From IMG/VR virus record IMGVR_UViG_3300007344_000002: a stretch of DNA of 27,306 nt, one strand, 5' to 3'. How positions within the stretch are numbered: position 1 is the first letter of the stretch; every line of letters begins with the position of its first letter. This document shows positions 1 to 27,306 of this stretch, piece after piece. The notes beneath the pieces were generated by a model. The model had not been told where the DNA came from, did not search any database, and worked only from the letters and a program-made list of their open reading frames with translations. Source of the stretch: an uncultured virus (IMG/VR IMGVR_UViG_3300007344_000002) (lineage: Duplodnaviria > Heunggongvirae > Uroviricota > Caudoviricetes). Both the position numbers and the translations under genes were made by a program.

Positions 1-2
1 TA

Positions 3-185
3 GTCGGTAGAATTAAGACTCTAGAACAAGCAGTCTACAACAAAGATAACCTGCTTATGAAGTCGGGCTTTGTTGTTGTCGATGGCCCTACTCCATCCAT
101 GTCAAATCAATCTGTACCGGATGCTGATGCTATCCATAAGATGAGTTGGAATGACATTGAAAAGTTCGTAAATGGGAGGAACTGA
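3..185 (+). CDS. 5'-truncated small head-region protein with a scaffold-like C-terminus (not in ORF track)
   Basis: Open frame from the window edge, translated by hand: VGRIKTLEQAVYNKDNLLMKSGFVVVDGPTPSMSNQSVPDADAIHKMSWNDIEKFVNGRN*. Stop TGA at 183-185. The end resembles the scaffold C-terminus IADMSWSDIHKAVGGNI*. Confidence 0.75.
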   Translation, partial: VGRIKTLEQAVYNKDNLLMKSGFVVVDGPTPSMSNQSVPDADAIHKMSWNDIEKFVNGRN

Positions 186-186
186 T

Positions 187-417
187 ATGCCGGAAAAAAT
201 GACAAAAGAGGAAGCACAAATTAGTCGAGCAATTAGATTGGTCCGTAAAGCAAAGGAAGTTCTTCAAGAAGAAGGTAGAGAAACTCTACCATTGGAAATA
301 GAAGACCCCGATGTTAAGACTAAGAAGCCAAAGGCAGAAAAAGACGATACTAAGATTGAGAATGATACAGGTACTCATTCCGGATATGGTCTTGCTGGAG
401 ATATTAACGACGCTTGA
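187..417 (+). CDS. small charged hypothetical protein (76 aa)
   Basis: ATG at 187 follows GGAGGA (175-180) and the upstream stop at 185, so it is preferred over the ORF-track start at 172. The product is E/K-rich. Confidence 0.75.
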   Translation: MPEKMTKEEAQISRAIRLVRKAKEVLQEEGRETLPLEIEDPDVKTKKPKAEKDDTKIENDTGTHSGYGLAGDINDA

Positions 418-425
418 GTGATTCG

Positions 426-3353
426 ATGGCGACCACTGGCCTAATGTTCGAGAAGGATAAGGCTCCTTTATCTAACGAAATTTTATCTCTCTTCGAGGAA
501 ACTAGAGTCGCTTATCTATCTGCAAAATCCGACCCCAAAGAGTATGGAGGTCGGTGGAGAAATATACTTGAGAAGATTAAAGAATCGTATGATAGCCTTA
601 GTCCTCTTGGTAAAGAACTCAAAGAATATTTAGATGAGCGTCACCTTGAGGCTGATGATACAGGCAGTCCTACAAGTGGCTCTGCTAAAATCGTCTATGA
701 TTCTGTTAAGCAAATGAGATTCGACTCCGAGAATGTCAACGACCCATTCTCTAAGAAAATGAAAGGTAATGTACTAGAATCTCTACTATCGAATGTAGAT
801 GTTTTTATGAAGTTCATTCACTATGCTATTAGAAATGGTGATGATGCCTTATCTTCTAAACTCTATAATGAATTAGAATATCAAGGTGACGAGATAACTG
901 ATGGTTTGGAAGGACTAGACTTGGCATTAGATGATGTTCCTCTTTTTGTTATTGAACACTACGGCGATGATAAAGATAGTAAGAAGGTGAATTTTAAATT
1001 CAAGAATGCGCTAAAGGAACTCAAGAAGGTATTTTTATCCGGACACTCCGAAGAGGACTGGAGTAAATTAGTTGGAGTAGAATTAAAGAAATCAATGAGT
1101 GCTATGATGGCTCAAGAATTAAAATTCAAAGAAAGAATGGAAAACCCTACTATGAGAGTAGAAGAAAAACCCGATGTGACTCAAAATGTAGCAGTAGTTG
1201 AAATGGATGCTGATGTTTCGGGAGATTGTTGCGAGCAGTTAAAACAGGACTACATAGAACTCAAACGAGAAATGTTTGAATCGTTTATTGCTCATCATGG
1301 TTCTTGGGAAAAATTTACACAGGAAACTGGCCGCAGGTATGAAGATACTCCGGAAAATGAATTAAAAGAATTAACGGAATACTTTAACTCACTTGACTGT
1401 GAGGCATTGTATGAATTTATTAGTGACATATTTAGCGAGAATACTAGACCCAAAGAACAAGAAATTCTTGATAGATACGAAAGTTGTAATTCCTTTGGTT
1501 CGGACTTTTCGGATAAATACGCTATGCTTAAATCTAAAAAGTCCGAGGAAGAGAAGGCCATCTCCAACTTCCTAACTCCCAACAAACCAATGTATCGTAT
1601 ATTCGATATTGAAGATATGAATGAATTGATGGGATTCTCCGGAGATTATGTCGTACAAGAAAAGTACGATGGAATGAGAATACAAATTCATAAGATTGAT
1701 GATAAAGTTGAAATCTTTTCATTTAACGGTAAGGACATTACTGAAAAATGTACTGAACAAGTAGCAGAAATGAAAAAGAAATCTTATGGCGACTGTATTC
1801 TAGATGCAGAACTAATTCTATTCGATGGTGATAAAGCCCTACATAGAGCAGATACAGTTGCCCATGTATTCAAAAATAAATACCCCGAAGCAAAACTAAG
1901 AGCGCATGTTTTTGACATAATGCGACACGAAGAAAAGAACTTGATGGATGATGAATTACAGATTAGGATTAACATTCTATTCAATAATTACTCGGCAAAG
2001 TCTTCCGATGCCATCGCATTCCCTTCTAAGAAAGATACTAGAATCGCAGATTCTTTGAAAGACATAGAAGAATATGCTAAGGAAATAATGGAGATGCCTA
2101 CTGCGGAAGGAGTTGTTATCAAAGACTTAACTTCTACTTATTTCGTAGGAACTAAGAAAAATCCTAAGTGGATTAAGTGGAAGAAATTTGTAGATTTAGA
2201 TATGCTAGTTCTAGATAAGAAGTCTACTAAGTCAGGTCTATTCTCTTATTCTTTAGGGGCTGGCCCAGTTCTAGAAGAAGGAAAACACATTGTAGAAATG
2301 AATAACAAACTCTACATGAATGTAGGTAAGGCACTAAATACCAAGATAGATGTTAAGGTTGGAGAAGTTATTAGAGTCAAGGTAGATGAAGTAAAAGAAT
2401 CGGATGGTAGATTTACTCTCTATTCTGCTAAGGTAATCGAAGTTCCAGAGGCCGCTACTCCCGATAAGATTGTGACTTTAGAACTACTATCTAAGGATAC
2501 TAAGCCGTCTTTGAAGTACAAAGTAGAAGCACTAAAAAAAGGAATAACAATTACTGATAACATACATGGTAGTGCTACTTTAATCGCTAAGAGCATGGAT
2601 GGATTTACAATTTACGGATTTAATGAAAATAATCTAATGTCGAAGAACGCTATTGCAGACTTAGATATGTGGAAACAAGAAGCAGAGATGGCTCTAAAAA
2701 CCATTCAAGGAAAATTAAGAGCGTCTATTAAGCAGTTTGTAAAAGGAAAGGGCAAGCCACAGACCATAGGAGACTTGCATAATTTTTTGGCTAGTAATCA
2801 TGCAGGGGATTATGAATCAGTTCTAGAAAGCGATAAGAATAGGCTTGGTTCTTGGATACAAGCCTCGGAAGGAATGTCATATAGTGATGGTAAGATTTCT
2901 GTTGACGATAGTGAAATTCAAAAAGAGTCGGAAAAGGCTGAATTTAAAGTCTATTCTAGAAAGGATGGAAACTTGGACTTCATTGTAAATTACAAAGGAG
3001 AGAACTTATCTTGGTATATTGACCTAGACTCCGACGATGATATATTCTCTTTGTTTGGAAAGGCCAATAAATTCCCTGCTCAAATCTCTACAAATGTTTC
3101 AAAGGAGAAATTGATTGACCTTGGAGATGTAGAAATCGGAGTACAAAGACACGGATACCACGAATATATTCTAAATGGAAATAAGTTTGAAACTAAGATT
3201 CACTTTAGAGTAGTTCCTGTAGAAGGCAAGGATATGTGGTTAGCGTGGACAGGATATGAACAGAAGCCTGTTGATAAGGACACTGATGAAGGTATTTGGA
3301 ATATTTATGAAGACAAGTTTAAGGACTTAAAATACACAAAACAACCGAACTAG
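426..3353 (+). CDS. lig: multidomain ATP-dependent DNA ligase (long N-terminal extension, nucleotidyltransferase and OB domains, C-terminal LigD-phosphoesterase-like domain)
   Basis: Ligase motifs: I VVQEKYDGMRIQIHK (Lys at 1662-1664), III ILDAELILF, IIIa AHVFDIM, IV EGVVIK, V WIKWKK..DMLVL, followed by an OB-like region (GEVIRVKVDEV). Start is either GTG 414 or ATG 426; the latter follows GAGTGA. Confidence 0.9.
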   Translation: MATTGLMFEKDKAPLSNEILSLFEETRVAYLSAKSDPKEYGGRWRNILEKIKESYDSLSPLGKELKEYLDERHLEADDTGSPTSGSAKIVYDSVKQMRFDSENVNDPFSKKMKGNVLESLLSNVDVFMKFIHYAIRNGDDALSSKLYNELEYQGDEITDGLEGLDLALDDVPLFVIEHYGDDKDSKKVNFKFKNALKELKKVFLSGHSEEDWSKLVGVELKKSMSAMMAQELKFKERMENPTMRVEEKPDVTQNVAVVEMDADVSGDCCEQLKQDYIELKREMFESFIAHHGSWEKFTQETGRRYEDTPENELKELTEYFNSLDCEALYEFISDIFSENTRPKEQEILDRYESCNSFGSDFSDKYAMLKSKKSEEEKAISNFLTPNKPMYRIFDIEDMNELMGFSGDYVVQEKYDGMRIQIHKIDDKVEIFSFNGKDITEKCTEQVAEMKKKSYGDCILDAELILFDGDKALHRADTVAHVFKNKYPEAKLRAHVFDIMRHEEKNLMDDELQIRINILFNNYSAKSSDAIAFPSKKDTRIADSLKDIEEYAKEIMEMPTAEGVVIKDLTSTYFVGTKKNPKWIKWKKFVDLDMLVLDKKSTKSGLFSYSLGAGPVLEEGKHIVEMNNKLYMNVGKALNTKIDVKVGEVIRVKVDEVKESDGRFTLYSAKVIEVPEAATPDKIVTLELLSKDTKPSLKYKVEALKKGITITDNIHGSATLIAKSMDGFTIYGFNENNLMSKNAIADLDMWKQEAEMALKTIQGKLRASIKQFVKGKGKPQTIGDLHNFLASNHAGDYESVLESDKNRLGSWIQASEGMSYSDGKISVDDSEIQKESEKAEFKVYSRKDGNLDFIVNYKGENLSWYIDLDSDDDIFSLFGKANKFPAQISTNVSKEKLIDLGDVEIGVQRHGYHEYILNGNKFETKIHFRVVPVEGKDMWLAWTGYEQKPVDKDTDEGIWNIYEDKFKDLKYTKQPN

Positions 3354-3365
3354 TTAAATAGTGTA
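3351..3365 (+). promoter_or_regulatory. possible archaeal TATA-like promoter upstream of the protease/capsid genes
   Basis: TTAAATAG at 3355-3362 lies about 30 nt upstream of ATG 3391, in one of the few intergenic gaps. No SD is seen before ATG 3391, which is compatible with a leaderless transcript. Confidence 0.3.
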
Positions 3366-3390
3366 TTTACAACAAGACGGCTTGAGCATC

Positions 3391-4566
3391 ATGTCTATGA
3401 TTATGTCTGCAATGGAGGAGAATGATTTCTCCATCTTGAAGGCATCGAATGATGATTTAATGATTGGCGGCTATGCTTCTATCGAAATGGTAGATAAGCA
3501 AAACGACTTAATCACTCTAAAGGCCCTAAATGAGGCAGTTAAGAAATTCATGGGACATAATAAGTTCCGCAATGTAATGACTAACCACTCCAATGTTCAA
3601 GTTGGAGAAGTAGTTGAATCTCATAGAGATAGCAATGGAAAACTATGGAAGACCCAAGTAGATGATGTTGGGTTCTTCGTAGTAATTAAATTAAGAGATG
3701 ATATTGAAAAAGCAAAGGAAATAAACCGAGGAATTCGCAAAGGGTCGTTGAGGTCTTTTAGCATAGGTGGGCAAGCACTACAAAAAGTGAAGAAACACCA
3801 TGATGATTTAGGGGAGTATAGTGAGATAAGCAAACTAGAACTTCACGAAGTCACAATATGCGAAAAAGGTATCAACCCCGAAGCGAGGTTCGATATATTA
3901 AAGGAGGACAAAACAATGAACAAATTAGAAAAAGCATTGGCTGAACTAGATACTCTTCTAGAAGAAGTTAATACTCTACGAAAAGAAGAAGAAGAACCGT
4001 CAATGGAGCGAGGCGCACCTCACCCATTGGACGAGAAGATGGAAGATGAAATGATGGATACCGAGTCTATGGAATACATGGATGAAGCAAAGAAGGCCAC
4101 TACTCTCGACGGAAACGATGAGACTAACCTTGGCGGTGCTGGAGAATACATTGAAGATGCCGGAGAACAAGCAAAGAAAGAAGGAATGGTTTCAAAGAAC
4201 TTCACTAATGATGAGTTTAGAACCCTTAACCTAAGTTCAGCAAACATCGAGAAGGCTTACGAGCAATACCGAGCAGAACAACTTGAAAAGATGGGACTCG
4301 AAACTCTAGAAGAAACCTTCGCTAAGAGATTCGCTAAGGAAGAAAGCCACCGAGCAGAAATGGTCGCTAAGGCAGAATACGATGCACAATCGGAAATCGC
4401 ACGACTTAACGCAGAGTTCTCCGAACTCCGTAAGTCACTTACAGAAGAAAAGAACACGATTCGCAAGGCTACAGAAGCCGCAACAACAACTAAGGTTTTC
4501 TCAACAGAAGAGATTGCTGACATGAGTTGGAGCGACATTCACAAAGCCGTTGGCGGAAATATTTGA
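3391..4566 (+). CDS. prohead (maturation) protease, HK97/S78-like, fused to a C-terminal scaffold
   Basis: Protease motifs IGGYAS..VDKQNDLI, MTNHSN..VG (His), LRSFSIGG (Ser) and LELHEVTICEKGINPEARF. An acidic coiled-coil tail follows. The gene is directly upstream of the MCP. Start ATG 3391 preferred over GTG 3361. Confidence 0.9.
   Translation: MSMIMSAMEENDFSILKASNDDLMIGGYASIEMVDKQNDLITLKALNEAVKKFMGHNKFRNVMTNHSNVQVGEVVESHRDSNGKLWKTQVDDVGFFVVIKLRDDIEKAKEINRGIRKGSLRSFSIGGQALQKVKKHHDDLGEYSEISKLELHEVTICEKGINPEARFDILKEDKTMNKLEKALAELDTLLEEVNTLRKEEEEPSMERGAPHPLDEKMEDEMMDTESMEYMDEAKKATTLDGNDETNLGGAGEYIEDAGEQAKKEGMVSKNFTNDEFRTLNLSSANIEKAYEQYRAEQLEKMGLETLEETFAKRFAKEESHRAEMVAKAEYDAQSEIARLNAEFSELRKSLTEEKNTIRKATEAATTTKVFSTEEIADMSWSDIHKAVGGNI
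3916..4566 (+). CDS. scaffolding protein from a nested in-frame internal start (216 aa)
   Basis: AAGGAGG at 3901-3907 precedes an in-frame ATG at 3916, exactly at the end of the protease domain. The product MNKLEKALAELDTLLEEVNTLRK... is helical and acidic. Confidence 0.65.
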   Translation: MNKLEKALAELDTLLEEVNTLRKEEEEPSMERGAPHPLDEKMEDEMMDTESMEYMDEAKKATTLDGNDETNLGGAGEYIEDAGEQAKKEGMVSKNFTNDEFRTLNLSSANIEKAYEQYRAEQLEKMGLETLEETFAKRFAKEESHRAEMVAKAEYDAQSEIARLNAEFSELRKSLTEEKNTIRKATEAATTTKVFSTEEIADMSWSDIHKAVGGNI

Positions 4567-4576
4567 GGTGAATTAA

Positions 4577-5923
4577 ATGGGATACATTAACACAATTAGA
4601 GACTTAGAAGCGGCGACATACGGACTACCTGCCTTTGGTGGAAACTCTGTATTGAAACAAGCAGGTGCAGTTCAAGGACTACACACTGCACACGATATTG
4701 CAGACGCTGGCGCAAGCGGCTTGACTGGTATCGGTACTACAACTGGATACTACAACCAACTTTACGGACAGAAAGTTTGGTCAATGCTAAACCGAGAAGT
4801 AAATGCTCTCGCTATGCTATCAAAGCGACCTTACACTTCTTCCGGTTGGAGAATTCTTAAGAGCCGACCATTTGGTGGTTCCGGTTCTACTCTAGCAGTT
4901 GATATTACAGGTGACGGTTCATCAGCAAACGGTATTGGTGGAGATAACCCACACGCTGACGAAATTGGTGGTGTTCCAGAAAACGCAGGACTTTCTACTG
5001 CGGCTGACGGACTTGGCTCTATGGCCCCAACTTACGCTCAACTCTTTATGAGTCCTAAAACCATTGCACATCAGTTCGATATTTCCGAACTAGCAATGGA
5101 AATGGCTCAAATTGATGATGGACTCGGTGATATTCGGGCTATTATCCGTGAAGATATGGGTAAAGCACACGCAGAAGCACAGAACAAGATGCTCCTTATG
5201 CCTCTACAAGTTTATGGTGAAGTTTCCGCTCTAGCAAACATTGAGCGAAACTACACTTCCTTGATGAAGGTTGTTTCAAGCCGAGCAGAACTTCTAGCGG
5301 CTGACGGTGGAGTTCTTATGACCGATACAATGAATGATGCTACAAACAATCTTGCTCAAATCTATGGCGATGAGCGATTTACTGCGGCTTCTTTCCTTGA
5401 TGCAGAAATAGACTTCAACAGTTCTTACGCCGCATCTTCGGTTCGACCACTAACTCTTACTTTGCTTAACAACATGATTCGTAATCTACGAATTGCTGGC
5501 GGTTCTCCAAAGGTTATCTTGACTGGATACGATACTATCCAAGCAATTGCAGACCTACTACAGTCCCAAGAGCGATTCATGGACCGAAAGGAAATCGTTC
5601 CTACTCATAATGGTGTTCGTGGTATTAGGGGTGCAGAAGTTGGTTTCCGTGTGGCAACCTACTACGACATTCCATTGATTCCTGTTAAGGACATGGCTTC
5701 AACCCTAAACGCTTCCGATAGTGGAATTAGCGACTTGTTGTTCTTGGATACTGACCATCTATGGCTCTCTGTTCTTAAGCCGACTCAATACTTTGAAGAC
5801 GGTGTTTCTAACGGAAACCCATTCGGTGTGGGACGACTCGGCAACCAAGCACTTTACCGAACTATTGGTGAAGTTGGTTGCTCTTTCTTCAAGGGACAAG
5901 GCAAGATTACCAATGTGGCTTGA
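4577..5923 (+). CDS. major capsid protein, HK97 fold
   Basis: 448 aa, after the protease/scaffold, with SD GAGGTGA. HK97-type segments: PKTIAHQFDISELA, LTLTLLNNMIRNLRIAGGSPKVILTG, TYYDIPLIP, LLFLDTDHL. Confidence 0.9.
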   Translation: MGYINTIRDLEAATYGLPAFGGNSVLKQAGAVQGLHTAHDIADAGASGLTGIGTTTGYYNQLYGQKVWSMLNREVNALAMLSKRPYTSSGWRILKSRPFGGSGSTLAVDITGDGSSANGIGGDNPHADEIGGVPENAGLSTAADGLGSMAPTYAQLFMSPKTIAHQFDISELAMEMAQIDDGLGDIRAIIREDMGKAHAEAQNKMLLMPLQVYGEVSALANIERNYTSLMKVVSSRAELLAADGGVLMTDTMNDATNNLAQIYGDERFTAASFLDAEIDFNSSYAASSVRPLTLTLLNNMIRNLRIAGGSPKVILTGYDTIQAIADLLQSQERFMDRKEIVPTHNGVRGIRGAEVGFRVATYYDIPLIPVKDMASTLNASDSGISDLLFLDTDHLWLSVLKPTQYFEDGVSNGNPFGVGRLGNQALYRTIGEVGCSFFKGQGKITNVA

Positions 5924-5932
5924 GGTGATAAA

Positions 5933-6526
5933 GTGACAAACGCTGTTACTTTAATCGCTGACCATAAAGGTATAGCAAAGCCATTCGTTGTGGGACACCA
6001 ATATGTTTCACTAGCGAGTGTTGCTGTTTCGTCTTACCGAACAGGCTCCCCTGCTACTGCCGCTAGTCAAACTATTACTGCGGCTGATGCTGACCCTGAT
6101 ACACTAACAAGAGGTGCTGGTAGTTATCTTACTGATGGCTTTGCCGCAGGTGACTATGTGACTATTCTCGGCTCTGCTTCGGCAAACAACTCACAAGTCT
6201 TTGAGATTGCTACGCTAACTGCAACCGTTCTAACAACATCGGGACCAACTGCTCTTTCCGCTAACACCGGCAATGCAGATGAACAAGTTCTCCATGTTGG
6301 TGAAAAACTATTGGCGGCTGACTTCGGTTTGGCATCCTTCACACAAGTTGAGATTTCTAACCCATCTTTGTTGGATGCTCACTGGATTGTTGGTGACATT
6401 AGTTCGGATGGTACATACTGCTACCTTTACTGCTTCACTCTTGGTTCGGCGGCTAACACTGCCGGAGTTAAGGCTCTAGCAGACGACTTGGGAACTCTAC
6501 GAGTTCGTGCAACAGGACTTCTTTGA
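5933..6526 (+). CDS. putative capsid decoration/minor head protein with an inserted beta domain
   Basis: GTG start after GAGGTGA, immediately downstream of the MCP. A/T/G/S-rich, with a beta module (TLTRGAGSYLTDGFAAGDYVTILGS...VFEIATLTATVLT). Confidence 0.55.
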   Translation: MTNAVTLIADHKGIAKPFVVGHQYVSLASVAVSSYRTGSPATAASQTITAADADPDTLTRGAGSYLTDGFAAGDYVTILGSASANNSQVFEIATLTATVLTTSGPTALSANTGNADEQVLHVGEKLLAADFGLASFTQVEISNPSLLDAHWIVGDISSDGTYCYLYCFTLGSAANTAGVKALADDLGTLRVRATGLL

Positions 6527-6535
6527 GGTGTTTGT

Positions 6536-6946
6536 TTGGCAACCATCCGTTTAAGCGAGTCTTGTAAGGTTCCAACCTTGAGACTACGAAACGGGGTAGA
6601 GGGTTTTATGGAAGTGACGAAGGCTGAGACTATTACAATCTCGGCCTTCGTTGCTTCACATTACATTGGGGGTAAGAACTGCGTAGTTCAATTTACTTCC
6701 GAGGATAGAGAGGAAATCGAAAAATTACCTAACCGTGAAAAAGAAATCCTATCTAAATACCTTAGAGTCCCCAAAGAAACATTGGCTAATACCTTAGCCC
6801 CACTTCCTCCAAAAACAACAGTTCCGGAGAAATTGAAGGCTACTGCAAAGAAGGCTACCCGAAAGTCTACTAAGAAACCTGCCGCTAAAAAGGCAACTAC
6901 TAAGAAGACTACTACCAAGGCAGAACCCACTACAGAAGAAGAGTGA
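6536..6946 (+). CDS. hypothetical protein with a histone-H1-like Lys/Ala/Thr-rich tail
   Basis: TTG start after GAGGTG. C-terminus KATAKKATRKSTKKPAAKKATTKKTTTKAE. Confidence 0.7.
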   Translation: MATIRLSESCKVPTLRLRNGVEGFMEVTKAETITISAFVASHYIGGKNCVVQFTSEDREEIEKLPNREKEILSKYLRVPKETLANTLAPLPPKTTVPEKLKATAKKATRKSTKKPAAKKATTKKTTTKAEPTTEEE

Positions 6947-6999
6947 TTACACAACCTTCATTAAGAGGGGCTAATTACCAACATCTAAGAAGTGATGTT

Positions 7000-7299
7000 A
7001 TGGCAGATACATGCAGAAGCAGTGGAGTCCTTGGGGCAAGCGCAATAATTTCTAAGACGCAGTGCAGATTGAAAAGCATTCACGCTAACATTGTTATTGC
7101 TAGCAATGCGGCAGTGACCGTTAAAGTGTTTGATGGACAAGATAATAGCGGTACAGAAATTGCTAGAATTCACAATACGACCACAGGACAGTATAATCTA
7201 GAATATGATATGCACGGTGTATTATGCACTAGCGGTATATTTTTGGAAATAGCAGAAGCCGGTTCTTCCACTGCACACATTTCAGTGGAATTTAATTGA
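7000..7299 (+). CDS. small beta-rich putative virion protein (99 aa)
   Basis: ATG 7000 after GAAGTGA is preferred over the ORF-track start at 6943. The sequence alternates short beta-strand-like segments. Confidence 0.65.
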   Translation: MADTCRSSGVLGASAIISKTQCRLKSIHANIVIASNAAVTVKVFDGQDNSGTEIARIHNTTTGQYNLEYDMHGVLCTSGIFLEIAEAGSSTAHISVEFN

Positions 7300-7308
7300 G
7301 GTGGTTAA

Positions 7309-7707
7309 TTGCCAGCATTGAATCACGACACTCGATTGATTATGACTATCCTATTCGTAGGTACAGTTAGTGGAGCGAATGTTTTCTTCTACGCTAAATT
7401 CGGTTTGAACTTTCCATATACCATTCTAATGCACGGCGTATTGTTTGGACTCATTACAGTAGGGTCCGTTATGGTAATGAAGGCACTATTTGACTTGGCT
7501 CTTAATGACAAAATTGAGATGTGGCTTTTGGACAGAAGGATTACTGCTTATTGGCAAAGAATCGCTAAAGATGAACAACAAAGAAAGAAGATGCAAGATT
7601 CTTTGAAGACATTTCAAAACGAAAATCAAACTAATAGAATACCCCAAATTTCTCCGCAATATGAAACTGAGGGAGTTTCAGCCGATTTCTTAGCCACCCT
7701 GCAATGA
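7309..7707 (+). CDS. membrane protein, two TM helices plus C-terminal coiled coil (holin-like architecture)
   Basis: Hydrophobic segments LIMTILFVGTVSGANVFFYA and ILMHGVLFGLITVGSVMVMKALF, then charged WQRIAKDEQQRKKMQDSLK. TTG start after GAGGTGG. Confidence 0.7.
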   Translation: MPALNHDTRLIMTILFVGTVSGANVFFYAKFGLNFPYTILMHGVLFGLITVGSVMVMKALFDLALNDKIEMWLLDRRITAYWQRIAKDEQQRKKMQDSLKTFQNENQTNRIPQISPQYETEGVSADFLATLQ

Positions 7708-7716
7708 GGTGGTTGA

Positions 7717-7947
7717 ATGGTTCTTGGCGACATAATGGGTTTCAGTGACTCCGACTATGCTTATAATCAACAAAGAGCGCATTCTGCTGATTTGTTTTTT
7801 ATTAAAATGAGAGCATGGTTTTGGGGCGGTTGTTCTACTTTATTTTTTTTCTTGGTAGGTAATATAATAGGTGTCGTTTTCGACATTAGTATTATGGGTT
7901 GGCTCATAGATAAGACAGTAAGTTTTTGGGATTATTTATGGCATTGA
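7717..7947 (+). CDS. small membrane protein (76 aa)
   Basis: Hydrophobic segment AWFWGGCSTLFFFLVGNIIGVVFDISIMGWLI and a Trp-rich amphipathic end. SD GAGGTGG. Confidence 0.7.
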   Translation: MVLGDIMGFSDSDYAYNQQRAHSADLFFIKMRAWFWGGCSTLFFFLVGNIIGVVFDISIMGWLIDKTVSFWDYLWH

Positions 7948-7956
7948 GGTATTCAA

Positions 7957-8619
7957 ATGTCTGTTCTAGCCGGTTTTGCTGTAGTTTGTATTGAAGCAAC
8001 AGTGGCATTTTACAAGAGAATTCACGCTATCCAATTTGGAGTCTACGGGGCTACAATGGTAGGTAAGACTACTTTACATCATCAACTTAGAACGAGAGGC
8101 GAAGTACCGGAAATTAGAGATAGAACTGTAGGTAGGCAAAGGGCTTCTAGAAAAACAATTAAGATGGACGGAGATACCCACACTGTTAAGACCGCAGATA
8201 TGGGTGGGGAAGCAATTTATTGGAAGCAGTGGATTGACGATATACGAAGTAGAAATGTCAAATATGTCATTTTTGTAGTAGACCATAGACATTTAGATTC
8301 TGCCGCTAATTTAGACCATCAACTTGCATGGAAGTTTTTAGTTGATGCTATTTGTAGTCAAACTTGGCCCAATGGTAAAAAGAAAAAGAATACCGATTAC
8401 CCCCTAGCCGTTGGTATTTGGGCTAACAAGTATGACATTTGGGGAGATAAATACAAGGAAGATGTGGATATTTCTAAGCATTCAATCTTCGCTCCATTTA
8501 AATATGGGATGCAACAGTTAAACGATAAGGGAATACCAACTTACAAGTATATTATTTCCGCTAAATCTCAGCCGGAAATGGTCTACAAGGGCGTTATTAC
8601 AATGATAAAGGATTACTGA
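7957..8619 (+). CDS. Ras-superfamily (Arf-like) small GTPase
   Basis: G1 GATMVGKTT (8047-8073), G2 RTVG, G3 DMGGE (8197-8211), VIFVVD strand, G4 NKYD (8425-8436), G5 SAK (8557-8565), and an N-terminal hydrophobic helix. Confidence 0.88.
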   Translation: MSVLAGFAVVCIEATVAFYKRIHAIQFGVYGATMVGKTTLHHQLRTRGEVPEIRDRTVGRQRASRKTIKMDGDTHTVKTADMGGEAIYWKQWIDDIRSRNVKYVIFVVDHRHLDSAANLDHQLAWKFLVDAICSQTWPNGKKKKNTDYPLAVGIWANKYDIWGDKYKEDVDISKHSIFAPFKYGMQQLNDKGIPTYKYIISAKSQPEMVYKGVITMIKDY

Positions 8620-8623
8620 TATT

Positions 8624-9163
8624 ATGTGGAAGGATATTTTAAAAGTGGACAGATTCACTAATGAAGGGGGATATAAAGGGGTCTATGATAAACAAACTGA
8701 TGAGGTTTTAATCAACTTAGATAATTTTAATACAGTAGCAAGAGGCTATGACGATATGGAAAGAGTTGTTGAGTTTGCTAATGTAGTGACGCATGAATTA
8801 TCCCACAGAGAATATGCAAAAGAATTAGGCAATAGCATGGATACAGTTCTTAAGGAATTGGACTCTATAGTTAAACAGTATGCAGAAGGTAATGCAACAT
8901 TAGATTCTATTGGTGAAAAACTTAAAATTTTCTATAACTATGCTATTATCAATGAGTCATTTGCATTTGGAAGCGGAAAGGACTACGAAAGATTGAGTCA
9001 TTTAGATGGAACAAAAAGTTCAGTTAGGTCTGTAATGTCTCAGGTTAATAATCACATTAGAAAACTAGTAGGTAAAAAAGACAGGCAGTTGGAAAAAATG
9101 TTGTCTAGGCTTTATGATGAAACCATGAGAGCAATTAGAAAGGTAAGAGATGGTAGCGCATAG
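8624..9163 (+). CDS. zincin-like metallopeptidase with an MWKDILK leader
   Basis: HELSH (HExxH) at 8792-8806, preceded by a G-x-Y...V-x-I-N strand pair. Candidate third ligand in INESFA. The gene looks AT-rich by eye. Confidence 0.7.
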   Translation: MWKDILKVDRFTNEGGYKGVYDKQTDEVLINLDNFNTVARGYDDMERVVEFANVVTHELSHREYAKELGNSMDTVLKELDSIVKQYAEGNATLDSIGEKLKIFYNYAIINESFAFGSGKDYERLSHLDGTKSSVRSVMSQVNNHIRKLVGKKDRQLEKMLSRLYDETMRAIRKVRDGSA

Positions 9164-9207
9164 AGGCGACAGAAACCTATACAAAGAAAAGAAAACGAGG
9201 AATAATT

Positions 9208-9837
9208 ATGTTTCAACAGCCCAACCTAATCGCCAACAATCCTAGTCTTGCTAGTTCGTTCTTGCCTCCTCTAATGAGCGCAAGAGCCGCAGGTCCGGTT
9301 TCCGAATATTCTTTCGTACAAATTAAACCAAAGAAGATGCTGAAAGAGATTACCAAAGTACTCAATGCAGAAAAAAAGAAATTCTTATTCATCAAGTACG
9401 GCTGGAAATTTAATCTAAAAGACCGTTGTGTTGTCTGTGGTGTCCACCATGTTTGGGATAACGGAGATTACATGAGGCCACCTATTCCCCTAAGCCATGT
9501 GACTAAAGGTAGGCCGATGCGAGGTACTTACTGTCCCAAACACGCTACACATCACAGACAACTGGAAATGCTACAACAACAGATACTAGCAGATGAGCAT
9601 GGTCTTGATTTCAAAGCGTTTATTCCAAAGCCTAGAATGCCCCAAGTTTTATCTAAGGGACCACTTACCACACTATCAAAGGCCGATGTTATTTCTCTAG
9701 CGGCGATTGGTTGGGCGATAAGTCCACCCAAAACCGAAGGAGAAGAAAAACCCATTGAAGAATTAAACAGACTCTCCTTAGAAATACGATTGGCAAGCGA
9801 AAGAATGGGCGAAATTATAAAAAAAGGTGAACAATGA
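9208..9837 (+). CDS. putative zinc-binding protein with a C-terminal coiled coil
   Basis: CVVC (9427-9438) and CPKH (9532-9543) pairs, Pro-rich linkers, helical C-terminus. SD GAGG. Confidence 0.65.
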   Translation: MFQQPNLIANNPSLASSFLPPLMSARAAGPVSEYSFVQIKPKKMLKEITKVLNAEKKKFLFIKYGWKFNLKDRCVVCGVHHVWDNGDYMRPPIPLSHVTKGRPMRGTYCPKHATHHRQLEMLQQQILADEHGLDFKAFIPKPRMPQVLSKGPLTTLSKADVISLAAIGWAISPPKTEGEEKPIEELNRLSLEIRLASERMGEIIKKGEQ

Positions 9838-10484
9838 TGGGCGTTTTTGGAACAAGCAATACAGCAGTTATGGGCGCAGTACAAGCGCAGAATGATACTC
9901 AATTTAAGACGGTCAATAATCTTCTGTCTTTACAAGAGAACCATGTGGAAGAGTTCTTTCAATATCATGGTGAACAGTTCTTATCTAGTTTGGAGCAGTT
10001 GATGGAAGATGTAATTGATAGGAGCGTTAGTAAGATGCTCACTAAATTAGAGTTCTATCAAGATTCTACTACTGGAAACATGAAGGTTAGTAGTGATAGT
10101 CTAAGAGAATACGAACAGATTACTCAAGAAAATATTGACTTGGATATGAACGCTATCTTAAATTCTGCCATCAATTCGGAAATTATCAATCAAAGAAAAA
10201 TGGCTAAACAACAATACCTAGAATCACAAGGATTTAGTGGAGCATCTAATCCCGCACAAGGTATGCCTCAACAACCAATTCAACAAGGAACATATGGAGC
10301 AACAGGGCTAGCAATGAACAACGGAAGCGGCTACCCTATTCCTCCTAGTGGACAAGACAACTATGGTAGGCCATATTGGATTGACCCAAGCACAGGACAA
10401 ATGAGTTATGAGCCTCCACAAAGCGGATTACACCTAGCCCAAAAAGCACAGAAATTAGCGGCTTGGGGCAAGTGGCTAATGTGA
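9834..10484 (+). CDS. helical protein with a Gln/Pro-rich linker and a C-terminal WW-like motif
   Basis: Overlaps the upstream stop (ATGA), SD GGTGA. C-terminal IPPSGQDNYGRPYWIDPSTGQMSYEPP followed by an amphipathic end LAAWGKWLM. Confidence 0.7.
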   Translation: MMGVFGTSNTAVMGAVQAQNDTQFKTVNNLLSLQENHVEEFFQYHGEQFLSSLEQLMEDVIDRSVSKMLTKLEFYQDSTTGNMKVSSDSLREYEQITQENIDLDMNAILNSAINSEIINQRKMAKQQYLESQGFSGASNPAQGMPQQPIQQGTYGATGLAMNNGSGYPIPPSGQDNYGRPYWIDPSTGQMSYEPPQSGLHLAQKAQKLAAWGKWLM

Positions 10485-10496
10485 AGGTGATTTACA

Positions 10497-12095
10497 TTGG
10501 TCAATTTCAAACTAAATCGTACAACGACTTACAACTTAGATAAGGATACCTTAGAAAAGGATATTGTAGAATATATTTTTGATGAACACTTATCGAGCGA
10601 ATCTAAAATTTTAGACGATTTAGATTCGCTCGATGGAACAGAAGAAAACTTTCAAGAATTTGTTGATAAATTACAAGCAATAGTAGTTCCTTTAGAACAA
10701 AGAACTATTGCTAGTATTGTCAATGATGAATCGTATAATTTGAAAAACAAATTGAAAGACGAATACAGTGGGGGAGGGGGAGACAAAACTCCAATAATTC
10801 CTAGCCTACTTAATTATTCAATAAAGGATTTAGATGCTCCTAATTTACTGAAAAGAGTTTCCGGCTTTGGTTCTTTTTCCGAGTTTAGAAAGCCTACTAG
10901 TGAAGATATAGACGAGGCAAACATTGCGGCGGAACTATCGCCATTATTTAATCTAGATGAATTATCTGCATTACAAGATAAAGTCTATGTGCGCCTAGGT
11001 AAAGTTCTTTTAGATGCAGTAGACGCTGGATTAGAAGAGGCTAAAGGTAAATTCACAGAAGAGAAATTCTTCAAGGGAGAACAATTCACTTTAGAAATAG
11101 ACTTAGATGAAAAAGCGCAAGTGCTTAGAGAGCAAGGTATTGCAGAAGTTGTTAGACTTGAAACTGATACAGAAAAAGTAAAGGCCATTGCTAGTTTAGA
11201 AGGCAAGGATGAATTAGACAAAGCCGCTAGTGAATTATTTTCTGCTGGAATTAAGTCTATGAAAAATACTGCTGGTGAAACCTTTTCAAGTTTGGATTTG
11301 GATGCAGGAGTTCTTGCTAAAATTATCCTTCTCACATTACCATCTGTTTTAGATTTAGACATTTCTAATAATTTGAAATTGACATTGGATTTTAAAAGTA
11401 AGGGTGCAAGAAAATTGACCGAAGAAAAATCTCACGATTTCATAACAGAAGGAGTGAAGAGATTAGTAAAGCATGTTAAATCTACTGAGCCTAGAAGGGC
11501 TGTAGCCCAATTGAAAAAGAATATTCTTAGTACATTCAAAGAACTATCTCTAGTCAATAAAAAGAGGGAAGATGGTCTTCTATACGATGAAGATTTAAAG
11601 GAAGCAAAAAGATTGTATAAAAAACTAAACTCTTATGATACTGAATGGAAAGACCAACAACGGATTCCAGAGGCTGAAATACTAGCCGAGAAAACTGAAA
11701 CTAAATTAGTTAAAATAGAGAAGTTTATGACTGCTGGATTTACTGATGCCATTAGTAGAGATGTTTTAGGAGCAAAGAATGAAGTTATTATTGAAATAAC
11801 CCATGAATATACTGAATTAAAATTCACACAAATGGCTAATCTAAAAGTAAAAGGTCAAGGGGATGAAAGAGTAGGGAGCGCGACCCCTACAGAAAGACCA
11901 CTAAAAATGAAAGAATCGGAAAGCGAAGAAGAATACGCTGAAAGAATGGCAAGTTATGGCTTGCCTCATCTTCGCTTAATAGGGGATGATTTAGCCGCAC
12001 AACAAATATTTGTCTCGGATTTCATAAGCGAAATACTAGGAAACTTTGATGATTTAGAAGAAGAACTTGCCGAATTAAAAGAGAAGGTGATATAA
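10497..12095 (+). CDS. large acidic alpha-helical hypothetical protein (532 aa)
   Basis: TTG start after AAGGTGA. Long E/D/K/L-rich ORF with no motif I recognise. Confidence 0.75.
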   Translation: MVNFKLNRTTTYNLDKDTLEKDIVEYIFDEHLSSESKILDDLDSLDGTEENFQEFVDKLQAIVVPLEQRTIASIVNDESYNLKNKLKDEYSGGGGDKTPIIPSLLNYSIKDLDAPNLLKRVSGFGSFSEFRKPTSEDIDEANIAAELSPLFNLDELSALQDKVYVRLGKVLLDAVDAGLEEAKGKFTEEKFFKGEQFTLEIDLDEKAQVLREQGIAEVVRLETDTEKVKAIASLEGKDELDKAASELFSAGIKSMKNTAGETFSSLDLDAGVLAKIILLTLPSVLDLDISNNLKLTLDFKSKGARKLTEEKSHDFITEGVKRLVKHVKSTEPRRAVAQLKKNILSTFKELSLVNKKREDGLLYDEDLKEAKRLYKKLNSYDTEWKDQQRIPEAEILAEKTETKLVKIEKFMTAGFTDAISRDVLGAKNEVIIEITHEYTELKFTQMANLKVKGQGDERVGSATPTERPLKMKESESEEEYAERMASYGLPHLRLIGDDLAAQQIFVSDFISEILGNFDDLEEELAELKEKVI

Positions 12096-13399
12096 TGCCA
12101 GTTGCATCCTCCCCCAGTGACTATACCTCGATTAACCCAAACTATGCTACAGGGCAAGGATTCTATACAGATATTGGAGCAGTATCGGATTTACTACAGG
12201 TGACTCCATTTACTTCCGGTACTAATCCATCTGCCGCACAAGTCGGCTCAATCATTAAGAGAATAGAAGGAATGGTTGATGAGAAAATTAACCGTTCTTA
12301 TCGACCTATCATTTGGAAGAATGAGTTCAAGGATTTTGAATTTACTCGCCATCCAATAATGTCTTATTATGGAGGCTATGTAGGATTTATACAACTGCAA
12401 CAGATGAAGATTAGAAAGATTGTAAGTCTAAGAGTTTGGGAAGGAAACGCCTATCGAGAATTGGCTTCTGCTCAAGCCTCGATTACTCTCCTAGAAAACT
12501 TTAGAGATATTCATTCTCTTATTTTCCAACTACCTAATAGTGGGGTTTCTTTTGAACTGTTAGCAGAAAACGATGTTTCCGCTTTAGCAAACGATGAGTT
12601 TTGTACTACCTTCGGAATAAAGACTACCAATAATGAAATTGTTGATTTGATTAACGAAAAGTTTCCATCGAACACCTCCCAATTTACAGGAGCAACTGCT
12701 TCAAAGGAACTATCATCTAGTAATCTCAATGTTTCCGATTTTTTCTTCTCGCAGAAAGACGACCAAGACGGTACTAAAGTCTTAATTTCATCTTTATTAT
12801 CCGGTGATGATGGAGCAGGTTGCACACTAAAGGCTACTATTCAACAGTCCTGTACTACTAGTAATACTAGCACTAGTTTAACTGTAGCCGATTCTAGTAA
12901 ATTAGCAGTAGATATGGAAGTCACAGGAACTAATATTCCTTCTTCTACTACTATTTCTTCTATTGATACTTCAACTACTGTCACTCTTTCTAAAGCCGCT
13001 ACGGGTTCTGCATCAAGCACACTAACCTTTACCACTACCAATGAAATCCCCACAGTTTGTTCTCTTGTAGCCTTTACTGACAAAGAAGATATGAAGCGTT
13101 TGGGCGACTTTTGGATGATGAGCGATGATGGAAGAATCTTCTTTTTGAAGAAGTATCCTTATCATAATAAGAACTCAATCATTGTTTCTTATGTTGCTGG
13201 TGATGGAAGAGTACCTTCTACAGTTCACGAAGCCACTACCAAATTAGTAGCGGCAGAAATTCTACGACATGACGACCAAACAATAATGATTGCTGAAACC
13301 GGAGCAAACATATCAGCGAAGGAAAAGTACGATTTACTTCGTGCAGAAGGCTTGGCTCTTATTGATGGTAAGAAAGACTTAGTGTATATGTTGGATTGA
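12095..13399 (+). CDS. putative head-tail adaptor/connector with inserted domains
   Basis: N-terminal YTDIGAVSDLL...IIKRIEGMVDEKINRSY and C-terminal IIVSYVAGDGRVPSTVHEATTKLVAAEIL resemble SPP1 gp15/HK97 gp6-like adaptors. Position is between head and tail genes. Confidence 0.65.
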   Translation: MPVASSPSDYTSINPNYATGQGFYTDIGAVSDLLQVTPFTSGTNPSAAQVGSIIKRIEGMVDEKINRSYRPIIWKNEFKDFEFTRHPIMSYYGGYVGFIQLQQMKIRKIVSLRVWEGNAYRELASAQASITLLENFRDIHSLIFQLPNSGVSFELLAENDVSALANDEFCTTFGIKTTNNEIVDLINEKFPSNTSQFTGATASKELSSSNLNVSDFFFSQKDDQDGTKVLISSLLSGDDGAGCTLKATIQQSCTTSNTSTSLTVADSSKLAVDMEVTGTNIPSSTTISSIDTSTTVTLSKAATGSASSTLTFTTTNEIPTVCSLVAFTDKEDMKRLGDFWMMSDDGRIFFLKKYPYHNKNSIIVSYVAGDGRVPSTVHEATTKLVAAEILRHDDQTIMIAETGANISAKEKYDLLRAEGLALIDGKKDLVYMLD

Positions 13400-13404
13400 T
13401 TGGT

Positions 13405-13914
13405 ATGTGGAAAAACATATTAAAAAATAACAGTGGTGGTAAAACTCACATTCCTTATCACACTAAAGTAGAATTTATGAATGGTTTGTATCGGGAACTT
13501 TATGATACAATAGAAAGAAAGGAAGGACTTGAGGGTTTTGAGTTCAACAATGGAATGATTTATTTTCCTAATTACATATTGAGTTTTAACCCAAATGTTG
13601 GTCGTCATAATGACGACTTTATACCAAAACCATTTGAAGAAATACAAATAATATTAGATGTAGATTGGTATGATTTGTGGTATAGAGGGTTTGAAGACGA
13701 AATAAATGAAATTGCTGATGGTTTTGGCGAAGAATACAGATTAAAAGCAGAAGACCAAGGCGTTCATCCTGTTTATGAATACAATGCAGGTTCTCACAAT
13801 AATGAAGCCGGTGGTACAATTAGTGTGTTTTCAAAAACCTCTAATTCATTCATTGAGTCTTTAATTAAAAACATTCATAAAAAAATAGAAAGTAAATTTG
13901 ACGGAAGGGATTGA
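13405..13914 (+). CDS. hypothetical protein with an MWKNILK leader (169 aa)
   Basis: ATG 13405 is preferred over TTG 13396. AT-rich gene lying between neck genes; no catalytic motif recognised. Confidence 0.7.
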   Translation: MWKNILKNNSGGKTHIPYHTKVEFMNGLYRELYDTIERKEGLEGFEFNNGMIYFPNYILSFNPNVGRHNDDFIPKPFEEIQIILDVDWYDLWYRGFEDEINEIADGFGEEYRLKAEDQGVHPVYEYNAGSHNNEAGGTISVFSKTSNSFIESLIKNIHKKIESKFDGRD

Positions 13915-13915
13915 T

Positions 13916-14107
13916 ATGTTGAAGATTACTGAAACTCTAAACTCTTTGATAGATAAACACAAAGAGCGTCAATTAGAAATGGAAAGAGTTTCTACTATTC
14001 TAGGAATTGACATTTCTTTCTCGGATGAAGAATTGGCTAGGTTCATTGAAGAAGATTTAGAAAAGGCAATCTCTCAATCAATAATGGAGGAAATGGTCTA
14101 TGGATGA
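13916..14107 (+). CDS. small acidic helical protein (63 aa)
   Basis: ATG 13916 follows GGAAGGGA and the upstream stop at 13914. The end overlaps the next gene's start. Confidence 0.65.
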   Translation: MLKITETLNSLIDKHKERQLEMERVSTILGIDISFSDEELARFIEEDLEKAISQSIMEEMVYG

Positions 14108-14819
14108 AGTCACTCTAATTCTAGATTTATTGGATAACAATTGGTCTTCTTCTGCCACTACCCTAAACCAAGCCGGTACTATTCCAGTAGCATTGCCTAA
14201 GCCAAACCTAGTCGATGTTAGAACTTTAGAGAAGGGGCAGGGTGCTAGGTATGACCTTTCTAGCAAAGATGTAATTGTAGTTTTTGAGGATGGCAACACC
14301 ATAGAATATCCTACGGTTCTTTATGATGTTCGCAACGAATCCTATACCTTCACACTACACCTTCGTTGTATTCACGATGAGAGAGCCGTTGGTACTTCGC
14401 TCACAGGTTCGGGAGGAGCATACACAACAGGCAGTACCAACATGACCCTTACTTCAACTTCGGGTATCGCAGTAGGCATGGAGGTCACAGGTACAGGAAT
14501 TCCAGATGGTACAACAGTATCTAGTATCACGAATAGCACTACTCTTGTTCTATCGGCTACACCAACTAAGGCAAGAACTGGACAGTCTATTAAGTTCAAT
14601 TCAAGAGATTCTAATTACGGAAGAGATAGGTTAAGGTCTTTATACTTGATACTTCGTCATGCACTTGAGAGCAAACGACGGGGTTATACTGCAAGCGATG
14701 GTTCACACTTTAGTTTATTAGAAGTTGGAAATCGAAGCGAAGCAAATGACAGAAAGAAACGACTCTTTGGATATAAAGTGACATTAACGGCAAAGAGATA
14801 CGCACAGACAATCCCCTAG
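14100..14819 (+). CDS. putative tail terminator/completion protein with an inserted beta module
   Basis: Lies immediately before the tail tube, SD GGAGG. Alpha/beta pattern (DVIVVFED...YTFTLHLRC...LRSLYLILRHALE...FGYKVTLTA) is interrupted by a T/S/G-rich insert. Confidence 0.6.
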   Translation: MDEVTLILDLLDNNWSSSATTLNQAGTIPVALPKPNLVDVRTLEKGQGARYDLSSKDVIVVFEDGNTIEYPTVLYDVRNESYTFTLHLRCIHDERAVGTSLTGSGGAYTTGSTNMTLTSTSGIAVGMEVTGTGIPDGTTVSSITNSTTLVLSATPTKARTGQSIKFNSRDSNYGRDRLRSLYLILRHALESKRRGYTASDGSHFSLLEVGNRSEANDRKKRLFGYKVTLTAKRYAQTIP

Positions 14820-14846
14820 TAAGTTTGTAAAAGGGAGAGGGATTTT

Positions 14847-16442
14847 ATGACGAACAATAATATATTTTTAGGAAGCGGTGCATCGGTGACATTTGTTCCC
14901 GAAGTTGATTTATACATTGAATCTAACAGTAATACAATTGATAATAGCGTGACGGGATATAGCACTGTCACTATTGATACTAATTTTACTGGAAACTTTT
15001 CCTTAGTCATTGACTTGTATGTTGGTTGTATCATCGAATACTACGACAATGCGGCCCTAACTTCTCGGCATAGAATCACTTCCAATACAGCCACCACTAT
15101 TACCTTCGCAACACAAATTCAAGGAACCATTGATGCTACCAACGATTTCTTTAGAATCAAGAGATATGGCGCACCTTGTCCAGCCCCTAAATCTTCCAGT
15201 GGTTCTGCGGCTAGACTAAATGCTGATAATTGGCTTGGCATTATTGATTCTCTTACCTTCCCCGATAATGAAATAGAAACTAAGCAGACTAATTTAATGG
15301 TTGGTGGTTCTAGAAACTACACCTATCAATACAAAGGAATTGAAACTGCTGGTTCTGCTGATATAGGAGTTATGGCTAATCACGGCGCATGGTTGTACTA
15401 TTTCTTTGGAAAGATTACAGATATTCACGAAGGTTTGGATGCTAGTGGAAGCACCGTCACCTATGCGGCAGATGCGGCAGGTTCTCCCGCTCACTACATA
15501 GCAACAACTACCAATACTCACATTATTGAAGTGACTCCCGAACATACTGGACCTTTCTATTATCGAACCTTAACCGAAGGAGGAACTACCAAAATTATCG
15601 TCCCTCCTGTTGTTAGAGGACATGACTCGGAAAGTGACATGAAGAGAATTACTGCACCTGCTGAACATACAGATGGTTCAATCATTAACGCAATTACTTA
15701 CACCTTTGGAGAACAAGATGGAGAAGATTTACCCTCCTTCGCCTTAGAACAGTCCTTCTCCAAACTGCCTTCTACGAACACATATAGAACCAATAACGCT
15801 AACGCAGATGAAGATTTGAACTTCGTTAGAATTGCTAGAGGAAACCGAGTCAATACTCTAACTCTTACTGCTAATGAAAACGAAGAACTCAAGATGAGTA
15901 TGAATTTAATGTGTAGAAATGTTCATTCTCTAGCCAAAACTGAATTGTATGAGGCAAGAAGAGGAGTGACAGATGAAACACAATTCATCAATTATTCTTC
16001 TACTGATTCTTTCCGAGAACCATTCTTTTTCTCGGATGGTACAATCAATATGTTTGGACAAGAACTATTGAAGATTACTAACTTTACTTTAACAATGAAT
16101 AACACGCTCACAGATAAGAGATTTATTGGCGTTGGAAGTCGTAAAGTAAAGGATGCTATTCCAGCACAAAGAACTTACGAAATGACCTTTAGTGCTATGG
16201 TCACTGACGATAAACTCTACAATGAATTACTAAATACTAGCGAAACAACAGGAAGCAACATTACCCTAAGTTTCACTAAAGGAAACGGCGAGGCAATTAA
16301 CTTGGCGTTTGACAATTATTTCCTAACGACTAACTCTTGGCCTATGCCGGAAGACAAAGGGCCTGTGGTCGTAGAAGGTACAATTATGGCTAGAAGCATA
16401 GGAACTTGTACTGCTAAAACTCACTGGATTCTACAGGGGTGA
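14847..16442 (+). CDS. major tail (tube) protein with extra domains
   Basis: Tube-like C-terminal half: LPSFALEQ, GNRVNTLTLTA, PFFFSDGTI, ITNFTLTMNNTL, RTYEMTFSA. It precedes the chaperones and tape measure. Confidence 0.8.
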   Translation: MTNNNIFLGSGASVTFVPEVDLYIESNSNTIDNSVTGYSTVTIDTNFTGNFSLVIDLYVGCIIEYYDNAALTSRHRITSNTATTITFATQIQGTIDATNDFFRIKRYGAPCPAPKSSSGSAARLNADNWLGIIDSLTFPDNEIETKQTNLMVGGSRNYTYQYKGIETAGSADIGVMANHGAWLYYFFGKITDIHEGLDASGSTVTYAADAAGSPAHYIATTTNTHIIEVTPEHTGPFYYRTLTEGGTTKIIVPPVVRGHDSESDMKRITAPAEHTDGSIINAITYTFGEQDGEDLPSFALEQSFSKLPSTNTYRTNNANADEDLNFVRIARGNRVNTLTLTANENEELKMSMNLMCRNVHSLAKTELYEARRGVTDETQFINYSSTDSFREPFFFSDGTINMFGQELLKITNFTLTMNNTLTDKRFIGVGSRKVKDAIPAQRTYEMTFSAMVTDDKLYNELLNTSETTGSNITLSFTKGNGEAINLAFDNYFLTTNSWPMPEDKGPVVVEGTIMARSIGTCTAKTHWILQG

Positions 16443-16446
16443 TTTT

Positions 16447-16560
16447 TTGGTTGATATATTAACCAAAGAAGAAAAACTTGCTAAGATGCAAGCCCTACAC
16501 TTGCTTAAGAATGCACCGAAAAAAAGAGGTCGCCCTAAGAAAGTAGTAGAAGAAGAGTAA
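16447..16560 (+). CDS. 37-aa AT-hook microprotein (not in ORF track)
   Basis: TTG 16447 after GGGGTGA gives MVDILTKEEKLAKMQALHLLKNAPKKRGRPKKVVEEE*. It fills the gap between the tube and chaperone genes. Confidence 0.65.
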   Translation: MVDILTKEEKLAKMQALHLLKNAPKKRGRPKKVVEEE

Positions 16561-16563
16561 TAT

Positions 16564-16605
16564 TCCACCAACACCGTTTGTTTGTTTGTTGGTTTTGAAG
16601 GTGGA
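16564..16605 (+). promoter_or_regulatory. structured leader or terminator-like element with alternative hairpins overlapping the SD of the tail chaperone
   Basis: ACCAACA (16567-73) pairs with TGTTGGT (16587-93) around a (GTTT)3 loop and is followed by TTT. TCCACC (16564-69) is complementary to GGTGGA (16600-05). Confidence 0.4.
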
Positions 16606-16612
16606 GAAAACT

Positions 16613-16975
16613 ATGGAAAATACCGTAAAAGATAAGAGTGTGCTATTTGCACTACAAGAAGAGAAGTGTCACGAATTAAGAGTGTCACCGGAAAGCGACG
16701 AATACCTTAAGGTTTGGATTAGAGAACCTACATGGCTAGAAGTAGAACAAGCCATGACTTCTCTAATGAACATTGATGCCAAGACGCAAAGTTTTGACAT
16801 CGACCTAAATGGAATGTACCGCTACCTAGTAGAGAAGTTTGTTGTTCGCACAGAACCAAGTCTATCTACTCTAGAACTAATTAGACTCACGCCGTATATC
16901 GGCTCACAATTGAAAGAAGTGCTACCTAACCCAATGGAAGCACTAGGCGAGGATTCAGCAAAAAACGAAGAGTGA
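16613..16975 (+). CDS. tail assembly chaperone (lambda gpG-like)
   Basis: 120-aa acidic protein between tail tube and tape measure. ATG 16613 after GGTGGAG. Ends in a slippery heptamer. Confidence 0.75.
   Translation: MENTVKDKSVLFALQEEKCHELRVSPESDEYLKVWIREPTWLEVEQAMTSLMNIDAKTQSFDIDLNGMYRYLVEKFVVRTEPSLSTLELIRLTPYIGSQLKEVLPNPMEALGEDSAKNEE
16960..16966 (+). other. programmed -1 ribosomal frameshift site A AAA AAC
   Basis: X XXY YYZ heptamer correctly phased (GCA AAA AAC GAA GAG TGA). The -1 frame reads K-K-R-R-V-R-D-A-L... without a stop into ORF 16972-17178. Confidence 0.8.
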
Positions 16976-17178
16976 GAGATGCCCTTAACGGTAGGAGTAA
17001 AGACCCTGCTATGGCATCTCTCTTAATCACCTATACATTGTCTAGCGCATTATCAATAAGTCCCTTAGAAGTGATGCAAATGCCAGCAAGTATGGTGATG
17101 GACTTTTTGTATATCCACAGGAATGTAGAAGAACTTAAAGCCGAAGCCATGAACAAGGAAATGAATAAGGCGAAGTGA
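16972..17178 (+). CDS. tail assembly chaperone frameshift extension (gpT-like)
   Basis: Lies in the -1 frame relative to the upstream chaperone. LSISPLEVMQMP resembles typical gpT C-terminal motifs. Directly precedes the tape measure gene. Confidence 0.7.
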   Translation: MRDALNGRSKDPAMASLLITYTLSSALSISPLEVMQMPASMVMDFLYIHRNVEELKAEAMNKEMNKAK

Positions 17179-17182
17179 TAAC

Positions 17183-18709
17183 ATGGCTGAATTAAATTTG
17201 GAAAAAATCAACAACAACATGTATGGTTTAGTCCAAATTCAAAAAGAAATGCTTACTATTCTAAGAGCATCTAGTACTGCTATGAAAGCACAAAGCAAAG
17301 CAATGGAAACTTTGGGGGAATCTGCTAAAGAAACCACTAAACAAGTAGGTGAAGTAGAAACAATACTTACTAGATTTATTGGTACTGGGGAAAAAGGATT
17401 TTTAAGAAGAACCACTGGAGGTGCGGGTTTCTTCCATAAAATGATGTACGGAGTCCCCGGCTATTTCATCTTTAAAAATCGTATGGACGGATTACTATCC
17501 GGAATTGATAAGTTTGTTTTGAAGCCTTTAGCGGGAGGGAATAGAGATGGTTTTATGGCTAAGGTTCTCTATGGAGTTGGAGGTTCTTTTAGGAAATCTA
17601 AAAGCCAAATAGAGGCTTTGGGTTCTTTAGTCACAAAGGGAATGCCGAAGTTTCAAGGCCCTGCTCCTAGAGGTGGATTTAGAAACCCCAATACGGGTAG
17701 GTTTGAATCTAGGCCAAAATTAAACTTAATGACTTGGATTACTACATCAAAATTAGGAGTATTTATTTCTAAAAGTATGAGTGAATTGAAAAAACAAGGA
17801 AAATGGAATAGATTTAAACAGAAACTTTCCGCCAAAGGAAAGTCCTTTTTTAAATTCATAAAAAGTGGAGCATTATTTTTTGCTAGTGCTTTATTGGTTA
17901 TGGCTAAATTAGGTGTAGCAGTTTTAGGAGGTTTAATAGTTCTATTTTTCATAGTCAAGGCTTTGAAGCGGTTAGGAGTAAGTGCTAGTTTCTTTGAAGA
18001 ATGGGGAAGGAACATTTTAGAATTCATAAAACAAGGAATTTCAATGGTAGGGGCTGGTGTAGGTAAAATGGCGGAAGGAATAGGGGAAATATATTCTGCT
18101 ATATTTGGTGATGGTGATATTAACGATTTACTAGGGGGATTCTTTAAGACCGCAGAAGGACTTTTGGAAGTCTTTGGAGGACTAATTCTTATTATTTTAT
18201 CTCCTTTATTGGCTTTAATACAAACTACATTAGAGGCGATTTATGATAAAATGGTACAGAATGCCGAACAAATATACATGGGCTTTGCTAAATTACTGAT
18301 GATAATTGGTCTTATAGCGGCTGGAGTTGCCTTCATATTAGTTTCATTTGGGGCAATAGGAGTATTAGTGGCGGCGGCTCCATACCTAATCGTGGCTGGT
18401 ATAATAGGAGCAATTGGAATACTAGTAGCGGCAATTAATCCATTCGCTAATGGTGGTGTGACTAAGAGCGGCCTCTCCTTAGTTGGAGAAAGAGGGCCGG
18501 AACTAGTAAGACTACCAAAGGGAAGTCGAGTACATTCTAATCAAGAATCTAGAAGAATGATGAGCAGTGGAGGAAATAATATCACTGTCAATATCAACGG
18601 AAGAGTAGGGTCTTCCGATAGTGAATTAAGAATCATAGCACAGAAGGTTGGTAAAATGATTAACAAGGAAATCAACAGAACGACTTCCTCTAGAAGTTTG
18701 GGAGCATGA
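17183..18709 (+). CDS. tail tape measure protein (508 aa)
   Basis: Follows the G/GT chaperones. Helical, G/A/I/L-rich with hydrophobic stretches. C-terminal FANGG...LVGERGPELV motif is common in tape measure proteins. Confidence 0.85.
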   Translation: MAELNLEKINNNMYGLVQIQKEMLTILRASSTAMKAQSKAMETLGESAKETTKQVGEVETILTRFIGTGEKGFLRRTTGGAGFFHKMMYGVPGYFIFKNRMDGLLSGIDKFVLKPLAGGNRDGFMAKVLYGVGGSFRKSKSQIEALGSLVTKGMPKFQGPAPRGGFRNPNTGRFESRPKLNLMTWITTSKLGVFISKSMSELKKQGKWNRFKQKLSAKGKSFFKFIKSGALFFASALLVMAKLGVAVLGGLIVLFFIVKALKRLGVSASFFEEWGRNILEFIKQGISMVGAGVGKMAEGIGEIYSAIFGDGDINDLLGGFFKTAEGLLEVFGGLILIILSPLLALIQTTLEAIYDKMVQNAEQIYMGFAKLLMIIGLIAAGVAFILVSFGAIGVLVAAAPYLIVAGIIGAIGILVAAINPFANGGVTKSGLSLVGERGPELVRLPKGSRVHSNQESRRMMSSGGNNITVNINGRVGSSDSELRIIAQKVGKMINKEINRTTSSRSLGA

Positions 18710-18713
18710 TAAT

Positions 18714-19382
18714 ATGAGCGCACTAGACCATGTAGTATTCTTGAAATTTGGGGCCTATTCGACTGCTGACTTATCTATCAATACCATTCCATTGAAAGTC
18801 ACTAGTATGAGCATCAGCACTAACAAGACCATTCCTTCCGTTGAAGTACCTCTATCGGGGGCATTATCCGGAGAATCAATAACAGCCGCACTAGACTTAG
18901 GTATGGCTTCTAAGAGTGTAAGCCTACAAGGTTTCATTACAGAACAGGCTATCAATAAAAAGTGGAGTGAAAGTGACGCACCCACAGGAGCAAAAACATA
19001 CACACCTATTGAGATAGCACAGATGATTCATTCCAGCGTAGACTCAACAGGAATACAAACATATCAGTCGATTAACGAATTAGTTTTTCTTTATGATTCT
19101 AAGGTAGGTAATGATGGAAACTCTAGAACTGCTGTTTCTATTCCATTTACTTATGCTTCTAGAGGCGATGAAGGGAAATTGGATAACTATGGTACTAGAG
19201 ATGATTTGAAAAGTGACTTTCCAACTTCAAGTACTTCCGAAGGAATGAAAGGATTCATTAGAAGTTTTGAAACCACAATAGACTCGGAAACTATTGATGT
19301 GAGTTTTAATTTGCAGTTTGAAATCGCAGAAGTGTTCCCAAGTGGAAAGGTTGCTACCAAGTTAGCCGACGCTCTTTCTTGA
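18714..19382 (+). CDS. putative distal tail (Dit-like) protein
   Basis: Directly after the tape measure gene. Beta-rich tube-like pattern (LDLGMASKSVSLQGFI ... KGFIRSFETTI...VSFNLQFEIA). Confidence 0.55.
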   Translation: MSALDHVVFLKFGAYSTADLSINTIPLKVTSMSISTNKTIPSVEVPLSGALSGESITAALDLGMASKSVSLQGFITEQAINKKWSESDAPTGAKTYTPIEIAQMIHSSVDSTGIQTYQSINELVFLYDSKVGNDGNSRTAVSIPFTYASRGDEGKLDNYGTRDDLKSDFPTSSTSEGMKGFIRSFETTIDSETIDVSFNLQFEIAEVFPSGKVATKLADALS

Positions 19383-19391
19383 GGTGAAATT

Positions 19392-20552
19392 ATGTATCGA
19401 GTATTAACAGGAAAGCAACGAAGTTTAGTCTTCCCTGTAATGTGTAATGGTCATGTCAAAATAGACTATTATGATAATATTGCGATAGGAGCAGATGCTA
19501 GCGTAGGAAGTAGTGATGATGTAATCTACGGTCCTTGGTCTTTAGACGACGCTTTTACTATCGAGGCTACTGTGACACCCTATGACATAAATGGATTCGG
19601 AAGGCATAGTGTAGGTAGTTTAACAGGCGTTGCTACTGATTCGGGAAAGGTAATGCCAGCAGTAGATAACGATGTGACTCAAACAGATTATATCTCTCAT
19701 TATTATTTGGCTGAGACTGCAAAACATACACATGAGATGAGAATATTTCATAGTAGTAAAGCACAACTTTCTTTGATAAATACCACTTCACATAATGAAA
19801 ATCAACCAGCAGAATACAAGATTAAATTTTCTGTCACACTAGGAACTACTACTCAAAACCTAGAAACTTCTGCGTTGATTTTGCCTTCTATCGGAATAAA
19901 TTGGCCCCTCATAAGTCACACTTCGGGAGGTTCTTATGGTAGCGGTATTTTAGATTCAAAGGGGAAATACACTCATGTTTTTGCTAAAACAACAAAATCA
20001 AGTGGGAATAGTGGAACTACTTTGACCTTTCTTTCTACTGCAAATAATATACTACATGAAGACCAAGAACTATTCATAAAGAATGGATTTGGTTTTACTT
20101 CCATAGGAAAGGTTGCCGCCACTCCATCGTCTTCTTCCGGAGATTCCTTTGCAGTGACTTTGGATACTTCTCAATCTACTGCATTAAATTCAACAGACCT
20201 TTTTATCAAAGCACCAATGAATCCATCTTATGTTGATGGGTTATTTCACATAGCCGCTACTTATGATTCGGCTAGTAAAGTAATGGCAATTTATTTTAAT
20301 AATAGTGAAGTAGCAAGTGCCACTCATTCTGGAAGTGGGACTTTTGCTATGGATAAAGAAGATTTATTTTTAGGTGCTAATGGTAGTGGGGCCACTGGTC
20401 AAAATAGTGCAACTACCAATAAACAATTCATGGGAGAGTTTCACGAATTTGCCATGAGTAGAGGGGCTAGAAATAAATTCAATGTCAATAATTTAACCCC
20501 TAGATTTGCAGATACCGTACTTTATTTTAGATTCGAGGAGATAGACCAATGA
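19392..20552 (+). CDS. tail protein with a LamG/concanavalin-A-like domain
   Basis: LamG-like motifs FTIEATVTP, FHIAATYD...MAIYFNN, LFLGANG, FMGEFHEFAM. SD GAGGTGA. Confidence 0.75.
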   Translation: MYRVLTGKQRSLVFPVMCNGHVKIDYYDNIAIGADASVGSSDDVIYGPWSLDDAFTIEATVTPYDINGFGRHSVGSLTGVATDSGKVMPAVDNDVTQTDYISHYYLAETAKHTHEMRIFHSSKAQLSLINTTSHNENQPAEYKIKFSVTLGTTTQNLETSALILPSIGINWPLISHTSGGSYGSGILDSKGKYTHVFAKTTKSSGNSGTTLTFLSTANNILHEDQELFIKNGFGFTSIGKVAATPSSSSGDSFAVTLDTSQSTALNSTDLFIKAPMNPSYVDGLFHIAATYDSASKVMAIYFNNSEVASATHSGSGTFAMDKEDLFLGANGSGATGQNSATTNKQFMGEFHEFAMSRGARNKFNVNNLTPRFADTVLYFRFEEIDQ

Positions 20553-23500
20553 CAGCAGTTTATGTGATGCGTAAAGGCACTACAATAAATCCCACTGTAG
20601 TCGCTACTCTAGCAAACGCAGGGAACAATGTCAATTTCGATTGTCCTACGAATCCCATTATCCATGACACGGCTACTTGCACTGATACTCATAGAATGTT
20701 CACTTACATTTCTACTGATGATTCTAATAATGACACCTTTATTCAACAATTACAAGGTTCGGATTCTGCTGGTACTCAATATTCTAATTTAGAAAATACT
20801 GAGGGGTATAAGATAAAGTGCTATGATAGTATTTCGGGAGAAGGCATCCGCCTAAATTCTACTGCTAGTGACCACAACTACTATGTCTTGATAAACTCGG
20901 ATAATGGATTAACTCATCACTTTGCTAGAATTACACAATTTACTACTGACGATGTTTCGGGAGATAGTTTTGAATTTGAGCCAAGACTAGGTTCTTCTAT
21001 TACTAAGAATACTAAATTCATGGTGTTCAAGGGAGATGATGAAGATGAATCTACTATTGTAGCAGTAAGTAGTGGTATTCTTGCTACAGAGATTACTGCT
21101 GGTAGCACTACCTACAGAATGAATAAATCATTGCTATGCTCTAAACCCCTATTTTACTTCCACAATTCTAGACTAGATAAGAAGAATCAACTTGACCACA
21201 ATAAAAAATATTATGTCAAATATGCTTCTTCTCAAATGAGCAGTGCTACCATTAATTCATTTACAACAAATACATTTATCACTTCTCAAGATTATGGATT
21301 CTTGATTAAAGACTATAGCAAGTTTAACATCAAAACTACACTTGTTGATAATCTAAAAACACTAGACGACCCTACCAATACTAACAGTTATAATAGCACC
21401 AAACAGACTTCCAATGAAGGATTGACATTAGCGAATAATGACTTTACAGATTACGATGAATCGTTTTACAATGCTAGGCGTGACGACGACAATGTGAAAT
21501 CCGCTCTCAATCTAGTTGGCCCATATCGGTATCTTCACTACGGTTATTCTCCCGAAACAGCCAACGAAGCCCCTATGGTTCTTAGCACCAATTTGAAAGA
21601 ATCGTATGGACGAAGGGGGGGTTATGCGGAGTCAAAAATCGTAGACACCTCCCGAATCATGTCCTCAAAGGTAGGGGAGTTTGAGGCTTTTAGAGTTCGA
21701 CAACAACAGCATAGAGGTGAGTTCTTTGAGTGGTTCCCGCTCAAGGCTACAGTGAAAGCAAATGTCACAGGAAATGAATACACATTTACTACAGAAGAAG
21801 GATATGATTTAGCGAATTTGTTATCAGCAAATGATGAAGTTTTGGTAGGGTCTAGAGTAGTTAGATTGGCCTCTAGTAGTCCGATAGATTCTTTCAATAC
21901 TAGTGCATTTACACAAGACATTACTTTCACTTCTAGTTCTAGATTAGATACAGAAAGTTCCTTTTCTACATCTTCCTATACATTAAGTGCAGGGGATAGA
22001 TTATACCGTAGGGCATTTAGTTCATCTAAGAACAATCTACTTACCACCTTTCCTTTCGTGGAAGGTAGAGAAAGCCAACTAAGAATAGTTTTCTTGGATA
22101 AGAACTATGCCGGACTAGAAGCAACCGTGACAGGCTCAAGTAAAGACCAAAAATATTTGACCCTATCTTTTACTAATGCCGAGGTTAGAAAATCTTCTAC
22201 AGCATTTACATCTTTAGAATATATTTCCGGACAATATATCATTGAAGTAGAGAGATTCAACGGAGAAATAGAACAAATAGAAATAGACAAAAATATGGGT
22301 ATGAGTACCATGACTATTTCCGGTAGAGATAATTATTCAAAACTAATTTCTCCAATAGTAAATCGTAATTCTAATTTCTCCGAAGATGTAATTTATTCAA
22401 CTATGAGTCCACACAATAAGTTAGAACTTGTCGGTGTTTTGGATAGTGGGAATGATTTGAATTTCAATAGTAAGACCTTTGATTTAACATCGTCGATAAC
22501 AGTTAATTCTTTAGCAAATACAAAACTCTTCGTGAAATATACTAATGGAGTTGTAGCATATATAGGAGAAGGGGCCTCTAACACCACTACTAGAATTACT
22601 CTCAAAAACTTACCATTAACAGAAGCATACGGGACTTCCACGCATAATGAAGTACAATTGTGGAAAGAAATAGAAACAAATTACATTCTAAACAAAGCCC
22701 TATCTTCTAACAATAAACTACCCACTTTTGCTACTAGCCTAGGAGGAAACAGTGACAAGGGACTGCTTTTCAGCAGTGGCGAAAAACTAGACGGTACTTT
22801 ATTGAGTGGAAGTACTACTTCTAGAACTTCCGGAGTTGATAGCAATGCGGTTGGATTTCATATACAACACCCCACTTCTATAGGAAAAGAAGAAGCATTC
22901 CAAGCCAAACTAAGCGATGGAGGTACAAATTATGAAACCTTTGAAACAGTCAATACCTTGATTGATTTTACTGTCTTGAATACTTCTACTGTAGATGGAA
23001 AGACCACCATAGAATTAGCCCCTTATCTTCCTGTCACTTTAGGAAGAGTAGACCACAACGATTACGATACTTATGATGTGACATTAACTACAATAGGTAC
23101 TACTACAGGAAGCGATGGTGGTTTCGATATTGATGGTAAAAAATACTTAGACATCACCCCATCTAACACTTCTACTATTAAAGCGGTAGCAGATGTAGGA
23201 TTGCCTATTTATTTGAGTTCTATATTTGTAGGATATTGCACTCAAGTAGTATGCTATAATACAGTCTCAAGCGGGGCAGATACTTGGAGAGTTTTCTTGG
23301 ATAGGCCAGTGAACAATTTCAGTTCCGGAGAAACTATTTCCACATTAGGATTCACAACTGCTGTAAATAATCAGTATTCCGGAAAAAATACTCATAATTT
23401 GTACCTAGTAAATGGAGAGCATTTACATGGAGGTAAGATGGTGACGCTATTGAATTCCTTATATGGAGTAGAAGCGGGAGTCGCCTACAGTGCTGATGAT

Positions 23501-26500
23501 ATGCAGAAGCCAACCTATTACAATTACATTAGGCCAACTACAGCACTATCTCACGAATTGGTCGGAACCTATATTGAAAAATATGGGGTTCCACTTTACA
23601 AAATAAACCACATTGAGAAAGGAATTTTCAATAGAAAAACTCAAGCAATCGCCAGCGACTATCACACTACTGATGCTAGCCCAACAGAAAAAGAAGAGGT
23701 CGGTAGGGCTTCCGATGCTAATTACTATGACGGTAGTAGTTCTGTTCAATATTATGCCTCGGCTTACAAAATGAATCAAGGAAGAAGTTCTACCGCTTTA
23801 GAAAAGATACCTAGTAGATTTAGAGAAACTTCTCATTTGCATTTGCCGGTTGAAGAAAGAGGATACTTCCCCGCTAGCGGTTCACTGTTTTGGGATTATA
23901 TCATACACGAAGCAAGTCACACTAGAGATAAAGTTCTAACTTCTCACGACCCTACATTAGGTGGCAGGGTCAAATCTAATTTCTACATTAAAGATTTCTT
24001 AGAACAACTAGACCCAAAGACTGCTAGACTCTTCTTATTTGCGACTTCGGACTTATTACCATATAGTAGTTTAAGAGATGATAGTTTGTTCTACTCTAAT
24101 AGAGATTTGAAAAACTTTAGTCTATATTTGTTGAACAAACCGACAGAAGATACTACTTCCGATAAACACTCCAAGTATGGAGGTGCTGGAAAGGCAAAGA
24201 AATACTTAGACAGTGATTATGATACTGCGGCCATTCTAGAATACGATGTAGAAGACATTACCAAAATGACCACTTTTGGTTTAATGAGATTAACCGAGGT
24301 ATTGTTTGACTCGAATATGAATCAAATAAATCCGGAACATCTACCGGACAAAAAGAAAACAATGAGAGTTTTTAATTATCACTATTATGAATTTACAGAT
24401 TTAGGAACGACTTTTGGTTTTAGAGATTCCGACGATGCTATACTCACTACTTCAGATGTAAGTTCGTCCCTAAGTGCAAATGACATTATTTGTGATAGCG
24501 ATGGAAACATGATTGGGGAAGTTTCTAGTGTTTCGACCACTACAATAACGCTAAAGAATTTGTATCATGGAGATTCTACTAGAAAGATAGTAAAGACAAC
24601 TAGTTCGGGAGGAATTGCTACAGGTAATTTATTCAAGGCAGTTAAACACCAAGCCGCATTTAGTGGACACGGTGATGCACAGAATGTCAACAAACTAGAT
24701 GGTTCTATACAACCCCTAGTTGCTTTATTTCACGGTGGAAATTATTCTAGTGATGCTTTCACGGATGAAGCGGGTCAAGCATTCAATGTAGGAAGTACAA
24801 GTGCTGGACACGAAAGCCACTTGGCTTTGCCTATGGTAATCACCAACATTACCTTTGATTCGGAACAACACAATGGACACTCTAGTCTTCTTCTTAAGCA
24901 ATATAATGACCTAAAATTACACACCAATTCTCCCGCTACAGCCGCCTCTTTCTTGAAGAGTGGATTGGTGGGTATGGTCCTTGATAGATTTGATATTTCC
25001 GGAGGGGATACCCTGTCCAGTGCTGGTACAGTAATGCCTCCAATTAACAATTCACATCTAAGAGAGTACAGTGCTACAGGCAAGAACTTTACAATTATCA
25101 ATTACGGTATGGCTACTAGACCCAACCGATTTGCTACTACTAAATTAGATAATAATGGAGGTGGTCTTGCCGCATCTTCCGATGTTACTACGGATGCAGA
25201 AGGAATATATTTAGGATTTAAATTAAGGGTAAAATTACCTGCCAAGGAATCAACAAATCCTAGGGGGCCTTCCGGAACAACCCATTACAAATATATTCTA
25301 AACTCTAGCACCTATCCATATTTAGATTATGTGAAAGACTTAACAGGTTGTTATTTGGCCTCCGAAGCAGGTACAGAATACGCAACAGGAACAGCAGTAG
25401 CGCAACCTGCTATTGACGCAGATACTCAACAACATAGCATGCAGAATGTTTCTCCTACCTTTTTAGGATATGTCGTTTCCCATGAAATAGATAGTGGAAA
25501 TAGCACTAAAAGACACGTTTTGATACTAGACCAACAATTGACTGCGGGATATTACAGAGTTATGCAACCCAATGAAACCTGTACTTATGAATACACACCT
25601 AGCAGAATTAAGTTGAATACTCTATCCTCGGAATATACTAAGATGCCATATAAAGATGAAACTTATTCGGCTACCCAAGACTATCACATAAGGGTGGAGT
25701 CTTCTCACGATAGGTCGCTAAATGGTTCTTTTGAAAATGTAGGCCACAATGAGGGAGTGTTATCTATGTATTGCACTGTAGATTTAGATGGAAAAATTGC
25801 ATCTGGCACTACAGAACATATCGTGTCTAGAAGTCCACTATTGGCCCTATACCAATTCGCTGATATGACAACTAAGAAGGCAGAAATACCTTCAACATTA
25901 TGCGTCAGCGATGGTAATACTACCTTCAAAACTTCAACTGAAATAGATTGGCTAGGAACAGGAGATGGCGAAACCATAGGAAGAGGACTTACTATTACCT
26001 TTGGAGAACACAAGTTGACTAAGGGTGTAGTTTCAGTATCGGATACGATTACTATTACTACGAATAAGAACTTAAAAGGAAAACCTATTCGTGCTGTTAT
26101 AGGTTCGGGAGTCACTATTGGAGAAGAAACAGAAACCCTCATCAATAATCTCTTTGAAGAGAATGACATAGAATTCACTACTGGTTATACCGACGACTAC
26201 CCACTAGTTGTAGCACCTAATCTAAAGGGAGTAGACTTATTCTCTGCAATCAACTACTTAATTGAAAAGAAGAATAAACAATTGATTTATGATAATGACA
26301 AATTCTCAATTAAGGACCAAAAGGATTCAGCCTTTTCACCAAAGATAAAAATTACTGATATGAATAATGATTTACAAATCATCAACTTTAGCCAATCCGA
26401 TGTTCTCTTTGACTTTTACAATGAAGTAAGAGTCTATTCTAAGGATAAGATTGCTATTAGGAAGAACGGCACTAGTATTAGTAAGAGAGGAAGAAAGGTA

Positions 26501-27028
26501 CTAGAAGTCAACGACGATAGTTTGTCTACTCAAGAAGAGGTAGATAGTAGAGCATATAATCTATTAAAATTACATTCTAGTTCTAACAAGAAGGTTTCCT
26601 TAGAACTAGGACATAGGAGTTTAGGGCAAATAAGGCCCTCGGATATTATTGAACTCGAACTATTACAAGAAGGTATTACTTCTTCTAAATATGTCATTTT
26701 AGAAATGGAACATACTCAAATAGGTACTATCAAATTAGAACTTGGTAAATTCACTAAGGGCTTAACTGATAGGTTTGCTGAAATCTTGAAAAATAATAAA
26801 AAGATAGAGGCAAATGCAAGAAGTGAGGCTTTCAACAATGTCCGTACTTCTAGGGACTATTTTGGAAAAATAGGCATCACTGAAAGAAAGTTAATCGTCA
26901 AGAAGAGAGCCAACGCAAGCGCAAACTCTTTCAATCTTGGGTTTGAGCAGACTCTAGGCTTCGCCCTACCTTTGGGCCTATCAACTGGTGGAAATACGCT
27001 TACAACTATATTGGAGGAAGAATTTTGA
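20549..27028 (+). CDS. giant tail tip/baseplate hub and adhesin protein (2159 aa)
   Basis: Hub-like segments RFNGEIEQIEI...MTISGRD (about 22250-22330) and C-terminal FYNEVRVY...SISKRGRKVLEVND...IRPSDIIEL...YVILEMEH...LELG. The intervening regions are S/T-rich beta sequence. Confidence 0.75.
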   Translation: MTAVYVMRKGTTINPTVVATLANAGNNVNFDCPTNPIIHDTATCTDTHRMFTYISTDDSNNDTFIQQLQGSDSAGTQYSNLENTEGYKIKCYDSISGEGIRLNSTASDHNYYVLINSDNGLTHHFARITQFTTDDVSGDSFEFEPRLGSSITKNTKFMVFKGDDEDESTIVAVSSGILATEITAGSTTYRMNKSLLCSKPLFYFHNSRLDKKNQLDHNKKYYVKYASSQMSSATINSFTTNTFITSQDYGFLIKDYSKFNIKTTLVDNLKTLDDPTNTNSYNSTKQTSNEGLTLANNDFTDYDESFYNARRDDDNVKSALNLVGPYRYLHYGYSPETANEAPMVLSTNLKESYGRRGGYAESKIVDTSRIMSSKVGEFEAFRVRQQQHRGEFFEWFPLKATVKANVTGNEYTFTTEEGYDLANLLSANDEVLVGSRVVRLASSSPIDSFNTSAFTQDITFTSSSRLDTESSFSTSSYTLSAGDRLYRRAFSSSKNNLLTTFPFVEGRESQLRIVFLDKNYAGLEATVTGSSKDQKYLTLSFTNAEVRKSSTAFTSLEYISGQYIIEVERFNGEIEQIEIDKNMGMSTMTISGRDNYSKLISPIVNRNSNFSEDVIYSTMSPHNKLELVGVLDSGNDLNFNSKTFDLTSSITVNSLANTKLFVKYTNGVVAYIGEGASNTTTRITLKNLPLTEAYGTSTHNEVQLWKEIETNYILNKALSSNNKLPTFATSLGGNSDKGLLFSSGEKLDGTLLSGSTTSRTSGVDSNAVGFHIQHPTSIGKEEAFQAKLSDGGTNYETFETVNTLIDFTVLNTSTVDGKTTIELAPYLPVTLGRVDHNDYDTYDVTLTTIGTTTGSDGGFDIDGKKYLDITPSNTSTIKAVADVGLPIYLSSIFVGYCTQVVCYNTVSSGADTWRVFLDRPVNNFSSGETISTLGFTTAVNNQYSGKNTHNLYLVNGEHLHGGKMVTLLNSLYGVEAGVAYSADDMQKPTYYNYIRPTTALSHELVGTYIEKYGVPLYKINHIEKGIFNRKTQAIASDYHTTDASPTEKEEVGRASDANYYDGSSSVQYYASAYKMNQGRSSTALEKIPSRFRETSHLHLPVEERGYFPASGSLFWDYIIHEASHTRDKVLTSHDPTLGGRVKSNFYIKDFLEQLDPKTARLFLFATSDLLPYSSLRDDSLFYSNRDLKNFSLYLLNKPTEDTTSDKHSKYGGAGKAKKYLDSDYDTAAILEYDVEDITKMTTFGLMRLTEVLFDSNMNQINPEHLPDKKKTMRVFNYHYYEFTDLGTTFGFRDSDDAILTTSDVSSSLSANDIICDSDGNMIGEVSSVSTTTITLKNLYHGDSTRKIVKTTSSGGIATGNLFKAVKHQAAFSGHGDAQNVNKLDGSIQPLVALFHGGNYSSDAFTDEAGQAFNVGSTSAGHESHLALPMVITNITFDSEQHNGHSSLLLKQYNDLKLHTNSPATAASFLKSGLVGMVLDRFDISGGDTLSSAGTVMPPINNSHLREYSATGKNFTIINYGMATRPNRFATTKLDNNGGGLAASSDVTTDAEGIYLGFKLRVKLPAKESTNPRGPSGTTHYKYILNSSTYPYLDYVKDLTGCYLASEAGTEYATGTAVAQPAIDADTQQHSMQNVSPTFLGYVVSHEIDSGNSTKRHVLILDQQLTAGYYRVMQPNETCTYEYTPSRIKLNTLSSEYTKMPYKDETYSATQDYHIRVESSHDRSLNGSFENVGHNEGVLSMYCTVDLDGKIASGTTEHIVSRSPLLALYQFADMTTKKAEIPSTLCVSDGNTTFKTSTEIDWLGTGDGETIGRGLTITFGEHKLTKGVVSVSDTITITTNKNLKGKPIRAVIGSGVTIGEETETLINNLFEENDIEFTTGYTDDYPLVVAPNLKGVDLFSAINYLIEKKNKQLIYDNDKFSIKDQKDSAFSPKIKITDMNNDLQIINFSQSDVLFDFYNEVRVYSKDKIAIRKNGTSISKRGRKVLEVNDDSLSTQEEVDSRAYNLLKLHSSSNKKVSLELGHRSLGQIRPSDIIELELLQEGITSSKYVILEMEHTQIGTIKLELGKFTKGLTDRFAEILKNNKKIEANARSEAFNNVRTSRDYFGKIGITERKLIVKKRANASANSFNLGFEQTLGFALPLGLSTGGNTLTTILEEEF

Positions 27029-27306
27029 TAGTAGATTCTGTTAGAGAGAGCCTTGCCTTGCATTTGAAAACTGTATTTACAAAGGCTAGGGTGGGGGTAG
27101 GAGGTAATGCTACTGACCCCTCGGCAACTAATTTAGATGTACCCATACACAGCATATCAGCCTCTTCCTCTACTAGTGAAGGGAATGTCATAGATTTCAA
27201 ATTCACTCTTTTGGGTTCTTCTGTCGCAGGGTACACAATAAGAGAAATAGGTATTTTTAATAAAGCATATGACAATGTGGCGGAAACTTCGATAGCAGAA
27301 TACACT
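27025..27306 (+). CDS. 3'-truncated tail fibre/collar-type protein (not in ORF track)
   Basis: TTG 27025 overlaps the upstream TGA, after GGAGG. Hand translation: MIVDSVRESLALHLKTVFTKARVGVGGNATDPSATNLDVP...GYTIREIGIFN..., open to the window end. The G-x-G...P and TIREIGIF motifs resemble tail-collar/fibre N-terminal domains. Confidence 0.65.
   Translation, partial: MIVDSVRESLALHLKTVFTKARVGVGGNATDPSATNLDVPIHSISASSSTSEGNVIDFKFTLLGSSVAGYTIREIGIFNKAYDNVAETSIAEYT

What the first reader, a model, noticed from the sequence alone, without database searches (positions are those of the whole stretch)
141..13425. Scaffold-tail peptide W-x-[DN]-I-x-K reused as a leader on unrelated genes: candidate capsid cargo-loading tag
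Seen: the scaffold ends IADMSWSDIHKAVGGNI* (motif 4522-4545) and the truncated first ORF ends IHKMSWNDIEKFVNGRN* (141-164). Two otherwise unrelated genes start MWKDILK (8624-8644) and MWKNILK (13405-13425). The ligase has a looser WRNILEK near its N-terminus (555-575). The two leaders differ at synonymous positions (AAG/AAA, ATT/ATA), so conservation is at protein level. Established: scaffold C-terminal helices bind the capsid interior (P22, herpesvirus), T4 internal proteins carry a short cleavable capsid-targeting leader, and encapsulins load cargo through short peptides. Inference: this virus may use a ~7-aa scaffold-mimic tag so that acquired genes are packaged into the head and delivered at infection. 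The leader ends in ILK, as do both edges of the protease domain (FSILK|AS, FDILK|ED), so it may be clipped by the maturation protease.
Basis: partly seen in the sequence, partly recalled or inferred. Interest (0 to 1): 0.9.

Follow-up and report, generated by a model that had tools for sequence, protein, structure and literature searches.

The report
Shared leader peptide on magrovirus proteins
Many unrelated small proteins of an abundant ocean archaeal virus begin with the same eight-residue peptide, probably a clip-off label that brings them into the virus head, although neither loading nor clipping has been measured.

Summary
In the window, W-x-[DN]-I-x-K occurs four times, always at a protein end (0.037 expected). 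The window is the structural arm of a magrovirus-like archaeal tailed virus. In 159 related loci of two magrovirus groups, 200 open reading frames (ORFs) start M-(x)-W-x-x-[IV]-[LI]-K on the coding strand and none on the other strand. They fall into 61 unrelated families. The leader is selected as a peptide and is absent from cellular genomes.

The leader's I-L-K end matches three invariant sites: both edges of the S78 head protease and the capsid protein N-arm. Its likeness to the scaffold tail is only partial. The scaffold tail and the small protein's tail co-vary by clade, but the leaders do not.

The best reading (0.5) is a T4 capsid-targeting-sequence (CTS)-like removable propeptide for the procapsid. 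My paper searches found no description in print.

This scan has noted the same system on other magrovirus windows, with the same reading.

The parts
3..185 (+). 3' part of a ~75-aa helical 'mini-scaffold' gene. It is cut by the window edge. Its C-tail HKMSWNDIEKFVNGRN carries the motif at 141-164.
   Evidence: Full-length orthologs of 75-102 aa in relatives end in M-[SDE]-W-x-[DE]-I-[HED]-K-x-V..GG. This tail co-varies by clade with the scaffold tail.
3361..4566 (+). Head maturation protease (S78) fused to a scaffold region: an acidic linker, a long coiled coil and a C-tail.
   Evidence: Pfam PF04586 E 3.1e-10, 40.8 bits against a cut-off of 21. PHROG head maturation protease. In the AF2 model only helix 293-375 is confident, followed by short helices 382-387 and 390-397.
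3427..3441 (+). FSILK: candidate protease cleavage site at the N-edge of the protease domain (residues 23-27).
   Evidence: F23, I25 and K27 are invariant in 43 sequences from two virus groups, and the site is kept in 62 unique close relatives. A distant relative without leaders has GLLLK at the same place. Cleavage is inferred, not measured.
3886..3903 (+). RFDILK: candidate cleavage site at the protease/scaffold junction (residues 176-181).
   Evidence: F177, D178, I179, L180 and K181 are invariant in 43 sequences. A distant relative has FQVLK here. Inferred.
4522..4545 (+). Scaffold C-tail core MSWSDIHK. The conserved tail runs from about 4504 to 4563.
   Evidence: Tail conserved in 41 distinct C-termini. 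W390, D392, I393 and H394 are invariant across two groups. Predicted helical at 390-397.
4577..5923 (+). Major capsid protein (HK97-like). Candidate N-arm cleavage site GNSVLK|Q at 4640-4657.
   Evidence: PHROG major head protein E 2.9e-23. Pfam SU10_MCP 26.5 bits against a cut-off of 24.1. All 39 distinct N-termini of relatives have G-N-x-[LVIM]-L-K-Q at this place.
8624..9163 (+). 179-aa protein with the N-terminal leader MWKDILK (8624-8644). It has a conserved HExxH motif.
   Evidence: All 20 aligned homologs start M-W-[KF]-x-[ILV]-[LI]-K, and H57, E58 and H61 are conserved. In the AF2 model (pLDDT 86.8), residues 1-5 score under 50, so the leader is not part of the fold core.
13405..13914 (+). 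169-aa protein of unknown function with the N-terminal leader MWKNILK (13405-13425).
   Evidence: Orthologs in L012, L010 and L030 keep a leader. It is unrelated to the 8624 product beyond residues 1-7.

Best explanation
The leader M-(S/T/N)-W-x-(D/N/E)-(I/V)-(L/I)-K is a short removable propeptide. Magroviruses put it on a large, fast-changing set of small soluble late proteins.

Proposed mechanism, with all steps inferred. The leader brings the protein into the assembling procapsid, where it docks on the protease-scaffold core or the inner face of the capsid shell. The S78 head protease then cuts after the Lys. The same protease would cut the capsid protein N-arm (..V-L-K|Q) and free itself from the scaffold (F-S-I-L-K|, F-D-I-L-K|). 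Clipped cargo would stay in the head and could enter the host with the DNA.

The scaffold and a separate ~75-aa 'mini-scaffold' carry a related but distinct C-terminal tail (M-x-W-x-D-I-H), which is most likely their own anchor in the shell.

Shown here: the leader exists, it lies at true starts, it is selected as a peptide, it is modular, it is confined to the structural arm and to these viruses, and it ends like three conserved sites in head proteins. Not shown: binding, packaging, cutting and delivery.
For: 1. Scale and strand. There are 94 N-terminal leaders on the coding strand and 0 on the other strand in 79 loci plus the window. A second group (capsid protein 62% identical) gives 106 against 0.

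2. Real starts. Of 210 leader ATGs, 205 have an in-frame stop within 30 codons upstream. A Shine-Dalgarno-like 5-mer precedes 61% of them, against 10% of 3,180 random ATGs.

3. Peptide-level selection. Leu codons are CTT 20, CTA 18, TTA 13, TTG 7, CTC 5 and CTG 1. Ile codons are ATT 34, ATA 29 and ATC 4.

4. Unrelated carriers. The 111 unique proteins form 61 BLASTP families. None of the 61 has a membrane-like segment or a Pfam hit above cut-off.

5. Modularity. Among the best 120 homolog clusters of one payload domain, 37 carry an N-terminal leader and 76 carry none. The leaderless ones include Roseobacter phage CRP-13 gp69.

6. Genomic place. In two complete genomes, 17 of 135 and 11 of 133 ORFs carry the leader. 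All lie on the structural arm, and 0 of 70 and 0 of 67 ORFs on the other arm carry it.

7. The I-L-K end equals invariant sites at both protease edges and in the capsid N-arm. These sites also exist in distant relatives that lack leaders.

8. In the AF2 model of the 8624 product, residues 1-5 score pLDDT under 50, so the leader is not confidently folded onto the domain.

9. It is not a cellular signal. The strict DNA pattern gives 20 scattered hits in 596 Gb of prokaryote genomes, against 24 in 2 Mb of magrovirus loci.

10. There is precedent. The T4 CTS is a short N-terminal propeptide on diverse internal proteins and is removed by the head protease (passages in PMC3012670 and PMC7411985).
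Against: No experiment or structure prediction links the leader to the capsid. No virion proteome exists for these uncultured viruses.

The leader does not track changes in the scaffold tail. In the clade whose tail is W-A-D-L-N-R, 8 of 9 leaders still end in K and 7 of 9 keep I. In the sister group the tail has no Lys, yet the leaders are unchanged.

[ILV]-L-K is a short motif that occurs by chance, so the cleavage-site reading rests on position and conservation only. The aromatic residue sits at a different register: W at -5 in leaders and F at -4 at the protease edges.

Most carriers have no known function, so nothing in their content points to injected effectors. The 8624 family is a conserved core gene at a fixed place in the head-tail module, not variable cargo.
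Confidence: 0.5

Rival explanations
1. Strict scaffold mimicry. The leader occupies the same pocket on the capsid protein as the scaffold C-tail, so cargo competes with the scaffold for the shell's inner surface.
For: In the window's own group the consensus sequences are close: MSWxDILK against MSWSDIHK. Met, Trp, Asp and Ile share the same spacing. Two proteins already share the tail. In phage 80alpha, CpmB competes with the scaffold for one site on the capsid protein (abstract of PMC5644958).
Against: The shared invariant residues shrink to W and I at +3 once both virus groups are aligned. The tail needs H and not K, whereas the leader needs L/I-K. The two tails co-vary by clade, and the leaders do not. 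In leaders the Asp is only 25 of 78, with Asn 15 of 78.
Confidence: 0.2
2. Processing signal for transient head-assembly factors. The tagged proteins enter the procapsid or bind the protease-scaffold as substrates. They are then cut and degraded or expelled like the scaffold, and are not delivered to the host.
For: The leader's end is identical to the protease/scaffold junction. 11 of 78 leaders have F at x1, and W-F-D-I-L-K, which contains F-D-I-L-K, is among the commonest forms. The receptor could be the protease's substrate groove. The 8624 family is a conserved gene inside the head-tail module.
Against: Sixty-one mostly lineage-specific families, some shared with bacteriophages, look like accessory genes rather than assembly factors. 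A virus would not need dozens of changing assembly helpers.
Confidence: 0.12
3. A tag unrelated to the capsid. It could be a docking peptide for another viral or host hub, or a stability or regulatory signal shared by late accessory proteins.
For: No data tie the leader to particles. The leaders evolve independently of the scaffold tail. The carriers are small proteins of unknown function.
Against: The leader is found only on the structural arm, next to the portal, protease and capsid genes. It ends like conserved sites in the protease and capsid protein. It is absent from cellular genomes, including any labelled Poseidoniales, so a host sorting signal is unlikely.
Confidence: 0.15
4. A DNA-level element, such as a recombination boundary, promoter or translation signal, that happens to be translated.
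For: It lies at gene starts within dense gene arrays, where cassette exchange would be useful.
Against: Synonymous codons vary freely at Leu, Ile and Lys. Substitutions are conservative at the protein level, such as I to V and L to I. The related motif also sits at C-termini.
Confidence: 0.03

Closest known systems
Capsid targeting sequence (CTS) of phage T4 internal proteins IPI-III and Alt
   Same: It is a short N-terminal propeptide on otherwise diverse proteins. It ends in the head protease's cleavage motif, and the carriers are a variable accessory set (passages in PMC3012670 and PMC7411985).
   Different: The host is an archaeon rather than a bacterium. The peptide sequence differs. The putative cut is after Lys by an S78 (HK97-type) protease fused to the scaffold, not after Glu by gp21. 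There are far more carriers, 11-17 per genome. Nothing is shown experimentally here.
Phage 80alpha scaffolding protein and SaPI1 CpmB
   Same: A scaffold and a separate ~75-aa helical protein share a C-terminal peptide. In 80alpha the two compete for one site on the capsid protein (abstract of PMC5644958).
   Different: Here both proteins belong to the same virus and are conserved core genes. No capsid size-redirection role is implied. There is no sequence similarity. Binding is untested.
Phage P1 DarB N-terminal packaging signal
   Same: An N-terminal signal (30 residues) is sufficient to direct a reporter protein into the capsid (abstract and passages of PMC9024508).
   Different: It is a single protein with a longer signal, not a shared tag on dozens of families.
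HK97 protease C-terminal targeting and giant-phage SPN3US propeptides
   Same: Head proteases and ejection proteins carry terminal propeptides proposed or shown to target them into the prohead. For SPN3US I read passages of PMC7411985. For HK97 (Duda et al. 2013) I saw only the title in a reference list; its content is recalled.
   Different: Those propeptides are long (64-130 residues in SPN3US) and specific to each protein, not an 8-residue consensus.
Encapsulin cargo-loading peptides (recalled, no call)
   Same: Short terminal peptides load unrelated cargo into an HK97-fold shell.
   Different: Encapsulins are cellular compartments without DNA, portal or protease. Their peptide is not removed. 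There is no sequence likeness.

Membership tests
T4-type capsid targeting sequence system | The same short N-terminal peptide sits on otherwise unrelated proteins. | tested here: met
   61 BLASTP families carry it. The two window proteins align only over residues 1-7.
T4-type capsid targeting sequence system | The peptide ends in the head protease's cleavage motif, which is also used in capsid and scaffold proteins. | tested here: inconclusive
   Motif identity is met: I-L-K occurs at both protease edges and [LVIM]-L-K in the capsid N-arm. No cleavage has been measured.
T4-type capsid targeting sequence system | The carriers are found in virions and the peptide is sufficient to package a foreign protein. 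| not testable with these tools
T4-type capsid targeting sequence system | Homology to the T4 CTS and the gp21 protease. | tested here: not met
   The protease here is Pfam S78 (PF04586), the HK97 type. That gp21 belongs to a different protease family is recalled, not tested. This system is therefore an analogue, not a member.
Scaffold C-terminal capsid-docking peptide (80alpha SP/CpmB type) | A conserved peptide lies at the extreme C-end of the scaffold and is shared with a second small helical protein. | tested here: met
Scaffold C-terminal capsid-docking peptide (80alpha SP/CpmB type) | The peptide binds the capsid protein. | not testable with these tools
The single-chain AF2 model of the protease-scaffold is poor, with pLDDT 54.5.
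Caudovirus prohead serine protease S78 | Profile match above the curated cut-off. | tested here: met
   PF04586: 40.8 bits against a cut-off of 21, E 3.1e-10, residues 30-183.
Magrovirus (Poseidoniales tailed virus) structural module | A capsid protein related to halovirus capsid proteins, an ATP-dependent ligase gene embedded in the structural module, and a ~90-kb genome with structural and replicative arms. | tested here: met
   The capsid protein hits only haloarchaeal and other archaeal viruses in the phage collection. A ligase domain lies in the 979-aa protein upstream of the protease, as described in PMC5434244. Related complete contigs of 92-93 kb have two arms. Host assignment was not tested here.

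The most novel reading that the evidence does not exclude
Magroviruses, among the most abundant viruses of ocean archaea, run a programmable protein-loading system. An 8-residue address tag loads dozens of rapidly exchanged proteins into the capsid, some captured from bacteriophages. The head protease clips the tag, and the proteins are injected with the DNA as first-strike effectors. That would make the tag a portable handle for packing chosen proteins into an archaeal virus capsid.
Probability: 0.3. Interest if true: 0.85.

Novelty: new variant of a known kind. Interest (0 to 1): 0.7.

Why it matters
If the reading is right, about one late gene in four to six of an abundant marine archaeal virus group encodes capsid cargo. 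No cargo-loading signal has been described for an archaeal tailed virus in the papers I searched.

The tag would turn a large block of genes of unknown function into a defined class: proteins present at the first moment of infection. It would predict the specificity of an uncharacterised S78 protease, which would cut after [ILV]-L-K. It would also give a minimal peptide for loading proteins into HK97-fold shells.

The natural pair of tagged and untagged versions of one domain offers a ready-made test case.

Tried and rejected
- Complex prediction (capsid protein alignment A2 with the 8624 family A1) was not available, and nothing was folded. Binding to the capsid protein remains untested.
- AF2 of the protease-scaffold (A3, 43 sequences) gave a poor model: pLDDT 54.5, pTM 0.24. 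It says nothing about whether the tail or the junction docks on the protease.
- Fold searches with the 8624-product model found no credible match. Foldseek against PDB gave a best E of 0.2. VIA wide gave a best Z of 9.2, within the stated noise range for helical bundles.
- For the same protein, the Atlas gave only unnamed clusters plus a weak LPD23 lead on 18% of one cluster's members. Pfam at E up to 10 gave DUF922 in 10 of 20 members, best E 0.0017, below cut-off. The zinc-peptidase idea therefore rests on the HExxH motif alone.
- The Atlas found nothing usable for the 13405 product, and a homolog search gave one cluster.
- Ligase WRNILEK as a tag: rejected.
- The capsid protein's internal W-L-S-V-L-K (5762-5779) is conserved in 13 close relatives. 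The consensus of the 73-sequence alignment A2, which includes distant homologs, has no majority residue at the Trp column. I treat it as coincidence.
- Halovirus HCTV-1, whose capsid protein is 25% identical, has no leader or tail motif in the 25 kb around its capsid gene.
- RNA contigs from three marine metatranscriptome studies cover only the capsid gene and its neighbour, in relatives 90-95% alike. The one run covering 13327-13681 is RNA only by guess. This gives no evidence either way on expression of the leader genes.
- Leader-tail covariation was looked for and not found.
- No whole genome is held for this window.


Full report
**What the window is.** All long ORFs lie on the + strand. 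The gene order is as follows.
- A 5'-cut small ORF (3-185) and an 81-aa acidic protein.
- A 979-aa protein with an ATP-dependent DNA ligase domain (PF01068, E 8.9e-28).
- An S78 head protease fused to a scaffold region (3361-4566).
- The major capsid protein (4577-5923).
- Small head and connector genes.
- A tail tube protein (PF18906), a tail chaperone pair and a tape measure protein.
- A 2,159-aa protein.

In the phage collection the capsid protein matches only archaeal tailed viruses, at 21-25% identity. IMG/VR holds hundreds of close relatives on contigs of up to 92-93 kb with terminal repeats. A ligase gene embedded in the structural module is a feature described for magroviruses (PMC5434244, passages). 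I therefore treat the window as the structural arm of a magrovirus-like virus. The host was not tested.

W.[DN]I.K occurs four times in 8,992 residues. It occurs nowhere else in the six frames. All four matches follow a Met and lie at a protein end. Within-protein shuffles give a mean of 0.037, and 0 of 5,000 reach four. The two leader proteins share nothing beyond residues 1-7. The ligase's WRNILEK is internal and poorly conserved, so I drop it.

**Relatives confirm it independently.**
- In 80 loci (0.98 Mb; L001 is identical to the window) the strict motif occurs 130 times on the coding strand. It never occurs in 341,491 residues of opposite-strand frames. Of the 130, 46 are N-terminal after Met, 82 lie within 12 residues of a stop, and 2 are leader-like with other start contexts.
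- The core W..[ILVM][ILVF]K gives 94 N-terminal cases on the coding strand against 0 on the other strand.
- A second group, with a capsid protein about 62% identical, gives 106 against 0 in 80 loci.
- Of 210 leader ATGs, 205 have an in-frame stop within 30 codons upstream. A Shine-Dalgarno-like 5-mer precedes 61% of them, against 10% of 3,180 random ATGs. These are real starts.
- Codon use shows selection on the peptide. Leu is CTT 20, CTA 18, TTA 13, TTG 7, CTC 5 and CTG 1. Ile is ATT 34, ATA 29 and ATC 4. Lys is AAA 58 and AAG 20, among 78 distinct 24-mers.

**Who carries the leader.**
- 123 leader ORFs reduce to 111 unique proteins. These form 61 BLASTP families (E 1e-3, first 12 residues removed). 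Family representatives are 51-631 aa long, with a median of 126 aa. None has a membrane-like segment.
- None of the 61 reaches a Pfam cut-off. Seven of the 61 hit PHROGs of unknown function, and where the domain matches, the match starts after the leader.
- In two complete genomes, 17 of 135 and 11 of 133 ORFs carry it. All are on the structural arm, mostly in arrays upstream of the portal gene. None of the 70 and 67 ORFs on the other arm carries it. The portal was identified by PF04860 in L012.
In the 80 loci fetched, 66 have two or more leader starts. There are 289 leader starts on the hit strand and 0 on the other strand.
- The same pattern finds only 20 scattered hits in 596 Gb of bacterial and archaeal genomes. 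Most are not at ORF starts, and none lies in a record labelled Poseidoniales. By comparison there are 24 hits in 2 Mb of magrovirus loci. The leader is therefore a viral signal, not a cellular one.

**The leader is modular.** One leader protein (L015, 172 aa) ends in a basic ~100-aa domain that has 3,290 homologs.
- Among the best 120 clusters, 37 start with the leader and have the domain anchor at residue ~41.
- Seven have the leader preceded by an upstream extension.
- Seventy-six have no leader and have the anchor at residue ~30. These include Roseobacter phage CRP-13 gp69.
- The leaderless form occurs in 48 phage records of marine bacteria.

In the AF2 model of the window's 8624 product (pLDDT 86.8), residues 1-5 score under 50. 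The model therefore does not place the leader in the fold core. In this family, however, conserved sequence follows the leader directly, with no linker.

**Three related motifs, not one.**
- (a) The N-leader is M-(x)-W-x-[DNE]-[IV]-[LI]-K.
- (b) The C-tail sits on the protease-scaffold and on the ~75-aa protein whose 3' end opens the window. Its form is ..D-E-h-A-x-M-[SDE]-W-x-D-I-H-[KRN]-h-h.. (h = hydrophobic). It is conserved in 41 distinct scaffold ends and in the small protein.
- (c) Candidate protease sites are F-x-I-[LI]-K before the protease domain, R-F-D-I-L-K at the protease/scaffold junction, and G-N-x-[LVIM]-L-K-Q in the capsid N-arm. They occur in all 62 unique scaffolds and all 39 distinct capsid N-termini examined.

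Across both virus groups (43 sequences) the invariant residues are F23, I25, K27, F177-K181, W390, D392, I393 and H394. The tail's Lys is not invariant. In the sister group the tail reads W-[GSD]-D-I-H-[NTS].

The two tails co-vary by clade: MSW pairs with MSW, M[DE]W..IHKMV pairs with the same, and a divergent W-A-D-L-N-R scaffold pairs with an M-S-F-[ED]-[ED]-M-A-K small protein. The leaders do not follow these changes.

Distant relatives (the loci L213-L217 were fetched with an MCP homolog that is 46% identical to the window's) have no leaders. They keep G-L-L-L-K and F-Q-V-L-K at the protease edges, V-M-K in the capsid N-arm, and a W-x-x-V-H tail.

My reading is that the sites and the tail are old and the leader is a magrovirus innovation. 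The leader looks like the front of the tail joined to a cleavage site.

**Mechanism.** The best-supported account is a removable propeptide that marks late accessory proteins for the procapsid and is cut after Lys by the S78 protease. This is analogous to the T4 capsid targeting sequence (passages in PMC3012670 and PMC7411985).

The receptor is open. It could be the shell's inner face, which is the tail-mimic version and is weakened by the lack of covariation. It could instead be the protease-scaffold core, which is the substrate-mimic version and fits the identical F-D-I-L-K.

The tail shared by the scaffold and the mini-scaffold resembles the 80alpha scaffold/CpmB pair (abstract of PMC5644958).

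All binding, cutting and delivery steps are inferred.

**Novelty.**
- Two magrovirus papers contain no 'leader' or 'N-terminal' wording. The first has no 'motif' either, and the second has two unrelated uses of it (PMC5434244 and PMC11706807, term searches of the full text).
- No held paper combines 'archaeal virus' with 'capsid targeting'.
- None of six leader or tail strings occurs in any held paper.
- Subscription papers and supplements were not searched.
- This scan has already noted the same system on other magrovirus windows and reached the same reading. That includes the partial independence of tail and leader and the I-L-K sites. My tests agree with those notes but are not independent proof of function.

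**Verdict.** This is a new variant of a known kind: CTS-like tagging in archaeal viruses, using a different peptide and a different protease family. Function is unproven.

Noticed in passing
window 414-3353: A 979-aa protein with an ATP-dependent DNA ligase domain (residues 409-590) sits directly upstream of the head protease. Haloarcula virus HCTV-1 has a Mu gpF-like gene and a 1,211-aa 'zeta toxin domain' protein in the same position. The embedded ligase is noted in PMC5434244. Its large N- and C-terminal regions have no family hit. It could itself be a head-internal protein.
   Followed up: partly
window 8624-9163: The leader protein family has invariant H57, E58 and H61 (HExxH) plus N110 and E111. 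This suggests a small zinc peptidase. No fold match was found, and the only Pfam hint is sub-threshold DUF922.
   Followed up: partly
window 7957-8619: A 220-aa protein gives weak P-loop GTPase-like hits (SRPRB, MMR_HSR1, Roc; E about 1e-3, below cut-offs). It is conserved just upstream of the 8624 leader gene in relatives.
   Followed up: no
window 5762-5779: The capsid protein contains an internal W-L-S-V-L-K that matches the loose leader core. It is conserved in close relatives, but the consensus of the wider alignment A2 has no majority residue at the Trp column. It is probably a coincidence.
   Followed up: partly
L015 83-598 and P0183-P0302: A very basic ~100-aa domain (3,290 homologs) is shared at 70-80% identity between magrovirus leader proteins and cultured marine bacteriophages (Roseobacter, cyanophages, HMO-2011). 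In Celeribacter phage P12053L it is the last gene of an operon of large hypothetical proteins. This points to gene exchange between viruses of bacteria and of archaea.
   Followed up: partly
L012 5774-6001 and orthologs (window 3-185): The mini-scaffold also has a conserved [ML]-L-x-[IV]-[LI]-K near its N-end. This is a further candidate protease site.
   Followed up: no
window 20549-27028: A 2,159-aa ORF after the tape measure and distal tail genes has no Pfam or PHROG hit. It is presumably a tail fibre or receptor-binding protein.
   Followed up: no
P0183, P0192, P0264, P0277: Some leader proteins carry a second, internal leader-like site (for example ..T-K-E-D-I-L-K-R-K-P-K-S..) behind an N-terminal extension that has its own leader. 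These could be tandem cleavage sites or fused genes.
   Followed up: no
window 4000-13950: The DNA runs that hold this stretch almost completely are labelled freshwater metagenomes, whereas magroviruses are described from marine and brackish water. I did not pursue this.
   Followed up: no

Follow-up and report, generated by a model that had tools for sequence, protein, structure and literature searches.

The 27,306-nt stretch of DNA that was analysed (the window) belongs to a magrovirus, one of the tailed viruses that infect Poseidoniales archaea. It carries a cassette of five genes, which encode two membrane proteins (TM1 and TM2), a small GTPase, a Cys/His protein and a helical Gln/Gly-rich protein. 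The genes of the region, all on the + strand, are as follows:

6943..7299, +, o118, a conserved upstream neighbour of 118 aa, ending 9 nt before TM1
7309..7707, +, TM1, a membrane protein of 132 aa by hydropathy; the first cassette gene
7717..7947, +, TM2, 76 aa, with one long hydrophobic stretch
7957..8619, +, a divergent small GTPase of 220 aa, recognised by G motifs, an AF2 model and fold matches
8624..9163, +, an HExxH protein of 179 aa starting MWKDILK; the gene of a variable slot, outside the cassette
9208..9837, +, the Cys/His protein (o209), 209 aa, with a conserved core at residues 40-135
9834..10484, +, o216, the last gene, 216 aa, with a helical N-terminal half and a Trp/Lys tail

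An earlier note on this DNA had placed the ORFs for TM1, TM2, the GTPase, the HExxH protein, the Cys/His protein and the last gene, and these places were borne out, as was the overlap of the last gene with the Cys/His gene, which amounts to 4 nt. The TGAGGT stop/SD junctions with 9-nt gaps described there were also present, three in number (7297-7311, 7705-7719 and 7945-7959). The same junction was found at 7 of the 23 gene starts of the window, that of the capsid gene included, and it is therefore the general style of this genome and was rejected as a module signature. The junctions show tight coupling of the cassette to the head operon rather than a separate module, and they continue from the capsid gene into the cassette, which is read as late, coupled expression. 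In four marine metatranscriptome runs, contigs from relatives 88-95% alike covered the protease, the capsid gene and the head genes that follow, and over the cassette region there were short low-depth pieces only, lying in o118 (7037-7322), TM1 (7381-7696), the GTPase (8375-8525) and the last gene (10013-10459). Contigs of this kind give no ranking of genes, and the libraries may contain DNA; at most, the cassette sequence occurs in RNA libraries.

Co-occurrence of the five genes and the variable slot

The five genes were found in a fixed order in 60/60 close relatives with enough sequence, and the order TM1, TM2, GTPase in 76/76 relatives with upstream room, so that their co-occurrence is far above chance. 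Two further lineages keep the cassette order, with a GTPase that is there ~30% identical. In the second lineage the order was present at 69 loci, of which 57 satisfy every length window, and in the other 12 a spurious short ORF was called or the last gene differs in length; in the third lineage it was present at 4/4 loci. Profile comparison of lineages 1 and 2 using hhalign gave homology at 100% for the GTPase, 97.8% (E 8e-13) for the Cys/His protein and 93.9% (E 1.6e-7) for the helical N-terminal half of o216, and mismatched control pairs reached 10% or less. TM1 showed a weak profile match to its second-lineage counterpart (45%, E 2e-4), and for TM2, in which hhalign detected no similarity to the other lineages, the counterpart is positional only. 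In lineage 3, the gene right after the GTPase is homologous to o209 (HMM E 4e-6) and the counterpart of o216 has an ITQENID motif in common with it.

The flanks of the cassette are head and neck genes in lineage 1. Those of lineage 2 are an HTH gene and the gene of a giant protein, with the capsid gene ~23 kb away, and in lineage 3 the cassette directly follows a thermosome gene. Since the order recurs in further lineages, each time with other neighbours, the cassette moves as a unit. The GTPase-centred membrane module proposed earlier is thus real, and the accompanying statement that the block separates head from neck genes holds for lineage 1 but not for lineage 2. Among 69 divergent relatives, the median identity was 74% for the capsid protein, 73% for the GTPase, 69% for TM2, 65% for the helical protein and 60% each for TM1, the Cys/His protein and the protease; by this measure the cassette genes are core genes, conserved like the capsid protein. 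A tblastn search of phage GenBank records gave no match.

The upstream neighbour o118 precedes TM1 in close relatives, at a median identity of 46%, and has no Pfam or PHROGs match. Its profile matched nothing in G002, a complete genome of the second lineage. As it is tied to the cassette in lineage 1 only, o118 is probably a head-module gene, and its membership of the cassette was rejected.

The HExxH gene, which had been called a zincin and expected to be variable, was indeed present in only 8 of 62 relatives with downstream room (9/80 by tblastn). The HExxH motif was kept in 7/7 homologues, and the sole match of the protein was a weak one to a PHROG without known function. In other relatives the slot is filled by unrelated genes, all of which start MW-x-x-I-L-K. 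Being variable, the zincin was discarded as a cassette member, and its best interpretation is an accessory gene, tagged and unrelated, that occupies a variable slot.

The tagged proteins bear on two rival explanations. One is that the cassette is a targeting or translocation receptor, in which an anchored, SR-beta-like GTPase and the two membrane proteins pass W-x-x-I-L-K-tagged proteins to or across the membrane. Tagged genes do lie inside the variable slots of the cassette in lineage 1, the gene directly before the lineage 2 cassette encodes a tagged protein of 3038 aa, and the best single Pfam match of the window GTPase is SRPRB (E 8e-4), at a score of 19.2 under a cut-off of 25. However, in the complete close relative G004 most tagged genes cluster away from the cassette, towards the genome ends, the two tagged proteins of the window have no membrane segments by hydropathy, and a similar peptide, SWSDIHK, is found at the end of the head protease-scaffold protein, pointing to loading of tagged proteins into the capsid instead. 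This explanation is considered very improbable. The other is that the membrane proteins and their partners are virion parts, packed to act as pilot or ejection proteins and open the host membrane during entry. The lineage 1 cassette does sit inside the virion gene cluster, and ejection proteins of some phages have membrane segments, but in lineage 2 it stands outside that cluster, the tag is on none of the five cassette proteins, and an N-terminally anchored, nucleotide-dependent switch would be an odd capsid cargo; on balance this seems a most improbable account.

The GTPase and its partner proteins

The GTPase carries G1 as G31-x4-GKTT, a switch-I R56-T57, G3 as D81-M-G-G-E85 and G4 as N157-K-Y-D160. 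The GxxxxGKTT, DxGG and NKxD motifs were invariant among 55 distinct relatives, and Y30, G31, G36, K37, T38, T39, D81, G84, N157, K158 and D160 were invariant in 59 sequences from two lineages; 19 distant relatives carry the same G motifs. Across relatives, G3 reads DxGG and then E, Q or H, which we take to be the Arf/Sar/G-alpha form. The AF2 model was of middling confidence (pLDDT 64.5, pTM 0.65, switch regions at pLDDT <50). Foldseek searching of the PDB returned Rab, Ras, Arl, Rho and Arf chains at a probability of 1.0 and 15-21% identity; at least 500 PDB chains matched at E <= 0.001, the top chains among those listed were all GTPases, and the top ranks mix Rab, Ras and Arl. With VIA-align the best matches were RagA-like, Arf6, G-alpha-i, SR-beta and Sar1 structures (Z 15.9-13.9 over 160-177 residues). 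The Arf/Sar/SR-beta/Rag/G-alpha group took 9 of the 10 best ranks, including rank 9, which we presume to belong there, and Rab and Rho chains lay within 1-2 Z. The predicted fold appears nearest to this group, with Rab, Ras and Rho scoring nearly as well. The earlier GTPase call was upheld by the G1, G3 and G4 motifs together with the small-GTPase fold.

In sequence searches the protein fell below every curated Pfam and NCBIfam cut-off, TIGR00231 scoring 25.1 bits against 42.5 and Ras 14.5 against 21.6. Pfam matches at E <= 0.1 among 59 members were to MMR_HSR1 (32), Roc (28), Ras (24), SRPRB (21) and Arf (8), and a PDB sequence profile matched Ras at E 0.24. Relatives of the GTPase formed 74 clusters among 1.84 billion proteins, and it was found on one 12-kb contig among 185,579 species genomes; by these counts it appears almost confined to viruses. 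Alignments of distant relatives of the GTPase were too diverse for a locus search. P0133, P0170, P0139 and P0159 gave no viral loci, and a metagenome scan with P0170 returned only 24-35% matches. No fused GTPase forms of 455-2000 aa were found, which is weak evidence by the tool's own account.

The GTPase also has a hydrophobic N-terminal helix that is absent from the earlier note (residues 1-19, mean Kyte-Doolittle 1.87), a third membrane segment beside those of TM1 and TM2. The best 15-aa window before the P-loop had a mean hydropathy of 2.01 in lineage 1 and 1.35 in lineage 2, and in lineage 3 the N-terminal value was ~1.0-1.1 over a 19-aa window, so that the feature is milder in lineages 2 and 3. 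In lineage 1 the helix is hydrophobic throughout and anchor-like, not amphipathic. Judged from sequence and model, the GTPase is probably active at the membrane. An N-terminal membrane-holding helix is shared with Arf, Sar1 and SR-beta, as are the small-GTPase fold and the G1, G3 and G4 motifs, but identity to these proteins is only 10-20%, family scores stay below curated cut-offs, and the viral protein is virus-encoded and nearly missing from cellular genomes. The mimivirus Rab (PDB 5xc5; structural match at Z 14.5) is likewise a small GTPase carried by a virus. That protein is a clear Rab from eukaryotes, in contrast to the magrovirus GTPase, which belongs to no cellular family and lies in a fixed cassette with membrane proteins.

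The two transmembrane proteins of the earlier note were recovered by hydropathy, with segments at residues 10-29 and 37-65 of TM1 and 35-64 of TM2. The TTG start of TM1 is supported by relatives that have ATG at the same position, and its C-terminal tail is helical, charged and rich in Lys, Arg and Glu. TM2 has a conserved RAHSAD motif ahead of its hydrophobic stretch and an aromatic C-terminus, and in most relatives its gene is separated from that of the GTPase by -1 to 10 nt.

The CxxC and CxxH motifs noted earlier are present in o209 as C74-V-V-C77 and C109-P-K-H112. Residues C74, G78, C109 and H112 are invariant across lineages, C77 is replaced by Asp in most of lineage 2, an R-P-P-x-P-L motif occurs in lineage 1 only, and R102 and R105 are lost in one subgroup (L082-L090). 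Although the AF2 model of o209 reached a pLDDT of 77, fold searches gave no match (Foldseek best E 1.7, VIA best Z 4.2). An ArfGAP zinc finger has four zinc ligands and a catalytic Arg, and the only invariant candidate ligands here are C74, C109 and H112; no ArfGAP appeared among the Foldseek or VIA-align matches, a missing match that does not exclude an ArfGAP fold. The suggestion that the neighbours act as GAP or GEF is unsupported, o209 having neither an invariant arginine nor a recognisable fold, and an Arg-finger GAP role was rejected on the first of these grounds. A PDB sequence profile gave E 0.065 to an unrelated reductase, and the ESM Atlas returned unnamed clusters only (0.87-0.88).

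The last protein, o216, consists of a conserved helical N-terminal half, a Gln/Gly-rich linker, a WW-like stretch (GRPYWIDPSTGQMSYEPP) and a conserved Trp/Lys C-terminal tail (AAWGKWLM). A profile of o216 compared with PDB sequences reached the Itch WW region at E 0.59 (residues 171-205), no Pfam WW match was obtained at E <= 0.01, and the first Trp of the WW consensus is missing, so the WW likeness is only suggestive. The C-terminus, described earlier as amphipathic and Trp-rich, is conserved and rich in Trp and Lys, but its helical hydrophobic moment was matched by 566 of 2000 shuffles and a significant amphipathic moment was dismissed accordingly. The ESM Atlas gave no usable match for o216. 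Across these searches, none of the four partners of the GTPase has a recognisable family or fold.

Possible roles at the host membrane

We favour, at a rough probability of 0.4, the reading that the five genes are one functional cassette, encoding a membrane-bound small-GTPase switch complex at the cytoplasmic face of the host membrane and made with the late (head) genes. In the topology, contacts and timing that we infer, TM1 and TM2 would enter the membrane, TM1 as a hairpin of two helices with a charged tail, and the hydrophobic N-terminal helix would keep the GTPase beside them with its G domain in the cytoplasm. The Cys/His and helical proteins, as soluble partners, would sense or set the nucleotide state of the GTPase, and this state would control a membrane change, most likely a controlled breaching or remodelling that leads to virion release.

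The narrower proposal that these genes form the egress machine still missing for archaeal tailed viruses, with the GTPase gating holin-like proteins and its nucleotide state timing rupture, is tentative and itself doubtful. TM1 and TM2 resemble the proteins of phage holin/antiholin cassettes (lambda S) in being small, late-expressed membrane proteins, and in lineage 2 the cassette stands just upstream of terminase-side genes, as a lysis cassette might. The two helices and charged C-terminal tail of TM1 give what we take to be the class II holin outline, and the looser outline (small, at least one membrane helix, a charged C-terminal tail) is one that TM1 shares with many unrelated proteins. 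Known lysis cassettes differ in that the viral cassette has no endolysin partner, no sequence similarity to them and far stronger conservation, and its three soluble partners, the GTPase included, have no counterpart there. Holins usually diverge fast, which counts against egress for proteins conserved like the capsid protein; nor are TM1 and TM2 the sole holin-like candidates, as G004 has other small membrane-segment ORFs. No part of the cassette resembled a known lysis, holin or membrane-scission protein in Pfam, PHROGs or NCBIfam. That no endolysin is recognisable in the window agrees with Pfam and PHROGs scans of its 23 ORFs, which found no lytic enzyme, and is not a surprise for a host without murein. 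The players in archaeal tailed-virus egress are called 'completely uncharacterized' in PMC10791045.

Membrane-bound morphogenesis or membrane remodelling fits about as well as lysis or egress. In the first, a membrane-bound factor would anchor or start head (portal/prohead) assembly, or dock the viral chaperonin, with the GTPase as an assembly checkpoint. The phage T4 prohead starts on the inner membrane, helped by gp40. An assembly role fits because in each of the three lineages the cassette has morphogenesis genes as neighbours (head and neck, terminase-side HTH, and thermosome, respectively), and it is also favoured by conservation at the level of the capsid protein and protease and by translational coupling to the head genes. 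Against it, the cassette can be 23 kb from the head genes, Pfam and PHROGs show no similarity to assembly chaperones, and a GTPase is not known to take part in assembling any tailed virus; we regard this role as rather unlikely.

Remodelling without lysis could take the form of Arf/Sar/ArvA-like vesicles, a platform for replication or assembly, or a cell-surface change. It is consistent with Arf6, SR-beta and Sar1 being among the best structural matches and with the N-terminal helix, most hydrophobic in lineage 1. The nearest working analogue is the ArvA-ArvB-ArvC (OapABC) vesicle control system, in which, as described in PMC10927574, a small GTPase and a Zn-ribbon partner drive vesicle formation in Euryarchaeota. 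As in the viral cassette, the gene of a membrane-acting small GTPase there lies next to those of a zinc-binding protein and one more small partner, and the genes stay together across lineages (PMC10927574); the cassette adds two membrane proteins. However, the OapB (ArvB, PF09846) and OapC (ArvC, PF09845) profiles, both of which were detected in a Haloferax volcanii control, matched 0 of 3 magrovirus records (G001-G003) at E <= 1, and archaeal tailed viruses are reported to lyse their hosts (PMC10791045). Remodelling of this kind is judged unlikely.

Magroviruses are given as the third most abundant virus group of the surface ocean in supplementary file 2 of PMC5434244, and the magrovirus literature searched held no mention of the GTPase or the cassette. 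With its private small GTPase and membrane partners, the cassette is a concrete candidate for the means by which such viruses affect the host membrane or exit through it, in a small gene set that can be expressed and tested. Were GTPase-gated egress true, it would be the first GTPase-controlled lysis system, and the first lysis system identified for any tailed virus that infects archaea lacking a murein-type wall. If the cassette serves release, it would represent a new kind of lysis control; if it serves assembly or remodelling, it would remain the first known case of a small-GTPase membrane switch in a virus of prokaryotes.

The window and its gene order

All large ORFs of the window lie on the + strand, and Pfam and PHROGs scans identified a head protease, an HK97-type capsid protein, a tail tube, a tape measure and a giant tail-end protein; G+C content is 35–46%. 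The encoded GTPase is 71% identical to P0057, 'hypothetical protein QKV95_gp088 [Poseidoniales virus YSH_150918]', and an ORF with a ligase domain directly precedes the head protease. Philosof et al. (PMC5434244) report that a ligase embedded in the structural module characterizes magrovirus groups A and B. On these grounds the window is, judged by its sequence, a magrovirus, a tailed virus infecting Marine Group II (Poseidoniales) archaea.

Features of the window
414–3353, + strand, 979-aa ORF with an ATP-dependent DNA ligase domain at residues 409–590 (PF01068, E 9e-28)
3361–4566, + strand, head protease/scaffold ORF
6943–7299, + strand, o118, upstream neighbour of TM1
7309–7707, + strand, membrane protein TM1
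7717–7947, + strand, membrane protein TM2
7957–8619, + strand, GTPase
8624–9163, + strand, HExxH gene (N-terminal tag at 8624–8644)
9208–9837, + strand, Cys/His protein
9834–10484, + strand, o216, last gene of the cassette
10497–12095, + strand, 532-aa gene, 3′ of the cassette
12095–13399, + strand, 434-aa gene
13405, + strand, start of a second tagged gene (tag at 13405–13425)

The six ORFs described in the earlier note were recovered at the same positions, and the three TGAGGT junctions with their 9-nt gaps are all present. Of the window's 23 gene starts, 7 have this junction in front of them, including those of the capsid gene and the next two; it indicates that the block is translationally chained to the head genes, and is no mark of a separate module. 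In close relatives TM1 and TM2 are typically 8–12 nt apart, the spacing from TM2 to the GTPase gene is −1 to 10 nt, and that from the Cys/His gene to o216 is −8 to 4 nt. Hydropathy bore out the two membrane genes, TM1 having two membrane helices and TM2 a single long hydrophobic stretch, and placed a hydrophobic helix, absent from the earlier note, at GTPase residues 1–19. The C terminus of o216, previously described as Trp-rich and amphipathic, is conserved and has many Trp and Lys residues, but its helical moment is unremarkable, being reached by 566 of 2000 shuffles.

Co-occurrence in close and distant relatives

Scanning viral contigs turned up 212 GTPase relatives, the best 80 of which (70–100% identity) were used; L036 and L060, two loci that end within the GTPase gene, were left out of the co-occurrence counts. 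The five genes were predicted to travel together, and the complete set was present in all 60 loci whose sequence extends far enough in both directions. TM1, TM2 and the GTPase were found in order in 76/76 loci with upstream room, and the GTPase, Cys/His protein and last gene in 62/62 with downstream room. The HExxH gene, a presumed zincin, was as variable as expected (8 of the 62 loci with downstream room; 9 of all 80 by tblastn).

Median identities over the 69 relatives with a GTPase <80% identical
Capsid protein, 74%
GTPase, 73%
TM2, 69%
Last gene (o216), 65%
TM1, 60%
Cys/His protein, 60%
Head protease, 60%
434-aa gene downstream of the cassette, 57%
o118, 46%

The medians for the cassette proteins are like those of the core head proteins, and the two sets are therefore equally constrained.

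A profile built from 55 GTPases was searched against 1.84 billion representative proteins (E ≤ 0.001) and matched only 74 clusters, with many fragments and a few full-length distant relatives. Starting from the distant relative P0135, we reached 80 loci belonging to a second lineage, in which the capsid protein is 44–46% identical to that of the window and the complete genomes measure 101 and 118 kb. The order here is a two-helix membrane protein (140–205 aa), a small membrane protein (70–100 aa), the GTPase (~ 240 aa), a Cys/His protein (290–360 aa), a Gln-rich protein (185–240 aa) and a further small membrane protein. All length windows were matched in 57 of the 69 loci with six consecutive ORF calls, the remaining 12 having a spurious 45–49-aa ORF call or a deviating last-gene length. 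The Cys/His profile of the window's lineage matched the gene immediately 3′ of the GTPase in 62/80 lineage-2 loci.

Comparison of lineages 1 and 2 by hhalign (mismatched control pairs, ≤10%)
GTPases, 100%
Cys/His proteins, 97.8%, E 8e-13
Last genes, 93.9%, E 1.6e-7
TM1 and counterpart, 45%, E 2e-4
TM2 and counterpart, no similarity

A third lineage, reached through P0136, kept the five-gene order in 4/4 loci. The block had been described as separating head from neck genes, which is true of the window's lineage and fails in lineages 2 and 3, where the flanks are different. In lineage 2 a giant protein of 1,587–3,038 aa lies on one side of the cassette and an HTH gene on the other; in G002, a complete lineage-2 genome, ~ 23 kb separate the cassette from the capsid gene downstream of it, and the head genes are directly followed by the 434-aa gene's counterpart. 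In lineage 3 the cassette stands 3′ of a viral thermosome gene (PF00118, E 5.5e-133). The inner order is thus constant while the surroundings change, which argues, on comparative sequence grounds, that the five-gene cassette is a functional unit.

The sixth gene of lineage 2 (75–95 aa, two to three membrane segments; 8196–8429 in L134, counterparts in L081–L160) is conserved, falling within its length window in 65/69 loci, and is without counterpart in the window's lineage. The best lineage-2 counterpart of the window's ligase ORF is a 2395-aa ORF.

Between the GTPase and Cys/His genes, and in some relatives also between TM2 and the GTPase, there is a slot holding zero to three additional genes, mutually unrelated in sequence, every one of which opens with MW-x-x-I-L-K. 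The HExxH gene is one of these variable tagged genes and was for that reason ruled out as a cassette member. Tagged genes stand among the TM2, GTPase and Cys/His genes in L006, L009, L019, L038, L056 and other loci. The tag, of the form M-(S)-W-x-x-I-L-K (W-x-x-L-K in lineage 2), occurs on many otherwise unrelated proteins, including the 3038-aa protein adjoining the lineage-2 cassette. It was found within the first 30 residues of 13/140 ORF calls in G004, a complete close relative (at 3.1–7.7 and 80–87 kb), and of 7/116 in G002 (at 1–24 kb), with 0–2 in later 30-residue windows. The end of the head protease/scaffold ORF (4417–4566), ...ADMSWSDIHKAVGGNI, includes a stretch resembling the tag. 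The 532-aa gene is highly variable, being detectable in 12/80 close relatives and falling to 23–30% identity in L009–L012, with the genes on either side kept.

The GTPase and its soluble partners

The G1 (GxxxxGKTT), switch-I Arg-Thr, G3 (DxGG) and G4 (NKxD) motifs show no variation in the two aligned lineages. A Gln or His after DxGG is characteristic of Arf, G-alpha and Sar1; lineage 1 has Glu at this position, lineage 2 has Gln, Glu or Asp, and the third-lineage GTPase has His, as do its kin. An AF2 model of middling confidence (pLDDT 64.5) has six strands and five helices after an N-terminal helix, the order of secondary structure in a small GTPase. Among the Foldseek matches listed were Rab, Ras, Arl, Rho and Arf chains (probability 1.0, 15–21% identity).

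VIA-align comparison of the GTPase model over 48,161 chains
Asgard RagA-like protein, Z 15.9
Arf6, Z 15.2 and 15.1
G-alpha-i, Z 14.8
SR-beta, Z 14.7 and 14.7
Mimivirus Rab, Z 14.5
Sar1, Z 13.9

Rab and Rho chains come within 1–2 Z of the top-ranked chains. The window GTPase passed no curated cut-off in Pfam or NCBIfam, and four clusters carry the automatic JGI label 'GTPase SAR1 family protein'. We class the protein as a strongly diverged small GTPase that belongs to no known family and apparently lies nearest to the Arf/Sar/SR-beta branch. The single match among 185,579 species genomes (L194, 68% identity) is on a 12.2-kb contig in a bin labelled Maricaulis sp., a bacterium, and is most likely a mis-binned magrovirus contig; the GTPase thus appears close to virus-only.

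The model of the Cys/His protein has a well-predicted core (pLDDT 77 overall, 86–92 at residues 21–130) and gave no fold match (Foldseek best E 1.7, VIA best Z 4.2). Within its metal-site region only C74, G78, C109 and H112 are invariant across lineages. The neighbours had been suggested to include a GAP; no arginine of the Cys/His protein is conserved across lineages, and a classical Arg-finger role is consequently unsupported. One half of the o216 protein is helical and conserved in all three lineages. Its WW-like stretch is confined to the window's lineage, as is an invariant R-P-P-x-P-L in the Cys/His protein, and our guess is that the two might touch.

A possible role at the host membrane

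All five proteins would act at the cytoplasmic face of the membrane: TM1 and TM2 as membrane proteins, the GTPase tethered through its N-terminal helix, and two soluble proteins, one with a basic, aromatic tail, always accompanying the membrane parts. Because the proteins indicate this location and the genes are chained to late genes, the cassette would encode a membrane-bound GTPase switch complex produced late in infection.

A role of such a complex in membrane-bound assembly would agree with the gene neighbourhood and the high degree of conservation roughly as well as release does, and is considered rather unlikely. Non-lytic membrane remodelling in the manner of ArvABC ranks after it, as a still less probable reading; ArvA is an archaeal GTPase that forms vesicles and has ArvB and ArvC as its partners (PMC10927574), and profiles of these two partners found no match in three magrovirus records.

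The word GTPase is absent from the full text of four papers on magroviruses and archaeal tailed viruses (PMC5434244, PMC11706807, PMC10160649 and PMC8651126) and from the supplementary text of two of them, which probably does not extend to the large annotation tables. Literature searches on small GTPases in archaeal viruses and Caudoviricetes, and on GTPases in Poseidoniales viruses, returned no report of a cassette of this kind.

In outline, TM1 resembles a holin. The complete close relative G004 has other small ORFs with membrane segments, and the cassette is therefore not the sole possible holin source. The host lacks a murein wall, so that no endolysin would be needed. One review makes the point about murein for archaea in general and describes the release system of archaeal tailed viruses as uncharacterized (PMC10791045). 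For the magroviruses, the tentative reading that we prefer, at a probability of roughly 0.4, is that the cassette may bring about a controlled breach or remodelling of the membrane by which virions are released.

Follow-up and report, generated by a model that had tools for sequence, protein, structure and literature searches.

What does a tailed virus of archaea do with an Arf-like small GTPase, and where does such a gene come from? The question is raised by an ORF between the head and tail genes of an uncultured virus of the class Caudoviricetes (IMG/VR record IMGVR_UViG_3300007344_000002), whose analysed stretch of 27,306 nucleotides is called the window in the following. The virus is a magrovirus, presumably of Marine Group II archaea. 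These archaea and their magroviruses rank with the most numerous microbe-virus pairs of the surface ocean, and to our knowledge neither of them has been cultured. In addition, the history of prokaryotic Arf proteins, with ArfR of the Asgard archaea and ArvA of the Euryarchaeota, now serves as an argument in the debate on the origin of eukaryotic membrane trafficking.

The GTPase gene and its sequence motifs

The gene is located at 7957..8619 on the plus strand, as are all features described here, starts with ATG and encodes a divergent Arf-like small GTPase of 220 aa, the third member of a five-gene cassette. The GTPase is carried by three virus clades, designated window-type, 136-type and 137-type, which contribute 56, 62 and 2 sequences, respectively, to a set of 120 unique viral homologues. 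The Ras-superfamily motifs G1 (GxxxxGK[ST]), G3 (DxxG) and G4 (NKxD) are all present and in this order. Invariant in the 120 sequences are G31, G36, K37, T39, R56, T57 and D81 as well as G84, W92, D109, N157, K158, D160 and W162. The first three belong to G1, the P-loop (G31-ATMVGK-T38; 8047..8070). Since G2 consists of a single residue, its assignment is probable: T57 of switch I together with the adjoining R56 (8122..8127) is the best candidate and S64 an alternative. The G3/switch II region (D81-MGG84, E85 and W92; 8197..8232), with the tryptophan at +11 from D81, reads TADMGGEAIYWKQW over residues 79-92 and includes G83 of the DxGG motif. The strand YVIFVVD comprises residues 103-109. An insert of about 12 residues (TWPNGKKKKNTDYP) lies ahead of G4 (N157-K-Y-D160; 8425..8436), which confers guanine specificity, is part of IWANKYD (residues 154-160) and is followed by W162. 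G5 (S201-A-K203; 8557..8565) shows A202 and K203 in 56/56 window-type sequences, and the 136-type GTPases mostly have T-K. An earlier note on this DNA had described the same ORF and G-boxes, and its reading matches exactly, with G2 as a candidate only.

The switch-II signature of Arf proteins is DxGGQ. Position 85, that of the catalytic Gln, is a Glu in all 56 unique window-type sequences, so that the substitution already noticed in the window protein is a property of the clade. The 136-type proteins possess Gln in 43, Glu in 12 and Asp in 7 cases (n=62), and both 137-type proteins a His. The invariant motif residues suggest that the viral protein binds and hydrolyses GTP.

Family assignment

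The AF2 model (pLDDT 88.4, pTM 0.84) shows the G-domain fold, with six-stranded beta sheet and five helices, which the earlier note had expected from a structure prediction. Its best match to a small GTPase has Z 18.7, with 162 residues superposed at an rmsd of 2.4 A, and each of 1000 re-ranked PDB chains reaches a Z of at least 8. A profile built from 26 sequences of the viral family matched 1185 distinct G-domain sequences of the PDB at E<=1. The top match was the Asgard Arf protein GerdArfR1 (8oun_A, E 3.3e-10), and the alignment extends into the N-terminal helix of GerdArfR1. Taken together, the profile matches and the model match mean that the resemblance to G-domains is far beyond chance; as modelled, the window ORF encodes a small GTPase with a G-domain fold.

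Profile, structure and the Trp at +11 support the Arf/Arl/Sar/SR-beta/G-alpha group as the closest known relatives. In the profile alignments W92 lines up with the Trp of GerdArfR1 and with that of miniGq. Ranks 1-29 of the 1000 re-ranked chains are all occupied by Arf or Arl proteins (Z 17.8-18.7, rmsd about 2.4 A over about 160 residues), and the Arf family accounts for 40 of the best 50 among these chains. The first Rab after rank 29 has Z 17.8 compared with 18.7 at the top, which is a tie under the rule of the tool. Foldseek ranking by itself puts Rab1 and Rab33 first, and a wide structure search returned Arf6, LokiRagO, SR-beta, mimivirus Rab and Sar1 intermixed within one Z unit. Arf proteins possess an interswitch toggle, which shifts the register by two residues between the GDP and GTP forms; the one predicted conformation of the viral protein is similar to the GTP-state Arfs.

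The best Pfam match of the window GTPase is SRPRB, which stays below threshold (19.2 bits, cut-off 25, E 8.1e-4), as do MMR_HSR1 (17.6 vs 21.9), Roc (17.6 vs 27) and the NCBIfam model small_GTP (25.1 vs 42.5). Pfam Arf (PF00025, threshold 22.3 bits) does not match the window protein even at E<=0.1, the PHROGs contain nothing for it, and a single-sequence phmmer search against the PDB returned just the G-domain of centaurin-gamma (E 0.66). Among the 26 members of the viral family, 8 are matched by Pfam Arf and 11 by SRPRB (PF09439) at E<=0.1, and three distant relatives exceed the Arf cut-off of 22.3 with 57.2, 27.2 and 24.5 bits. The term "Arf-like" of the earlier note holds for the nearest group by profile, structure and W92, but the window protein itself misses the Pfam Arf threshold.

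With the Arf family (Arf1, Arf6, Arl1, Arl3, Arl6, Arl8 and the Asgard protein GerdArfR1, 8OUN/8OUM) the viral GTPase shares the G-domain fold, the DxGG followed by Trp at +11 and the hydrophobic-VVD strand. However, it is 19-23% identical to Arf proteins, it possesses the invariant R56 adjoining the Thr of switch I, the insert before G4 and, in the window clade, Glu instead of the catalytic Gln, its N-terminal helix is hydrophobic and not amphipathic, and its gene has a partner set of its own.

The N-terminal helix

The N-terminus of the GTPase (residues 1-22: MSVLAGFAVVCIEATVAFYKRI) contains a hydrophobic helix at residues 1-19 (7957..8013), as indicated by hydropathy, AF2 model and conservation, followed by K20 and R21; Lys or Arg is found at both positions in 56/56 window-type sequences. 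Its Kyte-Doolittle mean is 2.05 over 18 residues (1.87-2.05 for residues 1-19) and its Eisenberg hydrophobic moment 0.10, so it is uniformly hydrophobic. In the AF2 model the helix spans residues 2-22 (pLDDT 63-71). Glu13 within the helix is present in 56/56 sequences of the window clade. In the 136- and 137-type GTPases the helix is less hydrophobic (Kyte-Doolittle 1.0-1.3).

SR-beta, a eukaryotic housekeeping protein, has an N-terminal membrane anchor ahead of an Arf-like G-domain, and its structure (2fh5_B) matches the GTPase model with Z 17.8 and rmsd 2.3 A over 163 residues. On the other hand, the SRPRB score remains below the cut-off (19.2 < 25), and no SR-alpha- or SRX-like partner was recognised among the neighbours of the GTPase. 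The hallmark of Arf proteins is an N-terminal amphipathic helix for nucleotide-dependent membrane binding (bioRxiv 10.1101/2024.02.28.582541). The helix of the window GTPase is not of this type: a hydrophobic helix exists, as had been noticed before, but the comparison with the Arf helix does not hold. Because it is uniformly hydrophobic and followed by Lys/Arg, it looks like a fixed, SR-beta-like membrane anchor, with a topology deduced from this residue pattern.

Conservation and origin

The GTPase was found in 45/45 loci that had been fetched by their capsid gene and extend at least 3.5 kb downstream, always 1.6-2.4 kb past this gene. Its median identity across related loci is 72.7%, and within the module only the capsid protein is higher (75.3%). 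The median dN/dS is 0.10 (307 pairs), and 0.075 in the 50 pairs with dS<1. Between the clades the identity is just 24-36%; in the 136- and 137-type loci the GTPase is the sole window protein still found by BLAST (82/84). The GTPase is a core gene of magroviruses under strong purifying selection, and the synteny suggested for examination in the earlier note turned out to be complete, the gene being kept in place in every related locus examined.

A phmmer search over 1.84 billion representatives gave 62 matches in total at E<=0.001, among them no cellular Arf, Ras or Rab. Of 185,579 species genomes a single one contains a close relative, on a contig of 12.2 kb which looks like a mis-binned virus. 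In these two collections no close cellular donor was found. The window GTPase and the homologues P0136 and P0160 had no tblastn match in 50,697 phage records, a set from which near relatives are possibly excluded, and P0160 and the homologue P0165 have no relatives on viral contigs. Searches with a profile of five distant members and with the homologue P0208 yielded 4 and 3 proteins, respectively, hence the bridging Arf-positive group is tiny.

Ras-superfamily G-domains are also encoded by giant eukaryotic viruses, and the mimivirus Rab (5xc5) matches the model with Z 17.7. The giant-virus GTPases are recognisable Rab, Ran or Arf orthologues acquired from eukaryotic hosts, whereas the magrovirus protein belongs to an archaeal head-tail virus, lacks a close cellular counterpart in the searches described and has a predicted membrane anchor.

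The five-gene cassette

As the earlier note had stated, the GTPase gene is situated inside a structural operon. The genes of the prohead protease (3361-4566) and the major capsid protein (4577-5923) lie upstream, those of a tail-tube-like protein (14847-16442), the tail chaperone and the tape measure downstream, all on the plus strand. The GTPase gene belongs to a cassette in the order 2-TM protein, 1-TM protein, GTPase, protein A, protein B, which is conserved across the three virus clades. The window-type cassette is placed between head-completion-sized genes and tail genes, and the 136-type cassette follows a giant ORF of 2203-3034 aa and precedes the terminase. In the literature searched, no published description of the cassette was found.

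The first gene (7309..7707) encodes a protein of 132 aa whose two TM-like helices span residues 10-28 and 39-57, followed by a charged and hydrophilic C-terminal tail of 75 residues (median charged fraction about 0.30 in 58 unique window-type pairs). It is present in 79/79 related loci and, by the simple hydropathy threshold used for all TM calls on the cassette genes, has a TM segment in 149/150 loci; a Pfam, PHROG, NCBIfam or PADLOC family was not assigned. The second gene (7717..7947; 76 aa) with one TM-like helix at residues 42-60 ends 10 nt before the GTPase start, a gap with a median of 1 nt in 150 loci. It exists in 79/79 loci and lies above the TM threshold in 115/150.

Downstream of the GTPase the window contains an ORF of 179 aa (8624..9163) with the N-terminal tag MWKDILK and an HELSH motif. 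It occupies a variable slot and does not belong to the constant set of cassette genes: it was found in 8/69 loci, and the slot is empty in 36/61 window-type loci.

Protein A (9208..9837; 209 aa), encoded by the fourth gene, is found in 67/67 loci and displays the signature C-x-x-C/D-G ... G-T-Y-C-P-x-H, of which C74, G78, G101, T107, C109 and P110 do not vary among 13 sequences that represent three clades. The signature is probably a metal site of an orphan family. An ArfGAP-like zinc finger was considered for protein A and found neither in Pfam nor by PDB profile; its model, of moderate confidence (pLDDT 63.7) and with a best structural Z of 4.3 to helical hairpins, is uninformative either way. 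Protein B (9834..10484; 216 aa) is rich in Gln, Met and Gly, begins with MG(L/V/I)(F/L)G, contains a central ITQENIDL block and represents a further orphan family, present in 64/64 loci. Its N-terminal MGLFG resembles the MGLFD of PspA/Vipp1/ESCRT-III-like proteins. Membership in this group was rejected, as no Pfam match appeared at E<=0.01 and the best hit of the PDB profile search (E 0.09) was an unrelated FAK-paxillin construct.

In Pfam, PHROG, PADLOC and NCBIfam the five cassette proteins have no match to families of holins, endolysins or spanins, to PspA/ESCRT-III or ArvB/ArvC, or to any defence family, and the cassette contains no fixed envelope-degrading enzyme. For the GTPases and their cassette partners PADLOC returned no meaningful match, and no link to defence was seen.

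Proposed role in virus exit

In PMC10791045, the cultured archaeal tailed viruses are described as lysing their hosts, their egress machinery as wholly uncharacterized to date, and holins as small proteins with at least one TM segment and a charged hydrophilic C-tail. The product of 7309-7707 has these features, with 132 aa, two TM-like helices and a charged tail, all of them generic, and may on this basis be called holin-like. Holin lysis cassettes resemble the viral one in their small proteins with 1-2 TM segments, the charged hydrophilic tail and the location in a late region beside accessory genes. In contrast to them, the viral cassette has no endolysin, spanin or PHROG holin match, and neither an endolysin nor a known holin family was detected at 7309-7707 and the neighbouring genes in PHROG, Pfam and NCBIfam. 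We know of no lysis cassette that contains a small GTPase. In many siphoviruses the lysis genes follow the tail fibre genes, a position to be compared with that of the 136-type cassette after the giant ORF.

The reading we prefer, with somewhat less than even confidence, is that the GTPase is a membrane-anchored, late-acting switch of the Arf/Sar/SR-beta type which regulates a virus-encoded membrane module, most likely for virus exit. The protein would be a working guanine-nucleotide switch from this branch, tethered to the host membrane from the cytoplasmic side by its hydrophobic N-terminal helix. It would act late in infection, because it is co-encoded with head and tail genes. As regulatory subunit it would form a module with the 2-TM charged-tail protein, the 1-TM mini-protein, A and B. 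In the GTP state it would recruit or license the soluble proteins A and B onto the two membrane proteins, and this recruitment would time the disruption or remodelling of host membrane and S-layer, exit being the task of the module. GTP binding and hydrolysis, the anchoring in the membrane, contact of the GTPase with the products of the neighbouring genes, expression in the late phase and a part in egress are what we infer. A membrane role becomes more likely through the flanking genes for membrane proteins, and a role of the cassette in egress or membrane remodelling is plausible. The cassette is a candidate for the means by which magroviruses act on, or exit through, the host membrane.

A bolder version holds that the cassette is the missing exit machine of the head-tail viruses of archaea, in which the GTPase times the opening or remodelling of host membrane and S-layer by the two small membrane proteins and the orphan proteins A and B, and that the GTPase represents an ancient branch of its own within the Arf/Sar/SR-beta/G-alpha group, kept by euryarchaeal viruses outside Asgard archaea. 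We regard this combination as rather unlikely; the moment of exit would then be set by the anchored GTPase and not by the critical concentration of a holin alone.

With the cassette, the question of how archaeal tailed viruses leave their hosts gains five defined proteins that lend themselves to expression, mutation and imaging in a surrogate archaeon, and the Arf-like GTPases gain a virus-borne and deeply divergent lineage. Should the protein be merely a generic regulatory GTPase, a useful annotation is still obtained for several hundred "hypothetical proteins" of marine viromes.

Alternative roles

The best surviving alternative is membrane budding or remodelling without lysis, that is vesicles, membrane proliferation, a compartment for replication or assembly, or non-lytic release. 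In PMC10927574, budding of the membrane is attributed to ArvA, an Arf-like GTPase of Euryarchaeota, acting with the products of two other genes of its operon; one of these partners is a Zn-ribbon protein proposed as the GAP of ArvA. The ArvA-ArvB-ArvC operon (ArvA/OapA), as described there, resembles the viral cassette in its layout: an Arf-like GTPase with an N-terminal helix is followed by two conserved genes, one of them Cys-rich, and the ArvA system works at the membrane of Euryarchaeota, to which the presumed viral host belongs in the broad sense (PMC10927574). In this reading protein A might be a Zn-type GAP-like regulator and B a further factor. The structures closest to the GTPase model, which are GTP-state Arf and Arl proteins and include Arf1 as seen on membrane tubules (8s5c, Z 18.5), point in the same direction. 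The viral cassette differs, however, by two additional membrane proteins upstream. None of the 24 window ORFs matches OapB/DUF2073 or DUF2072 at Pfam E<=0.01, proteins A and B included, and PF09846 (OapB) is absent from the nearest virus record, a 25-kb fragment of 28% completeness. The Cys/His motif of protein A keeps the analogy to the ArvA operon standing; a claim of homology is unsupported. Furthermore, tailed viruses need no envelope, and those cultured from archaea lyse their hosts (PMC10791045). Overall, we consider budding in the manner of ArvA possible, though not likely.

Still less probable is a role in morphogenesis or genome delivery, in which the GTPase would be an assembly chaperone or a checkpoint when heads and tails are joined or tails are built, or else the TM proteins and their partners would be packaged as pilot or ejection proteins and form the DNA channel at the next infection. 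The window-type cassette lies between the capsid and tail-tube-like genes, on the same strand and with tight spacing, a position which suits an assembly or virion role as well as egress, and in some phages the structural modules encode ejection proteins that contain TM helices. Against this, the 136-type cassette is distant from recognisable head genes, between giant ORF and terminase, none of the five proteins belongs to a PHROG structural family, and we are aware of no tailed virus whose assembly involves a small GTPase.

Little credence is given to host takeover or exclusion, by which a membrane-bound switch would disturb division, motility, transport or, through an SRP-receptor-like interaction, secretion, or would block superinfection. 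An anchor in front of an Arf-like G-domain is the architecture of SR-beta, in agreement with the structural match to 2fh5_B and with SRPRB as best, albeit sub-threshold, Pfam match. Takeover and exclusion genes, however, are usually early, variable and dispensable, whereas the GTPase is conserved like the capsid protein, lies in the late block and, like its partners, has no PADLOC match.

A sporadic recent capture of a cellular GTPase without a conserved viral role, or a decaying gene, can practically be dismissed: only the general rarity of the Ras superfamily in tailed viruses speaks for it, and the origin which the earlier note had named as fatal to its reading is already contradicted by the synteny in all related loci examined, by the recurrence in two further virus clades, by purifying selection, by the lack of cellular Arf, Ras or Rab among the phmmer matches and by the single, likely mis-binned viral contig in the species genomes.

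Expression

Of four runs examined, the two true metatranscriptomes contain contigs that cover the protease and capsid genes of relatives, and no contig of the GTPase was found in them at a likeness of at least 88%. A contig of 416 nt over 7988-8403, within the GTPase gene, was obtained only from a run whose RNA status is guessed.

Gene, genomic surroundings and virus

The GTPase is encoded by an ORF of 220 aa with an ATG start (7957-8619, + strand), and the protein quoted in the earlier note is its exact translation. The placement in a structural operon also holds, as the gene belongs to an unbroken run on the + strand together with prohead protease (3361-4566, +), major capsid protein (4577-5923, +; followed by several small ORFs) and tail genes. 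The tail-tube-like gene (14847-16442, +) is followed by a tail assembly chaperone, a tape-measure-like protein (17183-18709), in which a hydropathy scan marks five TM-like hydrophobic stretches within residues 230-413, and a 2159-aa ORF (20549-27028) without Pfam or PHROG match. A 979-aa ORF (414-3353, +) immediately precedes the prohead protease gene and is kept in 42/42 loci; its ATP-dependent DNA ligase domain (PF01068, 8.9e-28) covers residues 409-590 only, with about 400 residues lacking an assigned domain on either side.

Among the matches listed, the closest named relative of the GTPase is the 'hypothetical protein QKV95_gp088' of Poseidoniales virus YSH_150918 (71 % identity), and the window is therefore assigned to a magrovirus. 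Magroviruses represent the order Magrovirales, head-tail viruses of Marine Group II archaea (ICTV profile, PMC10768690). Contigs from the two marine metatranscriptome libraries X2 and X3 cover the protease and capsid genes (window 3613-6858) with about 90-95 % likeness, the longest piece spanning 2.3 kb; thus close relatives of the window virus occur in RNA libraries.

Distribution of the GTPase

Of 821 candidates from a word-indexed search, 353 are relatives with E≤0.001. Identity is 66-97 % and length about 220 aa for the 120 listed; four of these carry the JGI name 'GTPase SAR1 family protein' and the others are unnamed or 'hypothetical'. When 1.84 billion cluster representatives were searched exhaustively, only 62 matches at E≤0.001 came up. 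Many are fragments, none exceeds 277 aa, and the set includes no ordinary Arf, Ras or Rab of cellular origin. In IMG/VR, the GTPase occurs on 212 stretches as window-type, on 81 as 136-type (P0136, contigs up to 118 kb) and on four as 137-type (P0137); deposited phage records contain no match to any of these three viral clades. Within 185,579 species-representative prokaryote genomes a close relative exists on one contig only (NZMJ01000024.1, 12.2 kb). This copy, in a Maricaulis (alphaproteobacterial) MAG, is 68 % identical, and the contig is probably a magrovirus fragment put in the wrong bin.

The GTPase is a core gene with conserved neighbours. Wherever the 80 loci fetched by the GTPase reach them, the neighbours corresponding to 6943-7299 (78/78), 7309-7707 (79/79), 7717-7947 (79/79), 9208-9837 (67/67) and 9834-10484 (64/64) are present, and the median identity of the GTPase across these loci (72.7 %) ranks behind the capsid protein alone (75.3 %). 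Because loci selected in this way carry an ascertainment bias, 80 further loci were fetched by the capsid protein, some contigs being common to both sets. In all 45 of 45 capsid-fetched loci extending at least 3.5 kb beyond the capsid gene the GTPase is present, on the same strand and 1616-2392 nt downstream. A sporadic capture, named in the earlier note as the outcome speaking against its claim, is contradicted by this synteny.

G-domain and relation to the Arf family

Taken alone, the GTPase stays below all Pfam cut-offs (SRPRB 19.2 bits against 25, MMR_HSR1 17.6 against 21.9, Roc 17.6 against 27) as well as the NCBIfam cut-off (small_GTP, 25.1 against 42.5 bits), and phmmer against the PDB returns a single match with E 0.66. 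The HMM search suggested in the earlier note was run with a profile of 26 sequences (alignment A2). At E≤1 it matches 1185 PDB sequences, all distinct, and nearly all of the best 60 are G-domains. The top match is 8oun_A (3.3e-10), followed by mini-Gq, EhRabX3, Arl3, Gs-alpha, Rab33B and Arl8. In the Asgard Arf preprint, 8OUN is given as GerdArfR1-GDP, which belongs to the Arf-family GTPases of Asgard archaea (bioRxiv 10.1101/2024.02.28.582541). Once relatives are included, the signal for a predicted GTPase is unambiguous. Structure prediction, likewise proposed earlier, gave a confident G-domain fold: the AlphaFold2 model on A2 (pLDDT 88.4, pTM 0.84) has the strand-helix order of small G-domains and an N-terminal helix at residues 2-22.

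The three viral clades share just 24-36 % identity. Invariant in 160 viral ORFs (120 unique) are G31, G36, K37, T39, R56, T57, D81, G84, W92, D109, N157, K158, D160 and W162. The median dN/dS of 63 unique window-type genes is 0.10 (307 evaluable of 400 sampled pairs), and 0.075 for the 50 pairs with dS<1. The gene is real, intact and under constraint.

A tryptophan eleven residues after the switch-II Asp is a feature of Arf, Sar and G-alpha which is not known from Ras and Rab. W92, at +11 from D81, pairs with the Trp of GerdArfR1 and mini-Gq in the alignments from the A2 profile search. The window GTPase itself does not reach Pfam Arf; phmmer started from it finds the distant relatives P0160 (2.5e-8), P0165 (5.5e-7) and P0180 (3.4e-4), which score 57.2, 27.2 and 24.5 bits, above the Pfam Arf cut-off of 22.3. 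Near the top of a wide structural search stand Arf6 (Z 18.1), SR-beta (17.8), Sar1 (17.2), Arl2 and Gs-alpha, and the same upper ranks also hold LokiRagO and mimivirus Rab. When the 1000 best Foldseek chains were re-ranked, Arf/Arl proteins in GTP-type states took all ranks from 1 to 29 (Z 17.8-18.7; rmsd 2.4-2.6 Å in most cases over about 160 residues, identity 19-23 %) and Arf-family chains 40 of the best 50; Foldseek alone puts Rab1/Rab33 first, and the structural gap between Arf and Rab of less than 1 Z is a tie. As a lead only, the nearest non-viral clusters in a language-model feature search are prokaryotic 'G domain' clusters, part of them with Pfam Arf. Profile, Trp and structural ranking speak for the Arf/Sar/SR-beta/G-alpha group. 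Against a filing as Arf stand the missing Pfam Arf score, the Foldseek order, the narrow Z gap and an N-terminal helix that is not amphipathic. The protein is read as Arf-like, membership of the Arf family not being established.

The protein is a real Arf-like GTPase variant, specific to viruses, very divergent and set in a genetic context that is new; its function is proposed only. The word 'GTPase' is absent from the founding magrovirus paper (PMC5434244, main text and two supplement files) and from the main texts of two later surveys (PMC11706807; PMC10160649), the taxonomy paper on archaeal Caudoviricetes (PMC8651126) and the paper on environmental viral genomes (PMC5332604), a set which does not cover the description of YSH_150918 (Zhou et al. 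2023, Environ Microbiol). No such gene is listed in the ICTV genome-map legend (PMC10768690), and the word virus does not occur in the Asgard Arf preprint (bioRxiv 10.1101/2024.02.28.582541).

N-terminal helix and catalytic residues

The hydrophobic N-terminal helix which the earlier note compared with Arf is present, but it is not amphipathic as in Arf: residues 1-18 are evenly hydrophobic, with a Kyte-Doolittle mean of 2.05 and an Eisenberg moment of 0.10, and K20 and R21 come after them. Such a pattern is that of a putative membrane anchor with a cytoplasmic G-domain, in the style of SR-beta and not of Arf's switchable amphipathic helix. Glu13 within the helix is found in 56/56 sequences of the window clade; in the other clades the helix is less hydrophobic (Kyte-Doolittle 1.0-1.3).

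The replacement of the switch-II Gln by Glu extends to 56/56 window-type sequences. Elsewhere this position is occupied by Gln (43), Glu (12) or Asp (7) in the 136-type and by His in the 137-type (2/2). The catalytic residue is Gln in Arf and His in Sar1/SR-beta, and the predicted chemistry of the site differs by clade in the same manner. Arg56, immediately before switch-I Thr57, is kept in 120/120 sequences. Since a switch-I Arg takes part in catalysis in cis in MglA and G-alpha, a built-in arginine finger at Arg56 would be a testable idea.

Partners in the cassette

Two small genes precede the GTPase on the + strand. The first (7309-7707) encodes 132 aa with two TM-like helices and a charged tail, the second (7717-7947) 76 aa with one TM-like helix (hydropathy scan). 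In 150 loci, distant clades included, two + strand ORFs lie upstream of the GTPase; a TM segment occurs in 149 of the -2 and 115 of the -1 genes, the remaining 35 being under the hydropathy threshold; the median gap between -1 gene and GTPase start is 1 nt.

Downstream lie the genes for protein A (9208-9837, +), with an invariant C...G...G-T-Y-C-P-x-H signature (alignment A4), and protein B (9834-10484, +), with an N-terminal MG(L/V/I)(F/L)G, a central ITQENIDL/SPENLAL block and Gln/Met/Gly-rich flanks (alignment A3). Neither has a match in Pfam, PHROG, NCBIfam, PADLOC or a PDB profile search. For A, the model has moderate confidence (pLDDT 63.7, with 80-88 in core residues 41-135), and a structural search with it found nothing above Z 4.3. 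Across clades, homology of A and B is weak yet collinear by BLAST and clear in alignment. In 82/84 distant-clade loci the GTPase is the sole one of 21 window proteins detected by tblastn; A was detected in four loci, B in one and the capsid protein in none.

The 136-type cassette comes after an ORF of 2203-3034 aa and lies upstream of the large terminase. B is followed there by another mini-protein of 81-86 aa, again with two TM-like helices (L083:12378-12638, L085:12312-12566, L102:12398-12643), so that this cassette may count six genes. Near the cassette of one 136-type locus an HMGL-like (HMG-CoA lyase family) protein (L085:13941-14789) and a D12-class adenine methyltransferase (L085:8014-9135) are encoded, the former in agreement with an auxiliary gene named in the ICTV profile (PMC10768690).

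Proposed function

Several facts together point to a virus-encoded machine that would act at the host membrane in the late phase of infection. The predicted GTP switch is constrained and begins with a hydrophobic segment, its gene is in translationally tight linkage with those of two membrane proteins, two soluble partners are inherited along with it, and it is a core gene of the late block. A review on archaeal virus entry and egress, which also discusses the host protein OapA, states that lysis of the host is the rule for cultured archaeal head-tail viruses, with no holin or other player identified, and that the only marks of a holin are its small size, one or more TM and a charged C-terminal tail (PMC10791045). 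The predicted 7309-7707 protein fits this loose description. The cassette could accordingly be seen in egress control, the GTPase working with membrane proteins and partners late in infection; this tentative statement as a whole stands somewhat below even odds, and the egress step itself is rather doubtful, lower than the whole.

Remodelling or budding would come next. ArvA, an Arf-like GTPase of Haloferax, makes vesicles bud off jointly with two proteins of its operon, of which one, a Zn-ribbon protein, has been put forward as the GAP of ArvA (PMC10927574). This is a striking functional parallel to GTPase-A-B; however, neither A nor B showed homology to ArvC or ArvB (Pfam on window ORFs; PF09846 against the nearest virus record, a fragment), and an ArvA-like process is unlikely. 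Egress control is thus placed before budding, and both before a role in morphogenesis or ejection, a slimmer chance, with host takeover or exclusion as the least probable of these four.

Variable slot between GTPase and A

The slot between the GTPase and A genes is empty in 36/61 window-type loci and contains one to three ORFs in the other 25. Two variable ORFs (8624-9163 and 13396-13914) share the N-terminal tag MWK(D/N)ILK and occur in 8/69 and 5/51 related loci, respectively; the former also has a HELSH (HExxH-type) motif. The tag is present on 9/31 slot ORFs.
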